A DNA stretch of 64,000 nucleotides. It comes from Chamaesiphon sp. Lineage in GTDB: Bacteria > Cyanobacteriota > Cyanobacteriia > Cyanobacteriales > Chamaesiphonaceae. This document shows positions 1 through 64,000 of this stretch, piece after piece. How positions within the stretch are numbered: the stretch's first letter is position 1; each line of letters opens with the position of its first letter. Position numbers and translations under genes: made by a program. The notes under the pieces are model-generated. The model had not been told where the DNA came from. It saw only the letters and a program-made list of their open reading frames with translations, and did not search any database. Location: assembly GCA_965246715.1 (NCBI GenBank), contig CBDFFH010000034.1, positions 1 through 64,000 on the forward strand. Reading direction: 5' to 3'.

Positions 1-587
1 TACCAGTCAGACTAGTACCAACGATCGCTTCCCCGGTTTACCTCGGCTCAATGGCACAGCGAAGGTATTGATGACTGTCCAAAGGTAATAAACAGATCGA
101 GATCGAAGTAGATGGTAACAATGCCCCAATTACGGCAGGAAATTTTATCGATCTGGTACAGCGCAAATTTTATGATGGCTTGACATTTCATCGGGTCGTG
201 AAAAACCCTCCATTCGTCGTTCAAGGTGGCGACCCTAATGGTGATGGTACTGGGGGCTATATTCCTGCCGGATCGAGTTCCGAGCGCCGAATTCCGCTAG
301 AAATCAAGCCCAGTGGCAACTCGTCGCAGATCGTCTATAGTCAGAAGATTAGCGATACACCCATATTGCAACACAAGCGCGGTGCGATCGCGATGGCCAG
401 ATCCGGAGCACCTGATTCTGCTTCTTCGCAATTTTATTTTCTCTTAACAGATGTTCCCTACCTCGATGGGAGCTATGCCGTGTTTGGCAAAATTACCAAA
501 GGCTTGGATATCATCGATACGATCTCCAACGGAGATAAAATAATTTCTGCTAAAGTGACTCAAGGAATTGAGAATCTCAAGAAATAG
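1..587 (+). CDS. Cyclophilin-type peptidyl-prolyl cis-trans isomerase (5'-partial; apparent +1 frameshift near 80)
   Basis: Motifs [35 protein letters not shown]. The upstream [14 protein letters not shown] segment is in another frame (gtcc aaa). Confidence 0.9.
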
Positions 588-666
588 TTGATTAGTGAAT
601 CGTGGATCGTGGATAGTGGATAGCGAACGGCTGTTTGCTATTCATTTTATACCATTGTCGATCGAA

Positions 667-1810
667 ATGCGAATTGTGGTTACTGGGATTGGGTTTAGAT
701 CCGCATTAGGAGATCTGACGCATACTTGGCAAAGTTTGCTTTTAGGAAAGTCCGCGACTGGGTTAGTTAAACCTTTTGCTGATTTGCCATTTTTGCCGTT
801 GGCGACGATCGCTAAACAGCCCCAAAATGTTCTCGATCTCACTCGGCTCGTTGTCGCTGAGGCTGTGAAAGATGCGGGTTTGAGTTTGCCATTACCCGAT
901 TGTGGTGCGATCGTCGGTTCGAGTCGATCCTGTCAAGCTCAGTGGGAAAAATTAGCAGCACATCCCTCTCGACAGCCCGATCTGACGGGTTGGTTAGATA
1001 CGTTACCGCACAATCCAGCGATCGCTACCGCTCGATATATTGGCGCTCAGTCGGCTGTATTAGCGCCGATGGCAGCTTGTGCGACGGGAATCTGGTCGAT
1101 TGCCCAAGCGGTGAGTTTAATGCGTTCTGGAGCCTGCAACCGGGCGATCGCCGGAGCAGTAGAAGCACCGATTACACCGTTGACGATCGCGGGTTTTATC
1201 CAAATGGGTGCGTTAGCGACAACCGGCTGTTATCCATTCGATCGATTGCGTGAGGGATTAGTCTTAGGCGAAGCGGGAGCCGTATTCATCTTGGAAACAG
1301 CCGAATTAGCTCAGGCACGCGGTGCCGATATTTATGGCGAAATCTTGGATTTTGGTTTGACTAGCGATGCTTACCATCAGTGCGCGATGGATATGGAGGG
1401 CAAGGCAGCACGTCAAGCAATTTCGGATTGTCTCGATCGGAGCTGGCTCAGTCCCACCGACATCGATTATATTCACGCGCATGGTACGGGAACACAGCTT
1501 AACGATCGACGCGAAAGTCAATTAATTCAGCAAATTTTCCCCAATGGTGTGGCGATTAGTTCGACCAAGGGAGCCACTGGGCATACATTAGGGGCATCCG
1601 GAGCAGTGGGGATTGCGTTGTGTTTGCGATCGATCGCGACTCAGATTTTACCGCCATGTGTGGGGTTTACAAATGCGGAATTCGATCTCGATGTAGTAAC
1701 TAGTGCCCGTCATGCAAATGTGAATAATTTGCTGTGTTTGAGTTTTGGATTTGGGGGGGCAAAATGCCGCGATCGGGATTAGGAAGTTCGTGAGAGAACC
1801 TAATGATTAG
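667..1810 (+). CDS. Beta-ketoacyl-ACP synthase (FabF-like); apparent +1 frameshift in G7 run at 1753-1759
   Basis: MRIVVTGIG start, ACATG active-site Cys, HAHGTGT, STKGATGH. Removing one G restores the conserved SFGFGGQNA end, with stop at 1808-1810. Confidence 0.88.
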
Positions 1811-1969
1811 GCTATTTCCGCTGTTCTCAATGTGCATAAAAATGGTGGGTGACAGACCAGCCAAACCCATCAAAACAGCACCTATTTTAGGTGTGTAGAT
1901 ACAAAAAATCGACTGTTAAGAAATGTTTTGTTTCCTAAAAGCCTTGCCAACAGTATGTTTTCAACCCGA

Positions 1970-2042
1970 TGGAGCTATGCGGTCTCGAACCGCAGACCCC
2001 TACCATGCCATGGTAGTGCTCTACCAACTGAGCTATAACCCC
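1970..2042 (-). tRNA. tRNA-Ala(GGC)
   Basis: GGGGTTATAGCTCAGTTGGTAGAGCACTACCATGGCATGGTAGGGGTCTGCGGTTCGAGACCGCATAGCTCCA folds as a cloverleaf with anticodon GGC and a G3:U70 pair. Confidence 0.96.
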
Positions 2043-2204
2043 TTAATACCTCTAAATCTACTAGATTGAGTTCCCTGTTGTCAAGGTCTCACCTTTTCCC
2101 GATAAAGTCCGATCGTCATTCGCACAAACGGACGACGATCGGATAGCTGCGGAGGCAGGTTTTGGTTATCTCGCTGTGATATTAATCCCCTAGCTTCTGA
2201 CCGA

Positions 2205-3958
2205 TTAAGCAGGGAAAATCCGCAATCTACGGTTGGGTTCTTCGCCGAAACTTGCCGACTTGAGATGATAATGTTCGATCAGTTCGTGTTGCATCTTCCG
2301 AACGGTGCTCGATCGCGGCAACAATTCCACGGGTTGATGTTTGGGAATAACGATTTGCTCGACCGCTAGCCGGGCTTCTTCCAAAGCTTCGACCTCATCT
2401 TCACTACCATCTTGCGTAAACAACCGAAAATCTGCTTCTTCGGGAATACCCGGATCGTCCATGTGCAACATCCGGCGCAGTGTCCGCGTGATTTGGGGAA
2501 TCGTGCCCGATTTGACACTATAGATTGGTACTTGACGCACCTTACTAATCTGGCGCAATTTGGCATGATTTTTGATGTGCGTCCGCAGGGCTAAAACCGC
2601 ATCCGCACTACCCATATCCTTGGTGAGAATTACGGGTAGATTCAACACCTCGATTACCTGCTCCAACTGGTCGCGACCGATGCCATAAGGATAGACATGG
2701 AGTGGTAAATCTTCACCGTTTGCTCCCCGAACTGCCCCGTCGTACATCATTGCCTCGTCGCTATCCCAGTTTTGGTCTAGAAGTTGCGAAAAGCCCAAAT
2801 CTGCTTCGAGGGTAGCTTGAGAGGCATTGGTTGCCAAGGTTTGGGGCATTGGTTCCATGCGACCGCTCGATCGCCAGCCACGGGTCGATTGGGGCGCATT
2901 CGGTGCAGGCATCAGGCCATTTTTCGCAGCTTCGGGCAGTTCGCGGACGATCGAGACTTTCCCTTCATTATCGACCGTTCGCACTTGGGGCGTAGGTGTG
3001 CGACCGCGCAACAGCAGATCGACCATATCGGCGACATCATCGTGAACTACCCAGCGATGACGTTCCTGCATTTCGACCGCAACTTCAAACGTGGGGGGCG
3101 CTTTGCGTTCGAGGACGGTTTTTTGAGAGGCGCGTCGTCGTGCTTCGTCATCGCCGAGCGTAACCGCTTGAATCCCACCGATTAAGTCGGAGAGAGTGGG
3201 GTTTTTGAGCAGGTTTTCGAGTTTGTTGCCGTGAGCGGTGCCGACTAATTGTACGCCGCGTTCGGCGATCGTCCGTGCGGCGATCGCTTCTAGTTCTGTC
3301 CCAATTTCATCGATAACGATGACTTCGGGCATGTGGTTCTCCACTGCTTCGATCATCACCTGATGTTGTAATTCGGGACGAGCGACTTGCATCCGTCGCG
3401 CCTTGCCAATGGCAGGGTGGGGAATATCGCCATCGCCAGCAATCTCATTACTGGTATCGATAATCACGACCCGCTTACCGAGATCGTCGGCTAACACCCG
3501 CGCGATTTCCCGCAGTGCGGTAGTTTTACCGACCCCCGGACGACCCAACATCAGGATGGATTTCCCAGTTTCTACGAGGTCGCGAATCATATTAATCGTG
3601 CCGTAGACGCGCGCCCAACGCGACAAGTCAAACCGATAATTTCGCCCGTCCGATTTCGCATACAGCTAATCCGGTGCAGCGTCCGTTCGATTCCCGCCCG
3701 ATTATCGCCACTAAAGATCCCCACTCGATCGGTACAATATTGGAGTTCTGCCTTGGTAATCGCGACATCGCTGAGGTATTCTGCCCCATCGGGAAATCTC
3801 GCTTCGGGAAAACGCCCCAAATCCATCACCACTTCAATTAAAGTACTGAGTTTAGGATGTGCTTCCAACGCGATCCGAATCGATTCCGGTAACACCGCCA
3901 ATAATTGGCTCAGGTCATCGGTGATTTGCATTCTACCCAAACTTAAATTTTCGTCCAT
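2205..3958 (-). CDS. Ycf45-like AAA ATPase with C-terminal R3H domain (split by a -1 frameshift near 3608)
   Basis: ORFs 3587-3958 and 2205-3626 join as TCRVGRA/VYGTI. Walker A GRPGVGKT, VIVIDEIG, R3H-type RKMQHEL. Confidence 0.88.
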
Positions 3959-4060
3959 TACGGGTTGTGATTGGTTATTAGTTATTTAGTTGTGTGGTTG
4001 ATCCCCTCAATAAATTTCCCGCGAGGGAGGGTCAGGGGTAGGTTGTCTTGGCGTTCGGAA

Positions 4061-5170
4061 CTAGAGTTTTGACATTTGTTCGGGTTGAGGGGTTTTTAAC
4101 TGGCCGACTAATTCATGAGCGATCGCCACAGCAGACCATAATAATTCTGGGTGTGATTCTAATTTATTGGGGTTGGTAGTGGCGGTATCCAATCGATCGA
4201 GTAATGGCGATAATAAGACGCGAGCATAGCTACCATAAGCAACGCCATGAACGTGTTTAGCTGTACTGGTAGCAGTAGGTAAAAGTCCGCGTTCCCTGAG
4301 TTTGGGCACGGTGTAATGGTTGGTACCACCAGCAAGTTGCACGTAACCGGGTAGCCCCGCTGCTAAGACTTTTTCGCCTAATTTAATCGCGGCATGAGTC
4401 GTCCCCACGCCGATATCGCCACTCATCGATCTCCCATCGGTTTGCCAGATGAGGGAAAATGGCAAGGGATCGAGTGAATAAGTAGCTGCAATGGTAGCGT
4501 GGAGCGATCGCAAGTAAGGGATTAATTCATTACTATCGGGACAACTGATCGCTAGCAGTTTGAGGTTATTTGCGACAGGTGCCAAAATCTGCCATAACCG
4601 CTGAAATTCCGCTAGATGTCCTGGTTGGGTATGGATTTCGATCGCATCGATCCTACCCGCTATGAGATCGGGGATGATACTCTCGGGCGTTGCCGTCCGA
4701 TCGGCGGTCGTAATCAGTCCCAATGGACAAATCGGCACACATCGACCACAACCATAGCAACGACTTTCGATGACACCCGCTTGGACATCAGTGAAAACGA
4801 TCGCTTCAGCCGGACAAATTCGTTCGCACGGACGCGGACAATCTGGCGGACATCGAGTCGGGTCGAATTCTGCTTTGCGAAAATGGGGGTCGATGCCGTC
4901 ATTTAAGCTCACCATTAACCAGGGCATACCCATCATTATTGGATAACCGCGATCTTTTGCAGCTTGGGCTAATTTATGGGCGACATTAATTCCCTCTCTA
5001 GCTGCGGCAATTACTGCTAAATCGGCAGCGATATCGATACAATCTGCCCCTGCCAATGTATAGGCAATCGTGAGGTTGCGAATAGCTGGCAAATGTCCAA
5101 AACTAGCGCCACAGATGAGTTTAAACCACGTACTCCTATTTAACGAATTCAAGGCTGGGGAGTATAACAC
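4061..5170 (-). CDS. ldpA: Circadian input Fe-S protein LdpA
   Basis: WFKLICGAS N-terminus, DPHFRKAEF, two 4Fe-4S Cys clusters, WQTDGRSMSGDIG, QLAGGTN. Confidence 0.93.
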   Translation of the reverse strand: MLYSPALNSLNRSTWFKLICGASFGHLPAIRNLTIAYTLAGADCIDIAADLAVIAAAREGINVAHKLAQAAKDRGYPIMMGMPWLMVSLNDGIDPHFRKAEFDPTRCPPDCPRPCERICPAEAIVFTDVQAGVIESRCYGCGRCVPICPLGLITTADRTATPESIIPDLIAGRIDAIEIHTQPGHLAEFQRLWQILAPVANNLKLLAISCPDSNELIPYLRSLHATIAATYSLDPLPFSLIWQTDGRSMSGDIGVGTTHAAIKLGEKVLAAGLPGYVQLAGGTNHYTVPKLRERGLLPTATSTAKHVHGVAYGSYARVLLSPLLDRLDTATTNPNKLESHPELLWSAVAIAHELVGQLKTPQPEQMSKL

Positions 5171-5548
5171 CGATCCTGATATAAATTTTTGCGGACACCA
5201 TTGTGGGTGAAAATATGTTAAGTATGCTGAGTAAAAACATTCATGGCAGTTATCCTCTTTACCCTAAGTTAGTCCGAGTCCAATGTATGAATTATATCTA
5301 GAATCGCTCCTTGCTGGCTAGTGAAGATCGAATGTGTTAACTTTTGAGGATGTTATGAAAGTTACCAGCAATTGCACTGTGGTTGAGAGTAACACCAGTC
5401 ATGGCATAGACTTCACCATCGACATATTCGTGACGAAATTCTTGCTGCTGTTCCCACGCGAGATATTCAGTAGGGGTAAATCTCGGAAAATGCTCTTTTA
5501 AGGCGACCATGTGGCAAGAACCTGTTTTTCAAAGACAATATTATTTGC

Positions 5549-5842
5549 CTATTTTCGATCGCTGTGCGCTTGGTAATCTCGACAATCGATCGCGTGTTCT
5601 GAGTTGGCGATCTGCGGATGTACCGTGCATTTTAGCCGATGATCGTTAGTGAAAAACTCACAATTGGCGCAAGGAATTTGATGCATTTTTTTGGCTCTGG
5701 CAACTGTAGCGCGGACGCTCTCCCAAATATTCCACACTACTAACACCGTCAACAACCACGCACATCCAAAACAGATCGGGATGAGCAATGGTTTGATGGT
5801 GTGGATTACAACTGCTAGTAATTGCCAGATTGTCATAAGCAA
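5549..5842 (-). CDS. Conserved cyanobacterial small membrane protein with Cys-rich C-terminus
   Basis: TM segment followed by HQIPCANCEFFT..LKCTVHP..A..C.DY. Confidence 0.7.
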   Translation of the reverse strand: MLMTIWQLLAVVIHTIKPLLIPICFGCAWLLTVLVVWNIWESVRATVARAKKMHQIPCANCEFFTNDHRLKCTVHPQIANSEHAIDCRDYQAHSDRK

Positions 5843-5901
5843 TCGCTCTCGATCGATGATGTGTCGATCTTAGATCGAATCGCTCATCCTAGCCACTACG
5901 G

Positions 5902-6366
5902 CTAGAACGGAATTTCATCTGTATCGGCATCATTAAATACTGGTGGCGCTTCGACCTTCACAGCAGTGGCTGGTTTGGAGGCTGGTGCGGCACTACTGCG
6001 TGGAGCAGCACTGGATGGGCCAGAACTGGTTGTGGCTGTAGTCGCGGGAGTATCTAACGTATTGATATGATACAAGCGGCTAGCGACTAATCGAGCGCGT
6101 TTTTCTTTATAACCATCACGTTCGATCGTGTTCATCTCGATCCGACCCTCGATCGTCACGCGATCGCCTTGCTTATAATTTTCCTTCATTTCTGTTGCCA
6201 AATTGCCCCAGCCCACAACTTCGATCGTCGGATGCTGGTCGTCAGGACGGCTGCCCAATGGCGGTGCAAACTGAACGAACATATCGGCTACAGCCATTTG
6301 GTTGTCAGCGGTGTAGCGCAATTCGGGATTTTTGATAATCTCCGCCATTAAAATGCAACTATTCAT
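5902..6366 (-). CDS. ssb: Single-stranded DNA-binding protein
   Basis: MNSCILMAEI..PELRYT OB-fold start, acidic DEIPF tail. Start trimmed to the ATG at 6366. Confidence 0.92.
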   Translation of the reverse strand: MNSCILMAEIIKNPELRYTADNQMAVADMFVQFAPPLGSRPDDQHPTIEVVGWGNLATEMKENYKQGDRVTIEGRIEMNTIERDGYKEKRARLVASRLYHINTLDTPATTATTSSGPSSAAPRSSAAPASKPATAVKVEAPPVFNDADTDEIPF

Positions 6367-6795
6367 GATTAGGTAACGAGCTAAGGATGAGGGACAAGCG
6401 ATATCCGCTGATTGGCTCCTTTCTTGTGGTTGCACCAAGCAACACGACAAGGCAAAGACTTGAAGCGACAATTACATTTTAGTATAGAAATACTGGTTTG
6501 CAACTAAAGCCAGCTCTGCCATAGGCAGAAATCTATTTTAGCATCCTCATTACACGCTCTGGGTTCTTTTCGATTCTTTGGGCAAATATGCTCTTGTGTC
6601 TCTCTCTGTGCGCGAACATTCTACTGCTGGCTCACTGGGATGGGGGAGCGGTCTGAGCTAAAATAGAGAACGTCACAGGAATTTTGTTAAAATATAATCT
6701 CCCACGCAAAATAAATAATACGGCATCCATTCGGATATCGAGGCTGGTTAGAGATCGCTTCACTATAAATTTGCCAATTCTTACTCTCCTCATCG

Positions 6796-7485
6796 ATGAT
6801 AGACACACCGATCGATCTCCCCGTCAATGTTGCGCTGTCCACACCGATTCTGCTATTAGTCCTAGTCGCATTAGAAGCAGTACTATCCGCCGATAATGCG
6901 ATTGCGCTAGCATCAATTTCGCAAGGATTGGTAGATGAAAATCTTCGGCCGAAAGCACTAAATATTGGCTTGATTTTTGCTTATGTCCTGCGAATGACAT
7001 TGATCGTTGCCGCAACTTGGGTAGTCCGCTACTGGCAATTTCAGGTGCTAGGCGCTGTTTATTTATTATGGTTGGTGTTTAAGTACTTTACCGCAGCAAA
7101 GGATGAAGATGGCGAAAAACAACGCCCTCAATATACGTCTTTGTGGCAAGTGATTCCGATTATTGCCTTTACAGATTTGGCATTTTCACTAGATAGTGTA
7201 GCTACCGCGATCGCCGTATCGACTGACACTTGGTTGGTAATTTCTGGAGCGACAATTGGCATTATTCTACTGCGCTTTATGGCAGATTTATTCATTCGCT
7301 GGTTGGGCGAATACACGCATCTAGAAGATGCTGGTTATATTGCAGTGGGTTTGGTCGGAGTTAAATTATTAGTCCGCGCGATCTATCCCGATCTAGAGAT
7401 TCCAGAACAAGTTACGATCGCATTGGTGGCTATTATCTTTACTTGGGGATTTTCACAACGTAAGGAAGTAGTTGAAAAGGAGTAA
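6796..7485 (+). CDS. TerC family integral membrane protein
   Basis: LEAVLSADNA and DLAFSLDSV motifs. Confidence 0.9.
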   Translation: MIDTPIDLPVNVALSTPILLLVLVALEAVLSADNAIALASISQGLVDENLRPKALNIGLIFAYVLRMTLIVAATWVVRYWQFQVLGAVYLLWLVFKYFTAAKDEDGEKQRPQYTSLWQVIPIIAFTDLAFSLDSVATAIAVSTDTWLVISGATIGIILLRFMADLFIRWLGEYTHLEDAGYIAVGLVGVKLLVRAIYPDLEIPEQVTIALVAIIFTWGFSQRKEVVEKE

Positions 7486-7535
7486 ATAACCTAAGCGATT
7501 AGCAAGCGCTCCTCTAAGAACCCCTTTGAGATCTT

Positions 7536-7586
7536 CTGTCTTGTCGGTTTTTTATTCGGAGGTTCCCTCCGAATAAAACCGCCGCT
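7536..7586. repeat. About 50-bp CT-flanked hairpin mini-element, copy 1
   Basis: CT-gtcttgtcggttttttattcggaggttccctccgaataaaaccgccg-CT; near-identical to 25458-25508. Confidence 0.75.
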
Positions 7587-7636
7587 AGTGGTGAAGATAG
7601 GTTTGTTCGATATCGAACAGTAAGATCGATGTTGGC

Positions 7637-7656
7637 TAGCATAAACCCACCCCTAC
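7637..7656. repeat. GTAG-type REP-like repeat, inverted partner of the copy interrupted by IS110
   Basis: tagcataaacccacccctac matches 19/20 the reverse complement of the reconstituted gtaggggcgggtttatgcta. Confidence 0.8.
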
Positions 7657-7716
7657 AGATCCATAAATTCGCATGTCATATATTTTACAGACAAACCGTA
7701 GATACTGTCTTGAATG

Positions 7717-8688
7717 TCAAGGGGTGGCGAGCGAATAATTAGGGTCAAAGGGCTGTTGAGACTTTAAAATGCCAAAAGCCAAATGGACTAATTTACGCAT
7801 GATGGCACCAATCGCCTGCATTTTAGCCTTGCCACGATCGAGTAATCGTTCGCTGAAAGTTTTGAGCAGAGGATTATGACGCATCGAGACTACCGCAGGC
7901 ATATAAAGAGCTTTGCGGAGTCGAGAATTACCAGTACAAGACAACCGAGTTTTGCCATGAACGCTGGTGCCACTAGAGCGCTCAGATGGAGTTAAACCCG
8001 CATGGGCAGCTAATTGACGAGCATTCTGGTAATCTTCGATCCGACCGATTTCTGCCAACAAGACAGCCGCAGTCTGTGCGCCAATTCCAGGAATTGAGAC
8101 CAACAGATCTCGCTGTTGTTTTAACTGTGGATGTTTGTCGAAATGGTCGCTAATTAATTGTTTAATTAGGGCTTGCTGTTCCTGGAGATAGGTCAGATGA
8201 GATTGAGTGAGTTCAGCTACTTTGGTGGTGGCTGTTTCCAAGCGATTGTGTTCGGCTGTGACCATTTCCTGAAGAGAATCTAATCGCCGGACCAGGGCTT
8301 GTAGTTCTTTGATTTCAGGGGCTGTTGGTTTCCACAGTTCTGGTTTAATTGCTGCACAAAAACGGGCAATCAATGCTGCATCAACTGAATCAGTTTTCGT
8401 CCGTAATAGTTCGCCCTTGGCAAACCCTTGAATTCGGGCTGGATTGACGACACTAACGGCAAAGCTGGCTGAGTAGAGGAATTCGGCTAAAGCGTCTCCA
8501 TAGATGCTGGTCGCTTCCAGACAGGCGTGCATTTGGTCGATCCCTTTTTGTTTGAGCCACTGCTGCAAACTCTCAAACCCTTGCAGATCGTTGGTGAATT
8601 TTTTGGATTTTGTTCTCGTCTCTCCCATGATTAGTACTACATGAAAGTCTTTTTTGCTGATGTCTATCCCTAAAAAATTAACTGTCAT
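7717..8688 (-). CDS. IS110-family DEDD recombinase/transposase
   Basis: GIDISK, CLEATS, KTDSVDA (DEDD), SIPGIG, catalytic Ser in SSGTS. Confidence 0.96.
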   Translation of the reverse strand: MTVNFLGIDISKKDFHVVLIMGETRTKSKKFTNDLQGFESLQQWLKQKGIDQMHACLEATSIYGDALAEFLYSASFAVSVVNPARIQGFAKGELLRTKTDSVDAALIARFCAAIKPELWKPTAPEIKELQALVRRLDSLQEMVTAEHNRLETATTKVAELTQSHLTYLQEQQALIKQLISDHFDKHPQLKQQRDLLVSIPGIGAQTAAVLLAEIGRIEDYQNARQLAAHAGLTPSERSSGTSVHGKTRLSCTGNSRLRKALYMPAVVSMRHNPLLKTFSERLLDRGKAKMQAIGAIMRKLVHLAFGILKSQQPFDPNYSLATP

Positions 8689-8719
8689 TAACTGCTTACT
8701 CCACTCCTAACTATGCTCA

Positions 8720-8895
8720 AAGAACTTGACAGACTGTTTAACTAACCTTGTGATTGCAGGCTTTTCGGTAAATCGATTGCCTAAGATACTGTCCAGCTTT
8801 AGGTGTGTCTGTCATCAGTTGTGGGAGCTTATCTACGCAGCAGACTAACAATGTTGTCTAAGGGGCGGGCCAGCTTCACCGATTACTGATGTCCT
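8720..8895 (-). ncRNA. Bridge RNA core (target- and donor-binding loops); the 5' end probably extends toward ~9045
   Basis: Guides CCCGCCCCT (8861-8869), CGTAG (8833-8837), ACAGTATCT (8784-8792) and ACAAG (8747-8751) match target and donor in the expected order, within paired stems. Confidence 0.88.
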
Positions 8896-9054
8896 CACTC
8901 TCACTTTCTCGCATCTGGAGATCGCGCTCTGAAACTGTTATGGTTTCTTTACGCCGATCGATTTATTCCTCTGACTCACTTGGTTTGTGTCGATCTCTTT
9001 GAACTACGTTCGTTCTAAGCATTGTCTATATCGATCGATTACCTACCTCTCTTT

Positions 9055-9060
9055 AAGATA
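9055..9060 (-). promoter_or_regulatory. -10 box TATCTT of the circle-junction promoter (-35 TTGACA at 7715-7720)
   Basis: After circularisation the junction reads TTGACA-17 nt-TATCTT. Confidence 0.8.
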
Positions 9061-9296
9061 CAAGGGGCGGGTTTATGCTATAAATTTCCGCCTAGCACTA
9101 TCAAATCCCAACAAACCCGCCCATCCTCACTAATAATCTGTCGAAGCTTGCGCGCCGCTGAAGCGGCGGTCGATTCCTTCTAAAAAGATCTCAAATGGGT
9201 TTTATAACGTTAGCCTCGATTTGCGGGATAAAATGCCTTGGAAATAGAGGGTTTAGTCCTAAAATAAATCATCCTTAAATTCAGCAACCCCTTTAT

Positions 9297-11177
9297 TTAC
9301 TGTTGCTTCCCGCATTCAGGGCAGAACTTATGACTGACTGTGTGAATGGCTCCACAATTCCCACAATGAGTGGTGGCGGAGCTGCTAGCTGCTGGACGTT
9401 TGGGTTTGGCTAGCCCCATCATTTCCGCATTAGATTTACCACCAGGTACCATCGGATAACAATTTTCGTCGCGCTTGACTTCGGCATTGAGTAACACCGG
9501 GCCATCGTGGGCTAACATTGCTGCGATCGCATCGGGTAATTCTTCACGACTGTTGATGGTTATCCCCTTGATGCCATATGCCTGCGCTAACAGCATAAAA
9601 TCGGGCATGGAAGGTGCCATTTCCGAGGAAGAGTAGTTTTCCTTATAAAAGGCTTCTTGCCACTGTCTGACCATTCCTTGCCAGCCGTTATTGATCACGA
9701 CGATTTTGACATTCAGGTGGTACTGCTTCAGGGTACCGAGTTCTTGCAGATTCATCTGGAAACTGGCATCGCCGCTAATACAGATGACTCGTTCGTTGGG
9801 TAATGCCATTTGTACGCCCATCGCCGCTGGAACGCCAAACCCCATCGTCCCCAGTCCAGCACTCGAAATCCAGTGCCGAGGGAGGTTATTAAGGAATTGT
9901 GCCGACCACATTTGATGTTGACCGACATCGGTGGTGTAATAAGCATCAGGCGCTTGACGGCGACACTCAACGATGACTTCTTGCGGTGCGAGCAATCCTG
10001 CATAGCTGGGAGCAACCAGCGGATTGTCACTGCGCCAACCTTCGATCGTGTCTAGCCAAGGTCTAGTTTGGTCGTCTTTACCACCCAAGCCTAATTCCTG
10101 TACCCTTTGCAGGAGCTGGATTAGCACCTGTTTGACATCCCCCACGATCGGGACATCTGGCGTGCGATTTTTGCCGACTTCAGCGGGGTCGATATCAATG
10201 TGGATGACTTTGGCATCAGCCGCAAATTCATCTAATTTTCCGGTTACACGATCGTCGAATCTCGCGCCGACAGCGATCAACAGATCGCAATCGGTGACCG
10301 CCCAGTTTGCATAAGCAGTCCCGTGCATCCCTAACATTCCAACCGATAGCGGATGCAGTTCGTTAAAGGCACCTTTACCCATGAGGGTAGTAGTAACGGG
10401 GATTTGGAATAGTTCGGCTAATTGTAGGACTTCTTCATGTGCGCTCGCCGAAATCGCCCCACCGCCGACGTAAAGTAACGGCTGCCGACTCTTGGCAATT
10501 AATTGAACTGCTTGATTGATTTGGCGAGGATTGCCACGTACTGTCGGTTTGTAACCTGGTAACTTAACACTGCCAGGAGCGACGGGGGTATAATCGCACA
10601 GTTTTGCCCCGATATCTCTGGGTACGTCGATCAATACTGGCCCAGGACGACCGGAAGCGGCGATGTAGAAGGCTTCAGCGACGATGCGTGACATGTCGGC
10701 TGGATCGCGGACGACATAAGAATGTTTGACAATCGGTAGGGTGATCCCATAGATATCGGTTTCCTGAAACGCATCGGTGCCGATGTTATAACTGGGGACT
10801 TGTCCGGTAACGATTACCATCGGAATCGAGTCCATTTGAGCGGTGGCGATACCCGTGACGAGGTTTGTGGCTCCAGGCCCAGAAGTAGCAAAACACACGC
10901 CGACTCGACCCGTAGCGCGCGCGTAGCCATCGGCTGCATGTGCGGCACCTTGCTCGTGACGCACGAGGATATGCTTGATTTTACCAGCGGCTTCAAAGCG
11001 GTAAATCTCATCATAGATCGGTAAAATCGCTCCACCTGGATACCCGAAAATATGGTGGACACCGTGACGGTGCAAACTATCTAAGAGTGCGTATGCGCCT
11101 GTCTGTTGTTGAGCGACAGTGCTGACCATGGGTAATGGTTGAGTAGTTGCTACTTCAAGAACGCGTTGAAAGACCAC
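9297..11177 (-). CDS. ilvB: Acetolactate synthase large subunit with C-terminal zinc ribbon (start may be 11129)
   Basis: [32 protein letters not shown] ThDP motif; CGNCG..FCPECG tail. Confidence 0.95.
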
Positions 11178-11440
11178 AAATAAACCTCGCGAGTTGGGAG
11201 TTGAAATTAGATATTTTAGTTACTAGACCGATATTCGAGCCGAGCGGACTAAAACTACTGACAAATTTGGTGGATGAAAGATACTGCCGAAGATTTAGTA
11301 ATTTTTAATTATCACCGATCGGCGTTCGGCAAGCAGCGATCGATATATTTATTTGAATTTGGAGCAACAACCACTCACGCTAGACATGGCTGACATAGTT
11401 TAGTCTCGACACAGATACTAAGCTAAATCACGATCGACGA

Positions 11441-12112
11441 TTAACCGATCGCATCTGGATCGCGATCTTCGATCGTAGCACCTCTAGTTTTTAACCAATG
11501 CTCTCGGTAAAATAATTCTAGCTGATTTCCAGCGTTGCGAAATAATTTGACCTGGATGAAAATTAAGCCTTGGAACAGGCGATAAAAGCTGAGACTGACG
11601 ATCGCGACGATCATGCCAGTAGCGGTAGAAATCAACGATTCGCTAATCCCCAACGTGACGTTCGAGCCAGCCGAAGTCCCTAAATCGCCGAGCTTGATCC
11701 CACTCAATGAGCGAATCAAACCTAACACGGTGCCTAACAAGCCTAATAACGGAGCGAGGGCGATAATCGATTCGAGCGTTTTATCGCCTTTTCGCATCGT
11801 CGCTAATTCATCTTCCGCTGAAGCTTCGAGGGCGAGTCTGAAAGTTTCGGGATCGGGATTCGTCCGTTTGAGGGGGGCGTGAAGAAACCGTCCGATCGGT
11901 TTGCGGCGCTCTTGTTTGGCAATTTGGGCGGCGGTGTCCCACTCGTCATTTGCCGTAGCTTCCAAAACGCGCTCGATCGATTCTTCTTCCTTCCTGAGCG
12001 TCCTAAACCAAAACGACAGCCGTTCCAAAATAGTAGCTATAGATAAAATCGATAGAGCGAGCAATGGCCACATCGTCGGGCCACCTTTTTCAAACAATTC
12101 TCTAGCATCCAT
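11441..12112 (-). CDS. MotA/TolQ/ExbB proton channel protein
   Basis: APLLGLLGTVLGLI and ISESLISTATG motifs. Confidence 0.9.
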   Translation of the reverse strand: MDARELFEKGGPTMWPLLALSILSIATILERLSFWFRTLRKEEESIERVLEATANDEWDTAAQIAKQERRKPIGRFLHAPLKRTNPDPETFRLALEASAEDELATMRKGDKTLESIIALAPLLGLLGTVLGLIRSLSGIKLGDLGTSAGSNVTLGISESLISTATGMIVAIVSLSFYRLFQGLIFIQVKLFRNAGNQLELFYREHWLKTRGATIEDRDPDAIG

Positions 12113-12391
12113 AATTAAACAGTTAGATCTTAATTATTACAGTTATTTTGAGGCGAGGCAATCGATCTTCAATCGCTCGACATCCTGAGGATTCGAGCCA
12201 AATGTTTCCTATCTACAGTAACATTAGGCTGTCAACCGATTCTGGATTATTTCTCTTCATAACAGGCGTTGACTCAAACTTGGGAACTATCGATCGTCAA
12301 TAGCCATCAGCACTACCCATCACCACTACCCATGTATGGGATGATTGGTGGTTGAAATTTGACTCTCTTTCTAAAGAGGCTACACTAACGG

Positions 12392-13690
12392 GTGACGAAT
12401 GTGAAATCATTACTGCAAGTCTTTCAGAGCCGAAAAATGGCTGCTTTGCTATTCCTTGGTTTTTCGTCGGGGTTACCATCGCAAATTATCGATGCACCGC
12501 TGAAAGCCTGGTTGACGATGGAACATGTCGATGTCAAGTCAATTACGGAATTGTCTGCGCTAGCGATGTTTCCCTATGCCTGGAAGTTTGTCTGGTCGCC
12601 GTTACTGGACAAGTACGCGCCGCCTTTTTTAGGTCGCAGACGCGGGTGGTTGGCAATTACCCAAGTTGCCTTGATTATCGCGATCGTGTTGATGGCATTC
12701 CAAGATCCACATCCTAATAGTTTACAGTTCCTGACAATTATTGCTGTGGCGATCGGCTTTTTTAGTGCATCTCAAGATATTGCTACAGATGCGTATCGTA
12801 CCGATGTTTTAGAAAAACTGGAAATGGGCGCTGGTGCCGCTGTCGCAACATTTGGCTTTCGACTAGCGATGCTATTGGCTAGTGGTTGGGCATTGATTGC
12901 TGCCGATCCGACCCGTCCGGGACATTTAAGTTGGAATACGGTTTATCTGATCTTAGCTGGGTTAATGTCGCTGGGGTTAATTACCACTCTTTGGGCACCA
13001 CAACCGATCGCGGATGAAAAGACACCAGCTTCTTTGGCTGATGCGGTCATTTTACCATTTCAGGACTTTTTCCAGCGACAAGGTGTCGTCACCGGGCTGC
13101 TGACTTTAGTGCTAATTGTCATCTATAAAATTGGCGATTATATGGTTAAAGGTGTCTCTACACCCTTCTTATTAGAAATTCATTTTACCCAAACCCAAAT
13201 TGGTTTGATCCAAGGCGGCTGGGGAATTGTTGCTACGATCGTCGGTGCGTTTGTAGGTGGCGTTATCGTTAATAAAATCGGGATCGATCGATCGCTTTGG
13301 GTCGCGATCGGGTTACTATCGATCGGCATTCTTCCTTACTGGCTCTTGGCTCAAGCCGCTAGTGCCGCACCTGTCGGGCAAAGTCCGAGTGAAGGATTAT
13401 TATTGCTGGCAATCAATTCTGAATATTTCTTTGCCGGGATCGAAGTTGCGGCATTTATCGCCTTTTTAACGAGTCTGTGCAATCGCCAATTTTCGGCAAC
13501 TCAGTATGCTTTATTTACTAGTTTGATGCTATCTGGCAAAAGTTTTATCGTCGCCCCAATGGGTGGTATTGCCAAACAAATCGGTTGGTCGAATTTTTTC
13601 CTGCTGAGTATCGCTGCGGCAATCCCAGGACTAGTTTTACTCGCATTCTTAGCGCCATGGAATGCGCCGATCGAGCCAGAGGAAGTCTAA
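12392..13690 (+). CDS. ampG: AmpG-family muropeptide MFS transporter
   Basis: LGFSSGLP, KFVWSPLLD, GRRRGW, SASQDIATDAY, ATQYALFTS. Confidence 0.88.
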   Translation: MTNVKSLLQVFQSRKMAALLFLGFSSGLPSQIIDAPLKAWLTMEHVDVKSITELSALAMFPYAWKFVWSPLLDKYAPPFLGRRRGWLAITQVALIIAIVLMAFQDPHPNSLQFLTIIAVAIGFFSASQDIATDAYRTDVLEKLEMGAGAAVATFGFRLAMLLASGWALIAADPTRPGHLSWNTVYLILAGLMSLGLITTLWAPQPIADEKTPASLADAVILPFQDFFQRQGVVTGLLTLVLIVIYKIGDYMVKGVSTPFLLEIHFTQTQIGLIQGGWGIVATIVGAFVGGVIVNKIGIDRSLWVAIGLLSIGILPYWLLAQAASAAPVGQSPSEGLLLLAINSEYFFAGIEVAAFIAFLTSLCNRQFSATQYALFTSLMLSGKSFIVAPMGGIAKQIGWSNFFLLSIAAAIPGLVLLAFLAPWNAPIEPEEV

Positions 13691-13803
13691 AGCCTCCACT
13701 TTCATCGCTTCGGGAATACCGAGAAACAGAACTACATCCCTGACTTGAGCAAGGAGCGGACTTTTCATAGAAGTCAGGGCTGTAGCGGCAACACCACAAG
13801 CAC

Positions 13804-14379
13804 CTATTGTCCGGATTTAGAGAGCTTGCTCAACAGCCAGAGCGAGCCGATGATACCGATAAAATGGGCGGTAATCGTATGCGTATTTGCCAACACGATA
13901 AAAATATCTAGCGGCTGAATGATTTTGCTGAGCGCGTCGGGACTGTAGACGGCGAAAGGTTGGGCGAGCGAAAGTGATTTTCCCAGTAGGGTACCCGCGA
14001 TCGATTCCGCACCCATCACACTCGATCCTAGCCCGAGGACACTACACAATAAGCCCCATTGGATCAGCTTTACCGTATCGGCTTTTTTCGGACGGAGATC
14101 GGGATTTTTGAGCTTGCGCCCGATCGAGATGTAGCGAAACGACCAGTAAGTACTGATATACACCGAGACCAAACCGCCGACTGCAAACAGCAGACTGCCA
14201 CCGGTACCTGGATTGCGCGCTCCCGTACTCGCAAACGGAATGGCAAACAGAAAAATCAAAGTCGAAACAATTGCCAGTATTAGTTGCAGCCAAAAGCCAG
14301 CCCAGCCGACTCTTCGGAGTTGAGCGGCGATTTTCCGAACGGTTTGTGGCGTATTGCCATCGATCTCTAGATTTGCCAT
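13804..14379 (-). CDS. DUF3611-family membrane protein
   Basis: GWAGFWLQL and LDIFIVLANTHTITAHF motifs. Confidence 0.78.
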   Translation of the reverse strand: MANLEIDGNTPQTVRKIAAQLRRVGWAGFWLQLILAIVSTLIFLFAIPFASTGARNPGTGGSLLFAVGGLVSVYISTYWSFRYISIGRKLKNPDLRPKKADTVKLIQWGLLCSVLGLGSSVMGAESIAGTLLGKSLSLAQPFAVYSPDALSKIIQPLDIFIVLANTHTITAHFIGIIGSLWLLSKLSKSGQ

Positions 14380-14637
14380 AAATTTATCGGAGAAATTGAT
14401 AAGAAAATCAAAAAATTATCCCTTGAGGCAAATTGAATGAGTTAAGCTAGAAAGTGAATATCTTTTAATCAAACAAAACTTTTAAGCTAGTTATACTCAG
14501 CAATTGTTACTCTGTCTCACTTTGACAGATATATGTTTTAGCTAGCACGCTATCTGACGCTGCTCGACTAGTCACGAACGGCGATCGCTTTATCTAAGGA
14601 CAAATCGGTCTACCAACATTATAAGGTGGTAAGAGCT

Positions 14638-15039
14638 ATGAACTTTGAAGATATCTACTGCTTTTTCCGCAATCCCCCACCACTTTATCTCAATCAAGAG
14701 CTGGCGGTTTGCTATATTCTCGATATTCTACTCCAGGGCGATTCTTATGGTACCGAACTAATTGCCAGACTGGAGCACGAATCTTCAACATATCGACTTT
14801 CTGATACCGTTTTGTACAGTGCGATCAAGTTTTTGGAAGCTTCCGGAACGATCGTCGGCTACTGGAAAAAAGTAGAAGGTCGCGGTCGTCCGCGCCGGAT
14901 GTATCAGATCGAACCTGAGTGGACTGCCAAAGCCAAGGAATTGGCTTATTTCTGGGTTCAGTACGCACACGCACGGTCTAATCCACCAACTAGTTCGCCC
15001 TCATTTGGTAGCGCTCGTGCGCTGCAAATCAGCAGTTAG
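14638..15039 (+). CDS. pex: Pex (period extender), PadR-family regulator
   Basis: EDIYCFFRNPPPLYL..ELAVCY, SYGTELI, LSDTVLY, GRGRPRRMY. Confidence 0.88.
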   Translation: MNFEDIYCFFRNPPPLYLNQELAVCYILDILLQGDSYGTELIARLEHESSTYRLSDTVLYSAIKFLEASGTIVGYWKKVEGRGRPRRMYQIEPEWTAKAKELAYFWVQYAHARSNPPTSSPSFGSARALQISS

Positions 15040-15043
15040 AATC

Positions 15044-15141
15044 ACCCAAGTTGCTACTCACACTCGAAGCGGTTTTAACCGCTCCTCGGAGTACAAAGTC
15101 CGCGATTTTAATCGTAGGCATTTCTAGGTAGCAACTTGGGT
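15044..15141. repeat. MITE-like element with 14-bp terminal inverted repeats
   Basis: acccaagttgctac ... gtagcaacttgggt; related to 62147-62362. Confidence 0.72.
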
Positions 15142-15409
15142 CACACAATAAGGCTCGATCTCTGATTTATGCATCGAGATCGGGCGGTGCGACGCACTAA
15201 CATTATTAGCACAGCGTCTTTAGTTGAGAGCGAGGAAATCGAGAGACCGAATTTGGTTTCTTCCTCCTTGCTCTAATCGAGGAAACAGAAAAATATCCGC
15301 AGGTATCATGCCTGCTTTTTTATTGGTCGAGCTATTTTGGCTGTTAGATCGGAGATCGATCGCAGCTACATGCGCCACATATCCGATTATTTATCTATTT
15401 TTCATCTCA

Positions 15410-16921
15410 ATGGCTGACAAACAAATTCTCCTGTGGTATCGCAACGATCTCCGCTTACACGATCGGGTCTTATTATCTCTAGCTGTGAGCGAAGGGGCTG
15501 GCATCATTCCAGTGTACTGTTTCGACGATCGTCAGTTCGGGCAGACTCAGTTTGGGTTTTCCAAAACAGGTGCCTTTCGCGCCCAATTTCTGCTCGAGAG
15601 TGTAGCAGACTTGCGGGAGTCGTGGCGATCTCGCGGTAGCGATTTGGTAATTCGGCGCGGATTGCCAGAAGTCATCATCCCCGCATTAGTAAAGCAGTTG
15701 GGGATTACTGATGTCTATTATTCCCAGGAAGTGACTGGGGAAGAACTGGCGGTGAGTAACGCCCTCAATGCAACATTAACACTACTGAACGTCGGTTATC
15801 GAACTGAGTGGGGTCATACGCTGTACCGACTGGAAGATCTGCCGTTTAGCCTGTCAAATCTGCCCGAACTGTTTACCAAATTTCGGAAGGAAGTCGAAAA
15901 AGATCCGCAGATCCAACCGAGTTTACCCGCACCAGCCAGTCTACCGCCATTACCCGCCGATCTCGATCGTGGCAATCTCCCCAGCATCAACGATCTAGGA
16001 CTAGAAGCACCCCAATTCGATCCGCGTGCTGTTTTAGCTTACAAAGGTGGTGAAACTGCGGGAATCGATCGCGTGCAAGAGTATATTTGGCACCAAGACA
16101 GATTGCGGAGCTACAAAGAGACCCGCAACGGCATGTTAGGTGCTGATTATTCTTCCAAATTTTCTGCTTGGTTGGCCTTGGGATGTCTCTCGCCCCGCTA
16201 TATCTACGCCCAAGTGCAGCAATATCAGGACGAGCGGATCGAGAATGATTCGACTTATTGGTTGATTTTCGAGCTATTATGGCGGGATTATTTTCGGTTT
16301 ATCTGTGCTAAACATGGTAATGCGGTATTTAAGCGATCGGGTTTACAAGGAGTCGATCTAGACTGGAAGCAGGACTGGGATAGATTCGATCTGTGGCGAG
16401 AGGGCCGAACGGGATTTCCACTCGTAGATGCCAATATGCGCGAGCTTGCCGCGACTGGCTATATGTCCAATCGCGGACGGCAAAATGTCGCCAGCTTCCT
16501 GACCAAAAATTTGTATATCGATTGGCGGATGGGTGCGGAATGGTTTGAATCGCGGCTAATTGACTATGACGTTTGTAGCAATTGGGCCAATTGGAACTAT
16601 ACCGCAGGAGTCGGGAATGATGCGCGGGGATTTCGCTTTTTTAATATCATCAAACAGTCGCAAGATTACGATCGCGATGGTAACTATGTCAAACATTGGT
16701 TGCCAGAACTAGCGAGAGTTCCTGCCGCCAAAGTTCACCAACCTTGGCAACTTTTGCCCGTCGAACAAGAGCGCTTTGGCGTGCGAATTGGGGTCGATTA
16801 TCCTCAACCCATTGTCGATTTATTTAAATCTGCTAAAACTAACGAGCTGATTTATAATGCAGCTTTTCATATTTTCAATCGCGATGACAGTCGTCCATCC
16901 AAACAAAAACCGCGTTTCTAA
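15410..16921 (+). CDS. Cryptochrome DASH
   Basis: WYRNDLRLHD, YKETRNGMLG.DYSSKFS, ELLWRDYF, SNRGRQNVASFL, GVGNDAR. Confidence 0.93.
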   Translation: MADKQILLWYRNDLRLHDRVLLSLAVSEGAGIIPVYCFDDRQFGQTQFGFSKTGAFRAQFLLESVADLRESWRSRGSDLVIRRGLPEVIIPALVKQLGITDVYYSQEVTGEELAVSNALNATLTLLNVGYRTEWGHTLYRLEDLPFSLSNLPELFTKFRKEVEKDPQIQPSLPAPASLPPLPADLDRGNLPSINDLGLEAPQFDPRAVLAYKGGETAGIDRVQEYIWHQDRLRSYKETRNGMLGADYSSKFSAWLALGCLSPRYIYAQVQQYQDERIENDSTYWLIFELLWRDYFRFICAKHGNAVFKRSGLQGVDLDWKQDWDRFDLWREGRTGFPLVDANMRELAATGYMSNRGRQNVASFLTKNLYIDWRMGAEWFESRLIDYDVCSNWANWNYTAGVGNDARGFRFFNIIKQSQDYDRDGNYVKHWLPELARVPAAKVHQPWQLLPVEQERFGVRIGVDYPQPIVDLFKSAKTNELIYNAAFHIFNRDDSRPSKQKPRF

Positions 16922-16931
16922 TGAGAGGAAG

Positions 16932-17420
16932 TTAATCGATGGGATCGATCCGATAGGCGCGCGGTTTTAATTTACGTTTGAGGATAAAAATCGCACCGAG
17001 CGTCACCAACGAGTAGCCTAACGCACCAGCTGGTTCCGGTACGGCTACTGGGGTCAAAAACCCCCGAATCTCACCACCGGGGAATACCGTGGAATGAATA
17101 TTCACATATGCTCGACCCGACACGATACCGCTAATCAGTGCAGCCTCAGCGCTGGCAATACTCCCCCCATTCGCCGTAATAAAGGCCGGATTGTATGAGG
17201 ATGCTAACCTCAGGTCGAGGGTATTGTTGTAGCTGCCACTGGTTACACCCAGGGGAAAGCCAGCAAACACCGGAGTCGTTGTAGCTACACCAGCAGTCCC
17301 AACACCAGGAATCGCTGTTGCACTATGAATGTGGGCAGTTGTAGTCGGTCCGACTAGTCCGTTGAAGGTTATTTGCACCCCCAAGGTATCCAGCAGATTA
17401 TCGATCGTGACCAAGGCTTG
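16932..17420 (-). pseudogene. 3' portion of a CHRD-domain PEP-CTERM protein, cut off by the intron complex
   Basis: TTAHIH, AYVNIHSTVFPGGEIRG, VPEP + TM + basic tail. No signal peptide; begins exactly at the intron 3' end. Confidence 0.85.
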
Positions 17421-17477
17421 GTTTGAGTCGAGGGCAAGTATTATCTTGCGCCCCTCTCAGTTAGAACTGGACGTGCG
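17421..17477 (-). mobile_element. 3' end (right half of domain V plus domain VI) of an outer group II intron
   Basis: cgcacgtccagttc-taactgagaggggcgcaagataatacttgccctcgactcaaac: DV 3' strand, DVI hairpin and AAC end. Confidence 0.85.
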
Positions 17478-19905
17478 GTAGGGTAGGTAGCCAGCGAGTT
17501 ACCATTACTGGTACTTTTCCAACCACCCCCCTCCAAACTACGCATGACCGTTTCCGTATCACGTAGCTTTCCGGTAATTTTTACGTTTGAAGGCTTCACC
17601 ATCGTAGCGACCATATTGAATTTTCTCGTGGCATTGACGGCAAACTACTAAAGTTTTACGTCTACGTGCCGACATTTTCTTCATCCATTCTGGACGTTCT
17701 TTGCATCCTTGTTGCTTAATATCTGCTAATTTGCGAATATGATGGACTTCAATATTGTCCGTTGCTCCACAAATTTCACATTCTTGGGCTAAAAGGCGTT
17801 GAACGACTTCACTACGTCCGTTCCAGATATGATTTGCCTGATTATCATCAATTTCGACCCACTTGTTCCACTGCAAAGAAACTCCACCAAAATAAGTTTT
17901 CAGAGGTAATTTTCCATCACGTTCCACTGTTACTTGTAGCACCCGATAAGTGCCATCCTTTGTATCAATGGTTGCACGATATCGCTTGTAAATTTTCTGG
18001 CAAGTGGTTTTAAACTTCTTTGCCAAAGTTTTTACGAGGGAAAGCTCTGTAACTCGTTTAAGTAAGGATAGCGTGTGGAGGTTATAAGCCATACGGTAGT
18101 ATTGGACTACTCCTCGATACTCCGCTTGATATTGGCTAACTATGCTGTAGGCATCATCGTTGACCCTTTGTGTCAGGTGTATTGGTTTTCCAGAGCGCAT
18201 GTATTTAAGACAATGGTCTTTAATAACGCTTTTGGGCACCCTTAGCCCCACGCTACCGTTGATACATCTTTGACCACGATGGTCATGTTTATCATCGGCA
18301 TGTAGGATGTGAATTTCGTACCCCAGGAATTTAGCAGCCTCATCCCTTGCATGGCTGATGAGGGTCTTTTCATCACTGAGTTCCAGTTTTAACTCATCAC
18401 GTAAAAACGTGGCGATTTTCTGTTTGATTTCCACAGCTTCAGATTTTGAACCAACTACTCCTAACAAGAAATCATCGGCATACCTTGTGTACCAAAGGCG
18501 ACGAAAGTTTGGGTCATTGGGGTCACGGGACGGAATTGACTGTGCCTGTTGGTTCAGCTTCCGTGCTGCTTCCAGTTTTCCAGCTTTTCGGGCAATTGAT
18601 GCAGCCTTAGTTAAGTCTCTGTACGGAGGGTAAACAATCCTTCTAAGACCTCGTGTGTATGCTGGTATTAGTTCGCATTCGACGTATTTGTCCAGTTTGT
18701 CTAGTACCAAATTGGAAAGTATTGGGCTTACCACTGCACCCTGCGGAACTCCGCTATATGTGGAGTTGTATTTCCAGTTTTCCAAGTAGCCTGCATCAAG
18801 CAAACCCTTAATTAGTCGGATAAAGCGATTGTCGTGGATTTTATCTTGTAGTATTTCCACCAGAATAGTATGGTCTATTCTGTCAAAACACGCACTAATA
18901 TCTCCTTCGATAAACCACTTTGTAGCTCGACCTTTTTGGGTAATTTCTTTCAAGGCTGTGTGACATCCACGCTTTGGTCGGAAACCGTGAGAATGTTCGC
19001 TAAATTGCGGTTCATAGTAAGCTTCTAGTATCGAACGAATTACTTCTTGAAGTAATTTATCAGACCAAGAGGGCATACCAAGGGGTCGTAATTTACCGTT
19101 TTTCTTCGGGATATAGGTACGTCGCGCTGGTGTCCATCTATAACGCTCAGATCTCAGAGCCTCAATGATGGTATTAATTTTCTCCAGGGACATTCCATCT
19201 ACCGTTTCCTTTGTAGCACCGGGTGTCATTGCACCTGTGTTGCTGTTCAGCTTGGCGTAGGCGCGTAAGTACAAATCTGGGTGATATAGCAGTCGATACA
19301 AATCTTCTACTGGCAACCCACGTTGTCCGCGTTCACGTATGATGTTCAGTATCGTTTCGGCTGTTCGCATCTCGCGTACCTCTCGATTTCTGTTTCATCT
19401 TTATTACCTGTTCTACTTCGCCATGTAAACGGCTCTCCCGTTTGCCCTGGTGGGGCGTTACTCCCACGACTACTATTAGAACTCCGTCACCATAGGACTC
19501 GCGTCCCTTAGGCAATCCCATGTTCCGTCACTGATGAACGTATAAAGAACGACTTAGGTTCCTACTCATATCCTTGAATAAGTTCATTACTTATTGCTCA
19601 CTGGTCAGGGTGTACCATTAACGAAAGTTGAATTAATGGCTACCAGTGACATCGGTGTACAAACGTGATACCGAAGGATGTGCAGTTCCACCTCTGGATA
19701 TTGGGGTTCAGGCAGTTTAGCTTTAACCATATCGTTCAGGCGTTGCAGAGCCATAACATACACGTTTTCTGTTATTCTCCGCTTTACGAACATGCTCTTG
19801 TCCCCTTGCCCTTTCGGGTTTAGGTAAGTTGTTCGCCTTGGAGTCAGTTACCCTGAACTCCAGCCAACTGAGTTGGCAATTCAATCAGTGCGTACCACGG
19901 CGCAC
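17478..19905 (-). mobile_element. Intact group II intron (LtrA/IIA-like) inserted in domain V of another intron
   Basis: 5' GTGCGCC at 19905. DV ggaaagctacgtgatacggaaacggtcatgcgtagttt. 3' end CCTACCCTAC at 17478. Confidence 0.92.
17559..19370 (-). CDS. ltrA: Group II intron reverse transcriptase/maturase with HNH endonuclease
   Basis: RPLGMP, HGFRP, GVPQG, YADD, C-terminal CEICG..EVHHIRKL..RKTLVVCRQCH. Confidence 0.95.
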   Translation of the reverse strand: MRTAETILNIIRERGQRGLPVEDLYRLLYHPDLYLRAYAKLNSNTGAMTPGATKETVDGMSLEKINTIIEALRSERYRWTPARRTYIPKKNGKLRPLGMPSWSDKLLQEVIRSILEAYYEPQFSEHSHGFRPKRGCHTALKEITQKGRATKWFIEGDISACFDRIDHTILVEILQDKIHDNRFIRLIKGLLDAGYLENWKYNSTYSGVPQGAVVSPILSNLVLDKLDKYVECELIPAYTRGLRRIVYPPYRDLTKAASIARKAGKLEAARKLNQQAQSIPSRDPNDPNFRRLWYTRYADDFLLGVVGSKSEAVEIKQKIATFLRDELKLELSDEKTLISHARDEAAKFLGYEIHILHADDKHDHRGQRCINGSVGLRVPKSVIKDHCLKYMRSGKPIHLTQRVNDDAYSIVSQYQAEYRGVVQYYRMAYNLHTLSLLKRVTELSLVKTLAKKFKTTCQKIYKRYRATIDTKDGTYRVLQVTVERDGKLPLKTYFGGVSLQWNKWVEIDDNQANHIWNGRSEVVQRLLAQECEICGATDNIEVHHIRKLADIKQQGCKERPEWMKKMSARRRKTLVVCRQCHEKIQYGRYDGEAFKRKNYRKAT

Positions 19906-20758
19906 AGTTTCCCTTCACTACGCTCCTGGTTCACATTTACTTAACAAGCCTTACCACCCTTTAATGGGCTGCTTGCCTTTCTGACTCCCACTTCACCGTG
20001 TATGGCTTGGTGTTGGTGACATTCTCGATGTAAAACTTCAAGATTGGACAGCTTCCAATTGATATGGTTTCCGTCTTTATGATGAATTTCTACAATGTCC
20101 CCAGGATAGAACTTTAATCCACAGGAAGTACAATTGTGTTTTTGTTTGCTCAGAAGATTTACAGTCATCCCGTTATAGTTAGAGTTTTCCCGTTTTGACC
20201 AGTAAATCATGTCTCCATCAAAAGGTGATTTATCCCCTTTTACTTTGATATGACTATTTACTTTCCATGAAATTTTGGGAAATGCTCGTTCAATAACCTT
20301 GTTGGTTTGGTGACGATTGTATCTGCCTTGCTTGCGTATGAATTTCCATACCCATAATCTTAATGACCATAAGTCATGACTACTCATGTCGCAGTATTTG
20401 TGGTAATTTCTCCATCCTCGAATAATAGAACCGCATTTATCGATTCTTTCCTCAAGATTGAATCGACTATCTTTCATCATCTCTTTGACTTTTGCCTTTA
20501 CTTTCTTTGCAGATTTACGACTGGGTGTAGAAATAAATTTGTCATTGGTTCTGACAGCAAATGTCCATCCAAGGAAGTCGAAACTTTCTGTACTTTGTAC
20601 TAATTTGGTTTTTGCTTCTTTTACTTTTAACCCTCTTATTCCTAAGAATCGGTCAATTACTTCTCGCAAGGCTATAGCATCGTCTTGGGGCTTGAGAATA
20701 AACACTACGTCATCTGCATAACGGAATCCGTTTATTGCGTCGATACCTCTTCCACCCC

Positions 20759-22269
20759 CAGGTTAAACGCACTTAAATTTGTTATTACTAAAAACTTTGA
20801 CGATCGAATGAATAAATAGCATCTAGAAATCTTGTAATTACTGCTAGGTAATAGTTAGAGCTAATTAACTATGTTAGAATTTAACAAATTTAATTTAACT
20901 AAAATGAAGCTGAAGCCAAAATATAGTATTATAGAACACTTCGAGAGTGTAGAAGACTACAGGACAGAGCGCGGGAAAAAGCATAAATTAATTGATATCA
21001 TCACCATTACCATTTGTGCTGTAGTATCTGGAGCTGATACATGGATAGATATAGAAATTTATGGTTTGGCGAAGAAGGAATGGCTAGGTAAATTTTTAGA
21101 GTTGCCGCATGGTATTCCATCACATGATACATTTGGAAGGGTATTTTCACGAATTAATCCTGAAGAATTTCAAAAAAGTTTCCTGAGTTGGGTTAAAGGA
21201 ATATCTAAAATAACAGCAGGAGAAATAATTGCACTTGACGGCAAACAATCTCGAAATTCAGGAGATAATACTAATGGACAAGGTGTACTAAATACTGTTA
21301 GTGCATGGGCTGTAACTAATAGATTAGTATTAGGACAGAAAATGGTTGAGGGCAAATCTAATGAAATCACAGCACTTCCTGAATTAATTAAAGTTCTAGA
21401 TTTAGCCGGATGTATAGTTACCATTGATGCAATGGGATGTCAAAGAGAAATAGTAAAAAAAATTGTTGAAAAAGATGCAGATTATGTAATTGCTGTGAAA
21501 AAGAATCAACCAAGTTTATACGACCAAGTAGAAAGGCTATTTAAACAGGCTATTGCAACTGGTGGCGCAGGTTTCAATCTGAGTGATTTCAGGACTAAGG
21601 AGATTAATGGGGGTAGGGAAGAAATCCGTAATTATTTAATGATATCAGATGTTGCCGATCGAATAGATTCATCCCATAACTGGATGAAATTGACTAGTAT
21701 TGCGATGGTTGAATCAGTAAGAACTATTGGGGATAAAACCACCATAGAGACTCGTTATTTTATTAGTAGTTTAGCTAATAATGCCAAGAGAGTCGCCGGA
21801 GCAATTAGAGGTCATTGGGGGATAGAAAATTCACTTCATTGGGTACTTGATGTTTCTTTAAGAGAAGATTATAGTCGAATTAGGAAAGATAATGCGCCAG
21901 CTAATTTTGCAGTATTACGGCACATAGCTATTAACTTAATTAGTCAAAATAAAAGTCGGAAATTAAGTGTGAAAAGCAAGAGATTTCTAGCAGGTATAGA
22001 TGACAAATACTTGGCTGAAATTTTAGAAGGTATTTTATAATTTACGAACTATTGGTTGAAATCAAATTACTTCTATAATATATCGACGATTTAAGTTATT
22101 CCTTCGATCGACTACTTTATATTGCATTAAATTAAATAAATATTGCCTTATACTATACATCAGTTCTAATTGAATTCGTCGTAAATGTATTTAGTTCATA
22201 AATACTGCTTAAGTTGTATGTATTATTGAATTCGATCGCCTCATATCAAGTTTTGATGCGTTTAACCTG
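20759..22269 (+). mobile_element. ISAs1-family insertion sequence
   Basis: TIR caggttaaacgca at both ends; 10-bp target duplication cttccacccc (20749-20758 and 22270-22279). Confidence 0.95.
20895..22040 (+). CDS. ISAs1 transposase (start approximate)
   Basis: GIPSHDTF, IALDGK, KSNEITA, TIDAMGCQ, HWGIENSLHWVLD. Confidence 0.95.
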   Translation, partial: LTKMKLKPKYSIIEHFESVEDYRTERGKKHKLIDIITITICAVVSGADTWIDIEIYGLAKKEWLGKFLELPHGIPSHDTFGRVFSRINPEEFQKSFLSWVKGISKITAGEIIALDGKQSRNSGDNTNGQGVLNTVSAWAVTNRLVLGQKMVEGKSNEITALPELIKVLDLAGCIVTIDAMGCQREIVKKIVEKDADYVIAVKKNQPSLYDQVERLFKQAIATGGAGFNLSDFRTKEINGGREEIRNYLMISDVADRIDSSHNWMKLTSIAMVESVRTIGDKTTIETRYFISSLANNAKRVAGAIRGHWGIENSLHWVLDVSLREDYSRIRKDNAPANFAVLRHIAINLISQNKSRKLSVKSKRFLAGIDDKYLAEILEGIL

Positions 22270-23526
22270 CTTCCACCCCTGATACTTTTACATCTGACTT
22301 GGTGTCCAAGATCTTCAAGACCATGTAGGCTGATATTGGCAAGTAAGGGGCTGATAGTCCCGCCTTGAGGTGTTCCTGACTCTGAGATAGGGAACTCTCC
22401 TCTAACTCCGGCTTTGATAGCTCTGAAGAGTCCGGTTTTTGCTGCTCTTGGTAGTTGAACGCTTCGCATAATGAATTTGTGGTCGATAGCGTTGAAACAC
22501 CGTTCGATGTCCAGTTCCAGGATTCTTTTCTCAATACCTTTTTTTCCAAGGTTGTCGAATATCCCTTTTTGAACATCGTGACATGAAGACAATCTTTCTC
22601 AGCTTTCGCCAAGGGATTATTTTCCATTTATCGCTCGGTTTTAATTCCGTCGTCATAACATGATTTACGCATTGAGAATCTGTCTATGTAAACCGCGCCC
22701 AGTTGTCTTCAAGTCCTTACCTTTCAGATTTTCGAGCGCATCTTACCAATTTCCCCCGCTAAACCTTATTTAAGGGCTTCACTTCTTCTAGGGGCATATC
22801 CTAGATTCTCAGAAGAAGGTATTGGAAACTGTTTTATTCGTTCCTCAGTTTAGTTATTTTGCGGTTTTAGGTTCCTTCAATTCACCCACCATTTCCCAGG
22901 ATTACAGATGTTAACCAGAAACTCTGTGGGTATATTCATCCTTATCGGATTATTTTGTGTGATTATCTAATCTTTCGATTAGGGGGCCTTGGATGCTTTT
23001 TTAGAAGGTTCAGACTTAACTTAACCGTTACACGCTTACCTAACGGGTATCAGCCTGTCATTTGACTTTATGGCTTCGTTATTCCCGTCCTATTCCCAGC
23101 TTCATTTTCAGAGTTTTATTCTCTGTCCATGTGGGTAGGTCTGGCATCACTCCATCCCTAGAGGGTAGGACTTGCTTACTTCGTATTTTCGGCTCACCTA
23201 CACTAAACTGAAGTTTTCCTTACTTTCTTTAAAGTTTCAATTGAAACTAAGGCGGTGTAAGGAATCTTATCCCCATAACTAGTGTTATGTTTCAAAGAAA
23301 CGAGCCGCACCTGATTCCGCCCTGTTCCCAGCTTCACTCTCACGAATTCCGAGTCGTGTCGGTGTGGGCAGGTAAGGATTCACTCTTGAGTTTAGAGGGA
23401 GGGACTTGCACCCTCATCAATCGGACAGTTCAAGCCTTAGAGTGCTACATGTCTGGTAGCAAGCTTGGAAGTACTATGTACGGACTTTCACCGTGATTCA
23501 TACTTCAACGAATCGCACTATTCTAA

Positions 23527-23958
23527 GCCATTAAGATCTTCGATTGGAATGGAGATGGTTTTAACGACATCTTGATGGCGGATGGTGGAAGTGGTTTGGA
23601 TATCAAACTCAACCAACTCAAACCATTACCTCCTACCACCCCCACTACCTCACTGCTAAAGACCACATTTGTATATCACTATGCAACACCCGATAGCACT
23701 GTTATCGCCAAGAAAACTCAGGCCGATATCGTCGTTCGAGGTGGGGTTCCCACTCCAGATATCGTCCAACTGTCTTTACCGATGGCGCAGTCACGACTCA
23801 AACTGTCAGTGTCACCGTCAATAACGTCGCACCCACGATCGTCTCAATTATCCAACCACCGCCAATTAACAAAAGTCAAGCAGCAACATTTACCGCCACT
23901 GCCAGCGATCCTGGTATTGCCGATAAAATGGAAAATCGATTCTCTTGCCAAAGGCTAA
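23527..23958 (+). pseudogene. Remnant of an FG-GAP/PKD-repeat surface protein
   Basis: IFDWNGDGFNDIL (FG-GAP/VCBS motif), then in another frame DGAVTTQTVSVTVNNVAPTI..FTATASDPG (PKD-like). No intact start. Confidence 0.7.
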
Positions 23959-24028
23959 GCCAACTAATAAATCGACCGATCGAACAAGCTGATAGTATAC
24001 AATTACTCGTAAGTTCAGTAAATCCCAG

Positions 24029-25408
24029 ATGAAAATCCTGCATCTATCTGATATCCATATGGGTAGCGGTTTCGGTCACGGTCGGATCGATCCAGAAACC
24101 GGACAAAATACCAGACTTCAAGATTTTACAAAATCCTTGTCGCGGGCGATCGATCGGGCGGTTTCCGAACCAGTCGATTTGGTTTTATTTGGTGGCGATG
24201 CCTTTCCAGATGCCACACCTGCACCTTACATTCAGCAAGCTTTTGCTGCGCAATTTTATCGTCTCGTCGATGCAAATATTCCCGTCGTCTTATTAGTTGG
24301 CAACCACGATCAACACGCCCAGGGGCAAGGTGGCGCTAGTCTATCGATTTATCGATCGCTGGGAGTTCCCGGCACGATCGTGGGTGACAAGATCGGGACA
24401 CATACGATCGCGACTCGGAGTGGGGAGATTCAGATCGTAACGCTACCGTGGATCAATCGATCGACGCTACTTACCCGCGAGATTACCGAAAACTTATCGA
24501 TTCCAGAAGTAAATCAGCTATTGCTCGATCGACTTCAGCCATGTTTAGAAGGTGAGATCCGCCAGCTAAACCCAGAACTACCAACGATCTTATTGGCGCA
24601 TCTGATGGCAGATAATGCCACGCTGGGAGCTGAAAAAATGCTCGCAGTGGGGCGTGGATTTACGATTCCCTTGGCGTTTCTGACGCGTCCTTGTTTTGAC
24701 TATGTGGCACTCGGACACGTCCATCGCCACCAAAATCTCAATAAAACTAATGACCCCGCAGTCGTCTACCCTGGTAGCATCGAGCGGGTAGACTTTAGTG
24801 AAGAGAAGGAAGATAAGGGGTATGTTTTAGTTGAGATCGAACTTTCTGCGGAAGAGATTAATAAGAAGAAGTTTGCTACTACATGGGAATTTTGCCCGTT
24901 GCCCGTGCGGACATTTCGGACGATTAAAATCGATGTCTCCAAAAGCGAACAGCCACAGTTGGAAATCTTAGCTGCGATCGCAAAAGTCGATATCAATGAT
25001 GTTGTTGTCCGATTGATTTATCAACTCAGTCCCGATCGGGTGGAATTAGTGAATACTGCGGGTCTCCATGAAGCATTGAGTACCGCGCATCATTATACGA
25101 TCCAAGCGGAGTTAATCAGTCAACTCAGCAAGCCCCGATTGCCAGAACTCGGCTGTAGCGTGGGCGATCCGATGGTGGCACTCTCTACTTATCTCGATAA
25201 TCGTCCCGATCTTAAAGATATCTCTACAGCGATGCTCGCTGCTGCTGAGGAACTGATGTCAGGCGACGGACATGCTAATAGTTATGCCGATCGAGTATTG
25301 CTAGATCTCGAATCTTCGCCCGATCCGTTAGCCATTCATCCCGCTAAAACCGATCTGGATCGATCGTCGATCGAACAGACGGCTGACGGACAATTAACTT
25401 TGCTGTAA
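24029..25408 (+). CDS. sbcD: Exonuclease SbcD (Mre11-like)
   Basis: LSDIHMG, GGDAF, VGNHD, ALGHVH, YPGSIERVDFSE. Confidence 0.93.
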   Translation: MKILHLSDIHMGSGFGHGRIDPETGQNTRLQDFTKSLSRAIDRAVSEPVDLVLFGGDAFPDATPAPYIQQAFAAQFYRLVDANIPVVLLVGNHDQHAQGQGGASLSIYRSLGVPGTIVGDKIGTHTIATRSGEIQIVTLPWINRSTLLTREITENLSIPEVNQLLLDRLQPCLEGEIRQLNPELPTILLAHLMADNATLGAEKMLAVGRGFTIPLAFLTRPCFDYVALGHVHRHQNLNKTNDPAVVYPGSIERVDFSEEKEDKGYVLVEIELSAEEINKKKFATTWEFCPLPVRTFRTIKIDVSKSEQPQLEILAAIAKVDINDVVVRLIYQLSPDRVELVNTAGLHEALSTAHHYTIQAELISQLSKPRLPELGCSVGDPMVALSTYLDNRPDLKDISTAMLAAAEELMSGDGHANSYADRVLLDLESSPDPLAIHPAKTDLDRSSIEQTADGQLTLL

Positions 25409-25416
25409 GCAAATGT

Positions 25417-25598
25417 GGCGTTGCTGAATATGGGTATGATTTTTTGTAGGGGTGCTCCTGTCTTGTCGTTTTTTTATTCGGGGGGAACCCCCGAATAAAA
25501 ACGCCGCTTGTGGGTACCCTGAATCGATGCGGGGTAAGCACGAGGCATTACCCCTACAAAAATTATTTGTGCGTTTCATCCCTTAATTCAGCAACGCC
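25417..25598. mobile_element. MITE with IS1-like ends, carrying a REP and a nested CT mini-element
   Basis: ggcgttgctgaat ... attcagcaacgcc; ends resemble the IS1 TIR at 52452/53278. Confidence 0.75.
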
Positions 25599-25756
25599 GC
25601 CTTTTTTTCGATTGCCACCCATCTTCAGTTGGTAACGCCATTGAGTTATCGATTAACCCCAGCATTTTGGATATCGATTTAGACTAGAGATAGAGATCGG
25701 GCAACTCCCGACATTTGCCGAACGAACGGGATACAGCAAAGCTATCACAGGGATCT

Positions 25757-27406
25757 ATGGCTGAAATCGTGCAATCTAGCTCGCGTCGATTGGAAATTCT
25801 CGATGTGTTGCTGCGGTATGGCTGGGACTACATGCGACAGCTTCTGACGATCGGGCGCGCCGACAAGCCAGAAGTCCCGCCACCAGACATTCTCCGGAAT
25901 ATTCTCACCGACTTGGGGCCAGTCTATGTCAAATTGGGGCAACTTTTGAGTACGCGTCCCGATCTCCTTCCACCAGAATATATCGATGCACTCAGTTCGC
26001 TGCAATCAAATGTACCCGTAGTTCCACCTAGCGAGATTGCCGAATTTATTCACATCCAATTACCCCAGCCAGCGGAGGAAATCTTCTCCCAGATCGATTA
26101 TCAAGCGATCGCGGCAGGATCGATCGCCCAAACCCATCGTGCAACTCTAAAAGATGGACAGTTAGTAGCGATCAAAATCCAACGTCCTGGCATCGATGTG
26201 ACGGTAGCTAGGGATATCGCCCTCCTCAAAAAAACTGCCGAACTAGTCTCTGGAACTGACTTTGGCAAGCAATACGATATCGTCTCGCTCGCCGAAGAAT
26301 TTAGCACCGCGCTCAAGGCGGAATTAGATTTTACGCAAGAAGCCAACTATACCGAACAACTTCGCAGTAATCTTGCCAAGAGTAGCTGGTTCGATCCCAA
26401 CCGCATCGTCGTACCGAGAATTCACCGTCATTTGACGACACCAAAAGTCCTGGTGATGGAGTGGCTGGATGGGGTGCCGATTCTGACAGCTCAGATGGGG
26501 GGTAAGGAATATAATGGTGATGTCGATGCCGAAAAGCGATCGCTGACGACATTAATATTTCGCGCATTTTTTCAGCAATATTTAGTGGATGGTTTTTTTC
26601 ATGCCGATCCGCATCCAGGCAATTTATTTTATCTCAACGATGGTCGGCTCGCAATTCTCGATTGTGGCATGATGGGGCGGCTCGATCCACGTACCCAGAC
26701 GGTACTCATCGAAATGGTGTTAGCAATTATCGATCTCGATGCTCAAAGATGCAGCCAGCTAACGTTGCAATTAGCCGATGCCACTCAACCAGTGGATCTG
26801 TTCCAATTGGAACGAGATTATGAGCGATTGCTACGGAAATATGGCAATTTGAGTCTAAATAATATTAATGCTAGTCAAGCATTTTATGAGATTTTACAAG
26901 CGGCGCGGAAAAATTATCTGCGGTGGCCAAGCAATATTGGATTGTTTGCAAAATCTTTAGCTAACTTAGAAGGTGCTGGGCGACAGTTTTATCCAGCGGT
27001 AAACGTGATAACCGAGGTGAAACCGCTGATGACAGATATGTTTCAGCGTCAATTATTAGGTGATAATCCATTACAATCGGTGCTAAGAACTGCCTTAGAG
27101 TTTAAGAATCTATCGTTAGAATCGCCTCGGCAATTTAGCTTTCTACTCAATCGTTTGAGTTCGGAAACATTACGATTAAATTTAACGATTCAAGATTTAG
27201 ATCTACTGCGGTTGAGTTTGGATGACGCTGCCAATCGTCGATCGTTTAGTACGTTAGTAGGCTCGTTAGCGATCTCAGCCGCGATTATTTCGACGGCGGC
27301 ACGCACGCCAGAGTTGCAGTTACTCAGTAATATTTTATTTGGGGTGGCAAGTTTGCTGGGGTTATGGCTGATTTGGAAAATTTTGCGGTCGGGAAAATTG
27401 AAATAA
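25757..27406 (+). CDS. ABC1/UbiB-family atypical kinase
   Basis: LGPVYVKLGQ, AAGSIAQ, VAIKIQRP, FFHADPHPGN, LDCGMMG. Confidence 0.92.
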   Translation: MAEIVQSSSRRLEILDVLLRYGWDYMRQLLTIGRADKPEVPPPDILRNILTDLGPVYVKLGQLLSTRPDLLPPEYIDALSSLQSNVPVVPPSEIAEFIHIQLPQPAEEIFSQIDYQAIAAGSIAQTHRATLKDGQLVAIKIQRPGIDVTVARDIALLKKTAELVSGTDFGKQYDIVSLAEEFSTALKAELDFTQEANYTEQLRSNLAKSSWFDPNRIVVPRIHRHLTTPKVLVMEWLDGVPILTAQMGGKEYNGDVDAEKRSLTTLIFRAFFQQYLVDGFFHADPHPGNLFYLNDGRLAILDCGMMGRLDPRTQTVLIEMVLAIIDLDAQRCSQLTLQLADATQPVDLFQLERDYERLLRKYGNLSLNNINASQAFYEILQAARKNYLRWPSNIGLFAKSLANLEGAGRQFYPAVNVITEVKPLMTDMFQRQLLGDNPLQSVLRTALEFKNLSLESPRQFSFLLNRLSSETLRLNLTIQDLDLLRLSLDDAANRRSFSTLVGSLAISAAIISTAARTPELQLLSNILFGVASLLGLWLIWKILRSGKLK

Positions 27407-27451
27407 CTGTAACGTGAGTTAACCTAACTCACGTTACAGTTATTTCAATTT
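27395..27451. repeat. Perfect 27-bp inverted repeat with a 3-nt loop (possible bidirectional terminator)
   Basis: aaattgaaataactgtaacgtgagtta-acc-taactcacgttacagttatttcaattt, between convergent genes. Confidence 0.85.
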
Positions 27452-27565
27452 GAGGGGTGAATTACGATTCACCCTTCAAACTATTCGATACTTGACGTTG
27501 CTAAATTGTGGTATAAAACACTTTCTGAATTCAGCAACGTCTGATATTTAATCTAGCCGATCGAG

Positions 27566-29362
27566 TTATGGTGTCTCTTTCTTCGGTTTGTAGGTAGAAA
27601 TCACCTCTAATTCTTTGAGTTGTTTGGCATCGACACTTGCAGGAGCATTGGTGAGCAAACATTTAGCTTGCTGTGTCTTCGGAAAGGCGATGACATCGCG
27701 GATCGAATCTTCACCAGCTAATAACATTACCAACCGATCGAGTCCGTAAGCAATTCCCCCATGTGGGGGCGTACCATACTCAAATGCTTCGAGTAAAAAG
27801 CCAAATTTATCGTTAGCTTCAGCTTCAGATAAACCGATCGCACTAAATACTCGCTCTTGAACTTCGCGTTGATGAATTCGGACGCTACCACCGCCGATTT
27901 CAGTACCGTTGAAGATGATATCGTAGGCTTGCGCGCGCGCGGTTGCTAGATCGTCGATATCATCCGGATGCGGTGCGGTGAAGGGGTGATGGAGGGCTTC
28001 GAGTCTGTTCTCATCGGCATTCCACTCGAACATCGGGAAGTCTGTCACCCAGAGCAGATTGACTTTATTGTCGTCAATTAAACCGAGTTCGCGTCCGATG
28101 ACTAACCGCAACCGATCGAGCGTTTTATTCACCATCGCGGCATCGCCAGCAGCAAAGAGTAATAAGTCGCCAGGTTTAGCACCTGTCAGCGTTAATAACT
28201 GTTGCTTGCTTTGAGCAGATAGCGAATCTTTAATCGCACCGATCGTTTCTAATTCATTCCCTTCGAGGACGCGAATATAGGCTAAACCTTTAGCACCTGC
28301 TTCGCTGGCTTCTTTAAATAAGTTACCACCGGGTTTGATCCGTACATTGGAAATAGTTTCATTACCACCAGGAATCGGTAAGATTTTGACAATGCCACCA
28401 CTGGCGATCGCACCGGAAAATACTTTAAATTGGGAATCTTTAAAGACATCGGAAACGTTGACTAATTTCAGATCGAAGCGGGTATCGGGCTTATCACAAC
28501 CGTACAGATCCATCGCTGCGGCATAAGTCATTCGAGGAAATGGACGAACTAATTCTACACCTTTAATTTCCTTAAAGATTTGCCAGACTAATGCTTCATT
28601 GAGATTGATGATTTCTTCCTGCGACATGAAACTCATTTCCATGTCCAATTGGGTAAATTCTGGCTGTCTGTCAGCGCGAAGATCTTCGTCGCGGAAACAA
28701 CGCGCGATCTGATAATAGCGATCGCATCCAGATACCATCAATAGTTGTTTGAATAGCTGTGGCGACTGTGGTAGCGCAAACCATTCACCTAAATTCACCC
28801 GACTGGGGAGGATAAAGTCGCGCGCGCCTTCTGGGGTAGAGCGGGTGAGGATCGGTGTCTCGATTTCGATGAAATTTTGGCGATCTTCCAGGAAGCGACG
28901 AATGGTTTTAGTGACTTGATGACGGAGTTGGAGATTCGTACTCATCCGTTCGCGGCGCAGATCGAGATAGCGATACTTGAGGCGTAAATCCTCGCGCACC
29001 GACTCATTTTCGGTTTGAGATACTTGGAATGGTAATTGCTTGCGAACGCTATTTAAGACCTCGATTTGCTCGGCATAAACCTCGATTTCACCCGTAGGGA
29101 TCCGCGAATTAATCGATTCATCGGGACGTTGATAAACGCGTCCGGTAATTTTGACGACGTACTCGCTGCGCAGCGTTTCGGCAAGATGGTAGGATTCAGG
29201 CGTGCGAATGGGATCGCTGACTACTTGCACCGAGCCGGATCGATCGCGGATATGGAGAAAAATTACCCCCCCAAGATCGCGGCGACGATCTACCCATCCG
29301 CAGAGAGTAATAGTTTCGCCAATTTGTTCGGTGCGGATTGTGCCGCAATAATGGGTTCGCAT
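27566..29362 (-). CDS. aspS: Aspartate--tRNA ligase
   Basis: [47 protein letters not shown]. Confidence 0.98.
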
Positions 29363-29658
29363 ATACTTTGACTAAATCTAGTTCGATAATTACTAAGAGC
29401 TTGTTGATTTTTACCCTGAAGTGACCTGGGGAAAATCTATTTTACTCCCGCGTGCAACTACTACACTTGGCGATCGAGGATCTCCGCTAAGTCAGTTACA
29501 AAATTGCGACGGAAGTGGAAAATTCTTTCCCATTATCTACCATTCTTTGTCCCACGAGCGAAGATTTTGGGGAAGTGGCGAGAGCTGAATGTGGGTTCGC
29601 GATACCTTGCCTGGATTATTGTGGATTTTGAATTGATGTTCCTGACTGGAAGAGGAGA

Positions 29659-30339
29659 ATGGCTATCTTAGCGCAGAATATTCATGTTTGGGAGGTAGAC
29701 CTCAATCTTACTCAGGAATGTATCGAGGCGTTGAGTTGCTGCTTAGACGAGCGGGAACGACAGCGTGCTGCTAAATTCATCAATCCGACTCATGGCGATC
29801 GGTGGACGGTCGCACGGGGCTATTTACGCCAGATTCTCAGCCAGTATGTAGATCTTACCCCATCGCAGATCGTCTTTAGTTATGGCAAGCAAGGTAAGCC
29901 AACAATTGCGGGCAACCCGATTCAGTTTAATCTCTCGCATTCTCGCGATCGGGCTGTATATGCCATTAGTGCCAAACATCCAGTTGGCATCGATCTCGAA
30001 TACATTCATCCTCTAGCTGCGGCAGATTTAGTCGATCGCTTTTTTTCACCAGCCGAATGCGCGATTTTTCATAGTTTACCAGTATCGATTCAGCAAGCTG
30101 CTTTTTTTCATGCCTGGACGCAAAAAGAAGCCTATCTCAAGGCTGATGGTACCGGACTGACAACTCCATTAGATCGAATTGAAGTCTCGATCGATCCGCG
30201 CACTCCCGCGCAAATTATCTCCACACCAACAGCTGGAAGTTGGCAGCTCCACAAACTAAAGCTCTCCCCCGAATATGCTGGTGCGATTGCGATCGGGGGA
30301 GAGTTTGCGGCGATCGAATATCATCGCCAAGTCAATTAG
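29659..30339 (+). CDS. Sfp/HetI-type 4'-phosphopantetheinyl transferase
   Basis: GKP, FNLSHS, VGIDLE, WTQKEAYLKA. Confidence 0.92.
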   Translation: MAILAQNIHVWEVDLNLTQECIEALSCCLDERERQRAAKFINPTHGDRWTVARGYLRQILSQYVDLTPSQIVFSYGKQGKPTIAGNPIQFNLSHSRDRAVYAISAKHPVGIDLEYIHPLAAADLVDRFFSPAECAIFHSLPVSIQQAAFFHAWTQKEAYLKADGTGLTTPLDRIEVSIDPRTPAQIISTPTAGSWQLHKLKLSPEYAGAIAIGGEFAAIEYHRQVN

Positions 30340-30357
30340 TTTGGTAACACCATGAAT

Positions 30358-31359
30358 TTATAATTCAGGATTCATCGCGTTGCGCTGACGATCTAACATA
30401 TGTTCGAATTCGATCGCAGCGGCGACCGCAAACTGGATCGCGCCTAGAATCCAAAAGACTTCCAACATAAACCCTCCTTGGTAATCTTTAATCTGATTTC
30501 CTGCATAGGCAAACCACATATCGGCAATGTAGTAGCAAATAATCGCTTGAGCATTGATTTGCCAAGCACGGCTGAGTCGTCCGCCCCAAAAAGCTAAAAT
30601 CATTACTGCTGCTAGGGCGAATAAGACGACATCACTCCAAACATAGAAGGCATTTAAAGTCGAACCATAGGGTTTGAAGATCCCATCGAAGTACATCACC
30701 CATCCAGGGGCATCGGTCTTTGACCCGTCTGGCTTAGTTGACTCTGGTGCGAGACTCGGCGCTGATGGCGCGGAACTGGCTGGTTGGCTTTGGATTTGAG
30801 TGGTAACATTAGCAGGTGCTACTGTCGCTGCCAGACTCGCTGCTGGGGGCTTGAGAATCCACACGACGATCGTGGCTGCATAGAGCGCGATTCCCACCAC
30901 GATCGCCCATTGATATATTTTTAGCCGCACATGTCTAGTTGCGATGGCGATAACCATCGCTAGCGACAGACAAACATAAAAGATACAGAAAAACGGATCG
31001 CCCAAACAGCCAGTAGAATTCAGATGCCATACTAATTCCCACGAACTAAAGAAAATATTGCCGATCGTATATGAGATGAGGGCGATACCCATCAATAACC
31101 ACACTTTACTCCCACTGGGCATTCGGCTGCTCAAGCCATTGCGGATACATAACAATCCAGCGATGAGCGACGGAATATTTTGCAGAATATAAGCTGTCAA
31201 CAACCGATACCATAACGGTCGATCTGTATTTTGTGGCGAACCACTAAAAAACATGTAAACCACTAGCGATAAGGCAGACCAGCCCCATGCCCAATAGATG
31301 ATGTTTTGTTTGCGCCACAGGTGTTCCCATTGGCCCAGTATGCGTGCAAAATTTAGCAT
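30358..31359 (-). CDS. Hypothetical multi-pass membrane protein
   Basis: 333-aa ORF with about 8 hydrophobic segments and a Pro/Ala/Ser linker. Confidence 0.7.
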   Translation of the reverse strand: MLNFARILGQWEHLWRKQNIIYWAWGWSALSLVVYMFFSGSPQNTDRPLWYRLLTAYILQNIPSLIAGLLCIRNGLSSRMPSGSKVWLLMGIALISYTIGNIFFSSWELVWHLNSTGCLGDPFFCIFYVCLSLAMVIAIATRHVRLKIYQWAIVVGIALYAATIVVWILKPPAASLAATVAPANVTTQIQSQPASSAPSAPSLAPESTKPDGSKTDAPGWVMYFDGIFKPYGSTLNAFYVWSDVVLFALAAVMILAFWGGRLSRAWQINAQAIICYYIADMWFAYAGNQIKDYQGGFMLEVFWILGAIQFAVAAAIEFEHMLDRQRNAMNPEL

Positions 31360-31634
31360 GTATTTATCTAACTAATAACTATATAACGCCGCTCGATTCG
31401 CCACCAGAGATGCTACACGAGTGCAGTATTCTCTGAAGAGCGGATCGATCCGCTACGATCTCTCTTAATTATTAGTATTCCCAGTTCGCAACTAATTTAT
31501 TCTAAAGATTACCAACTTTATTGTTGGCACAGCCTCTGTGTTGAGTCAGCAGCTCGATCTTAAGGGAAACGCTTCTTACAACGAGAATTATCGAACTCAT
31601 TACATCATCTATATATTTCTGAGCTAGCTAAATG

Positions 31635-32303
31635 CTACTGTTTTTTCAGCCAGAGTTGAAACTCTTGTTTGAGGTGCGGTGACAATCTATTTTGTAAGTC
31701 AATTAGTAGTTCGTTAGCGTAGTTTTTGCCTAGATATTTCCCGCCTAGTCGTTGGATTTCCAGATATAATTTGGCTACTTGCGATGCGGTGAGCGTGGAT
31801 AATTCGAGCGCTCGATCTGGTTGCTTCGCCGCCAGAATTGTTGCCGATAGGTAGGTAATCGATCGAACATTGGGAATGCTTGATAATATTTCCGTACCAA
31901 ATGCGGTAGCTCGCTCTGCGCCTAACAATTCGCCCACTTCAGTCCATAAGCCATCGAAGAGGCAAAGTTGAGCGCGAAAGACAGCTTCTAATCGCTCTTT
32001 TTGTGGGTCGATCGATTGCGGGAAATCGATCTTCCGCTCCATCCACACCGAATATTGCTGAGTATTTTTGACAATCAAACATCCTGTTCCTTGTTCGTCA
32101 AAATGTCGGCTTAACCCCTGTGCTGCTTGTAATTCACCCGAAGAGAAAGTCTGAACTAGTTCGTACTGACGATCTCGATAATCGAGCAACGATATTTGTC
32201 GCTCGGGGTTTTTGGCATCTGGACGCTGCGAGATCCGCACATCCTGAATATTAACGATATTCATAAGATCTATTAAATGCAATAATTTATATACCATAGA
32301 CAA
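31635..32303 (-). CDS. Hypothetical cyanobacterial protein (possibly Npun_F0813-like)
   Basis: QDVRIS..LLDY....YELVQTF..CLIV...QYSVW pattern; family assignment from memory only. Confidence 0.6.
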   Translation of the reverse strand: MSMVYKLLHLIDLMNIVNIQDVRISQRPDAKNPERQISLLDYRDRQYELVQTFSSGELQAAQGLSRHFDEQGTGCLIVKNTQQYSVWMERKIDFPQSIDPQKERLEAVFRAQLCLFDGLWTEVGELLGAERATAFGTEILSSIPNVRSITYLSATILAAKQPDRALELSTLTASQVAKLYLEIQRLGGKYLGKNYANELLIDLQNRLSPHLKQEFQLWLKKQ

Positions 32304-32330
32304 ATAATTCTACTTTAGTATTAGGCCGAC

Positions 32331-33218
32331 TTAACCTTTAACCCCGCTTCCCGCAGCTGTGGGAACGATATATCGTTGGACGAAGGTAAATAACACTAAA
32401 ACGGGCGCGATCGAAATCACTGAACCTGCCGCCACCAATCGCCAGTTCGATCCAAACGCACCCTCTGCTAATTTCGCAACTCCCAATGGCAAGGTGTAAT
32501 AAGTATCCTCTTGCAATACGATCAGCGGCCACAAGAAATCACTCCAAGCACCGATAAACACAAAAATTGAGAGCGTTACCAATGCCGGACGAATTGCTGG
32601 TAACATCACGCTCCACCAAATCCCAATCTCCCAACAACCATCCATTCGTGCCGCTTCTTCGAGTTCTTTGGGTACGGATTGAAAGGATTGACGCAACAAG
32701 AAGATTCCAAAAGCTGAAGCTAGATTTGGTAGAATCACACCTAAATAAGTATTAATCAATCCTAGCTGAACGGCGATAATATATAGCGGAATCATCACGA
32801 TTTGAAAGGGAATCATAATCGTCGAAACCACGATCGCAAAGATAAGTTCTTTACCCTTGAATTCTAGCCTAGCTAAAGGATAAGCAGCTAGCGCACAGAA
32901 TACTAAATTAATTATCACACTCAAGATTGCCACCACACAACTATTAAATAAATAACGCCCAAAATCATTGCTTTGCCAAACAGTAATAATATTCTCTAAA
33001 GTTGGGTGACTCGGTAATAATTGGGGCGGCGACTGAAAAATATTTTCGTCTGCCGACTTGAGCGCCGTACTCAATAACCACAGCAACGGAAATAACATCA
33101 AACTCGCGATCGCACTCAGTCCACCATAGATCCCAACTAATCTCACCGTCGGGTGGTGCCACAAGGTAATTAGAAATGCTAAGAGGTGTTTCTGATACTG
33201 CATGAGAGGTGATGCCAA
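32331..33218 (-). CDS. Carbohydrate ABC transporter permease
   Basis: AAYPLARL; EAA motif ELEEAARMDG; WSDFLWPL. Confidence 0.92.
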   Translation of the reverse strand: MASPLMQYQKHLLAFLITLWHHPTVRLVGIYGGLSAIASLMLFPLLWLLSTALKSADENIFQSPPQLLPSHPTLENIITVWQSNDFGRYLFNSCVVAILSVIINLVFCALAAYPLARLEFKGKELIFAIVVSTIMIPFQIVMIPLYIIAVQLGLINTYLGVILPNLASAFGIFLLRQSFQSVPKELEEAARMDGCWEIGIWWSVMLPAIRPALVTLSIFVFIGAWSDFLWPLIVLQEDTYYTLPLGVAKLAEGAFGSNWRLVAAGSVISIAPVLVLFTFVQRYIVPTAAGSGVKG

Positions 33219-33561
33219 TGAGATCGATCGCTTCCAATCTTACGCCCATATCGGTCACCGCAACCATTAACTAGCAATCGAGCAAAAATTTCAGGGTACC
33301 CACAAGGGGCACTCCTACTCAAATCGTCTGTAGGACTATATCGCTAACTATCTCAAAATTCCTCGCGTGCTGAGACGCGATCGCGATCGAAACGGGGTAA
33401 CCTATAGTAACGGTATTTTAAATGTTGTAAACTTTTCTTACAACTTGCCATGTTAATAAACAGGGTATATCATTGAGATAATGAGTATTTATACCTACCT
33501 ATGTTTGGGTACCATCGTTGTTTGGCTGCGAAGTATCCAGCTCGATCCTTAGCGATTATCT

Positions 33562-35184
33562 ATGATTTCTGAATTTCCCTGGCTCACTGCGATTATTGCG
33601 TTTCCGCTCATAGCTGCCTTAGCTATTCCCGTATTACCCGACACCGATGGTAAAACCGTGCGGCTTTACGCATTGGGAGCTGGGATCCTCGAATTTTGTT
33701 TGATTCTCTACACATTCGCTATACGATACGACTTTAATAACCCCAGCTTACAATTGGTCGAGCGCTATCGCTGGATACCACAACTAGGATTGAATTGGTC
33801 TTTGAGCGTAGATGGATTGTCTATGCCCTTAGTCGTGTTAACAGGGTTTGTGACCACGCTCGCAACCTTTGCGGCTTGGAATATCAAGATTAAGCCGCGC
33901 CTATTTTACAGCTTGATGTTGGTAATGTATAGTGCCCAGATTGCGGTATTTCTCGCCCAAGATCTACTCATGTTTTTCATGCTGTGGGAATTGGAACTGG
34001 TTCCGGTTTACCTAATTATTTCGATTTGGGGTGGGGCGCAGCGACTATATGCAGCGACTAAATTTATCCTCTACACTGCCCTGGGATCGATCTTCATCTT
34101 GATTGCTGCCCTCGCACTGGCTTTCTATGGCGGTAACATCACATTTGACTTTACCGAACTCGGACTCAAGCAATACCCGATCGGGTTAGAATTATTAGCC
34201 TATGCTGGCTTGCTGATTGCATTTGGGGTCAAATTACCGATTTTCCCTTTGCATACTTGGCTACCAGATGCTCACGGCGAAGCACCCGCACCTGGATCGA
34301 TGATTTTAGCAGGTGTCTTACTCAAAATGGGCGGTTATGCACTAATTCGCCTCAATGCCGAAATGCTGCCCCACGCTCACGTATATTTCGCGCCTGTCCT
34401 CGCGGTACTCGGTGTTGTAAACATCGTCTACGGTGCCCTCGCAGCCTTCTCTCAGGACAATCTCAAGCGGCGGTTGGCTTACTCTTCGATTTCCCATATG
34501 GGGTTTGTATTAATCGGGATTGCTTCATTCACTGCGTTGGGTATTAATGGCGCGATGCTGCAGATGATCTCTCACGGATTAATTGCCGCAGGTTTATTTT
34601 TCCTCTCTGGGGTAACCTACGAACGCTCCCACACCCTATCGATGGAGAAAATGGGCGGGATTGGTAAATCCATGCCGATAACTTTTTCCCTCTTTACTGC
34701 TGGTGCGATGGCTTCACTCGCTTTACCTGGGATGAGCGGCTTTGTCGGCGAATTGACGGTTTTTCTGGGCTTGACTACTAGCGATGTTTATAGTAGTGAA
34801 TTTAAAACGATCGCGATCTTCCTATCCGCAGTCGGACTGGTGATTACGCCCATCTATTTACTCTCGATGTTACGACGGGTATTTTTTGGACAAGAACGCG
34901 ATACCGTCCCGATCGAGCCGTGGTTGGATATTAAGCCGCGCGAGCTGATAATTACGATGAGTTTCTTGATTCCGATTATCGGGATTGGTTTGTATCCCAA
35001 ACTTGCGACTCAAACTTATGACAGTACGACTGTTGCTGTCGCCGCTCATCTGCGGAACGCTTTACCAACGATCGCGCGGAGCGGGCATACTAGCTTGTAC
35101 GCTCAGGTGAATGCAGAACCTGCCCAAACGACAATTGGGACACCAATTATTCCTGGTAAATTGGTCGGTTCGATCGCGCGTTAA
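33562..35184 (+). CDS. ndhD: NAD(P)H-quinone oxidoreductase subunit 4
   Basis: [45 protein letters not shown]. Confidence 0.95.
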
Positions 35185-35218
35185 TTTGGTGGCAATCGAG
35201 GACAGGCTAACTGAATGC

Positions 35219-35252
35219 AAACCTGTATAGTTCAAAGCTATACAGGTTTTGT
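35219..35252. terminator. Intrinsic terminator between convergent genes
   Basis: aaacctgtatag-loop-ctatacaggttt followed by a T-rich tract. Confidence 0.75.
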
Positions 35253-35298
35253 TTTAACGATCGATTGTTCATCTGAGGGATTCTGTGTGATATGCGGA

Positions 35299-35817
35299 TT
35301 AAAGCATTCCTGATTCCCAACTTTCATCGGTGCTAACTCGATCGATCAGTTCGATCGTGCTGTGATATTTAGTGAGATTACCTTGCTCCTGAAATAGTTT
35401 CGCCGCTTGCTGTAGATCGAGGAGTGCTTCTGGCTCGCACGCTAACATACGATAGACGAAACCTCTGCTAGAATACGATCGCGCATCGGTAGGATTGAGT
35501 TCGATCGCCCGATCGTAATCGCTAATCGCCCGGGTATAATTTTTAACGAGATAGTGAATAAAACCGCGTCGATAATAAGCAATTGCTAAATCGGGATCGA
35601 GATCGATCGCTTGGGTATAGTCTGACATTGCCTCAATAATGTCGCCCAAACGGTACTGCGTTACACCCCGACAAGCATAAGCGCTCGCGGATTCAGGCTT
35701 GAGTTCGATCGCTGTAGAGTATTCAGCCAGTGCCCCTTGATAATCTCGCTCTTGATATTTCGATCGAGCAGATTTTAATAGCTGTTGGTATGTAGCGGCG
35801 GTGGTAGTAAAATTCAT
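35299..35817 (-). CDS. TPR-repeat protein
   Basis: Repeated AY..RG...A..DY..AI.L.P units. Confidence 0.9.
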   Translation of the reverse strand: MNFTTTAATYQQLLKSARSKYQERDYQGALAEYSTAIELKPESASAYACRGVTQYRLGDIIEAMSDYTQAIDLDPDLAIAYYRRGFIHYLVKNYTRAISDYDRAIELNPTDARSYSSRGFVYRMLACEPEALLDLQQAAKLFQEQGNLTKYHSTIELIDRVSTDESWESGML

Positions 35818-36123
35818 TGCTTGACTGAGAATGTGTTGGATGTGGATATTTATTGTCTATACAGAAGATCTAAATGAAAGATAAATAGAGAATGAAATCT
35901 GGTGAGTAATTCGCACGAGCTAAGGGTGCGAGCTGATAGTTAAATACAAAAAATACTTTTGAAACTAACACTCAAACGTACCTAACATTCTTAAATTACC
36001 CATAAGTAATCAAAAAACAGCAATTTCGACTTAATGTTTATATTTCCTGTTGTTGCCCTTAAGACTACACGTTCGGACGATCGTCTCGTTTGCGGTTACC
36101 ACTGAATCGATCGAGGGAGTGCT

Positions 36124-36498
36124 TCACCAGTGCAGAATTTTGGAGATTTGCGCTGGCAGATCGATCGAATTAAATGGTTTTGTAATTATGCCACTGATGC
36201 CGAGATCTGGAAATTGGCTGCTGTGAGCCGTTTGGATGCTACCGGTCATCAATATGACTGGAATGTTCGCAGTAATTCGATCGGTTTGGAGCGCCCGACA
36301 AGTGGCAATTCCATCGATTCCTGGCATCATTAGATCCAACAAGATCGCATCGGGAAGTTCTCGTTTGGCGATCTCGATGCCCGCATCTCCGGCACTGGCA
36401 GATATTACTTCCCATCCCGCCGCGATGTTGATGCCAAATTTGACGATTAGCTGGATGGCTTCATCATCATCGATAATTAACAGGCGTTTGTGACTCAT
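36124..36498 (-). CDS. Single-domain response regulator (CheY-like)
   Basis: LIIDDD, LLDLMMPGIDG, ITKPF. Confidence 0.93.
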   Translation of the reverse strand: MSHKRLLIIDDDEAIQLIVKFGINIAAGWEVISASAGDAGIEIAKRELPDAILLDLMMPGIDGIATCRALQTDRITANIPVILMTGSIQTAHSSQFPDLGISGIITKPFNSIDLPAQISKILHW

Positions 36499-36609
36499 TG
36501 ATTCGTAAATAGTGAATAGTGATTTCCTTCTATTCGTGCCCTTTCCTCCTCTAATCGCTCGAACTTATCACCATAAATATGGGAGAGCCACCTCTTCCGT
36601 AAAGCATTC

Positions 36610-37095
36610 TCATACCTGCCTGCCTAAGATGACTAAATCTCGATCGATCCCATTGAGTTCGGCGATTTGGGGTAAATAACCCCATTGCTGGAAACCCTGC
36701 TTTTTAAATAAGTTTAAACTCGGTGGATTGTGAGCAAAAATGAAGGCAACTAGTGTTTTTAGATCTAGGCTCGGGGCTGTCTCGAGCGCTTTAACTAATA
36801 AGCTATTTCCCAATTGTTGGCGATAAAAATCTGGGGATACATAAACGCTTACCTCTGCTGTATGGCGATACGCATCGCGACCATAAAACGATCGAAAACT
36901 CAGCCAGGCAGCGATCTTATCGTCTGTTTCTAGTACCCATAACGGACGACGCTCGGGTGTATGCGCGCAAAACCATTCCATTCGACTCTCGACTGTCACT
37001 GGCTCTAAATCTGCTGTCGCCATCCGTCCGGGAATCGACGTATTATAAATCTCAATAATTGTTGGTAAATCTTCGATCGTTGCGTCGCGAATCAT
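36610..37095 (-). CDS. GNAT N-acetyltransferase (phosphinothricin acetyltransferase/YncA-like)
   Basis: IIEIYN, AY..TAEVSVYV, HN.PSL.LF.K.GF. Confidence 0.88.
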   Translation of the reverse strand: MIRDATIEDLPTIIEIYNTSIPGRMATADLEPVTVESRMEWFCAHTPERRPLWVLETDDKIAAWLSFRSFYGRDAYRHTAEVSVYVSPDFYRQQLGNSLLVKALETAPSLDLKTLVAFIFAHNPPSLNLFKKQGFQQWGYLPQIAELNGIDRDLVILGRQV

Positions 37096-37301
37096 CTACT
37101 AAATTATTGGCGTTAAAATTAGCAACGCCAAATTATAAATTACAATCTTAGAGACAACTTAACGGTTGTCTCAAATGTTTCAACTAAATGTTATCTCGAT
37201 CGGGCGCTGTTTTCATAATTTATAATTTAACTAACGTGAGTTCGGGTTAAGGATATTTGCTTCGTTCAAGCACCGCACTCGATTGAAATCGGTGCTAATA
37301 G

Positions 37302-37355
37302 TGCAAAGTCCGCCTTCGCGGACTAATTATCTAGTCCGCGAAGGCGGACTTTGCA
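37302..37355. repeat. REP-like doublet, 24-bp perfect inverted repeat
   Basis: tgcaaagtccgccttcgcggacta / tagtccgcgaaggcggactttgca; related copy at about 62205-62306. Confidence 0.85.
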
Positions 37356-37388
37356 TCATGAGCCGAGACTTCAGTCTCCAGGCTATTC

Positions 37389-37820
37389 TTATCCCGAACT
37401 GACGTTAACTACCCATTTCCAGAGTGGATGAGAACTACCCTGCTTGCGAATCTGACAAACTTGTCTCGCTAGCCGTTCGCGTTCGTGTTTAGAAATGCCC
37501 CAGATCGAGTTGCAACTTTGCCATAATAACGTACCAGTCATCATCCCCAGACATATTGCTAAACCGATTGCGGCAATCGGTTGAAAGACTAATCCATATT
37601 TGACCGCCGCCCAAGTAAAATCCTCGCGGATCAAATCGATCGGGTAGCGCAATTCCCAGAGGCTGTACACCCCAATAGTAGCCCACAGCAACCCGATCGT
37701 CACCCACCTGCCATAGAGATGTAACCGATACAACCGATCGATTTGGCTTTTAAAAACCGGATCGAGTTCGAGATCGGGCAATTCATCAGCATTGCATTCG
37801 CCAGATTCGACCTCAGACAT
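37389..37820 (-). CDS. Conserved hypothetical membrane protein
   Basis: Two TM segments; C-terminal IRKQGSSHPLWKWV. Confidence 0.7.
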   Translation of the reverse strand: MSEVESGECNADELPDLELDPVFKSQIDRLYRLHLYGRWVTIGLLWATIGVYSLWELRYPIDLIREDFTWAAVKYGLVFQPIAAIGLAICLGMMTGTLLWQSCNSIWGISKHERERLARQVCQIRKQGSSHPLWKWVVNVSSG

Positions 37821-37916
37821 AACTAAATTCCTTTCCTCTATTTAAGACAGCAAATCCGCTCGGATCTTTAGTATCGATAACTTAGATCCAGCTACGCTTG
37901 AAGATATTGCTAGCGA

Positions 37917-38876
37917 TTAAGATTCAGAACTTATAGCGGTGGGATTGGGTGTAACTGGATGCTTTTCCCGCCACCAAGCAAACAGGGTACTAGCGATAAA
38001 GATACTGGAGTAAGCTCCCGCCGTAAAGCCGATAATCAAACACAAAGCGAAGTTTTTGAGCGTCTCACCACCGAACAAGAAAATAGCGAATAGCGTCAAA
38101 AGTACTGTCAGGGTAGTATTGATCGATCGAGACATGGTTTGATTGACCGCATCATCTACAATCTGGGTAATCGGCTGGTCGGGATGCAAGCTGATAACTT
38201 CACGAATCCGATCGTAAATCACGACCGTATCGTTCACCGAAAAACCGATAATCGTCAAGATCGCGACGACGAATAAACTATCGATTTCGACACCGCCAAC
38301 TAAACCTAAGATCGAGAAAATTCCAGTCGTAATAAATACATCATGGAATAACGCGACAAAAGCGAAGAACGCATAGTCGAGTTTGAAGCGGAAGGTTAAA
38401 TATACTAGAATCAAGGCAAACGATAATCCGATCGCAATTAAGCCATTTTGAAATAACTCTTGGCCGAGTGTCGGCCCGACTGTATCGTTTTGAGTTTTCT
38501 GCGGGTCGAATTTACCGATCTTTTCCGACAATGCACTTTCTAATTTAGTTCTAGCATCGACCTTGAGATCCTTAGTCCGAATCGACAGCCCAGTTGAGTC
38601 CTTACCAACGACTTGGATCAGCGGATCGACAATTCCTTGATTTCTCACGATTTCTCGGACGACGGCGATATCGATCGGTTTACAATTATTCGCGATCGAA
38701 CAGTCTAATTCATACTGTAATTTCGAGCCACCAGTAAAGTCTAGTCCTCTCCGTAATGGCGATCCGATCTCAGGGTTAGTCCACGATAAAATCATCGAGA
38801 CAATCCCCGTCAAGATAATCGCAATCGATAGCATCCACCACCATTTGCGCTGTTTGGTAACACTAAATTTTTTCAT
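37917..38876 (-). CDS. secF: Protein translocase subunit SecF
   Basis: GLDFTGG, VGPTLG, GFSVNDTVVIYDRIRE, GAYSSIFIA. Confidence 0.96.
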   Translation of the reverse strand: MKKFSVTKQRKWWWMLSIAIILTGIVSMILSWTNPEIGSPLRRGLDFTGGSKLQYELDCSIANNCKPIDIAVVREIVRNQGIVDPLIQVVGKDSTGLSIRTKDLKVDARTKLESALSEKIGKFDPQKTQNDTVGPTLGQELFQNGLIAIGLSFALILVYLTFRFKLDYAFFAFVALFHDVFITTGIFSILGLVGGVEIDSLFVVAILTIIGFSVNDTVVIYDRIREVISLHPDQPITQIVDDAVNQTMSRSINTTLTVLLTLFAIFLFGGETLKNFALCLIIGFTAGAYSSIFIASTLFAWWREKHPVTPNPTAISSES

Positions 38877-39014
38877 ATAATTTCGATCGGTTATTAATTT
38901 TAAGGGATAAAAACTCTCTAGCTAGTTCGAGCTTAAACCCTAGCTGGTGGGCATTTGCCCACCCTACTTCTAAACCGTCGGGGAACCCGACGAGCGCGCA
39001 TCGCGAGCCACCAT

Positions 39015-40406
39015 TCAACTACTCGGTAAATTTGGTACGAATAACTGAGTTTTCTGCCGCAAAGCTGGAAAACCTAGTACTAGCAGTAACAAGAATGTCC
39101 GCGTACAGGTTAATGAGGTGAATAAGCTCAACAATACCCCAACTGCCAACGTAACCGCATAACCTTTCACCAGTCCCGAACCCAGGAAAAATAGCGCCCC
39201 GCAGGAAATTAACGTGGTAACGTGACTGTCGAGAATACTATCGAACGCGCGATGAAATCCAGCTTCTACCGACTTATACAAAGTTTTGCCAGCCCGTAGC
39301 TCCTCACGGGTGCGCTCGAAGATCAGGACATTGGCATCCACAGCCATCCCGATACTCAAGATAAACCCGGCAATCCCTGGCAGTGTCAATGTTACATCCA
39401 AAAGATTGAAAGCGGCCAGGGTTAAGAGTGCATAAATTATCAATGCCACGTCAGCGACAAGTCCCGGGACACGATAGTAGACAGCCATAAAGATTGCCAC
39501 GAGCATCAATCCGCCGATCCCAGCATAGATACTACTCATAATGCTATCTCGCCCCAGGGTCGCTCCTACCGTCCGGTTCTCCACGATTTCAACGGGAACT
39601 GGGAGCGAACCACCCCGTAATTGCACCGCGAGATCGTTAGCTTTTTCGGTAGTAAAGTTACCGGTAATTACGGCTTTACCGCCAGTAATCCCCGTCGCCG
39701 CAAATTGTGGGCCGACAGTTGGCGTACTAATCGGATCGTTGTCTAGGAATACACCGATCGTGCGACCCGTACCAGCTAAGCTTTTAGTCAGTTTAGCAAA
39801 TGCTTCGCCACCAGCACCATCAAACTCGATCGCAACTTCCCAACCGCTATTACTTAAGGGTTGCGGACTGGCATTTTTAAGTTGCTTACCTGTAATTGCT
39901 GCGTTATCGAATAACTTACCAATCTCCGCAAACTGTCTACTGAGTGCGGCTTGATTGTCTAAAATGGCTTGTTTGTCACCAGACTTTTTGAGGAGGGTCT
40001 GAGTGCGCTTAGCTTCTTCTAGTACTGCCAACTCAGCACCGAGCTTACCTTCGGTACCCACTTTTTGCTCGCGAAATTCGAGTTGAGCGGTACCGCCGAG
40101 GACGCGTTCGGCTTGCTGGGGGTCGTTGACTCCAGGCAATTGGACTAAAACTCGATCGGTTCCCGAAGATTGCACCAAAGCTTCGGCTACACCCAAGCCA
40201 TTAATCCGATTTTCGATCACCGTTTTGACCGCATCGAGATCGAGCTTGGTGATTTCAGGATGTTCTTTAGTTGGCTTAATCTGAATGGTGAGTTGCGAGC
40301 CTCCTTGTAAGTCAAGTCCCAAGCGCATGGGTTTGTTGATTAACAGAGTCATCGCAGCGATCGCTAGGACTATAATTAAGCCTAAAATAACTCGCTGTTT
40401 TTGCAT
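39015..40406 (-). CDS. secD: Protein translocase subunit SecD
   Basis: LGLDLQGG, TLPGIAG, GMAVDANVLIFER. Start trimmed to MQKQR. Confidence 0.96.
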   Translation of the reverse strand: MQKQRVILGLIIVLAIAAMTLLINKPMRLGLDLQGGSQLTIQIKPTKEHPEITKLDLDAVKTVIENRINGLGVAEALVQSSGTDRVLVQLPGVNDPQQAERVLGGTAQLEFREQKVGTEGKLGAELAVLEEAKRTQTLLKKSGDKQAILDNQAALSRQFAEIGKLFDNAAITGKQLKNASPQPLSNSGWEVAIEFDGAGGEAFAKLTKSLAGTGRTIGVFLDNDPISTPTVGPQFAATGITGGKAVITGNFTTEKANDLAVQLRGGSLPVPVEIVENRTVGATLGRDSIMSSIYAGIGGLMLVAIFMAVYYRVPGLVADVALIIYALLTLAAFNLLDVTLTLPGIAGFILSIGMAVDANVLIFERTREELRAGKTLYKSVEAGFHRAFDSILDSHVTTLISCGALFFLGSGLVKGYAVTLAVGVLLSLFTSLTCTRTFLLLLVLGFPALRQKTQLFVPNLPSS

Positions 40407-40414
40407 AATAAATT

Positions 40415-40459
40415 TAAATAGTGAATAGTGAATAGTGAATACTGAATAGTGAATAGTGA
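40415..40459. repeat. Short tandem heptamer repeats (TGAATAG)n, STRR-type
   Basis: aaatagtgaatagtgaatagtgaatactgaatagtgaatagtga. Confidence 0.85.
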
Positions 40460-40630
40460 GTATTGGGTTAAAGGAAACAGGATATGGACTCATAGATCCT
40501 TTAACTATCCGCCTGTAGCTACAAGGGAATTAGACTATTTGTTAATAGTTACGAGCGTGGAAATTAAGTAACAATAATTTTCTCTTTCCTTACCCCTCAC
40601 CCCCAGCCACTGGTCACTAGTCACTACCCC

Positions 40631-41614
40631 CTAGACTTTGCCATCTACCATCTGTTTGATGGCTTCGACAATTTGGGGCGGTTGGATAATCGTTAGATAC
40701 TCTAACTTTCCATTGTAAGGGGTCGGAATATCTTGTGACGACATCCGCAGTACGGGTGCATCTAGCTCATCAAAGAAATTATCGACGATCGAAGCTGTCA
40801 ATTCTGCCCCAATCCCACCAGTTCGCATACATTCTTCGACAATGATTACTTTGTGGGTCTTCTTAATCGATGCCCCAATTGTCTCCAGATCTAATGGTTT
40901 GAGCGAAATCAGGTCGATAATTTCCGGATCGTAGCCCTCCGACTCCAGCATTGACATCGCTTGGGTGCAATGATGGCGCATCCGCGAGTATGTGAGCACC
41001 GTGACATCTTTACCAGGACGCACGATCTCGGCTTTATCTAACGGCTGGAGATATTCACCATCGGGTAAATCTTCTTTGAGGTTATAGAGTAAAACGTGCT
41101 CGAAGAACAATACTGGGTTATCGTCTCTAATTGCCGATTTGAGCAGCCCCTTCGCATTGCGTGGTGTCGAACAAGCGACGATTTTCAAGCCAGGAACTGC
41201 TTGGAAATAAGCTTCCAATCGTTGGGAGTGTTCCGCACCCAATTGTCTGCCGACCCCACCAGGCCCGCGAATTACGAGGGGAATTGTAAAATTACCACCA
41301 GATGTATAGCGGAGCATCCCCGCATTATTGGAGATCTGGTTGAAGGCGAGGAGCAGAAACCCCATGTTCATCCCTTCAATAATCGGACGTAATCCGGTCA
41401 TGGCAGCACCTACAGCCATCCCGGTAAAACTATTTTCGGCGATCGGGGTGTCCAATACCCGCAGGTCTCCATATTTCTTATAGAGATCCTTAGTCACTTT
41501 GTAGGAACCACCGTAATGTCCGACATCTTCACCCATGACTAGTACGGCTGAATCCCTCGCCATCTCTTCATCGATCGCGGCACGTAGGGCATTAAAAAAT
41601 AGAGTTTCTGCCAT
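40631..41614 (-). CDS. pdhB: Pyruvate dehydrogenase E1 beta subunit
   Basis: [29 protein letters not shown]. Confidence 0.96.
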
Positions 41615-41739
41615 GCTAGGTTTACAACACTTGAATTTCTCAGATCTCACTCTAGCAGAGTTAGGGAATAGGGAGTAGGGGTAGGGACGTAGGATAGTTT
41701 ATTCTCTAAATAGTTGGCGTTGAAGTTTGGCTGTCGTCT

Positions 41740-42291
41740 GTGACGAGCGAACCGACTAATTTTTTAAATATATCCCCAGCCATGATTAGAAAAGTCGAAG
41801 TCGTTCCACACGACCCAAATTGGCAGATTGCCTTCGAGTCAGAATCACAGCAAGTTAAAATAGCACTGGGCGAAAATGTCATCGCTATTCATCATATTGG
41901 CAGCACATCGATCTCAACAATTCACGCCAAACCAATTATCGATCTGCTAGTTGAGGTCGGAGACATCGCTAAAGTTGACGATCGCAATTCACAGATGCAA
42001 GCATTGGGCTATGAGTGCATGGGCGAGTTTGGCATTCCCGCTCGGCGGTTTTTCCGCAAAGACAATGCCGCCGGAATTAGAACCCACCACATTCATACCT
42101 TCGAGGTAGACTCAGCTCAAGTAAAACGTCACCTCGCATTTCGCGATTATCTAAACGCTCATCCAGCAGCAGCGCAACAATACAGCGAACTAAAACAAGA
42201 ACTTGCAAAGCAGTACCCAAATGATATTCAGGAGTATATGGATGGAAAAAATGAATTTATTCATGCGATCGATCTTAAAGCAGCCGAGTAG
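41740..42291 (+). CDS. GrpB/UPF0157-family protein
   Basis: HHIGSTSI, AKPIID, FRDYL, Y..GK. Confidence 0.9.
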   Translation: MTSEPTNFLNISPAMIRKVEVVPHDPNWQIAFESESQQVKIALGENVIAIHHIGSTSISTIHAKPIIDLLVEVGDIAKVDDRNSQMQALGYECMGEFGIPARRFFRKDNAAGIRTHHIHTFEVDSAQVKRHLAFRDYLNAHPAAAQQYSELKQELAKQYPNDIQEYMDGKNEFIHAIDLKAAE

Positions 42292-42296
42292 ATCCC

Positions 42297-42358
42297 GGGT
42301 GCCCCTTGTGGGCACCCCTACACAATTTACCTGTAGGGGATCCCCTTGTGGGTACCCT
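42297..42358. repeat. GTAG-type REP doublet
   Basis: gggtgccccttgtgggcacccctac / gtaggggatccccttgtgggtaccct. Confidence 0.8.
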
Positions 42359-42482
42359 CAGATCTGCGCTTTTACTAGTTTTCATATATTAGTGAAAGAT
42401 GCGAACAACCTGGTTTGGATCGGTAGTAACCCATCGCTAATAATTAATAGTTGAATGGCTAACTGGCACACACGATCGCGAT

Positions 42483-42891
42483 TTATCGATCGGGAAGATC
42501 TGGCGATCCATCGATCGCACTCTCTTGTAATTTAAGTGCGTGGAAGATACTCAGGACATCACAATGCCACTCTGGTAAAATTAGTGTCATCACAATCTCT
42601 TCCAAACTGTTAACCAGACAGAGCACGATCGGGAGCCATAACGTTGGTGAGTAGTCAAAGCCAAATAGTGCCACTGTTGCCACCAGCAGCGTCAACCCCC
42701 AGATTTTGGCAGTGTAGGTATGAAAGCTGGGGAATTTGCGAAATTTGCCCAAACTGACGGCAAATAGCAGTAATCGAAAATAAAGATCTGTCTTGTGAGT
42801 GATTTGTTTGCTTGGCGATCGCCATTAAGCTTGGATAGACAATACTACAGACAACTTCCGACCAGCGTGGATGGTTACAGCAACAGCACAT
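42483..42891 (-). pseudogene. Fragmented CDP-alcohol phosphatidyltransferase-like gene
   Basis: Only the C-terminal KF.KFPSFHTYTAKIWG..SLEEI.MTL.LPEW..DV is intact; the upstream part is broken. Confidence 0.6.
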
Positions 42892-42992
42892 TCATAGAAA
42901 TCTTTAGCACCACTAGGGTTGCAACCCTATTTGCATAGCTCTGGAGGTTAACACATCGCTCGACGCGAATACTTACTGTTTGCCATTGATAT

Positions 42993-45900
42993 ATGAGCCA
43001 GGATCCGATCGGTAGTCTTACAGATGATGAAGAACTTAATTTTTCCGAACCAGTAGAGGTGTTCGTTTTTCCGACTTCTTTCGCTCAGCAACGATTGTGG
43101 TTTCTCGACAGATTAGCACCAGGAAATCCCTTTTATAATGTCTCAACTGCACTACGCCTCAAAGGTGCCCTCAATTTCACCGCTTTAAAGCAGACATTTA
43201 ACGAAATCGTTTGTCGCCACGAAACCTTACGCACTACGTTTCTGGTGATGGATGGGCAAACTTTACAGGCAATCTCGCCGAGCCTTAATATCCTGCTACC
43301 CTTAATAGATTTACGCAATTTCCAGAGCCAAGCACGCGAACCACAACTGAGGCAAATCGCCACCGACGAGGCTCAACATCCGTTCGATCTCACCACTGGG
43401 CCACTCTTGCGCGTGAAGCTGTTACAGATAGAGGAGAGAGAATATGTACTGCTGCTAAATTTCCATCACATTGTCGCCGATGGTTGGTCGATCGGTGTGT
43501 TAATTAGAGAACTAGGCATATTATATAAAGCCTTTGCAGCGGATGAGCGGTCTGTGCTCTTACCAGAACTAACCATTCAATATGCAGATTTTGCTCAATG
43601 GCAACGGGAGTGGCTGCAAGGAGTAGGGACAAATGGCAATTCTCTCCTCCAAACTCAGTTAGCTTACTGGCAACAGCAGTTAGATGGCATTTCGGTGCTA
43701 AATCTCCCCGCAGACCGTCCCAGACCCGCAGTGCCGAGCTATAGAGGTGCTAAACAGGTTTTAGAGTTATCACCCTCTCTCAGTCAAGCACTAGAGGCAC
43801 TGAGCTATCGTGAAGGTGTGACCTTATTCATGACGATGCTGACAGCGTTTGAGACTTTACTCTATCGCTATACGCAGCAAGAAGATATTGCCATTGGTTC
43901 GCCAATTGCCAATCGCAACCGCAGCGAATTAGAAGGATTAATTGGCTTTTTTGTCAATAGTTTGGTGCTGCGCACAGATTGTTCGGGTCAGCCGACATTT
44001 CGGGAATTGTTGCAGCGAGTGCGAGAGGTAACTCTGGGTGCCTATGCTCATCAGGATTTGCCGTTTGAAAAGCTAGTAGAGGAGCTACATCCAGAGCGAG
44101 ATTTGAGCTATCATCCGTTGTTTCAGGTGGCATTTAGCTTCCAAAATACGCCGATTTCCACTCTAGAGTTACCTGGAGTAACGCTGTCGCTATTGGAGTT
44201 GGATACCACAACTGCCAGGCTCGATCTTGAGTTCCATCTGTGGCAGGATGCGGGAATTATCAAAGGGCAAATAGTGTATAGCACTGATATCTTTGATGGT
44301 GTGACCATTACGCGGATGCTCGGACATTTTCAAACTTTGTTAGCAAGTGTTATTGCTAATCCAGAACAGTGCGTTTCTGATGTGGCGGTGTTGAGGGCGA
44401 TCGAAAAGCAACAGTTATTAATTGATTGGAACGATCCGAAAACAGAGTGCCCTAAAGAGTGTTTTCATCAGTTATTTGAAGCACAGGTGCGAAAAACTCC
44501 CGATGCGATCGCGTTAGTCTTTAACGAGCAGAAGTTAACTTATTGTGAGCTAAATATGCTTGCCAATCAACTAGCCCATTATTTGCAAAAGTTGGGAGTA
44601 ATTCCCGATCGAGTAGTCGGGATTTGGATCGATCGATCTCCAGAAACGATCGTCGCGATCTTAGGTATTCTTAAAGCGGGTGGAGCCTATCTACCTCTAG
44701 ATCATAGTCTACCTCAAGAGCGTCTGAACTTCATGTTAGCAGATGCCCAAGCTTCATTATTAATAACCCGATCGAATTCCATCGATCTATTTAAAAATTT
44801 CTCGCAGCCAATTATTGACATCGATCGAGATTGGGAAACTATTAGACAATACAGCCAAGAAAACCCCACCAGTTGCGTTACATCTGACGATCTAGCTTAT
44901 GTTATCTATACATCTGGCTCGACTGGGCAACCTAAAGGTGTTGCGATCGAACATCGAGGATTGTCCAACTTAGCACAAGCTCAGATTGAGGTATTTAATG
45001 TCCAACCGAGTCACCGAATTTTACAATTTGCATCGTTAAGTTTCGACGCTTCAATTTTTGAGATTGTCATGGCATTGCGATCGGGTGCAACTCTTGATTT
45101 AGCTGATAAGGAATCTCTGTCACCCGGACAACCTTTACTCGAATTATTACGCGATCGAGCGATTACTCACGTTACTCTCCCACCAGCAGTCTTAGCCGTC
45201 CTACCTCTAGCATCGCTGCCAGCCTTACAAACTATTATTTGTGCGGGCGAATCCTGTCCTGAAGATATTATTAAAAGGTGGTGGAGTCCTCAACGGCGGT
45301 TTTTCAATGCTTATGGACTGACTGAATCAACGGTATGGTCTACCGTTGCCGAAATTAAATCTGCGAGCGAACAAATATCGATCGGGCGACCGATCGCGAA
45401 TATACAAATTTATATATTAGACAAACATTTACAGTCAGTACCAATTGGAATTGATGGCGAACTATATATCGGTGGTGATGGATTGGGGCGAGGCTATATC
45501 AATCGTCCCGAATTAACTGCCAAACATTTTATTGCTAATCCTTTTGACGAGCGACAGGGGGCGCGGCTTTATAAGACAGGCGATCTAGCTCGGTATCGAT
45601 TGGATGGTAACATTGAATTTTTAGGTCGCAGCGACAATCGCGTCAAAATTCGTGGCTTTCGGATCGAATTATCAGAAATTGAAACAGCGATCGATCGGCA
45701 TCTAAATGTGCGGACGGTGGTAGTAATCGATCGAGAAAATAGCTATGGAGATAAGTATTTAATTGCTTATATTGTTCTGAATACAGATACGCTAAATTTC
45801 ACAGCTTCATTACGCAAATTTTTAATAGAAAAATTACCAGAATACATGATGCCAAAAGCTTTTGTATTTCTAGATGCTCTCCCACTCACAGCTAGTGGCA

Positions 45901-47096
45901 AAGTCGATCGAGATGCGCTCTTAAAATTCAATCCGGCACACAAGATCGATAAAGAATTTATCACACCGCGTACTCCTACCGAGTCTACCCTGGCTGAAAT
46001 TTGGGCGGAAGTCCTGAATATCGATCGAGTGGGTATTTACGATAACTTCTTCGATTTGGGTGGAGATTCGCTATTAACTGTCCGGTTGTTACAGCAAATA
46101 TCCGATCGACTTAATTATGAACTACCCCTAGCTAGCTTATTTTTAAATCCTACAATTGAGAGGTTAGCAACTTGTCTATCCTCACCAGTAGATACTCTTT
46201 CTGGATCGCCTTTAGTTGCGATTCAACCTGATGGCTCCAACCCATCTTTCTTCTGCATCCATCCCATTTTTGGCGTTGTTTTTCCTTATTACGAATTAGC
46301 CGCCCAATTAGGCAAAAACCAACCATTTTATGGACTACAACCGATCGGACTAGATGGCAAAACTCCGCCCCTAACGCGGATTGAAGATATGGCTGCCCAT
46401 TATATCGAAGCATTGCGATCGCTACAGCCTCACGGCCCTTATTATTTGGGAGGTTGGTCTTTTGGCGGTTGGGTGGCTTTTGAAATGGCGCAACAACTCC
46501 AACAGGCAGGGGAAGAAGTAGCATTACTAGCGGTGCTGGATACTTTGGCACCAATTCCAGGACATGTATCTTTAGGTCATGGTTTAAAGTTTATGCTAAC
46601 GACAGCGGCGCGATATATTTGGCCGTTTTTTCTCGATTATGTTTATCTAATCATCGCGATCTTCAAGCAGCAAATTAATAGTTTAATCGAGCGATTTCCT
46701 AATTTAAATAAAATCTTGCGTTATTCCGGTTGGGAGTGGCTGATGCGATCTCGATCGAAACAGAATGCTACCCTTAACCCGTCGAAAGAATCCCAGCTCA
46801 GAATTTTAAGCGAGTTAGCAATCGTACCGATGCTACGGGTGTTTTATGCCAATAGTCAAGCAGTGCTCGACTACGTGCCGCAAGCTTACTCCAGCCGTAT
46901 CGATTTGTTTAGAACGAAGGCTCATTCGAGTAGTGGCAAGGAAGATCTGAGTCTGAGTTGGGATCGGTTAGCTAAAGGTGGAACGGAAATTCATCATCTT
47001 CCTGGCAATCACCTGACGATGCTCAGGAAACCGCATATTCAGGTGCTTGCGGCACAGTTAAAAGCTTGTATCGATCTAGCTACGCAAAGGGATTGA
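42993..47096 (+). CDS. Single-module NRPS C-A-PCP-TE (code DAFTIAAVWK, Phe-like)
   Basis: HHIVADGWS, YTSGSTGQPKG, LGGDSL (PCP), GWSFG (TE), GNH. Code aligned by eye to GrsA. Confidence 0.93.
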   Translation: MSQDPIGSLTDDEELNFSEPVEVFVFPTSFAQQRLWFLDRLAPGNPFYNVSTALRLKGALNFTALKQTFNEIVCRHETLRTTFLVMDGQTLQAISPSLNILLPLIDLRNFQSQAREPQLRQIATDEAQHPFDLTTGPLLRVKLLQIEEREYVLLLNFHHIVADGWSIGVLIRELGILYKAFAADERSVLLPELTIQYADFAQWQREWLQGVGTNGNSLLQTQLAYWQQQLDGISVLNLPADRPRPAVPSYRGAKQVLELSPSLSQALEALSYREGVTLFMTMLTAFETLLYRYTQQEDIAIGSPIANRNRSELEGLIGFFVNSLVLRTDCSGQPTFRELLQRVREVTLGAYAHQDLPFEKLVEELHPERDLSYHPLFQVAFSFQNTPISTLELPGVTLSLLELDTTTARLDLEFHLWQDAGIIKGQIVYSTDIFDGVTITRMLGHFQTLLASVIANPEQCVSDVAVLRAIEKQQLLIDWNDPKTECPKECFHQLFEAQVRKTPDAIALVFNEQKLTYCELNMLANQLAHYLQKLGVIPDRVVGIWIDRSPETIVAILGILKAGGAYLPLDHSLPQERLNFMLADAQASLLITRSNSIDLFKNFSQPIIDIDRDWETIRQYSQENPTSCVTSDDLAYVIYTSGSTGQPKGVAIEHRGLSNLAQAQIEVFNVQPSHRILQFASLSFDASIFEIVMALRSGATLDLADKESLSPGQPLLELLRDRAITHVTLPPAVLAVLPLASLPALQTIICAGESCPEDIIKRWWSPQRRFFNAYGLTESTVWSTVAEIKSASEQISIGRPIANIQIYILDKHLQSVPIGIDGELYIGGDGLGRGYINRPELTAKHFIANPFDERQGARLYKTGDLARYRLDGNIEFLGRSDNRVKIRGFRIELSEIETAIDRHLNVRTVVVIDRENSYGDKYLIAYIVLNTDTLNFTASLRKFLIEKLPEYMMPKAFVFLDALPLTASGKVDRDALLKFNPAHKIDKEFITPRTPTESTLAEIWAEVLNIDRVGIYDNFFDLGGDSLLTVRLLQQISDRLNYELPLASLFLNPTIERLATCLSSPVDTLSGSPLVAIQPDGSNPSFFCIHPIFGVVFPYYELAAQLGKNQPFYGLQPIGLDGKTPPLTRIEDMAAHYIEALRSLQPHGPYYLGGWSFGGWVAFEMAQQLQQAGEEVALLAVLDTLAPIPGHVSLGHGLKFMLTTAARYIWPFFLDYVYLIIAIFKQQINSLIERFPNLNKILRYSGWEWLMRSRSKQNATLNPSKESQLRILSELAIVPMLRVFYANSQAVLDYVPQAYSSRIDLFRTKAHSSSGKEDLSLSWDRLAKGGTEIHHLPGNHLTMLRKPHIQVLAAQLKACIDLATQRD

Positions 47097-47116
47097 GGAT
47101 ATTACACCAAAATCTT

Positions 47117-47179
47117 GCCCTCTCTCCCAAGCTTGGGAGAGGGGAGCAAGAGCCGCAGGATCTGGCGGGGTGAGGGCGA
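47117..47179. repeat. GC-rich palindromic intergenic repeat (GGGAGAGGG/GGGGTGAGGG type)
   Basis: ccctctctcccaagcttgggagagggg ... ggggtgagggc. Confidence 0.65.
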
Positions 47180-49414
47180 CCTGGGGTTTCCGCTGGCAAC
47201 TCTTAATCCAACAAGAATCGATATGTTTTCTGAAGAAGTCTTCGTCTTTCCCGCATCTTTTGCCCAGCAGCGACTCTGGTTCCTCGATCGATCGATCCCT
47301 GGCAATACTATTTACAATGTACACACAGCAATTCACCTAGCAGGTTCGCTAAACCTAGCCGCACTAGAACGGACTTTTAATGAAATCGTCCGTCGTCACG
47401 AAACCTTACGCACTACTTTTATAGTAGAGGATGGGCAACCCTTACAGGCGATCGCACCCAGCGCAACTATCCCTTTGCAAGTAGTAGATCTCCAGCATTT
47501 AGACTCGGAAGAGCGAGATGTGACAGCCAAGAGGATTATTAACACCGCGCTCAAATATGCCTTCGATCTAGCCTCTGGGGCATTATTGCGCGTTACCATC
47601 CTCGTTTTGTCAGACACAGAACATATTCTGTTAATAAATATGCACCATATCATCTGTGATGATTGGTCGCTGGGTGTGCTGATTCGGGAATTGAGTACAG
47701 TGTATACAGCTTTTGCCCAAAATCGGTCTTCTCCTCTGTCAGAACTGCCTCTTCAGTACGCCGATTTTGCTCAGTGGCAGCGCGAGTGGCTACAAGGAGA
47801 AATCCTCGACACCCAGTTAGCTTACTGGCGGCAGCAATTAAACGGTATTTCGACGCTGCATTTGCCTACCGACAAACCCAGATCGGCAATCCAAAACTAC
47901 CAAGGGGCAACCCAATTTTTAGAGTTACCAAAACAGCTAACCGATCGCTTAGAACAGTTATCGCAGCAAGCAGGAGTTACCCTATTTATGACGCTGCTGG
48001 CTGCATTTCAAACGTTAATTTACCGTTATACACACCAATCGGATATCGCGATCGGTTCGCCAATTGCCAATCGTAATCGTAGCGAAATAGAAGGCATAAT
48101 TGGCTTTTTTGTCAATACTTTAGTGCTACGTAGCGATCTATCTGGAAATCCTACTTTTCGGGAATTATTAGACAGAGTACGAGAGGTCACAGTTGGCGCA
48201 TACACGCATCAAGATTTGCCGTTTGAAAAGTTAGTATCAGAACTACATCCAGAGCGAAGCTTGAGCCATCATCCACTGTTTCAAGTGGTATTTGGTTTCC
48301 AGAATGCACCCATGTCATCACTAGAATTGCCTGGATTAGTACCGAGATTAATTAATATTGACTCTAAAACAACTCGCTTCGATTTGGAACTGCATCTCTG
48401 GAAGTGTGGCGAAGATTTTCGTAGCTCAGATGGCGGTAAATGGCATGATACTGAAGGTCTGCGAGGGATAGTCGTATACAACACAGATTTATTCGAGCCA
48501 GCCACGATCGATCGAATGCTAAGTCATTTCAAGACTCTGTTGTCAAGCATTGTCGCAAATCCCGATCGACGAATTGCTAACTTACCGTTATTAAGTGACG
48601 TAGAGATAAATCGAGTAATGGTGGAATGGAATAATACCCAAGTAAATGAGTCTGAAGATAAGTGTATCCATCAAATACTTGAAGCAAGAGTAAGACAATA
48701 TCCCGATGAGATCGCTCTGAATTTTGCGAGCAATCGCATCACTTATCAAGAATTAAATAGTCGCAGTAATCAACTCGCTCGACACTTCCAAAAATTAGGA
48801 GTAGGTGCGGAAGTTTTAGTCGGCATTTGCATTCCCCAATCGATCGACACAATCGTCGGGCTATTAGCTATTCTCAAAGCTGGTGGAGCCTATGTGCCAC
48901 TAGACCCCAGCTATCCTCAAGAGCGTCTCAATTTTATGCTTGAAGATGCGCGAGTTGCCGTATTGCTAACACAATCGAACTCAATCGATCGGTTTGAAGA
49001 TTTCACGAATCCGATTGTTTCGATCGATAACAATTGGGAAATTATTGCTCAAGAACGGGCAGATAATCTCCACTGCGATCTAAATAGCGATAATTTAGCC
49101 TATGTTATTTATACCTCTGGTTCGACAGGTCAGCCCAAGGGAGTAGCCGTAACTCACCAAGCAATAAATCGGCTGGTATGCAATCCAAATTATATCAAAT
49201 TTGAGCCATTCAATAAAGTTGCCCAAGCCGCAAATATTTCCTTCGATGCAGCGACATTCGAGATTTGGGGCGCGTTACTAAATGGTGCCGAACTTATGGC
49301 GATCGATCGGGAGGTAACGCTTTCGCCTAGAGAGTTTGCACTGCAAATTCGCGACAAAAACATCGATATTCTATTTTTAACTACTGCACTATTTCAGCAG
49401 ATTGCTAGAGATGT

Positions 49415-50902
49415 CAGGGTGAACGCACTTAAATTTCCTACTATTTAAAATCCTCGCAAATCAGTTGCAGATTTGAATTACGAAAAGTATGAAAGCTTTA
49501 ATGGTAAACAAGTATAGCCAGTTAATTATGTTATATTTATTGGAAATTCAGATCGCGTCAAATGAAGCTAAAGCCAAGGCATAGTATCGCAGAACACTTT
49601 GGTGACATAAAAGACATTAGAATTGAACGGGGGAAAAAACACAAACTAATCGATATTATCACGATCTCGATTTGTGCAGTAGTATGTGGAGCAGATGGAT
49701 GGGAAGACATAGAGCTGTATGGCATCACCAGAAAAAAATGGCTGGAGGAATTTCTAGAATTACCGAATGGGATACCATCTCACGATACATTTGCACGGGT
49801 ATTTTCACAAATTAATCCTGAAGAATTCAATAAATCTTTCCTGCATTGGATTAAAGGAATAAGTAAAATAACAGCAGGAGAGATAATCGCATTTGATGGA
49901 AAACAATCTCGAAATTCAAGAGACGAAAAAAATGGTAAAGGAGTAATTAATACGGTCAGTGCTTGGGCAGCAAGTAATAGATTAGTATTAGGACAAACAA
50001 AAGTCGAGAGTAAATCAAATGAAATTACTGCATTGCCTGAGTTGATTAATGCCTTAGATCTAGCTGGATGTATAGTGACAATTGATGCAATGGGATGTCA
50101 GCGAGAAATAGTCAAGAAAATTGTCAAAAAAGAAGCAGATTATGTAATTGCTGTCAAAAAGAATCAACCAAGTTTATATGAAAGGGTAGAACAGCTATTC
50201 AAACAGGCGATTAAAACTCGTGGTGAAAGTCTGAAAACGCATAGCTTCAGCAGTAGAGAGATGAATAGAGGTAGAGAGGAAACTCGTAATTACCTAATGA
50301 TATCAGACATTGCAACATCAATAGATCCATTGCTAAAATGGCAAAATCTGACTAGTATTTGCATGGTAGAATCAGTTCGAGTTGTCAATGAAAAAACCAG
50401 CGTAGAAGCTCGTTATTTCATCAGTAGCTTAGAAGATAATGTTGAAAAACTAGCAGAAGCAATCAGAGGTCATTGGTCGATAGAAAATTCACTCCATTGG
50501 GTACTTGATGTTATTTTCAAAGAAGACATTAGTCGAATTAGAAAAGATAATGCTCCAGCTAATTTTGCTGTTTTAAGACATATAGCAGTTAATATAATGA
50601 GTCAGAACAAGAGTCGAAAACTAAGTGTTAGGAAGAAGCGATTTCTTGCGAGCCTTGATGAAGAATATTCGCGCGAACTTCTAGAGGCTATTTTAGCCTA
50701 AATTTAACTAACCCCAGAGTATGAATTTGGCTAAATATCTTTAGCCGCACTTTTGCCGGACTAAATTGAGTTAATTTAACCTCGTCTTTGGTTTCGATTT
50801 TATTGATATTGTCGTAATTGTAGTTAAGCAATCGAATATCATTAATCGCCTATTTTAGTGGCTCTCGATCGAAATAAATCCTGTTTTGATGCGTTCACCC
50901 TG
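49415..50902 (+). mobile_element. ISAs1-family insertion sequence (distinct from 20759-22269)
   Basis: TIR cagggtgaacgca; 10-bp TSD ctagagatgt (49405-49414 and 50903-50912). Confidence 0.95.
49562..50701 (+). CDS. ISAs1 transposase
   Basis: GIPSHDTF, KSNEITA, TIDAMGCQ, HWSIENSLHWVLD. Confidence 0.95.
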   Translation: MKLKPRHSIAEHFGDIKDIRIERGKKHKLIDIITISICAVVCGADGWEDIELYGITRKKWLEEFLELPNGIPSHDTFARVFSQINPEEFNKSFLHWIKGISKITAGEIIAFDGKQSRNSRDEKNGKGVINTVSAWAASNRLVLGQTKVESKSNEITALPELINALDLAGCIVTIDAMGCQREIVKKIVKKEADYVIAVKKNQPSLYERVEQLFKQAIKTRGESLKTHSFSSREMNRGREETRNYLMISDIATSIDPLLKWQNLTSICMVESVRVVNEKTSVEARYFISSLEDNVEKLAEAIRGHWSIENSLHWVLDVIFKEDISRIRKDNAPANFAVLRHIAVNIMSQNKSRKLSVRKKRFLASLDEEYSRELLEAILA

Positions 50903-52451
50903 CTAGAGATGTACCTCAAGCTTTTGAGACATTGAAGTATTTATTGTTTGGTGGTGAGACTGTCGATGTACGCTGGGTTAATAAAATTATTAAACATGGT
51001 GCATCACAGCATTTAATTCATGTTTATGGGCCGACTGAGAATACAACATTTTCTACTTATCATGATGTAGATATATCACAATCTATCGCATCTTTACCGA
51101 TCGGTCGTCCGATTACTAACACCCAAATTTACATATTAGATCCCCATTTACAACCGCTACCGATTGGCGTTACTGGTGAAATCTATCTTGGTGGAGACGG
51201 ACTGGCACGAGAATATCTCGATCGCCCCGATTTAACTACTAAACACTTTATCCCCAATCCTTTCGATCGCGATGCAAATACACGTCTTTATAAAACGGGA
51301 GATTTCGCTCGTTATTTACCAGATGGTAATATTGAATTTTTAGGTCGCACCGATAATCTCGTAAAAATTCGCGGTTTTCGGATTGAGTTATCAGAGATTG
51401 AAACGGTATTAAATCGACATCCAGCAGTCAGCGAAACTGTAATAATTGTGACAGAAGAAGTACCCGATGATAAACACTTAGTAGCTTATATAGTACTCGA
51501 TCGACAACAGATGCCAAAGCCAGAAGTAGAAAGCTTTCGGCAATTTCTTAAATCGAAGTTGCCAGCATATATGGTGCCAACAGTCTATATGTTTCCAGAA
51601 TCTTTACCACTCACCCCGAATGGTAAAGTCGATCGAGCGGCATTACCAACGCCCGATTTAATTAGTTATCACGATCGAGATTATGTGGCACCGCGATCGC
51701 AAGTTGAAGAGTTACTTACCCAAATTTGGGCAAAAGTCTTGGGCAAAGAGCGAATAGGTATCCACGACAATTTTTTTGAATCTGGCGGTCATTCGCTGCT
51801 AGCGACTCAATTAATGTCCCGAATTCGCGACACTTTCCAAATAGATTTACCCGTTCGCAATTTGTTTGAAGCACCCACGATCTCACAACTTGCCAGATAT
51901 ATCGATACCATGTGCTGGGCAGCAAGTGTAGATGAAACTGAAACTACGAGACTCGATCGAGAAGAAGTAGAATTTTGAGCGATTATTAGCTATCGATCGC
52001 TGTTTGGAGCGGATTGCAGTTGTTGTAATCGAGCAGATGACATGCAAGTACTTTAGCACCGATCTCACTTGCTGCCTACATCATTTACACTAACAGTAAT
52101 ACGATCGCCAAACGTGCTGACTGCTGCGGCAAACTGCTGATTTCGTTCCATCAATGCCATGTGTCCGCCTGGTTTGAGAGTGAACCGCTCGGCATCGGGT
52201 AATTCTGCTATCATCCGATCGCTAGCAACAGGTTTAGTGGCGATATCGACATCGCCGCAGATAACTAATACCGGAACGTGAATCTTTGCCAGCGTGTCTG
52301 TTTCATCAAATTTGAACATGCCCAATGTGCCGCGCGCTAGCACTTCGGGCGAACCCAATGCTGATAATAAACCTGCAAAACTTAGTTGACCCCGTGTTTC
52401 GCCGCCTGTAAATCCAGATAATTCGACGTTAATATACAACGAGCCATTTAA

Positions 52452-53278
52452 GGCGTTGCTGGATTAAGATATGATTTGGCGATCGAGAGGTAATCTGTGC
52501 CGTCGATCGCCAGAACTAACTGAATTAGGAGTTGGTACTTCACCAAATTTAAGATAATGAATTAACAATCTAATAGAATGCTTTAGCATTTGTTCGCACT
52601 TAGAATAACATAATGTTTTTCTTTTTAATCGAGCTAAGTAATGTCTGAGCCTAGTGTTTTCACCCTCAACTCTTGTCATATAAGTTTTACTCACGATTTG
52701 GTCACCATCTGGAATAAATATTGGATAGACCCTCCACCCATCCGTCACATAAAAATAACATTTCCATGTACTTACCAAATTCTCCCATAGCGGTCTAAAT
52801 GTCTTAGCACTGTGGTCGCCTAATACCCATCCTAAAATACCCATCTGAAAGTGATTTACTGCCGTCCAGAGCCAGATCTTGTTTTTTTTGAGCCAACAAA
52901 CGTCTCTAACTCATCCAACTCACCAACTTCTGGTATTTGGTCTGAATTATAGTAATCTGGGAGATTTCCCCCTACTTGCTTCACCCAATCCATGACAGTT
53001 GTATTATGCACACCCATTACTCTTTCTATTGCTCGAAATCCCATCCCATTAACATACATTGACAAACATTTCTGCTTGATTTGTGGTGAATATCCTCTGT
53101 GTGCTTCATAACAATCTATAAATTGCCGTCCGCAGTCTTTACAAATATGGTTCTGCTTTCCCTTTATTCGCCCATTTTTATTGATATTAGACGATCTACA
53201 TTCAGGACATTCCATTTAGATATTTGCTCTTGTTACTTCTCTCGATCGCCTTAGATCATATCCTAATCCAGCAACGCC
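52452..53278 (-). mobile_element. IS1-family insertion sequence
   Basis: TIR ggcgttgctggatta.gatatgat; 8-bp TSD ccatttaa (52444-52451 and 53279-53286). Confidence 0.95.
52464..53215 (-). CDS. IS1 transposase InsA/InsB via programmed -1 frameshift
   Basis: CPEC zinc finger + HTH, ELDEL..FVG, A8C slippery site at 52881-52889, TDGW, EGENTRLRH. Confidence 0.9.
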
Positions 53279-54284
53279 CCATTTAAATATGAGAGCCAAG
53301 TCATCAGCCATGCCAGGGGCCACAGCAGGGTAGTGAGGTACAACACGGGTTCGAGCAGCGGCTTTTGCAATTTACGTACCAGACTGCTCAAGATACAAGT
53401 TTTGACCGGATTGGTGTAAGTCGTATCCACCAGAATCAAGCCAGCCACTCGCGTGCCTAATTGCTCGGGAAATAAGCGACAGAATGTGAGGTTAATCATC
53501 CCACCCATGCTGTGCCCTAGCAGGATAACAGGTTTATTGCCCGCGATCGATACTACAGCTTCCAAATCGCGGGCATATTTTTCGACAGAGTGGTCGTTGT
53601 TGTGCGGTTTGGTGGACTTTCCTAGCCCTGGTAAATCCCACACAATTATGCGAAAGCGATCGCTCAGTTGTCGCTTGGCATAATACCAGATAGTGCTATT
53701 TGGCCCCCAGCCGTGTGACAAGATAATTGGCTGACCGTCTTCAGGGCCAAAGAACTCTACTTGCAAAACGCTACCATCCGGCCTTTGCAACCGTTTCACG
53801 GTGTTACTCCGCATAAACTTGGGTTCGTCATTACCCGGACGGCGCAGCAGTGGCAAACTAAACAGGTGACCGCCAAATGTCCACAGCACCATTACCAGTC
53901 CAGCGATTAAGTAAGATGTGCCGACCAGTACTCCTTCATACCACCGATAGAGAATGTAGCTCCCCCCACCCAGTATGCCAACTGATAGCAGTTGCACCAG
54001 CCAGACAAACAGAAAATTATGCGGCATGAATATCATTGGCTTCAACCTTACAATACTTGTTTAACTGCGTCGTCTTGTAAGTTCATACCATACTTACTAT
54101 CGTTAAACCTTCAGCCCAAGGAATGATTTTTGCACTTTTATAGATGTGCTAAAATCCCAATCTAGTTGCGTAGTACAGTATGGCGTATATAGATGTCTAG
54201 TTGGGACACGAACCGATATTTATTAGTACTGCTGCAATCTAAAGATACCCATCGATCGATTAATAACTATTGCGAAGAGGTGTA

Positions 54285-57200
54285 ATGATGCAGACGATCG
54301 AATTCTTAGCTTATCTTCGCAGTTTAGATATTCAAGTTTTTGTCGAAGGTGAAAAGTTTCGCTGTAACGCGCCTGAAGGGATTCTAACAGCAGAACTCAG
54401 AGCAGAAATCCAATCGCGTAAATCAGAAATTATTGGATGTTTAGCAGCAACTAATCACGATCTTCATCACAACTTTAAACCACTGGTACCGATTTCGCGA
54501 TCGAAAAATCTGCCGCTATCTTTTGCACAACAACGGCTATGGTTTCTCGATCGATTAATGCCGAATCATCCGTTCTATAACATTCCTCTCGCCCTAAATT
54601 TAACAGGTTCGATCGATACCGCAGCATTAGAGCAAACTTTTAACGAAATTGTTCGCCGACATGAAGCTTTACGCACCAAGATTGTCATGCAGTCAGGGCA
54701 ACCAGTTCAGGTAATTTATCCGACCCTCACCATCCCCTTGCCTGTCATCGATTTACAACAATTACCACCAGCCGAACGCGAAATCCGAGCCAAACAGCTC
54801 ACTATTGAAGCAACTCAACATCCCTTCAATCTATCAACCGAGCCGTTGCTCCGAGTAAAACTGCTGCGATTGGAACAGACGCGATCCATCCTACTACTAA
54901 CGTTGCACCACATTGTCGCCGATGGTTGGTCGATAGGAGTGCTGATGAACGAAATCGCCGCACTTTACCCAGCTTTTGTCAACAATCGCCCTTCGCCATT
55001 GCCGGAACTGCCCATCCAATACGCCGACTTTGCACACTGGCAACGCCAATCGTTACAAGGTGATATTTTAGCAGCACAACTCGGTTACTGGCAACAGCAA
55101 TTAGAGGGTATTTCGATCCTAAATTTGCCCACTGACAGACCGCGATTAGCCGCTCAAACCTATCAAGGCGCAAGACAACCGTTGCAATTGTCCAAAAGTT
55201 TGAGCTTGGCACTTTTAGCTCTGGGGCAGCAAGAAGGGGTAACTTTATTTATCACTCTCTTAGCAGCATTTCAAGTTTTACTTTACCGATATACACAGCA
55301 AGAAGATATCGCGATCGGTTCGCCAATTGCCAATCGCAACCGGAGTGAAATTGAAGAGCTAATTGGCTTTTTTGTCAATAGTTTAGTGTTACGTACCGAC
55401 CTGTCTGGAAACCCAACTTTTCGAGAAGTATTAAGTCGAGTAAAAGATGTAGCTTTAGGAGCCTATGCACATCAAGATTTACCTTTTGAAAAACTTGTTG
55501 AAGAACTGCACCCAGAGCGTAATTTAAATCAAAATCCGCTATTTCAAGTGGTGTTTGCGCTGCAAAATGCACCGATGATGGCGTTAGAGTTACCCGATTT
55601 AACTTTAAGCCCGCTACCGTTTGAAACGGAAACAACGCGATTCGATCTGGAGTTGCACTTATGGGAGCCAACTACTCAAAATGGATTGTGGGCAGATAGT
55701 TCGGAAGGAGTTAGTGGTTTTGTAATCTACAGTACCGCTCTATTCGATGATGCCACGATCGCCAGGATGTTAGAACACTTTCAAATATTACTAGAAGGGA
55801 TAGTTACTAATCCAGAACAGCAAATCGCCCACTTACCACTTTTGAGCAAATCTGAACTCGATTGTTTATTAGTTAAATGGAATGATACGCGCTTAGATTG
55901 TCCTCAAGATAAGTTAGTACATCAGTTATTTGAAAACGTCGCTAAACAGCATCCCGATGCGATCGCGTTAGTATCTGAAGACGAGCAGCTTACTTACGAA
56001 GAGTTAAATATTCGCAGCAATAAACTCGCACACTTTCTCACCAAGTCGGGAGTAAAAGCAGAAGCTTTAGTTGGGCTTTGTGTAGAACGTTCTTTCGATC
56101 TAGTTATTGGGATGTTAGGTATTCTCAAAGCAGGTGGAGCTTATGTCCCGATCGATCCAACCTATCCATCTGAACGTTTGAACCTAATGATTCAAGATGC
56201 TCGGATCTCAATGTTATTAACTCATGAATGCTGGCTCGAACGACTGGAAGATCGCGATATTCGAGTGATTTGTTTAGATAAAGATTGGGCAAGTATCGAT
56301 CGAGAAGCGGGAGCTAATCTCGATCGTCAAATGAGATTAAATAATCTTGCTTATGTTATTTATACTTCTGGCTCGACTGGCAACCCTAAAGGCGTGGAAA
56401 TCGAACAGCGAGGATTATTAAATCTCGTATTTTGGCATCAACACGCATTTGCAGTTTCACCAAGCGATCGAGTGACACAAATTAGTGGAGTTAGCTTTGA
56501 TGCTTGCGGCTGGGAGATTTGGCCTTATTTGAGTAGCGGAGCGAGTATTTATCTCGTACATGATGAGATCCGGCAAATGCCCGATCGATTGAAAGATTGG
56601 CTGATAGCAAAAGCGATAACTATTTGCTTTTTACCGACTCCTTTAGCCGAGCAATTTTTATTATTAGATTTCCCCGAACATACTACCTTACGCATATTAC
56701 TTACAGGTGGCGACAAACTAAATAACTATCCTCAAGCCGTTCCATTCAAATTATTCAACAATTATGGGCCGACTGAGAACACAGTCGTGACAACTTCGGG
56801 GCAAATTTTTATTGAAGATCGAGAAAATTTAGTACCTGCAATCGGTCGAGCGATCGCTAATACACAGGTTTACATCCTCGATAAATATTTACAGCCCGTA
56901 CCCGTCGGCATCTCAGGAGAAATATACATCAGTGGTGACGGCTCAGCACGAGGTTATTTAAACCGTCCCGAATTAACTGCCGAATGCTTTATCGAGCATA
57001 CTTTTAATAATAACTTAACAGCGCGACTTTACAAAACTGGCGATATAGCTCGTTATTTACCAGATGGTAATATTGAATTTTTAGGTCGGCTCGACGATCG
57101 CGTAAAAATTCGTGGCTATCGGATTGAGTTGGGTGAAATTGAAGCGGTATTAAATCATCACCCAGTAGTGCAGCAAGCTGTCGTGCTAATGTGTGAAAAT

Positions 57201-59024
57201 AACGAGGAGAAAAGCCTCTTAGCATATGTAGCGCCGAAGCTAGAATACAGTCGATCGCAGGAGCATAGTCAATTAATTCAATTGCAGGAAGAGCAAGTTC
57301 TACAATGGCAGATGCTCTATAATGAAACTTACGATCGACCTGTTAATTTCGATCCCAAATCGAATATTGTTGGTTGGAATAGTAGTTATACAGATCTACC
57401 TCTACCTGCCGAGCAAGTGCATGAATGGGTGGACAACCAAGTCGATCGAATATTGGCTTGGCAACCCGAACGAGTATTAGAAATTGGGTGTGGAACGGGG
57501 TTGATACTATTTAGAATTGCTCCTCACTGCGATCGATACTGGGGTACTGACTTTTCGCCAGTTTCGATTAGCTATATTCAGCAGCAGTTAGCACACCAAG
57601 AGCTACCACAGGTGGAACTATCCGCTCGAATGGCTACTGATTTCGATCGAGTATCAACAGCAGATTTTGATACGGTAATTCTCAACTCGGTCGTTCAATA
57701 TTTTCCAACGATTGATTATCTAATTGATGTCATCGCCGGGGCGATCGCAGCAACTACTCCAGGTGGTCGAATCTTCATCGGCGATGTGCGAAGTTTGCCC
57801 CTATTACAAGCTTTTCATACATCAGTGCAACTCGATCGAGCCGAACCTGCCCTCACCTGTTTCGAGTTACAGCAACGGGTACAGATGCAAATATTCCAAG
57901 AAACAGAATTAGTCATCGATCCAGCTTTTTTTACGGCTCTACAGCAACGCTTCCCGCAGATCGATCGAGTTCAAATTCAACTGATGCGAGGTAAATATCA
58001 TAACGAGTTAACTGCATTTCGTTATAATGCAATTCTTCAGATTGGAGATCGAACTATTAGTACCGAACCTATTAGCGATCGAGACGATTATCCAGTCCTA
58101 AATTGGTCGGAAGCAAATCTAACAATTTCAGCAGTACGTCAGTTATTAATTGACGATCGACCGGAAACATTAAACATTCTCAATGTACCTAATGCGCGGG
58201 TAATGTCAGCAGTTAAAACAGTAGCATGGCTAGCAGACGGCTCGGGCTATAAAACTGTCGGTCAAATCCGTAAGGCCTTGCAAGAAATCGAAAACTTGGG
58301 AGTAGATCCAGAAGATTGGGATGCGATCGATCTACCGTATCGTGTCGATATTACCTGGTCGAATTCTAGTAGTGAAGGTGATTATGACGTGATGTTTATC
58401 CGCCAAGACGTAGCCACACAAACTTTTTTCCCACATCGCCTGACTGAAGATCGCCCCTGGCAATCTTACGCTAATAATCCCCTCCAAGCCAAAGCCGCGC
58501 GGAAGTTAGTGCCGCAATTGCAAGGTTACCTGGCTCAAAAACTGCCTGAGTACATGCTGCCCTCAGCTTTTGTAGTATTGGAGTCTCTACCGCTCACAGC
58601 TAATGGTAAAATCGATCGCCGCGCCTTTAAAGCGTTGCACGATCCGATCGCATCTCGATCGCTCGTTGGCGTAGCCTCTCGTTTCGAGAATCGTTATATC
58701 GCACCTCGGACTCCTGTCGAACGAGCACTTGCGAACATTTTTGTTGAAGTTTTGGGACTCAAACGCGTCGGAATTTATGACAATTTCTTTGAATTAGGCG
58801 GTCATTCATTACTGGCAACTCAGTTTGTCTCCAGAGTCCGCGATGCCTTGCAGGTAGAGTTGCCGTTGCGAAGCGTATTTGAAGCATTGACAATCGATCG
58901 ACTAGCTACAGTGGTGGAAAGCCTGCAACACAATCCTCCAAGTCAAGCTCCAGCATTAGTACCACTCTCGCGAGAAAGTCGGCGGATGAAGTTACCTGCC
59001 TCGAACGAAGAAAGTAAGGGCTAG
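54285..59024 (+). CDS. Single-module NRPS: TubC_N-like docking domain-C-A-N-methyltransferase-PCP (code DAWFLGNVVK, Leu)
   Basis: N-terminal LRSLDIQVFVEGEKFRCNAPEG; HHIVADGWS; VLEIGCGTG and LNSVVQYFP (N-MT); LGGHSL. Confidence 0.93.
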   Translation: MMQTIEFLAYLRSLDIQVFVEGEKFRCNAPEGILTAELRAEIQSRKSEIIGCLAATNHDLHHNFKPLVPISRSKNLPLSFAQQRLWFLDRLMPNHPFYNIPLALNLTGSIDTAALEQTFNEIVRRHEALRTKIVMQSGQPVQVIYPTLTIPLPVIDLQQLPPAEREIRAKQLTIEATQHPFNLSTEPLLRVKLLRLEQTRSILLLTLHHIVADGWSIGVLMNEIAALYPAFVNNRPSPLPELPIQYADFAHWQRQSLQGDILAAQLGYWQQQLEGISILNLPTDRPRLAAQTYQGARQPLQLSKSLSLALLALGQQEGVTLFITLLAAFQVLLYRYTQQEDIAIGSPIANRNRSEIEELIGFFVNSLVLRTDLSGNPTFREVLSRVKDVALGAYAHQDLPFEKLVEELHPERNLNQNPLFQVVFALQNAPMMALELPDLTLSPLPFETETTRFDLELHLWEPTTQNGLWADSSEGVSGFVIYSTALFDDATIARMLEHFQILLEGIVTNPEQQIAHLPLLSKSELDCLLVKWNDTRLDCPQDKLVHQLFENVAKQHPDAIALVSEDEQLTYEELNIRSNKLAHFLTKSGVKAEALVGLCVERSFDLVIGMLGILKAGGAYVPIDPTYPSERLNLMIQDARISMLLTHECWLERLEDRDIRVICLDKDWASIDREAGANLDRQMRLNNLAYVIYTSGSTGNPKGVEIEQRGLLNLVFWHQHAFAVSPSDRVTQISGVSFDACGWEIWPYLSSGASIYLVHDEIRQMPDRLKDWLIAKAITICFLPTPLAEQFLLLDFPEHTTLRILLTGGDKLNNYPQAVPFKLFNNYGPTENTVVTTSGQIFIEDRENLVPAIGRAIANTQVYILDKYLQPVPVGISGEIYISGDGSARGYLNRPELTAECFIEHTFNNNLTARLYKTGDIARYLPDGNIEFLGRLDDRVKIRGYRIELGEIEAVLNHHPVVQQAVVLMCENNEEKSLLAYVAPKLEYSRSQEHSQLIQLQEEQVLQWQMLYNETYDRPVNFDPKSNIVGWNSSYTDLPLPAEQVHEWVDNQVDRILAWQPERVLEIGCGTGLILFRIAPHCDRYWGTDFSPVSISYIQQQLAHQELPQVELSARMATDFDRVSTADFDTVILNSVVQYFPTIDYLIDVIAGAIAATTPGGRIFIGDVRSLPLLQAFHTSVQLDRAEPALTCFELQQRVQMQIFQETELVIDPAFFTALQQRFPQIDRVQIQLMRGKYHNELTAFRYNAILQIGDRTISTEPISDRDDYPVLNWSEANLTISAVRQLLIDDRPETLNILNVPNARVMSAVKTVAWLADGSGYKTVGQIRKALQEIENLGVDPEDWDAIDLPYRVDITWSNSSSEGDYDVMFIRQDVATQTFFPHRLTEDRPWQSYANNPLQAKAARKLVPQLQGYLAQKLPEYMLPSAFVVLESLPLTANGKIDRRAFKALHDPIASRSLVGVASRFENRYIAPRTPVERALANIFVEVLGLKRVGIYDNFFELGGHSLLATQFVSRVRDALQVELPLRSVFEALTIDRLATVVESLQHNPPSQAPALVPLSRESRRMKLPASNEESKG
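58664..58693. repeat. In-frame 30-bp small dispersed repeat next to a CGATCG site
   Basis: cgttggcgtagcctctcgtttcgagaatcg adds about 10 aa (VGVASRFENR) to the A-PCP linker. Confidence 0.6.
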
Positions 59025-59286
59025 TTTTCATCTAGCAGGTAGCGTGTTAGACGACAATAAATCCAAAGCCAGGATCGCGATCGAGTGCATCCAGCAGCAG
59101 TAGCGGGGCAATAGCAAACCGTAAGCCAACGAGAATGCTAGGAATATTTACAAGTTCGATCTTCATGGAATCACTCGCACTATACTGAGATCGAGAAATT
59201 GCATAATTTCTCGATCTTTCCCCAAATTTAGATCGATCGTTACTGCTATTAACCTTAGCAGGGTAACCCCCACAGCAATACCTGAT

Positions 59287-61554
59287 ATGTCGAAACTAAT
59301 TTGCACTCGGAACGGCTGCAATGGCACCATCGATGATGGTTACTGCGATACCTGCGGCATGGCAGCGCTCAAATCTCAGTCGGAACTAGATATCGCCCTA
59401 GCTGCAACAGCTAGCAACCAACCGATTCAAACTGGCTCCCAGAGCCTCAAAACTGCACCAAATAGTGCCTCGATTACTACCGGGACAGGATCTAGTCCCA
59501 CCAGCAATCGATCGCGTGGTACCCGTCGCAGTGCGCCCACCATCGGGAAAAGCAGTCGCCGTCAATTGGGTGCAGGGTTGGTTTCGATTCCCGAATTACC
59601 TTCTACCGCGCCCGAATTAGCAGTTTTAGCAGAAGCCAAAGTACCGGAAAATAAACGATTCTGTGCTGGGTGCAATCAACTAGCGAAGCGGGATAAAGGG
59701 TTTTGTACTAAATGCGGCCAGAAATATAATTTTATCCCCAGTCTGCAACCTGGTGATGTGGTGGGCGCACAGTATGAAGTTAAAGGCGCGATCGCGTATG
59801 GTGGTTTGGGGTGGATCTATTTGGGATTTGACAAACTCCTATCGCGCTATGTTGTCCTCAAAGGGTTATTAAATAGCGAAGATGCGGCGAGTGCAGCGGT
59901 AGCATTGGCAGAGCGGCAATTTTTGGCAGCGGTAAAACATCCGAATATCGTGGGGATTTATAACTTCGTCACTCACGAGGCGGAGGGTTATATCGTGATG
60001 GAATATGTGGGCGGAAAAACGCTCAAAGAGATTCGTAAGGAGCGGGGGACATTACCAGTCGCCGAAGCAATCGCTTATATCCATCGGATTCTGGGTGCAT
60101 TTGCCTATCTCCACCAGTTAGGCTTAGTCTACTGTGACTTCAAACCTGATAACGTCATGCTCGAAGGGGATGATGTGAAACTCATCGATTTGGGTGGCGC
60201 GCGCAAAATTAACGACCCAGATGGGGATATTTATGGGACGATCGGTTATGCTGCGCCCGAAGCTGGCGAGGGGCCGACAATCGTGTCAGATTTATTTACG
60301 ATCGGGCGAACTCTAGCCGTACTGGTTACCAATATTCCGGGTTTCAGTCGCGAGCATGAATATACCCTGCCCAGCGCCAGTGAAGATCCGGTATTTGCCA
60401 AACAGGAATCATTCTATCGCTTCTTGCTCAAAGCCACAGCAGGAGCGGCTGATGACAGGTTTCAGACGGCAGAAGAAATGGCCGAGCAGTTGCTCGGTGT
60501 ACTCCGCGAAGTTGTCGCGCAAGAGACCAAAACACCGCGTCCAGCAACGAGTACGCTATTCGATGGCGATCGACTGGCGGTAACTGCTAGGGGCGATTTT
60601 AACCCGATCGTGCCGAGTTATTTACATTTACCCAATTTGCTCATCGATGCCAAAGATCCCGGCTTCAATGTCGTGCTAAATGCCAGTATGACGACAGATC
60701 TCGATCGGCGGATCGAGCAGTTGAATCAAGTTGTCAAGCAATTACCCAACTCGATCGAAGCTAAACTTCGACTAGCAAATAGCTCGATCGACAGAGCAGC
60801 CACCGCATCGGCAGGTGACTATACGGTCGCCGAAAACTTACTCGCCGCCGTCGCCCAACAAGATGCTTGGGATTGGCGGGTAGATTGGTATCGCGGACGC
60901 TCGCTGCTCGCCCAAAATCGCCCTCAAGAAGCGCAAGCGATGTTCGATCGGGTGTACTTTGATTTACCAGGAGAACTCGCCCCCAAACTCGCATTTGCCA
61001 TCGCTGCAGAGCTGGGACAAAAATACGCCCTCGCGACGCAAATGTACGAGCTAGTCGAGCGTACCGATCTCAATTACCCGACGGCGGCTTTTGGCTTAGC
61101 CCGCTGTCGCCTGATGCAAGGCAATCGCAATGCCGCAGTTGAGGCATTACAACAAGTGCCACAGACATCAAACTTATATACTAGAGCTAAGGTGGAAATC
61201 GCGCGAATATTAGTCGATCGCCAGTTACCCGTCGCGATTAATGTGCCCAAACATCCCCAGCCGACGATTTCCGAACTCCAATCGGCAACCCAAACAGTTG
61301 AATCGCTGACGATCGAAGGTATCGAACGCCATCGACTCGATCGCCAAGTGTTAGAAACTGCCCTAAATTTACTCACCTCTAAAGCGATCGTCGCTCAGGA
61401 TAGTTTAAAGATCTTAGGTCAACCATTACAAGAAATCAAACTCCGCGAAGGTTTGGAAAAAGTCTTGCGATCGATGGCACACTTAAGTACTGGCGATGAG
61501 AAGATTAATCTAGTAGATGAAGCTAATAAAGTTAGACCTAAAACACTATTTTAA
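59287..61554 (+). CDS. PknG-like Ser/Thr kinase (Cys/rubredoxin-like + kinase + TPR)
   Basis: LGAGLV, VPENKRFCAGC..FCTKCG, GGLGWIY, VVLKGLL, ERQFLA, YCDFKPDN, LPGELAPKLA, VDEANKVRP. Confidence 0.9.
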   Translation: MSKLICTRNGCNGTIDDGYCDTCGMAALKSQSELDIALAATASNQPIQTGSQSLKTAPNSASITTGTGSSPTSNRSRGTRRSAPTIGKSSRRQLGAGLVSIPELPSTAPELAVLAEAKVPENKRFCAGCNQLAKRDKGFCTKCGQKYNFIPSLQPGDVVGAQYEVKGAIAYGGLGWIYLGFDKLLSRYVVLKGLLNSEDAASAAVALAERQFLAAVKHPNIVGIYNFVTHEAEGYIVMEYVGGKTLKEIRKERGTLPVAEAIAYIHRILGAFAYLHQLGLVYCDFKPDNVMLEGDDVKLIDLGGARKINDPDGDIYGTIGYAAPEAGEGPTIVSDLFTIGRTLAVLVTNIPGFSREHEYTLPSASEDPVFAKQESFYRFLLKATAGAADDRFQTAEEMAEQLLGVLREVVAQETKTPRPATSTLFDGDRLAVTARGDFNPIVPSYLHLPNLLIDAKDPGFNVVLNASMTTDLDRRIEQLNQVVKQLPNSIEAKLRLANSSIDRAATASAGDYTVAENLLAAVAQQDAWDWRVDWYRGRSLLAQNRPQEAQAMFDRVYFDLPGELAPKLAFAIAAELGQKYALATQMYELVERTDLNYPTAAFGLARCRLMQGNRNAAVEALQQVPQTSNLYTRAKVEIARILVDRQLPVAINVPKHPQPTISELQSATQTVESLTIEGIERHRLDRQVLETALNLLTSKAIVAQDSLKILGQPLQEIKLREGLEKVLRSMAHLSTGDEKINLVDEANKVRPKTLF

Positions 61555-61566
61555 AGAAAAGAATAT

Positions 61567-61797
61567 ATGCAGCAAAATCATGAATATGCGATAGAATCTA
61601 TTGATGAAGCTCTTGAACTAATTAATAGCTACTCTGGCAAAGTGGAAGATTTTGAGTTATCTATTTCTACAAAGTTACTAGATAATGTTGGAGTTTCAAT
61701 GGCAATTATTACAGATAAAATTCTATCAAAGGGTTGGATACCTCAAGGTTATCGCGAAGAGACTGGTAAGCGTATTTATAGATATACAGACATGTAA
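61567..61797 (+). CDS. Small AT-rich hypothetical protein
   Basis: 76-aa ORF 12 bp downstream of the kinase. Confidence 0.55.
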   Translation: MQQNHEYAIESIDEALELINSYSGKVEDFELSISTKLLDNVGVSMAIITDKILSKGWIPQGYREETGKRIYRYTDM

Positions 61798-61843
61798 TCT
61801 TGAAATGAATGAATTTAAATGAATCTAGTTTGATAATATCTAA

Positions 61844-62149
61844 ATGCACGTACTCTCGATTCCTACTTGGATAATTCACGTTTCTAGTGTCATTGAATGG
61901 ATGACAGCGATTTGGTTGATTTGGCTCTATGCCGAAGCAAGTGGTAATTTAGCATGGCGCAGTTTATCATTGGGAATGTTGCCTGCCTTGGTAAGTGCGA
62001 TGTGTGCCTGTACTTGGCACATTTTTGACAATACGGTGGAGCTAGAATGGCTGGTCACTTTACAAGCAGCGATGACATTGGTAGGTAATATCACCATGTG
62101 TTGGGCTGGTTGGCAGATTAGCAAACAATCGATCGTTAATAACTCGTAA
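61844..62149 (+). CDS. DUF2499 (Ycf49-like) membrane protein
   Basis: LSIPTWIIHVSSVIEW, SAMCACTWH, LVTLQA. Confidence 0.85.
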   Translation: MHVLSIPTWIIHVSSVIEWMTAIWLIWLYAEASGNLAWRSLSLGMLPALVSAMCACTWHIFDNTVELEWLVTLQAAMTLVGNITMCWAGWQISKQSIVNNS

Positions 62150-62362
62150 TTAACCCAAGCTGCCACCTCCTCAGTGCCAGCGATTAAAATCGCGGCTACT
62201 ATTACAAAGTCCGCCTGTCTTGAAAAGGTGCTCTACTTGGGGAAACCCCAAGACCACACTTTTCGCTTCGCGGACTAATATTTCAGTCCGCGAAGGCGGA
62301 CTTCGCATCACGAGCAGCGGTTTCTAACCGCTGAAATTATAGGTAGCAACTTAGGTTAATTA
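62147..62362. repeat. MITE-like composite (REP doublet plus nested CT mini-element)
   Basis: Ends taattaacccaagctgccacct / aggtagcaacttaggttaatta. Confidence 0.72.
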
Positions 62363-62412
62363 ATATTTATGTAAATCTTCTCTTCGCATTCTAAGGTATC
62401 TCTAGGGTTAAA

Positions 62413-62703
62413 ATGTCCAAAGAAACATTATTTGCATTATCCTTATTTCCATATTTAGGATTTCTCTGGTTTATGACCAAAAAAGTGCAAACACCTAAAA
62501 TTGCACTGATTGGTTTTTATCTAACCTTATTATTCGTCGCAGTAACGATTCCGATCGGTGCATACGCCCAATTAAAATTGCACAAATCTCTAGCAGATGT
62601 CGATTTATTACATGGCGGAGCCGAATTTTTCTTGACTCTTTCTAATATCGTCATTGTCCTCGGTTTCAGCCAAGCGCTGAAATCGATTAAAGCTCAATCA
62701 TGA
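62413..62703 (+). CDS. DUF3593-family membrane protein
   Basis: LFALSLFPYLGFL, FVAVTIP, LADVDLLHGGAE. Confidence 0.82.
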   Translation: MSKETLFALSLFPYLGFLWFMTKKVQTPKIALIGFYLTLLFVAVTIPIGAYAQLKLHKSLADVDLLHGGAEFFLTLSNIVIVLGFSQALKSIKAQS

Positions 62704-63218
62704 ATTTTCGACAATCCAAAATCGAAGGAGCGTGCGCGATCGCGTTAGGTAGTAATTTAGGCGATTCGCGATCGATTCTCACAAACGCGATCGATCGGCT
62801 GCGATCGCATCTCCAGATCGAGCTGACAGCCGTTTCTAGCTGGTATCTCACCACACCTGTCGGCCCACCGCAACCGGATTATATCAATGGTTGTGCGACC
62901 CTCCAGACCAGTTTGCCACCCTTAGATTTACTCACTACATTACAGGCGATCGAGGCTGAATTCGGGCGGGTGCGGGAGCAGTACTGGGGCGCACGAACGT
63001 TGGACTTGGATCTGCTCTTATACGACAGTCAAATTATCGATACGCCTAGCTTAGAGGTGCCGCATCCGAGAATGACAGAACGTGCATTTGTCCTGATTCC
63101 ACTAGCAGAAATCGCCCCGAATTGGATCGAACCCAGATCTGGTGAATCGATCGCTGACTTATGCGCCAAGCTAGAATATGCTGGTGTCGAGCGATTGCCC
63201 TCAGTTCATCATTTATAA
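62700..63218 (+). CDS. folK: 2-amino-4-hydroxy-6-hydroxymethyldihydropteridine diphosphokinase
   Basis: IALGSNLG, WGARTLDLDLL, PHPRMTERAFVL. Confidence 0.95.
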   Translation: MNFRQSKIEGACAIALGSNLGDSRSILTNAIDRLRSHLQIELTAVSSWYLTTPVGPPQPDYINGCATLQTSLPPLDLLTTLQAIEAEFGRVREQYWGARTLDLDLLLYDSQIIDTPSLEVPHPRMTERAFVLIPLAEIAPNWIEPRSGESIADLCAKLEYAGVERLPSVHHL

Positions 63219-63224
63219 TTTTTT

Positions 63225-63773
63225 ATGCCGCTAGGAAACGAACCAGCCAAAATTCTCCAACACAAGCTGCATTATCAAGGACGGAAGTTTTCCTTTAATG
63301 TCGATCGGATCGAGTTGCCAAATGGTGCCATTGGTGAGTGGGAGCACATCCAGCATCCTGGCGGCGCACTGGCGGTGCCGATTACACCCGATGGCAAGTT
63401 AGTATTAGTCGATCAATATCGATTTCCGACACGAGGACGCGTATTAGAATTTCCCGCAGGAACATTAGAAGTCGGCGAAGCGCCGATAACCACAATTGCG
63501 CGTGAAATAGAAGAAGAAACTGGATATCGCGCGAGTAAAATCCAAGATTTAGGTGAATTTTTTCTCGCGCCTGGTTATTGCGATGAGATTATTTATGCTT
63601 TCTTAGCCACAGAGTTAGAGCAGCTAGAAACACAGCCGCCTGGAGATGATGATGAAGATATTAATGTGGTATTGATGACTCCCGCAGAATTTGAAACGGC
63701 AATTCATAGTGGCAAACCAATCGATGCTAAATCGATTGCGGCTTATTTTCTTGCTAGTAAATTCTTACGTTAA
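63225..63773 (+). CDS. NUDIX hydrolase (ADP-ribose pyrophosphatase-like)
   Basis: Nudix box EFPAGTLE...REIEEETG; QYRFP. Confidence 0.92.
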   Translation: MPLGNEPAKILQHKLHYQGRKFSFNVDRIELPNGAIGEWEHIQHPGGALAVPITPDGKLVLVDQYRFPTRGRVLEFPAGTLEVGEAPITTIAREIEEETGYRASKIQDLGEFFLAPGYCDEIIYAFLATELEQLETQPPGDDDEDINVVLMTPAEFETAIHSGKPIDAKSIAAYFLASKFLR

Positions 63774-64000
63774 GAGTAGCCAAAACTCGATGGCTTGCAC
63801 TTTAAACTTAGCTAGTTCGCAACATCGAGCGTCTCAATTTTGCCAGTGAATGCGATATTTTATGCCAAAATTGCAATTTCCCATCAAGAAAAGTTAACGA
63901 TCGTTGTCGAAGCGAGAGCGGTCGCCCAATAATAAAAGTGGATACCAAGCAACCTCAGAGTTCTTGCCAGCGTTAGAACCTCGCGTTCGTCGCCACAGCC

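Follow-up and report, generated by a model that had tools for sequence, protein, structure and literature searches.

An IS621-type IS110 element with a predicted bridge RNA at the foot of a long REP in Chamaesiphon

The element, its recombinase and its ends

The window analysed here is a 64,000-nt stretch of Chamaesiphon sp. DNA (GenBank contig CBDFFH010000034.1, positions 1 to 64,000 of the forward strand). It carries, at 7700–9064 on the minus strand, an IS621-type IS110 element, hereafter element A, which measures 1361 bp between its two CT cores; both cores are included in these coordinates. Its neighbours are convergent genes, one for a TerC-family protein (6796–7485) and one for a thiamine-pyrophosphate enzyme (9297–11177). 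The recombinase gene (7717–8688, minus) encodes 323 residues with the domains PF01548 and PF02371 (94.2 and 101.8 bits). The protein passes the NCBIfam model NF033542 (243.9 bits, cut-off 140) and matches the solved structures of IS621 (8wt6, E 2e-75) and ISCro4 (9t56, E 1e-74), to whose proteins residues 3–317 align free of gaps. In the alignment D9, E58, D100, D103 and S239 fall on D11, E60, D102, D105 and S241 of IS621, residues reported to be essential, since their mutation abolishes recombination (PMC11208158). Judged by this alignment, the DEDD motif and the catalytic serine of the recombinase are intact. The nearest named relatives come from cyanobacterial assemblies, at 83–92% protein identity; the IS110 recombinases of E. 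coli are more distant, at about 47% identity.

Taken on the minus strand throughout, the right end contains the right CT core (7700–7701; read from the sequence and present in all five copies of the element), the left donor arm ACAGTAT (7702–7708), and AAG (7709–7711), one arm of a 3-bp sub-terminal inverted repeat whose other arm, CTT, lies at 9055–9057. The left end contains a long 5′ leader (8892–9054) with a small hairpin at 8931–8947, and reaches through the right donor arm TGTAT (9058–9062, within 9055–9062) to the left CT core (9063–9064), against which the left target arm CCCGCCC abuts (9065–9071). The left end is 374 nt long and the right end extends 15 nt past the stop codon; all five copies have a CT core at both junctions, with no long terminal repeats or target duplication. 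A long left end, a short right end and a short sub-terminal inverted repeat set the IS110 (IS621-type) group apart from the IS1111 group (PMC11208160), and element A, with its AAG/CTT repeat, has all three. Among relatives the sub-terminal repeat matches over its full 3 bp in 20 of 37, and the matches total 92 as against 76.7 in shuffles, none of 5000 of which scored as high. The donor, ACAGTAT-CT-TGTAT, had been given in the original prediction as that of IS621, and it is identical to the donor ACAGTATCTTGTAT that the supplement to PMC11208160 shows for IS621.

When joined, the ends read TTGACA-17-TATCTT, a sigma70-like predicted promoter across the circle junction. Its −35 box (TTGACA, 7715–7720) overlaps the stop codon and would be paired with the −10 box (TATCTT, 9055–9060) only in the circle. 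The spacer of this predicted promoter is 17 nt in 24 and 18 nt in 10 of 37 relatives (34/37 together). A promoter scan of the linear region returned 4 sites against 2.6 ± 1.9 expected, with nothing ahead of the left end except a weak 9/12 site at 9104–9075. The end-to-end joint of a circle is not listed in the contigs of four public runs over 7400–9400, and contigs drop rare forms. Among the 24 sequencing runs listed, none was an RNA run with the sequence, a result that has no bearing on expression.

The target repeat and the copies in the genome

The repeat that element A splits is a long GTAG-type REP, cut at its GTAG foot (9064–9122, plus strand) and composed of an arm GGGCGGGTTT, a loop of about 38 nt and a return arm AAACCCGCCC (9113–9122). 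A partner long REP, whose CCCACCC-CT-AC foot is empty and whose return arm has decayed, lies in inverted orientation at 7595–7656 (minus). The GTAG foot stands 5′ of the hairpin and the copies are dispersed and intergenic, as is characteristic of GTAG-type REPs; an 18-mer of the long REP finds 29 arms within 2 mismatches in the genome. Sites matching the 11-mer CCC[G/A]CCCCTAC number 18, of which 13 are empty (five CCCGCCCCTAC and eight CCCACCCCTAC) and five are filled. This copy number is below the figure of more than 100 used as a criterion for REPs, and many REP families have 20–100 units or fewer (PMC3733652). Counted against its reversed control in five related genomes, the 11-mer gave 67/15, 68/12, 149/8, 33/11 and 11/9; it is clearly enriched in four of the five and not in the fifth (11 versus 9).

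That the target is a REP, as originally proposed, is supported by a RAYT-like gene (C34:104106-104642; L181:607-1143) that is flanked by inverted copies of the same repeat. The RAYT-like protein scores 77.1 bits against NF047646, just under the NCBIfam cut-off of 80, and its motifs NHLH, WQ and YIIYNP fit the subclass 2.4 signature given in PMC6006769. Long GTAG-type REPs associated with TnpA-REP/RAYT (PMC6006769, subclass 2.4; PMC3733652) share with the present repeat the 5′ GTAG foot, the long hairpin and the inverted pair flanking a RAYT-like gene, and differ from it in copy number, which is low here (13 empty 11-mers). A decayed A-type left end lies about 250 bp upstream of the RAYT-like gene, at C34:103856. 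Separately, a small palindromic repeat (TTATTCGGAGG..CCTCCGAATAA, window 7540–7587) adjoins the partner REP and recurs beside B-type REPs elsewhere in the genome.

Five copies of element A were found in the genome, all ending at identical bases. Four are intact and differ by 3–9 of 1361 nt; the fifth (L007) is interrupted by an IS66 element (C15:36975-38550), 1576 bp including an 8-bp duplication. The rebuilt targets read CCCGCCC-CT-ACGGT in three copies, CCCGCCC-CT-ACAGA in one and CCCACCC-CT-ACCCC in one, the last being one base off, which is a G-T wobble for the guide. The expected match between guide and insertion site was seen in all five copies within one mismatch, and in four exactly. 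All five occupy the same target, CCC[G/A]CCC-CT-AC, and none lies at an unrelated one. Of the 4 sites with a 12-nt guide match 3 are filled, and of the remaining 14 sites 2 (Fisher, one-sided, p 0.044), a test on small numbers that was chosen after seeing the data.

An empty paralogue at C2:199443 has the paired-REP layout with one CT, and in the four public runs contigs have their break precisely at 9063, beyond which they continue into empty REP spacers. The exact core-to-core empty allele of this site is not listed in the contigs of those runs (7400–9400), and among 27 genomes of the genus the closest (G474, 97%) has no clean empty site at the orthologous position. In G474 (contig C3, L196), and likewise in record 3 of run X1, window positions 7650–9167 are absent, that is, the element plus most of the REP pair; neither is a core-to-core loss. 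The element has probably been active recently.

The predicted bridge RNA and the choice of target

On re-reading the sequence, every guide and stem motif listed in the original prediction was found at its minus-strand position: the left target guide CCCGCCCCT (8861–8869), CGTAG (8833–8837), the left donor guide ACAGTATCT (8784–8792), the right donor guide ACAAG (8747–8751), and the stems CATCAGT (8885–8891)/ACTGATG (8813–8819) and TGACAGAC (8807–8814)/GTCTGTCA (8727–8734). The left target guide is also present as left flank plus core at 9063–9071, and the left donor guide as right end plus core at 7700–7708, both on the minus strand. The predicted target-binding loop (8813–8891, minus) is closed by the first of these stems and contains the left target guide, an inner hairpin at about 8842–8860, the right target guide TGCGTAG (8833–8839) and a handshake dinucleotide AT (8831–8832). 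The predicted donor-binding loop (8727–8814, minus) is closed by the second stem and contains the left donor guide, a hairpin (8779–8783/8757–8761), the right donor guide and a handshake GT (8745–8746). The two outer stems share 2 nt, so that both cannot be full length simultaneously. Against the rejoined ends the left donor guide is complementary at 9/9 positions and the right at 5/5; the distal two bases of the right donor guide read AA, not AT, at the IS621 register, a match of 1/2 unless the bulge is 1 nt.

When the left end (374 nt) was shuffled 2000 times with its dinucleotides preserved, the left target guide arose in no shuffle, the left donor guide in three and the ordered four-motif pattern in none. 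Folding, which had been suggested as a check, gave a divided answer: an IS621-like structure covaries in relatives, but the 221-nt region on its own is no more stable than its shuffles (z +0.61; 146 of 200 shuffles folded as well), so that the support for the fold is covariation and not energy. Over 18 relatives and 37 pairs, 84.7% of cells are paired and 19 of the 37 pairs show two-sided changes. None of 500 shuffles was as high and slid controls reached 27–42%; the tested structure was drawn from the window's own sequence, an advantage over the slid controls, and the alignment rows are related. The covariation is accordingly best read as support for the predicted fold and not as a probability. 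RNAalifold, unaided, recovered both inner hairpins as well as the closing stem of the target loop. With the guides in order and the two-loop stems covarying across 18 relatives, the proposed bridge-RNA layout stood up to this analysis. An Rfam search of 7500–9300 returned nothing up to E 1.

The leader (8892–9054) varies in length within the CCCGCCC-targeting clade, where it often has tandem repeats rich in CGATCG words (L012, L025–L027, L037, L139). The distance from junction to donor guide is 228–410 nt in 11 of 13 members of the CCCGCCC clade, as against 124–163 nt in 31 of 34 others. In L025 and L139, CTCTC replaces the right donor guide ACAAG; these two elements are possibly inactive or reliant on the RNA of another copy. 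The octamer GCGATCGC, which we take to be HIP1, was counted 5606 times on both strands, against about 130 expected; its abundance, together with the cyanobacterial relatives named above, points to a cyanobacterial host. Two further candidates were rejected, namely a 19-codon ORF in the leader, which is not kept in the 11 relatives examined, and a third bridge RNA at C10:6429, which is without the rest of the layout and was not returned by the motif scan.

Relatives were used to compare guides with targets. A set of 182 loci gave 149 distinct entries with a recombinase match, 114 of them with a findable left donor guide; 35 of the 114 were set aside for want of a recognisable left junction, and the remaining 79 reduced to 62 distinct bridge regions. 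The left flank was defined by the donor sequence alone and compared with the 7-mers in the guide zone. Its own left flank was matched at 6–7 of 7 positions in 46 of the 62 regions; non-cognate pairs (differing at 3 or more bases) matched this well in 42 of 3144. Counted once per distinct target, 28 of 44 match their own flank; these are 44 different targets under two main donors, and kin among the relatives are not independent. The other 16 of 62 match at 5 of 7 or fewer, and some of these are parser errors or interrupted copies (L003), while some may be off-target or trans insertions (L031). Many targets under conserved donors is the pattern described for 5,511 natural ncRNA-target pairs (PMC11208160).

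Single-base covariation is seen in both loops. In L012 (92% identical) guide and target are both CCCACCC, and the right guide TGTAG goes with CTACA; in the donor loop of L030, guide and donor both read ACAGCAT. The donor-loop handshake base is complementary to target position 7 in 35 of 40 cases; among those with a base other than C at this position, the count is 3 of 7. The right flank begins with AC in 33 of the 50 regions in which it is readable, and many relatives therefore aim at a GTAG foot.

Protein families, CT cores, donor and bridge-RNA layout together bear out the identification of element A as an IS621-type IS110 element. To this identification, together with bridge-RNA-guided recombination as the likely means by which the element enters the GTAG foot of the long REP, we give a probability of about 0.92. 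Going by the IS621 literature, the element would form a circle, and the joining of its ends would build the TTGACA-17-TATCTT promoter. The left end would then be transcribed into a two-loop RNA, which a recombinase tetramer would bind and which would pair through its target loop with CCCGCCC-CT-AC(G) and through its donor loop with ACAGTAT-CT-TGT. Handshake pairing would assist strand exchange at the CT cores, and the element would be inserted with no more than the core duplicated. Base pairing is likely what selects the target, and the REP would offer landing sites that are abundant and intergenic. The route of circle formation is unsettled in print: the recombinase-RNA complex has been described as excising inefficiently (PMC13626964), and the origin of the circle has been argued to be single-strand copy-out plus half-match reactions (bioRxiv 10.64898/2026.08.31.748434).

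The main rival to target choice by pairing is an added hairpin requirement, in which pairing is needed but is not enough and the recombinase also reads the REP hairpin, a dual match of sequence and structure. There is a precedent in ISPpu10 of Pseudomonas putida (bioRxiv 10.64898/2026.03.19.712850), an IS110 element that shares with element A the CT core, the junction promoter and a REP target and was shown to be gated by the target hairpin. The foot of a long REP is occupied by four of the five element A copies; the fifth, on C14, lies beside a different GC-rich hairpin repeat, and the sole perfect 11-mer outside any repeat (C22:147892) is empty. On the other hand, about 9 of the 13 empty 11-mers are themselves long-REP feet and most matching 11-mers are in repeats anyway, so that the comparison has no power, and the C14 copy is without the long REP, its hairpin being on the other side of the core. 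We regard a hairpin requirement as possible but doubtful, and favour choice of the REP foot by base pairing.

A second question concerns the history of the guide. Element A and IS621 of E. coli (PMC11208160, PMC11208158; PDB 8WT6) share the DEDD motif and serine, the CT core, the donor, a long left and short right end, a junction promoter, a two-loop RNA, a REP target, the right target guide TGCGTAG and the handshake dinucleotides AT and GT. They differ in the left target guide (ATCGGGCCT in IS621, against CCCGCCCCT), in the sub-terminal repeat (ATA/TAT in IS621, against AAG/CTT) and in the right donor guide (GCAAG in the wild-type IS621 RNA, against ACAAG). Element A also differs from IS621 in its 374-nt left end with the long variable leader and in its target, a long REP with a 38-nt loop. 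ISCro4 (IS622; bioRxiv 10.1101/2025.05.14.653916; PDB 9T56) belongs to the same family and has the same layout as element A (phmmer E 1.3e-74 over residues 3–317); it is active in human cells and shares 88% identity with IS621, whereas element A is far more diverged and known from sequence.

The original prediction spoke of a bridge RNA retargeted, or reprogrammed, to a cyanobacterial REP. The left guide does differ from that of IS621, but only at 4 of 9 bases, and the right guide and handshake (TGCGTAG-AT) are identical, so that the term overstates the change. Likewise the REP target held, but to call it cyanobacterial says too much: the same 11-mer is also the target of elements of about 52% identity on other branches (L058, L102, L115). 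Recent reprogramming of element A from an IS621-like ancestor to a cyanobacteria-specific REP would fit the combination of IS621's 14-nt donor with a different left guide, and sister elements at 58–66% identity do use other targets (L028, L030, L141). We consider it improbable in view of the distance from the E. coli recombinases noted above, the right guide equal to that of IS621, and the wide retention of the target: of 13 elements with at least 64% identity, 11 have CCCGCCC, or a variant one base away, as their guide, and the CCCGCCC target is common to a cyanobacterial clade down to about 65–75% protein identity. In a quick tree of 53 rows, CCCGCCC-type targets fall on at least four separate branches, with L058, L102 and L115 on three others than that of element A; because the backbone of this tree is unresolved, it gives no readable direction of guide change. 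Two natural targets containing CCCGCCCCTAC occur in the 2024 supplement (PMC11208160). Four strings specific to the clade, to element B or to the REP arm were not found in the searchable 2024 supplements, in which alignment gaps can hide matches.

The reading that the guide-like motifs are relics or chance and the protein alone picks the target draws on the non-significant single-sequence fold and is hardly credible beside the left-end shuffle test, the guide-target covariation over 44 distinct targets, the stem covariation and the presence in the same genome of a second element with a different guide matching its different targets.

Co-resident elements with a shared donor

This second element, B, is present in four full-length copies (L001–L004, at C15:206105-207373, C22:94051-95319, C43:135062-136550 and C47:100224-101492). 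Its protein is 56% identical to that of element A, and it has the same 14-nt donor, with TGGAT for TGTAT in two of the copies. Its guide is ATTGCCCCT and its sites read ATT[G/A]CCC-CT-AC, in a repeat of which 115 11-mers are empty; another three left ends of B type lie at B-like sites. None of the five A copies is at a B target, though B targets are about nine times more numerous, and none of seven B left ends is at an A target. Protein-RNA specificity, action in cis or small numbers could each account for this separation.

On C15 a B copy and an A copy are separated by about 130 bp. Several B-type loci are altered. In one B copy (L003) a 211-bp insert separates the target and donor loops (C43:136208-136418); it is a small mobile repeat, because identical copies occur on C54 and C20 and many weaker matches occur in the genome. 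L010 (C54:20140-20250) is a B derivative of about 110 bp with both ends, without gene or guides and with a right flank of +4 bases, and could be a non-autonomous passenger. Two B-like left ends, at C22:145013 and C41:88684, are 95% alike and retain the whole bridge-RNA region and only about 20 codons of the gene; both carry a short palindromic insert and lack a nearby right end.

A different situation is found in genome G089 (loci L031/L157 on C20, L042/L158 on C93 and L183 on C53). There L031, a B-type element with the guide GAAACCCCT, sits at ACCGCGA-CT-AC, which is the target of the co-resident L042; the two are 77% identical over 198 residues. The same genome has a 7-bp left-end scar at L031's own cognate repeat. 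Mobilisation in trans would fit L031, and so would a half-match insertion or a later rearrangement, because the right flank is unusual for that repeat; this is one case. The idea that co-resident elements with the same donor form a system of natural cross-talk, with A and B as an orthogonal pair and the G089 element as one moved by another's bridge RNA, is put forward tentatively, and we think it more apt to fail than to hold. In the literature searched we found no cyanobacterial bridge recombinase and no natural cross-mobilisation between two IS110 elements.

The label of programmable recombinase candidate appears fair for element A. Intact anatomy is no predictor of value as a tool, because in a published human-cell screen a junction could be detected for only 18 of 72 orthologues and activity could be measured for one. 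Element A is an additional IS621-type system, from a cyanobacterium, present in several copies and apparently active in the recent past; its enzyme is about 47% identical to those of E. coli. To judge from its ends and donor loop it recognises the IS621 donor, and it would therefore be directly testable with existing donor plasmids; it is a possible starting point for editing in cyanobacteria. The understanding of the mechanism is unchanged, natural guide variation with a conserved donor having already been the basis of the 2024 discovery. What is added is a same-donor pair in one genome, in which it can be asked whether protein-RNA specificity keeps the two elements apart. In dual-guide editing, cross-reactivity of bridge RNAs has been named as an obstacle (bioRxiv 10.64898/2026.04.29.721476). 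If the tentative reading is true, elements A and B would be a naturally orthogonal pair for dual-guide editing, and G089 would offer a natural case of one element moved by the bridge RNA of another.

Follow-up and report, generated by a model that had tools for sequence, protein, structure and literature searches.

Two identical hybrid group II intron blocks with exchanged flanking genes in a Chamaesiphon sp. assembly, probably recombined through a domain V-homing intron

Introduction

The window, a 64,000-nt stretch of Chamaesiphon sp. DNA on contig C34, contains what is probably a hybrid intron block with an identical counterpart on contig C2, the genes flanking the two being swapped, and the 2.4-kb intron shared by the two, intron C, probably drove deletion, copying and inversion of this DNA by recombination. 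Recombination between intron copies, exon swaps and nested arrays are already known, which leaves the chimera by itself moderately interesting. The stronger result concerns the clade to which C belongs. Its members are spread over at least six phyla and home to the domain V loop of other group II introns. Because this landing site is the best-conserved part of any group II ribozyme, the targets of the clade are inexhaustible.

Structure of the Hybrid Element

The window element is three introns deep, comprising a 208-nt 5′ stub of intron A (A1), the 5′ part of intron B, intron C, and an A-type 3′ end, and its outer element is built from two host introns, A and B (Table 1). The same order is found on C2, and the block of B and C is common to both loci. 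The domain V left arm (19925-19906) and right arm (17477-17464) of the window form 5/8 pairs in the basal stem and 4/6 in the upper stem, whereas the same B left arm, together with its own right arm on C43 and C39, pairs at 8/8 and 6/6 positions; the corresponding fold energies are -10.1 kcal/mol for the window hybrid vs -17.2 kcal/mol for matched arms. The matching right arm is also present in C-free B homologs of runs X2 and X3 and of genome G015. These comparisons bear out the claims of the earlier note that the two arms do not pair properly and that the outer element is a hybrid; the homologous uninterrupted intron with a naturally mismatched domain V, which it had set against these claims, was looked for and is rejected, since the intron-free relatives carry pairing arms instead. 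With C removed, a paired domain V is restored at C39, at C43 and, in its own register, at C20, but not in the window, where the outer exons also fail to rejoin one sequence, their partners being located on C2. Crippled catalysis is predicted for the outer hybrid; the two host genes, CHRD and DUF4351, are dead. Across the assembly, four entries into C have a B-type left arm, only two exits have a B-type right arm, and two A-type exits are without a matching partner entry; the hybrid therefore survives any re-pairing of contig ends.

Table 1. Features of the hybrid element and its flanks (window positions).
Feature	Position	Strand	Evidence
CHRD gene 3′ exon, C-terminal 162 codons, PEP-CTERM-like tail	16932..17420	-	Pfam CHRD, E 5.6e-15
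A-type (IIB2-like) intron domain VI and 3′ end	17421..17463	-	Matches the type of the 3′ ends on the C9 A-type intron and the C2 copy
A-type domain V right arm, own left arm missing	17464..17477	-	
Intron C, 2,428 nt, intact, IIA/ML-like, 2 nt past the host domain V tetraloop	17478..19905	-	Rfam RF00029 at 17478-17571
Intron C protein, 603 aa, RT, maturase and HNH endonuclease	17559..19370	-	Pfam RVT_1, Intron_maturas2, AI2M-like_HNH
EBS1 of C (ACUUUC), complement of domain V loop GAAAGT	19623..19628	-	Hairpin loop; covariation with target, 15 relatives
Likely EBS2 of C (ACUGCA), complement of domain V upper stem	19681..19686	-	63/90 pairs, p 0.07
B domain V left arm	19906..19925	-	C-free homologs run on into matching right arm
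Intron B (IIB1-like), from domain I to half of domain V, lacking its own 3′ end and with a broken RT frame	19906..23310	-	
Insertion sequence (IS), 1,511 nt	20759..22269	+	Pfam DDE_Tnp_1_assoc, DDE_Tnp_1
EBS1 of B (CUGGUU; DNA CTGGTT)	22913..22918	-	Pairs with AATCAG of the B exon, immediately upstream of 23310
AAGCCAT, supposed EBS2, part of a stem in B domain I, chance match	23070..23076	-	
A1 5′ end, 208 nt, starting GTGCGATTC	23311..23518	-	
DUF4351-family gene stub, 11-13 nt, codons W-L-R-I	23519..23531	-	Paralog context; missing from this place in G011
Decayed FG-GAP/PKD fragment, common to G011	23530..23958	+	FG-GAP_3, E 0.01, below cut-off

Intron B is identical between the window and C2 at 1,968/1,968 nt, the IS being set aside, and both copies have the same internal deletion near 22584, which disrupts the RT frame. 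The IS, which we take to be of the ISAs1 type, is bordered by a 10-nt target duplication (20749-20758 and 22270-22279) and is missing from the C2 copy. The loop homologous to EBS1 of B forms 5-6 of six pairs with its own exon in all five distinct relatives where the loop was located. The 7-mer ATGGCTT of the 5′ flank does recur at 23070-23076, as previously noticed (chance expectation, 0.06 times in 688 nt), but its reading as EBS2 is rejected: it is folded in a stem inside domain I of B, an intron whose 5′ end at 23310, additional to that of A, had gone unmentioned, and the C2 copy has the 7-mer beside a different outer exon. Farther upstream, A1 and its C2 counterpart (A2) are identical at 73/114 positions and then at 84/84 (23394-23311), against 64% identity otherwise, and none of the other A-type 5′ ends compared exceeds 77/84 over that tract.

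Intron C and the Domain V-Homing Clade

Five full copies of C are present in the assembly, identical except for four single-base homopolymer insertions in the C2 copy, and all five occupy the identical domain V position. C has the GUGYG 5′ end, domains V-VI and AY 3′ end of a group II intron and encodes an RT-maturase with an endonuclease identified by Pfam; its AI2M-like HNH and Intron_maturas2 domains are compatible with a putative placement in the ML class and subgroup IIA. Ll.LtrB/LtrA is a IIA intron of the ML class that homes to a relaxase gene, and C is similar to it in its RT-maturase-HNH layout, its EBS1 hairpin with an adjacent delta position and its 3′ end AC. Recent mobility of C is implied by its five near-identical copies, and C is predicted to be still able to splice and move.

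The domain V loop is the insertion site at 15/16 loci of the C clade, and related introns share one conserved intron site; the clade tree, which contains no reference ML proteins, is a quick-search version from which 7/80 loci with short matches, including L041 and L057, were left out. The inner intron has entered domain V many separate times, which confirms the earlier proposal of independent domain V insertions. Over 15 loci, EBS1 of C and the 5′ exon covary, with 80/90 pairs vs 70.8 in shuffles (p 0.001), a statistic for which four of the EBS1 positions were set by hand and related loci count as if independent; the shuffles give 58 pairs for the candidate EBS2. EBS pairing alone is too unspecific to account for target choice, and therefore the EBS1-tetraloop pairing is likely complemented by protein recognition of other domain V features. 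A literature search over the main texts of openly accessible papers revealed no bacterial lineage homing to domain V, although members may already be listed elsewhere.

Flanking Genes Exchanged in the Assembly and Probable Chromosome Arrangement

The CHRD gene is intact and contiguous in the close relative G011. In the present assembly, its N-terminus lies on C2, ends at C2:23922 and joins the window 3′ exon in frame (offset 0). The earlier description of this exon as a headless minus-strand CHRD/PEP-CTERM gene thus stands for CHRD, with the start at 17420 instead of 17414, while the PEP-CTERM tail was recognized by eye and is unflagged by Pfam. On the opposite side, the DUF4351 gene resumes with L-G-K-G after the intron on C2, where the exon has a Pfam DUF4351 match. 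The 5′ exon had been read as a plus-strand FG-GAP/PKD remnant; such a remnant is present, has a PKD-like paralog on C36 and is likely the tail of a large PKD gene downstream of the C2 intron, but the last 11-13 nt belong to the DUF4351 stub, and its candidacy as the native 5′ exon is rejected on the ground that the G011 sequence departs 11 nt short of the intron. The flanks accordingly derive from two loci, as had been suspected, the halves of both CHRD and DUF4351 being exchanged between C2 and C34 in the assembly and flanking two different intron copies.

The 5′ side of the window and the 3′ side of C2 are neighbours in G011, where the first base of C34 adjoins the last base of C2; the two blocks are therefore likely inverted relative to each other, 325,097 nt plus a gap apart. 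This inverted arrangement is viable. Both sites are in direct orientation in G011, such that one more inversion must be assumed, with a breakpoint that would lie on C2 within about 214-269 kb, and many further breakpoints vs G011 are found in this lineage.

Proposed History and Alternatives

The earlier note attributed the element to copies of the inner intron in two host introns that recombined and rearranged the chromosome. The two hosts, now identified as A and B, and a rearrangement, inferred to be an inversion of ~325 kb, are retained, whereas the single crossover between two C copies is rejected as the whole story: of the reciprocal partner that it predicted, the locus with the CHRD N-terminus was found, but none of the five C copies shows the mirror-image junction, with an A-type left arm before C and a B-type right arm after it. 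Since C2 carries the same hybrid domain V and not its mirror image, one crossover is insufficient and a deletion plus a copying event are needed, and the mismatch in domain V arose separately from the flank swap.

In the history that we consider probable, the CHRD gene and a DUF4351 gene would each have received an A-type intron by homing; B would next have homed into domain I of one of these introns, and C into domain V of A as well as of B. Recombination between two direct C copies would then have removed the 3′ end of B and the middle of A, creating the hybrid domain V, and DNA-level gene conversion would have carried the block into the other A intron, over a tract from at least 84 nt upstream of B to within or just past C. 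The inversion of ~325 kb would have come from a crossover within the shared block, perhaps in one event with the conversion, and the IS would have entered the window copy afterwards. Intermediates of the insertion, deletion and copying steps (homing of B and C, C-C deletion and block conversion) were not seen, and A1 in an intact DUF4351 site was found neither in the JGI metagenomes searched nor in any of 400 other cyanobacterial genomes.

Mis-assembly, rightly named as the chief alternative in the earlier note, is a substantial possibility, short of an even one, as the source of the swap or the hybrid. Both contig-internal rRNA operons (5.45 kb) also have reciprocally exchanged flanks vs G011, for which a comparison with genome G020 and a topology test over 800 kb of G011 favoured neither a genuine exchange nor a mis-join, and no reads or contigs spanning the repeat were found among four compared of the 24 listed runs, all of which are short-read-type contigs. 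Such a mis-join would yield just such a clean two-sided swap if the hybrid were real at both loci, the genes unswapped in the cell, and the assembler had crossed over in the 3.3-kb identical repeat formed by the 3′ part of B and C. This form of the alternative is rather unlikely, however, because shorter repeats are well resolved, the outcome is a viable inversion, and the many other breakpoints vs G011 make genuine rearrangement common. Regarding assembly quality, the target duplications agree at 12/14 full IS copies, the host arms at C20, 2.4 kb apart, pair as they should, and the homopolymer slips private to C2 suggest that long-read copies were assembled separately. In run X1, possibly the source sample, the depth of B is 10-12.6, compared with 93 for an IS present about 15 times, as expected for two B copies, and both IS-bearing and IS-free forms of B are present. 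The nested array on C43 likewise has no closing 3′ end of its outer intron, C32 stops within the same repeat, and no open frame results from joining the C32 5′ exon to the last exon of C43. In metagenome contigs, non-matching arms occur at 1/9 rule-fitting loci with both ends and at three loci outside the rule, indicating that assemblers or recombination produce such hybrids elsewhere.

The hybrid domain V would itself be an artefact if each locus had two tandem C copies, with the B 3′ end and the A middle between them, that were collapsed by the assembly. Contigs below 6.5 kb were not kept, a 62-deep X1 unitig of GAAAGT-type entries into C could conceal A-type left arms, and EBS1 and EBS2 of C match the canonical A-type arm better than the arms actually occupied; still, this reading is improbable, as it requires two collapses, the assembly yielded no spacer of this kind, and an assembler able to phase C20 correctly would have needed reads that cross C from B to the A end. 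Upstream co-conversion occurs in yeast mitochondria, C has an intact RT and endonuclease, and the copied tract is one-sided, upstream of C, ending 84 nt into shared A sequence, all of which would suit copying of the block by retrohoming of C, with the RT reading an unspliced precursor across C into upstream B and A and the cDNA recombining into the second A intron. Such copying is nevertheless highly improbable, since bacterial retrohoming is described as lacking exon conversion in PMC2504315, about 2 kb of extra cDNA would be needed, and the donor hybrid and the flank swap would be left unexplained.

Implications and Relation to Known Systems

The C clade silences its host until spliced out. 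It also endows unrelated introns with identical repeats at equivalent positions, which opens a way to hybrid ribozymes and large inversions that can be put to the test. It is tentatively suggested, as a possibility that we hold to be on the doubtful side, that the clade is a shuffling hub joining the 5′ module of one intron class (target guides and RT) to the 3′ module of another (half of domain V, branch helix and 3′ exon) and rearranging the chromosome, with the present locus as this process in the act. Unrelated introns would then carry an identical 2.4-kb cassette at one and the same catalytic site; most hybrids would die as that of the window has, and near-consensus host arms would pair, giving new working introns. 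The same repeats carry a warning for assembly, as they yield exactly such hybrids, and C offers a natural case for how an intron protein reads a hairpin-like DNA site.

In the sections of PMC2882425 on Thermosynechococcus elongatus, an exon swap between TeI4f and TeI4g is read as homologous recombination. The TeI4f/TeI4g and TeI3-in-TeI4 introns described there are similar to the present case in being multi-copy cyanobacterial introns, with identical inner copies in diverged hosts and the 5′ and 3′ exons of one gene on two copies. By contrast, the insertion site of TeI3 is given there as the beginning of the host ORF, in domain IV; in the window, the shared element lies in domain V, its hosts are of different subgroups and the product has a hybrid catalytic hairpin. 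In the portion of PMC4424553 on Methanosarcina acetivorans, recombination deletions in nested introns offset repeated insertion. M.a.I5, UA.I3, P.l.I2 and B.th.I3 form, in the parts of PMC4424553 and PMC2504315 that describe them, a lineage homing, like C, to a conserved group II intron motif; that lineage targets RYADD codons of the RT gene and is described there without an endonuclease, whereas the target of C is the domain V loop and its protein includes an HNH domain. C thus behaves like the M.a.I5-type lineage, sharing its use of one conserved intron site and not its RT-motif target or lack of endonuclease, and stands outside its membership.

The psbF twintron of Euglena gracilis also has a group II intron in domain V of another; as summarized in PMC8393795, it is a single degenerate chloroplast case, with no mobile lineage mentioned in that summary, whereas C is an intact bacterial retroelement with a clade-wide site. 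The arrangement of B in A resembles Tr.e.I7/Tr.e.I8 of Trichodesmium, for which the account in PMC4649490 gives a B1-type intron in domain I of a B2-type host starting GUGCGAUUC in a coding gene; in that account the pair is complete and spliced in order, whereas the window element has lost the middle of its host.

Structure of the element and its partner locus

The element in the window is very likely a real chimera, well resolved and of a kind already known, and it probably arose through an intron lineage whose target, domain V, is unusual. An outer intron (A1) contains a second intron (B), and a third (C) separates a B-type domain V left arm from an A-type right arm, forming a hybrid. Intron B is presumably IIB1-like and intron C IIA/ML-like, labels taken from their features. 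Both the right arm and domain VI come from the A family; a 5′ and a 3′ end of this family occur together on contig C9 of the same assembly. The gene in C is intact and specifies an RT-maturase-HNH protein of 603 aa. By the 5′ motif given in the available part of PMC4649490, A would be IIB2-like.

Features of the nested intron element in the window
Feature	Position	Strand
Intron A1 5′ end, GTGCGATTC	23518	minus
Intron B 5′ end (second 5′ end)	23310	minus
Intron B RT gene, broken, holding a 1,511-nt insertion sequence (IS)		minus
Intron B domain V left arm	19925-19906	minus
Intron C	19905-17478	minus
A-type right arm and domain VI	17477-17421	minus
CHRD exon, start	17420	minus

The same order of elements is found at C2:23923-28494, where the A 5′ end (A2) and the A-type 3′ end both differ from those in the window. 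The C2 5′ exon and the window 3′ exon join in frame into a full signal-peptide/CHRD protein, and the CHRD gene is uninterrupted, between fur and a photolyase-family gene, in the close relative G011 (of this genus; three contigs; 91-96% identity here), bearing out the earlier note's reading of the 3′ exon as a headless CHRD gene. At C2, the 3′ exon comprises the final 129 codons of a DUF4351 gene and starts LGKG, a motif preceded in paralogs by W-F-R-L/M/I; the last 13 exon bases of the window read W-L-R-I. The FG-GAP remnant named as 5′ exon lies beside the element, but the final exon bases read as DUF4351, and G011 matches the remnant only as far as 23530; in G011, DUF4351 end fragments lie beside this remnant. 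Taken together, the CHRD frame, the DUF4351 motif, and the G011 comparison indicate that both genes are exchanged in the assembly. At locus L001:10436-11208, a Gp49-like/HTH pair, probably a toxin-antitoxin module, is flanked by the DUF4351 tail on one side and by a truncated PKD protein of 782 aa on the other.

Over the 800 kb of G011 compared, the order is C2:1-23763, C34:17420-1 (the window contig), and C2:336171-268691, with C34:156315-23530 and then C2:33220 onward later. If the end of C2 joins the start of C34 as in G011, the two blocks lie in inverted orientation with 325,097 nt plus a gap between them, and the swap is therefore a viable inversion; because both sites point the same way in G011, one further inversion is needed in this lineage.

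Real junctions or mis-assembly

The hybrid is very likely real, and the swap of gene halves is, with appreciably lower confidence, probably real. Mis-assembly, the alternative named in the earlier note, draws on the two rRNA operons inside contigs, which have reciprocally swapped flanks relative to G011 (C38:100039-105492 and C49:88742-94196), and on the intron arrays of C43 and C32, which are likewise unbalanced; the third G011 rRNA operon falls at a contig end, and neither the G020 comparison nor topology on 800 kb of G011 gave a tie-break for the rRNA flanks. The assembly is favored by matching target duplications at 12 of 14 full IS copies and by correctly paired arms at C20, and four private homopolymer slips in the C2 copy of C suggest long reads. 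The 24 sequencing runs listed are all contigs without long reads, and no contig spanning the repeat was found in the four searched. Run X1, possibly the source sample, contains exact B sequence at a depth of 10-12.6, versus 93 for the IS, depths that fit two B copies. C18, with a 12-kb terminal repeat (1-12220 and 22759-34981), looks like an over-circularized plasmid.

Proposed origin of the hybrid domain V

The earlier note had proposed that two inner-intron copies in two hosts recombined. The hybrid and the exchanged flanks agree with this proposal, but one crossover between C copies is insufficient as a full account: all five full C copies were examined, and a B-type left arm occurs in four, a B-type right arm in two, an A-type right arm in two, and an A-type left arm in none. 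Likewise, the predicted reciprocal junction is present at C2 as regards the CHRD N-terminus, but its mirror domain V is not among these copies. A1 and A2 are identical at 73/114 sites and then at 84/84 immediately before B, and no other A-type end compared with this tract exceeds 77/84. Furthermore, the window and C2 copies of B are identical over 1,968 nt, including a common internal deletion in the RT gene. The arm counts, this tract, and the B identity point to a deletion between two tandem C copies at one locus, after which the block may have been copied at the DNA level to the other locus; the IS, found only in the window's copy, would have entered later. An exon swap between cyanobacterial intron copies (PMC2882425) and the trimming of nested arrays through recombination (PMC4424553) are described in the available parts of these articles.

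The mismatch itself is confirmed, with in-register pairs of 5/8 and 4/6 versus 8/8 and 6/6 for the same left arm at C39 and C43. C-free B homologs have a matching right arm in contigs of runs X2 and X3 and in genome G015, so B does not carry the mismatch naturally. The recurrence of ATGGCTT at 23070-23076 is rejected as EBS2, because the AAGCCAT of 23076-23070 is part of a predicted stem (chance expectation of the match, 0.06) and EBS1 of B lies elsewhere. EBS1 was located, as a loop near the domain end, by aligning B domain I with relatives of known exons; it pairs at 5-6 of 6 positions with its own exon in all five distinct relatives where the script located it. The script gave no loop for B, another C43 intron, and one G024 intron, and that of B was taken by eye (CTGGTT at 22918-22913, pairing with AATCAG). 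By eye, on the model of the C43 A-type intron, the guides of A1 would be expected downstream of the B site and hence lost.

The domain V-homing clade

Intron C lies in domain V, two bases past the tetraloop, in 5/5 copies here and 2/2 in G011. From GTDB genomes, the best 79 of at least 560 loci were kept and L011 was added (80 loci), with both ends called for 46. A quick tree built from 73 proteins places C within a 21-row clade (SH-aLRT 97) whose members come from Cyanobacteriota, Deinococcota, Bacteroidota, Planctomycetota, Chloroflexota, and Acidobacteriota. The domain V loop is the site of 15 of the 16 clade loci with both ends (the script placed 13, and L020 and L024 were read by eye; exception, L042), in keeping with the independent domain V insertions that the earlier note had implied. 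The other 30 two-ended loci include none at the C position, where L091, a weak script match without the triad, was not counted, and three at the 3′ foot of domain V.

A target-blind metagenome scan with the first 22 nt of C returned 59 loci with 46 distinct upstream junctions, 36 of which fit a domain V left-arm rule met by 0.4% of random positions; many copies are 0.7-kb forms without a gene. With a depth of 840 in X1, this form (also X2 and L257-L293) is very abundant; it likewise lies in domain V and occurs in tandem on one contig (L274-L277). EBS1 tracks the host loop (UUUC with GAAA, UCUC with GAGA; 80/90 pairs versus 70.8 in shuffles), and the EBS2 pairing signal is weak. Pairing alone is insufficient, because 9/12 pairs can also form at 3,810 GAAA sites across the genome; protein contacts or hairpin shape likely supply the remaining specificity. 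At the domain V of C itself (window 17549-17560), the guides pair 4+2 versus 5+4 and 5+3 at occupied sites, and this poorer pairing may limit self-insertion.

No bacterial domain V-homing lineage was found in the literature searched. The available parts of the articles describe a B1-in-B2 twintron in domain I (PMC4649490), one Euglena domain V twintron (PMC8393795), and an intron lineage homing to an RT motif (PMC2504315); those of PMC8919778, PMC3534033, and PMC5572947 hold nothing further on these points.

Other nested introns and relatives of C

C43:34301-43584 (L003) is a four-deep array with an A-type intron outermost and C innermost in domain V; the intermediate introns begin directly after the domain V of the preceding host (36507, 38797), the outer intron is without domain VI, and a decayed GAF-like fragment forms the last exon. 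C32 terminates within this repeat. A second, B-like group occupies the domain V end or V/VI linker of other introns (C43:36507, C43:38797, C39:118582, and L101), with EBS1 pairing with the exons at these sites. At C9:158839-155697 (L002), an A-type intron with an IS-like gene in domain I has entered the domain V of a host intron at a point 2 nt downstream from the C site, a separate insertion into the same hairpin.

More distant C relatives lie at the domain V 3′ foot (L047, L086, and L096; two separate tree positions), and in two further C relatives, L057 and L059, the RYADD codons of an RT gene close the 5′ exon, as in the M.a.I5 lineage, although the protein group differs. At L028, L029, L034, and L035, the domain V of the host is unusual in having GAGA as its loop and a bulge of 3 nt. 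The L027 record is labeled Rickettsia typhi, yet it is a freshwater-type MAG contig, and the label may be wrong. Finally, C17:36067-36260 is a 194-nt 3′ fragment of C inside the RT gene of another intron, and C39:115800-116140 is the C39 host minus its 5′ part.

Follow-up and report, generated by a model that had tools for sequence, protein, structure and literature searches.

The psbF twintron of the Euglena gracilis chloroplast, given in PMC8393795 as the first twintron described, holds an inner group II intron in domain V (D5) of another group II intron (Copertino & Hallick 1991, via PMC8393795); the initial annotation of the present locus, which placed known twintrons mostly in intron ORFs or other domains, left this case out. 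In bacteria, the twintrons TeI3-in-TeI4 of Thermosynechococcus and T.e.I7/I8 of Trichodesmium carry identical inner copies in diverged hosts (PMC2882425, PMC4649490), and sequential splicing was shown for the Trichodesmium twintron (PMC4649490). The RYADD-homing introns M.a.I5, UA.I3, P.l.I2 and B.th.I3 form a lineage specialised on the RT codons of other retroelements (PMC2504315). As far as these sources go, one twintron in D5, that of Euglena psbF, and a YADD-codon lineage are thus already in print. A D5-targeting lineage was not found in the literature covered by the searches.

The window analysed here, 64,000 nucleotides of contig CBDFFH010000034.1 (C34) of Chamaesiphon sp., contains what is very probably an intact LtrA-like intron of subgroup IIA that belongs to a D5-targeting lineage and is likely to have arrived by ordinary retrohoming into DNA. 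The features of the locus are listed in Table 1. The inner intron begins with GUGCG at 19905 and ends with AC at 17478, in line with the GUGYG/AY pattern of group II introns, and its 5' junction was fixed by an empty host allele in run X2. Its D5 and D6 matched Rfam RF00029 with 47 bits (cut-off 40; fold z -3.8) and carry the AGC triad and the bulged A, respectively, while the Rfam families for domains I-IV gave no match to the inner intron or its hosts in this genome. The RT-maturase-HNH ORF, located in domain IV, is intact. The best PDB match of its 603-aa product was LtrA (E 5e-115, residues 10-584), and TIGR04416 scored 269.7 bits, under its cut-off of 300; the LtrA-like assignment refers to this PDB match and the Pfam families. 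Subgroup IIA is indicated by a delta base 5' of EBS1 that pairs with exon position +1 and by an EBS2 in a terminal loop, a IIA trait according to PMC8643678; delta-delta' pairing is reported in PMC2504315 for class A introns.

Table 1. Features of the nested-intron locus and their positions in the window.
Feature	Position	Strand	Details
3' part of CHRD / PEP-CTERM-type gene	16932..17420	-	Pfam CHRD; 5' part precedes composite on contig C2
D5 3' arm and D6 from another, type-B intron	17421..17477	-	similar to intact D5/D6 at C9
D5-targeting group IIA intron (inner intron), LtrA-like	17478..19905	-	2,428 nt; ends by sequence
Own D5 of inner intron	17535..17569	-	35 nt, one extra base on 5' arm; fold
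Intron-encoded protein, 603 aa	17559..19370	-	RT (YADD), maturase and HNH-type endonuclease domain; Pfam RVT_1, Intron_maturas2, AI2M-like_HNH
EBS1 (ACUUUC)	19623..19628	-	pairs exon -1 to -6; covariation z 6.9-8.2 over 61 introns
Delta bases	19629..19630	-	IIA-type arrangement, pairing with exon +1 and +2; covariation z 5.6 and 6.2 (53 introns)
Alpha-prime loop	19663..19667	-	partner of alpha at 19761-19765; intra-intron covariation z 4.8-6.3; exon covariation absent
EBS2 (CUGCA)	19681..19685	-	pairs exon -8 to -12; terminal loop of hairpin 19674-19694 (fold); z 6.2-10.1
5' arm and tetraloop of host intron A's D5	19906..19925	-	holds IBS1 (19906-19911) and IBS2 (19913-19917)
Host intron A body, broken RT ORF	19926..23310	-	RT lacks its N-terminal part (deletion); remnants 19941-20705 and 22209-22592
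ISAs1-family insertion sequence in host A ORF	20759..22269	+	transposase 20871-22040; NCBIfam transpos_ISAs1
5' part of domain I of outer intron (type B), host A inserted in it	23311..23518	-	GUGCG start at 23518

Four further full copies, at 99.8-100% identity to the inner intron, are present in the 6.1-Mb genome, a near-identity that suggests recent mobility. All five full copies split a D5 two bases past the tetraloop, and chance insertion is therefore excluded; the geometry initially described (two nucleotides after GAAA, D5 5' arm before and 3' arm after the intron) was confirmed, with D6 following the 3' arm. The five copies carry three different 5' flank types. When the inner intron was excised in silico, 8, 8 and 7 of the 8 lower-stem D5 pairs were formed at C43, C39 and C20. 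Of 19 other loci with both flanks, 18 likewise regained a D5 with 7 or 8 of the 8 pairs. A search with RF00029 retrieved none of the five split hosts in this genome, and since split D5s escape D5-based searches, such hosts are likely to be undercounted. The element itself is rare, because a long match to its 5' region was obtained in only 1 of 400 genomes of the phylum and matches at about 98-99% identity in 2 of 60 relatives.

The close relatives of the inner intron form one clade of 36 rows, among which 29 lie at the D5 position, 3 in protein genes and 4 are uninformative. In a tree of intron-encoded proteins (IEPs) with 80 rows, the D5-inserted introns grouped in one clade of 24 (SH-aLRT 98); a tree of 159 rows returned the clade of 36 with a support of 0.99. 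Flanks were scored with a weight matrix derived from 43 D5s outside the clade (threshold 8 bits): 5' flanks reached at least 8 bits in 19/27 clade members vs 0/83 introns outside the clade, and 3' flanks did so in 22/28 vs 1/77. In multi-copy genomes, every copy was found in a D5 (G011, G453 and G457, 2/2 each; G449, 3/3; G451, 4/4). The hosts of the D5-inserted members differ widely and come from six phyla; the host proteins compared are mostly 26-36% identical to one another, some with an HNH hit and some without. The hosts of L009, L015, L016 and L126 have no RT ORF upstream and share motifs downstream of D6, without an Rfam family match; they are candidates for circularly permuted group II ribozymes (modelled in PMC8637638), in which D5-D6 come ahead of D1 and an ORF is lacking. 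Viral contigs gave 0 matches to the intron's 5' end, and a protein search of such contigs yielded one clade-type member, L179, which is followed by a D5 3' arm. Copies in unrelated sequences, which the initial annotation had named as evidence against its reading, do occur in three clade rows (L008, L023 and L029, in protein genes), and a plasmid hit (H1) likewise lies in a protein gene and not in a D5, but most rows are still D5 insertions. The flank tabulation it had proposed thus agrees with its central idea of an intron programmed for the D5 of other introns, and targeting of such D5s by this lineage is strongly supported by the five copies and the clade of relatives.

The exon-binding loops probably account for part of this preference. 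EBS1 sits in the loop of hairpin 19614-19640 (fold), and this assignment, including the ACUUUC loop and its 5/6 pairing with the flank GAAACT, had been made correctly at the outset: it is borne out by the domain I fold, by covariation and by a paired fraction of 0.80 vs 0.42 in shuffled controls (43 non-clade introns). For EBS2, the corresponding values were 0.89 vs 0.42 (43 non-clade introns). The loop with UCAC (19665-19668), originally named as EBS2, was rejected as a candidate, its exon pairing being 0.37 vs 0.36 after shuffling, with 832 of 2000 shuffles as good (43 relatives, unrelated targets). It falls in the alpha-prime region, and 19663-19667 form the alpha-alpha' pairing with 19761-19765, as the covariation of these columns shows. 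At the insertion site in the window, pairing is imperfect (5/6 for EBS1, 4/5 for EBS2 and 1/2 for delta). Out of 13 possible pairs, the occupied D5s of this genome form 10 and its five empty D5 types 4-9. One empty D5, at 9/13 pairs, is close to the occupied ones. Base pairing alone was ruled out as the source of specificity, since at least 10/13 pairs are reached at 625 sites of the genome that have GAAA at -6 to -3.

The EBS bases track the host D5 in other members of the clade: G011 carries CCGCA and forms 11/11 pairs with its site, and in L009 the EBS1 CGUCUC faces GAGACG. This covariation bears on passive carriage, by which one or a few old D5 insertions would have been spread by host duplication or recombination, with no lasting D5 specificity. 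Such a history would fit the composite shared by C34 and C2 and the identical 5' flanks of three G449 copies and of two G011 copies, but besides the tracking of host D5s by the EBS sequences, the hosts are far apart in sequence and include an ORF-less one at C20, and identical invader copies occupy different hosts within one genome; it is largely refuted and we consider it most improbable. Entry at the RNA level, with reverse splicing into the host intron transcript and subsequent reverse transcription and recombination, is also highly unlikely, although somewhat less so. In its favour, the target is an abundant structured RNA, and in the endonuclease motif Q takes the place of the final histidine in the 603-aa protein and in 18/33 clade rows, leaving endonuclease activity of the protein uncertain. 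Against RNA entry, both IBS1 and IBS2 are part of the D5 helix and are paired in the folded RNA; moreover, PMC8643678 links conserved EBS2 pairing to the invasion of DNA and describes it as not required when several introns splice in vitro.

Retrohoming into DNA thus remains the preferred route. The intron would be transcribed within its host intron, splice and make its own protein; the resulting RNP would locate D5 in DNA by 13 base pairs and by protein contacts further upstream, which are invoked because pairing alone leaves the 625 equally good sites, and would then reverse splice at D5 and be copied. The host would stay inactive until the invader splices and would be restored only at loci whose two D5 arms are partners, so that host splicing only after removal of the inner intron is plausible at loci with intact hosts.

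The locus in the window is of a different kind. The initial annotation had placed an intact intron between the left and right arms of a D5; the intron and both arms are present, but the arms are not partners, as they formed only 5/8 lower-stem pairs when rejoined by script. The matching 3' arm of host A's D5 is found at C43, C39 and in the empty allele of run X2, and uninterrupted B-type D5s in runs X1 and X4. A single intact host was rejected on these grounds, namely arms from two introns, the 5/8 pairs, the broken ORF and empty alleles of each type. The inner intron does lie within an outer intron, but its excision does not leave an intact one: splicing here would not restore a host, in contrast to the other loci, because the D5 halves derive from two separate introns and the outer exons have been exchanged with those of C2. 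The earlier expectation that the host could splice once the inner intron had left does not hold at this locus, where the host is a hybrid with a broken ORF and a D5 that stays mispaired.

The same composite occurs on C34 and C2 (99% over 4.5 kb) with reciprocally exchanged outer exons, and both contigs join the host-A 5' arm to the type-B 3' arm. Uninterrupted relatives of the outer type-B domain I occur at C43 and C9. Joined by script, the two parts of the CHRD gene on this contig and C2 gave a continuous reading frame, and run X4 contains the gene without an intron; the empty host-A allele of run X2 shows no duplication. The ISAs1 element has a 13-nt terminal inverted repeat, and the C2 copy represents its empty site. 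The hybrid host and the exon swap could be due to mis-joining of the 4.5-kb repeat during assembly and not to recombination in the cell, given that the assembly is a draft of 55 contigs, that the C2 copy has small indels and that the swap is reciprocal. However, undoing the swap leaves two hybrids, with an A 5' arm and a B 3' arm in both C34 and C2, and ISAs1 is present in one copy only, so that we regard a mis-join as unlikely. With recombination in the cell as the preferred reading, identical copies in nested hosts would have recombined to join the host A 5' arm to the type-B 3' arm and to exchange exons with C2.

The inner intron's own D5 differs from its targets in length. The extra 5'-arm base was found in 25/26 clade D5s vs 5/76 non-clade relatives, in a comparison of 26 clade D5s from which several with 5-base loops or without a D5 in the locus were left out; the 35-nt D5 probably arose once, and 25/26 is therefore not to be taken as 25 independent events. 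Mean EBS2 pairing, determined for 18 introns, was 1.2/5 with the own D5 vs 3.0 with a foreign pool (63 D5s) and 3.3 with the real targets, while in 4/18 introns (L005, L015, L101 and L122) the own D5 was outscored by under half of the foreign D5s. The extra base shifts the EBS2 pairing, with IBS2 placed one base out of register, and thereby likely prevents self-invasion. Alternatively, with D5 targeting being real, the 35-nt D5 could be neutral or purely catalytic and self-insertion be limited by protein contacts or lethal nesting, an explanation we consider quite possible, if short of an even chance. It is in keeping with the probable single origin, the five non-clade relatives with the same base and an unrelated empty D5 at C17 that also has the 35-nt form. 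It is harder to reconcile with the loss of EBS2 pairing, with the one clade member that has a 34-nt D5 (L015), whose EBS1 pairs only 3/6 with its own loop, and with the absence of a clade-type D5 from the invaded hosts compared.

To our knowledge, D5 is the one element kept by all group II introns, so that a D5-aimed intron has a landing site in any intron-bearing genome and burdens the cell little, in line with its scattered presence in six phyla. A D5-aimed lineage would naturally keep the spread of introns in check and would also generate intron hybrids: where unrelated introns hold identical copies at one D5 position, recombination can exchange their 5' bodies and D5/D6 tails, as seen here. 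In its widest form, that of a phylum-hopping hyperparasite which homes to the catalytic hairpin, silences any intron (protein-coding, ORF-less or circularly permuted) until spliced and is self-immune through the extra D5 base, the proposal is tentative and stands close to even.

Among known systems, Ll.LtrB/LtrA of Lactococcus lactis (IIA) has the same domain order, a terminal-loop EBS2 and delta next to EBS1, but homes into a relaxase gene, whereas the present lineage uses D5 as its homing site and its own D5 is 35 nt long. The nested arrays of Methanosarcina, in which copies are trimmed by homologous recombination (PMC4424553), resemble the present locus. The RYADD introns are B-like, lack an endonuclease and hit a protein gene, as described in PMC2504315; the inner intron falls outside that lineage by its D5 target, its IIA-type exon binding and its HNH-type domain, and since the D5 lineage hits a ribozyme hairpin and not a protein gene, ORF-less hosts are also targets. 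The inner introns of TeI3-in-TeI4 and T.e.I7/I8 lie, in the cases these reports describe, at the host ORF start or in domain I of one host family and not in the D5 of many classes. The Euglena psbF twintron, as cited above, is one organellar locus, in contrast to the mobile, RT-encoding bacterial lineage described here, which occupies one constant site of D5 in numerous unrelated hosts and has EBS sequences that fit D5.

The invader had been described in the initial annotation as an intact LtrA-type group II intron, and this was borne out by its terminal sequences and ORF (see table), a D5/D6 match of 47 bits (Rfam) and the identification of LtrA as the closest solved relative of its protein (E 5e-115). 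Its 5' flank consists of a domain V (D5) 5' arm and a GAAA loop, ending in GAAACT, and its 3' flank of a D5 3' arm, followed by D6 ending at 17421. The seat of the invader in the window is the D5 of intron A, whose ORF lacks the N-terminal portion of the RT. The spot hosting intron A (window 23310-23311; position 24121 of C2, the contig bearing a second nested set, or composite) is conserved among type-B introns, and contigs C43 and C9 bear type-B versions uninterrupted at this site.

Features of the window
Feature	Position	Strand	Remarks
Invader group II intron	19905 to 17478	-	begins with GUGCG, ends with AC
Invader-encoded protein			603 aa, intact; RT-maturase-HNH
Endonuclease motif of invader	17559-17650		last histidine changed to Q
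Outer intron B	5' start 23518	-	
Intron A	start 23310	-	within domain I of B
ISAs1 element	20759-22269		in ORF of intron A; about 13 near-identical copies across contigs of the genome
Second ISAs1 family	49560-50695		76% identical; one of about 20 copies
Inverted repeat	27392-27453		near-perfect, about 60 bases, separating two convergent genes; spurious miRNA matches
Palindromic repeat	37302-37355		two short inverted copies; weak CRISPR-DR28 match (E 0.18); probably a dispersed repeat

The 6.1-Mb assembly contains five full invader copies, which are 99.8-100% identical, and in addition one 3' fragment. All five are inserted two bases 3' of a D5 tetraloop, with 5' flanks of three types, one of which is an ORF-less host on contig C20. 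RF00029 yielded ten D5/D6 matches in the genome, comprising those of the five copies themselves and five uninterrupted others, and recovered none of the split hosts of the invader genome-wide. Intron families other than the invader start at or just after another intron's D5 at G000 C39:118581, C43:36507, C43:38797, C32:34538 and C9:158840, and on C43 this results in arrays in which up to four or five introns are nested.

Relatives were collected by protein-based scans, which gave 79 loci from genomes (best 80 of 560) and 79 from metagenomes (best 80 of 594). D5-inserted introns were held by a single clade, with 24 of 80 rows (SH-aLRT 98) and, in a larger tree, 36 of 159 rows at a support of 0.99, near-duplicate pairs (L009/L010, L031/L126) included; when the tree was reduced, clade support was 94. 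Inspection by eye placed 29 of the 36 clade junctions at the identical D5 position and three in protein genes; one row was ambiguous (L014) and three lacked a visible junction (L007, L012, L095). When flanks were scored with a weight matrix built from 43 non-clade D5s (threshold 8 bits), at least 8 bits were reached by 19/27 clade vs 0/83 non-clade 5' flanks and by 22/28 vs 1/77 3' flanks, with L029 wrongly counted and unusual D5s missed, among them the window's 5' arm. D5-inserted members occur in Cyanobacteriota, Deinococcota, Bacteroidota, Planctomycetota, Chloroflexota and Acidobacteriota, and in five further multi-copy genomes every copy lies in D5 (2/2, 4/4, 3/3, 2/2 and 2/2). Targeting of the D5 of other group II introns, as initially proposed, is well supported for this lineage; the expectation that most homologous copies would have D5 flanks held for the clade.

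Exon-binding sites were mapped by covariation in a 5' RNA alignment of 61 introns, comparing every column with every exon position (L010, L051 and L053 removed as duplicates). Residues 19628-19623 covaried with exon positions -1 to -6 (z 6.9-8.2; 61 introns), 19685-19681 with -8 to -12 (z 6.2-10.1; 61 introns) and 19629-19630 with +1 and +2 (z 5.6 and 6.2; 53 introns). In 43 non-clade introns with unrelated targets, the EBS1 and EBS2 columns were paired at 0.80 and 0.89, respectively, vs 0.42 for shuffled exons, and none of 2000 shuffles equalled this pairing. Because of these covariation blocks and pairings, EBS1 is ACUUUC, as annotated initially, and EBS2 is CUGCA at 19685-19681. The UCAC loop previously assigned as EBS2 showed an exon pairing of 0.37 vs 0.36 after shuffling (43 non-clade introns) and covaries instead with 19761-19765 inside the intron; it is the alpha-prime element. 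CUGCA complements TGC(A/G)G, located just 5' of the tetraloop in typical D5s. At the window site, EBS1 pairs at 5/6, EBS2 at 4/5 and delta at 1/2 positions. The five occupied sites all score 10/13, vs 4 to 9 for empty D5 types of the same genome. Since 625 genome sites pair equally well, specificity upstream of the paired region is likely supplied by the invader protein. The EBS/delta layout is of the subgroup IIA type, as described in PMC8643678 and PMC2504315.

The three protein-gene insertions (L008, L023, L029) cluster together in the 80-row tree. L008 and a plasmid match (H1, L172) lie in an HU gene, so the lineage is able to leave D5. Judging by motif, the targets of L023 and L029 are presumably a CHAP-like gene and an IS5-like transposase, respectively. 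The L008 and L029 sites retain likeness to D5 sequence. A second D5 site, within the GTTC ending the 3' arm, is used by the non-clade relatives L028, L067, L077, L124, L145 and L154; as these do not form one clade, this target may have multiple origins. Fixed targets of other branches are one transposase motif (L049-L052, L058, L061) and the YADD codons of RT genes (L040, L109), and that of L044 resembles a tRNA gene end.

Full-length host RT ORFs occur with and without an HNH match, and their proteins are mostly 26-36% identical among themselves; the L098 host belongs to the invader's own wider family. Planctomycete-type hosts (L009, L010, L015, L016, L126), which have no RT ORF ahead of D5 and share motifs 3' of D6, are candidate circularly permuted group II ribozymes. 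In silico rejoining of flanks restored 7 or 8 of the 8 lower-stem D5 pairs at 18 of 19 loci. Sequential splicing is plausible at C20, C43, L003, L011 and L022. The same process had been proposed to restore the host in the window, where it would leave no working host: after rejoining, D5 has 5 of 8 lower-stem pairs both here and at C2, vs 8, 8 and 7 of 8 at C43, C39 and C20. The host at this locus is a dead hybrid. A contig from sequencing run X2 represents an empty host-A allele, without target duplication, in which host A reads directly into its matching 3' arm, the one present at C43, and runs X1 and X4 contain type-B D5/D6 uninterrupted. Outer exons are swapped between the two loci, with the start of a gene ahead of the C2 composite continuing in frame into the CHRD gene beyond the window composite; run X4 carries the CHRD gene without an intron. 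An assembly mis-join could lie behind this exchange but leaves the hybrid D5 unexplained. In the simplest history, two invader copies, in the D5s of A and B, would have recombined with deletion of the intervening DNA, followed, once the hybrid D5 had formed, by exchange between the window and C2 composites. Such a history agrees with the insertion-and-deletion cycle of Methanosarcina arrays described in PMC4424553. ORF-less invader derivatives (joint 17575-19354; about 8% divergent) are present in runs X1 and X4, at a contig depth much above that of the ORF-bearing form, and another, followed by a D5 3' arm, at L083:502-954.

In 25/26 extracted cases, vs 5/76 non-clade, the clade's own D5 measures 35 nt and has one additional base in its 5' arm; in viral contigs, this form was seen in 1/11 distinct D5s, from a clade-type member. 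The extra base displaces IBS2 by one step, and EBS2 pairing (of 5; 18 introns) averaged 1.2 for the intron's own D5, vs 3.0 across 63 foreign D5s and 3.3 at the real target. In L015, the one clade exception to the 35-nt D5, EBS1 pairs 3/6 with its own loop. Two points count against self-avoidance: in 4/18 introns the own D5 is not outscored by most foreign D5s, and the 35-nt form probably had a single origin. Adaptive self-avoidance through the extra base is about as likely as not. The Q at the last endonuclease histidine occurs in 18/33 clade vs 6/106 non-clade rows.

Neither a bacterial D5-aimed lineage nor D5-length self-avoidance was found described in the passages of the literature searched. 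Twintrons are a known class, with examples from Thermosynechococcus (PMC2882425) and Trichodesmium (PMC4649490), and pipelines state that twintrons are discarded. The Euglena psbF twintron has its inner intron in domain V (PMC8393795), and one known lineage targets RYADD codons in other RT genes (PMC2504315). The invader lineage is a variant of such intron-targeting group II introns.
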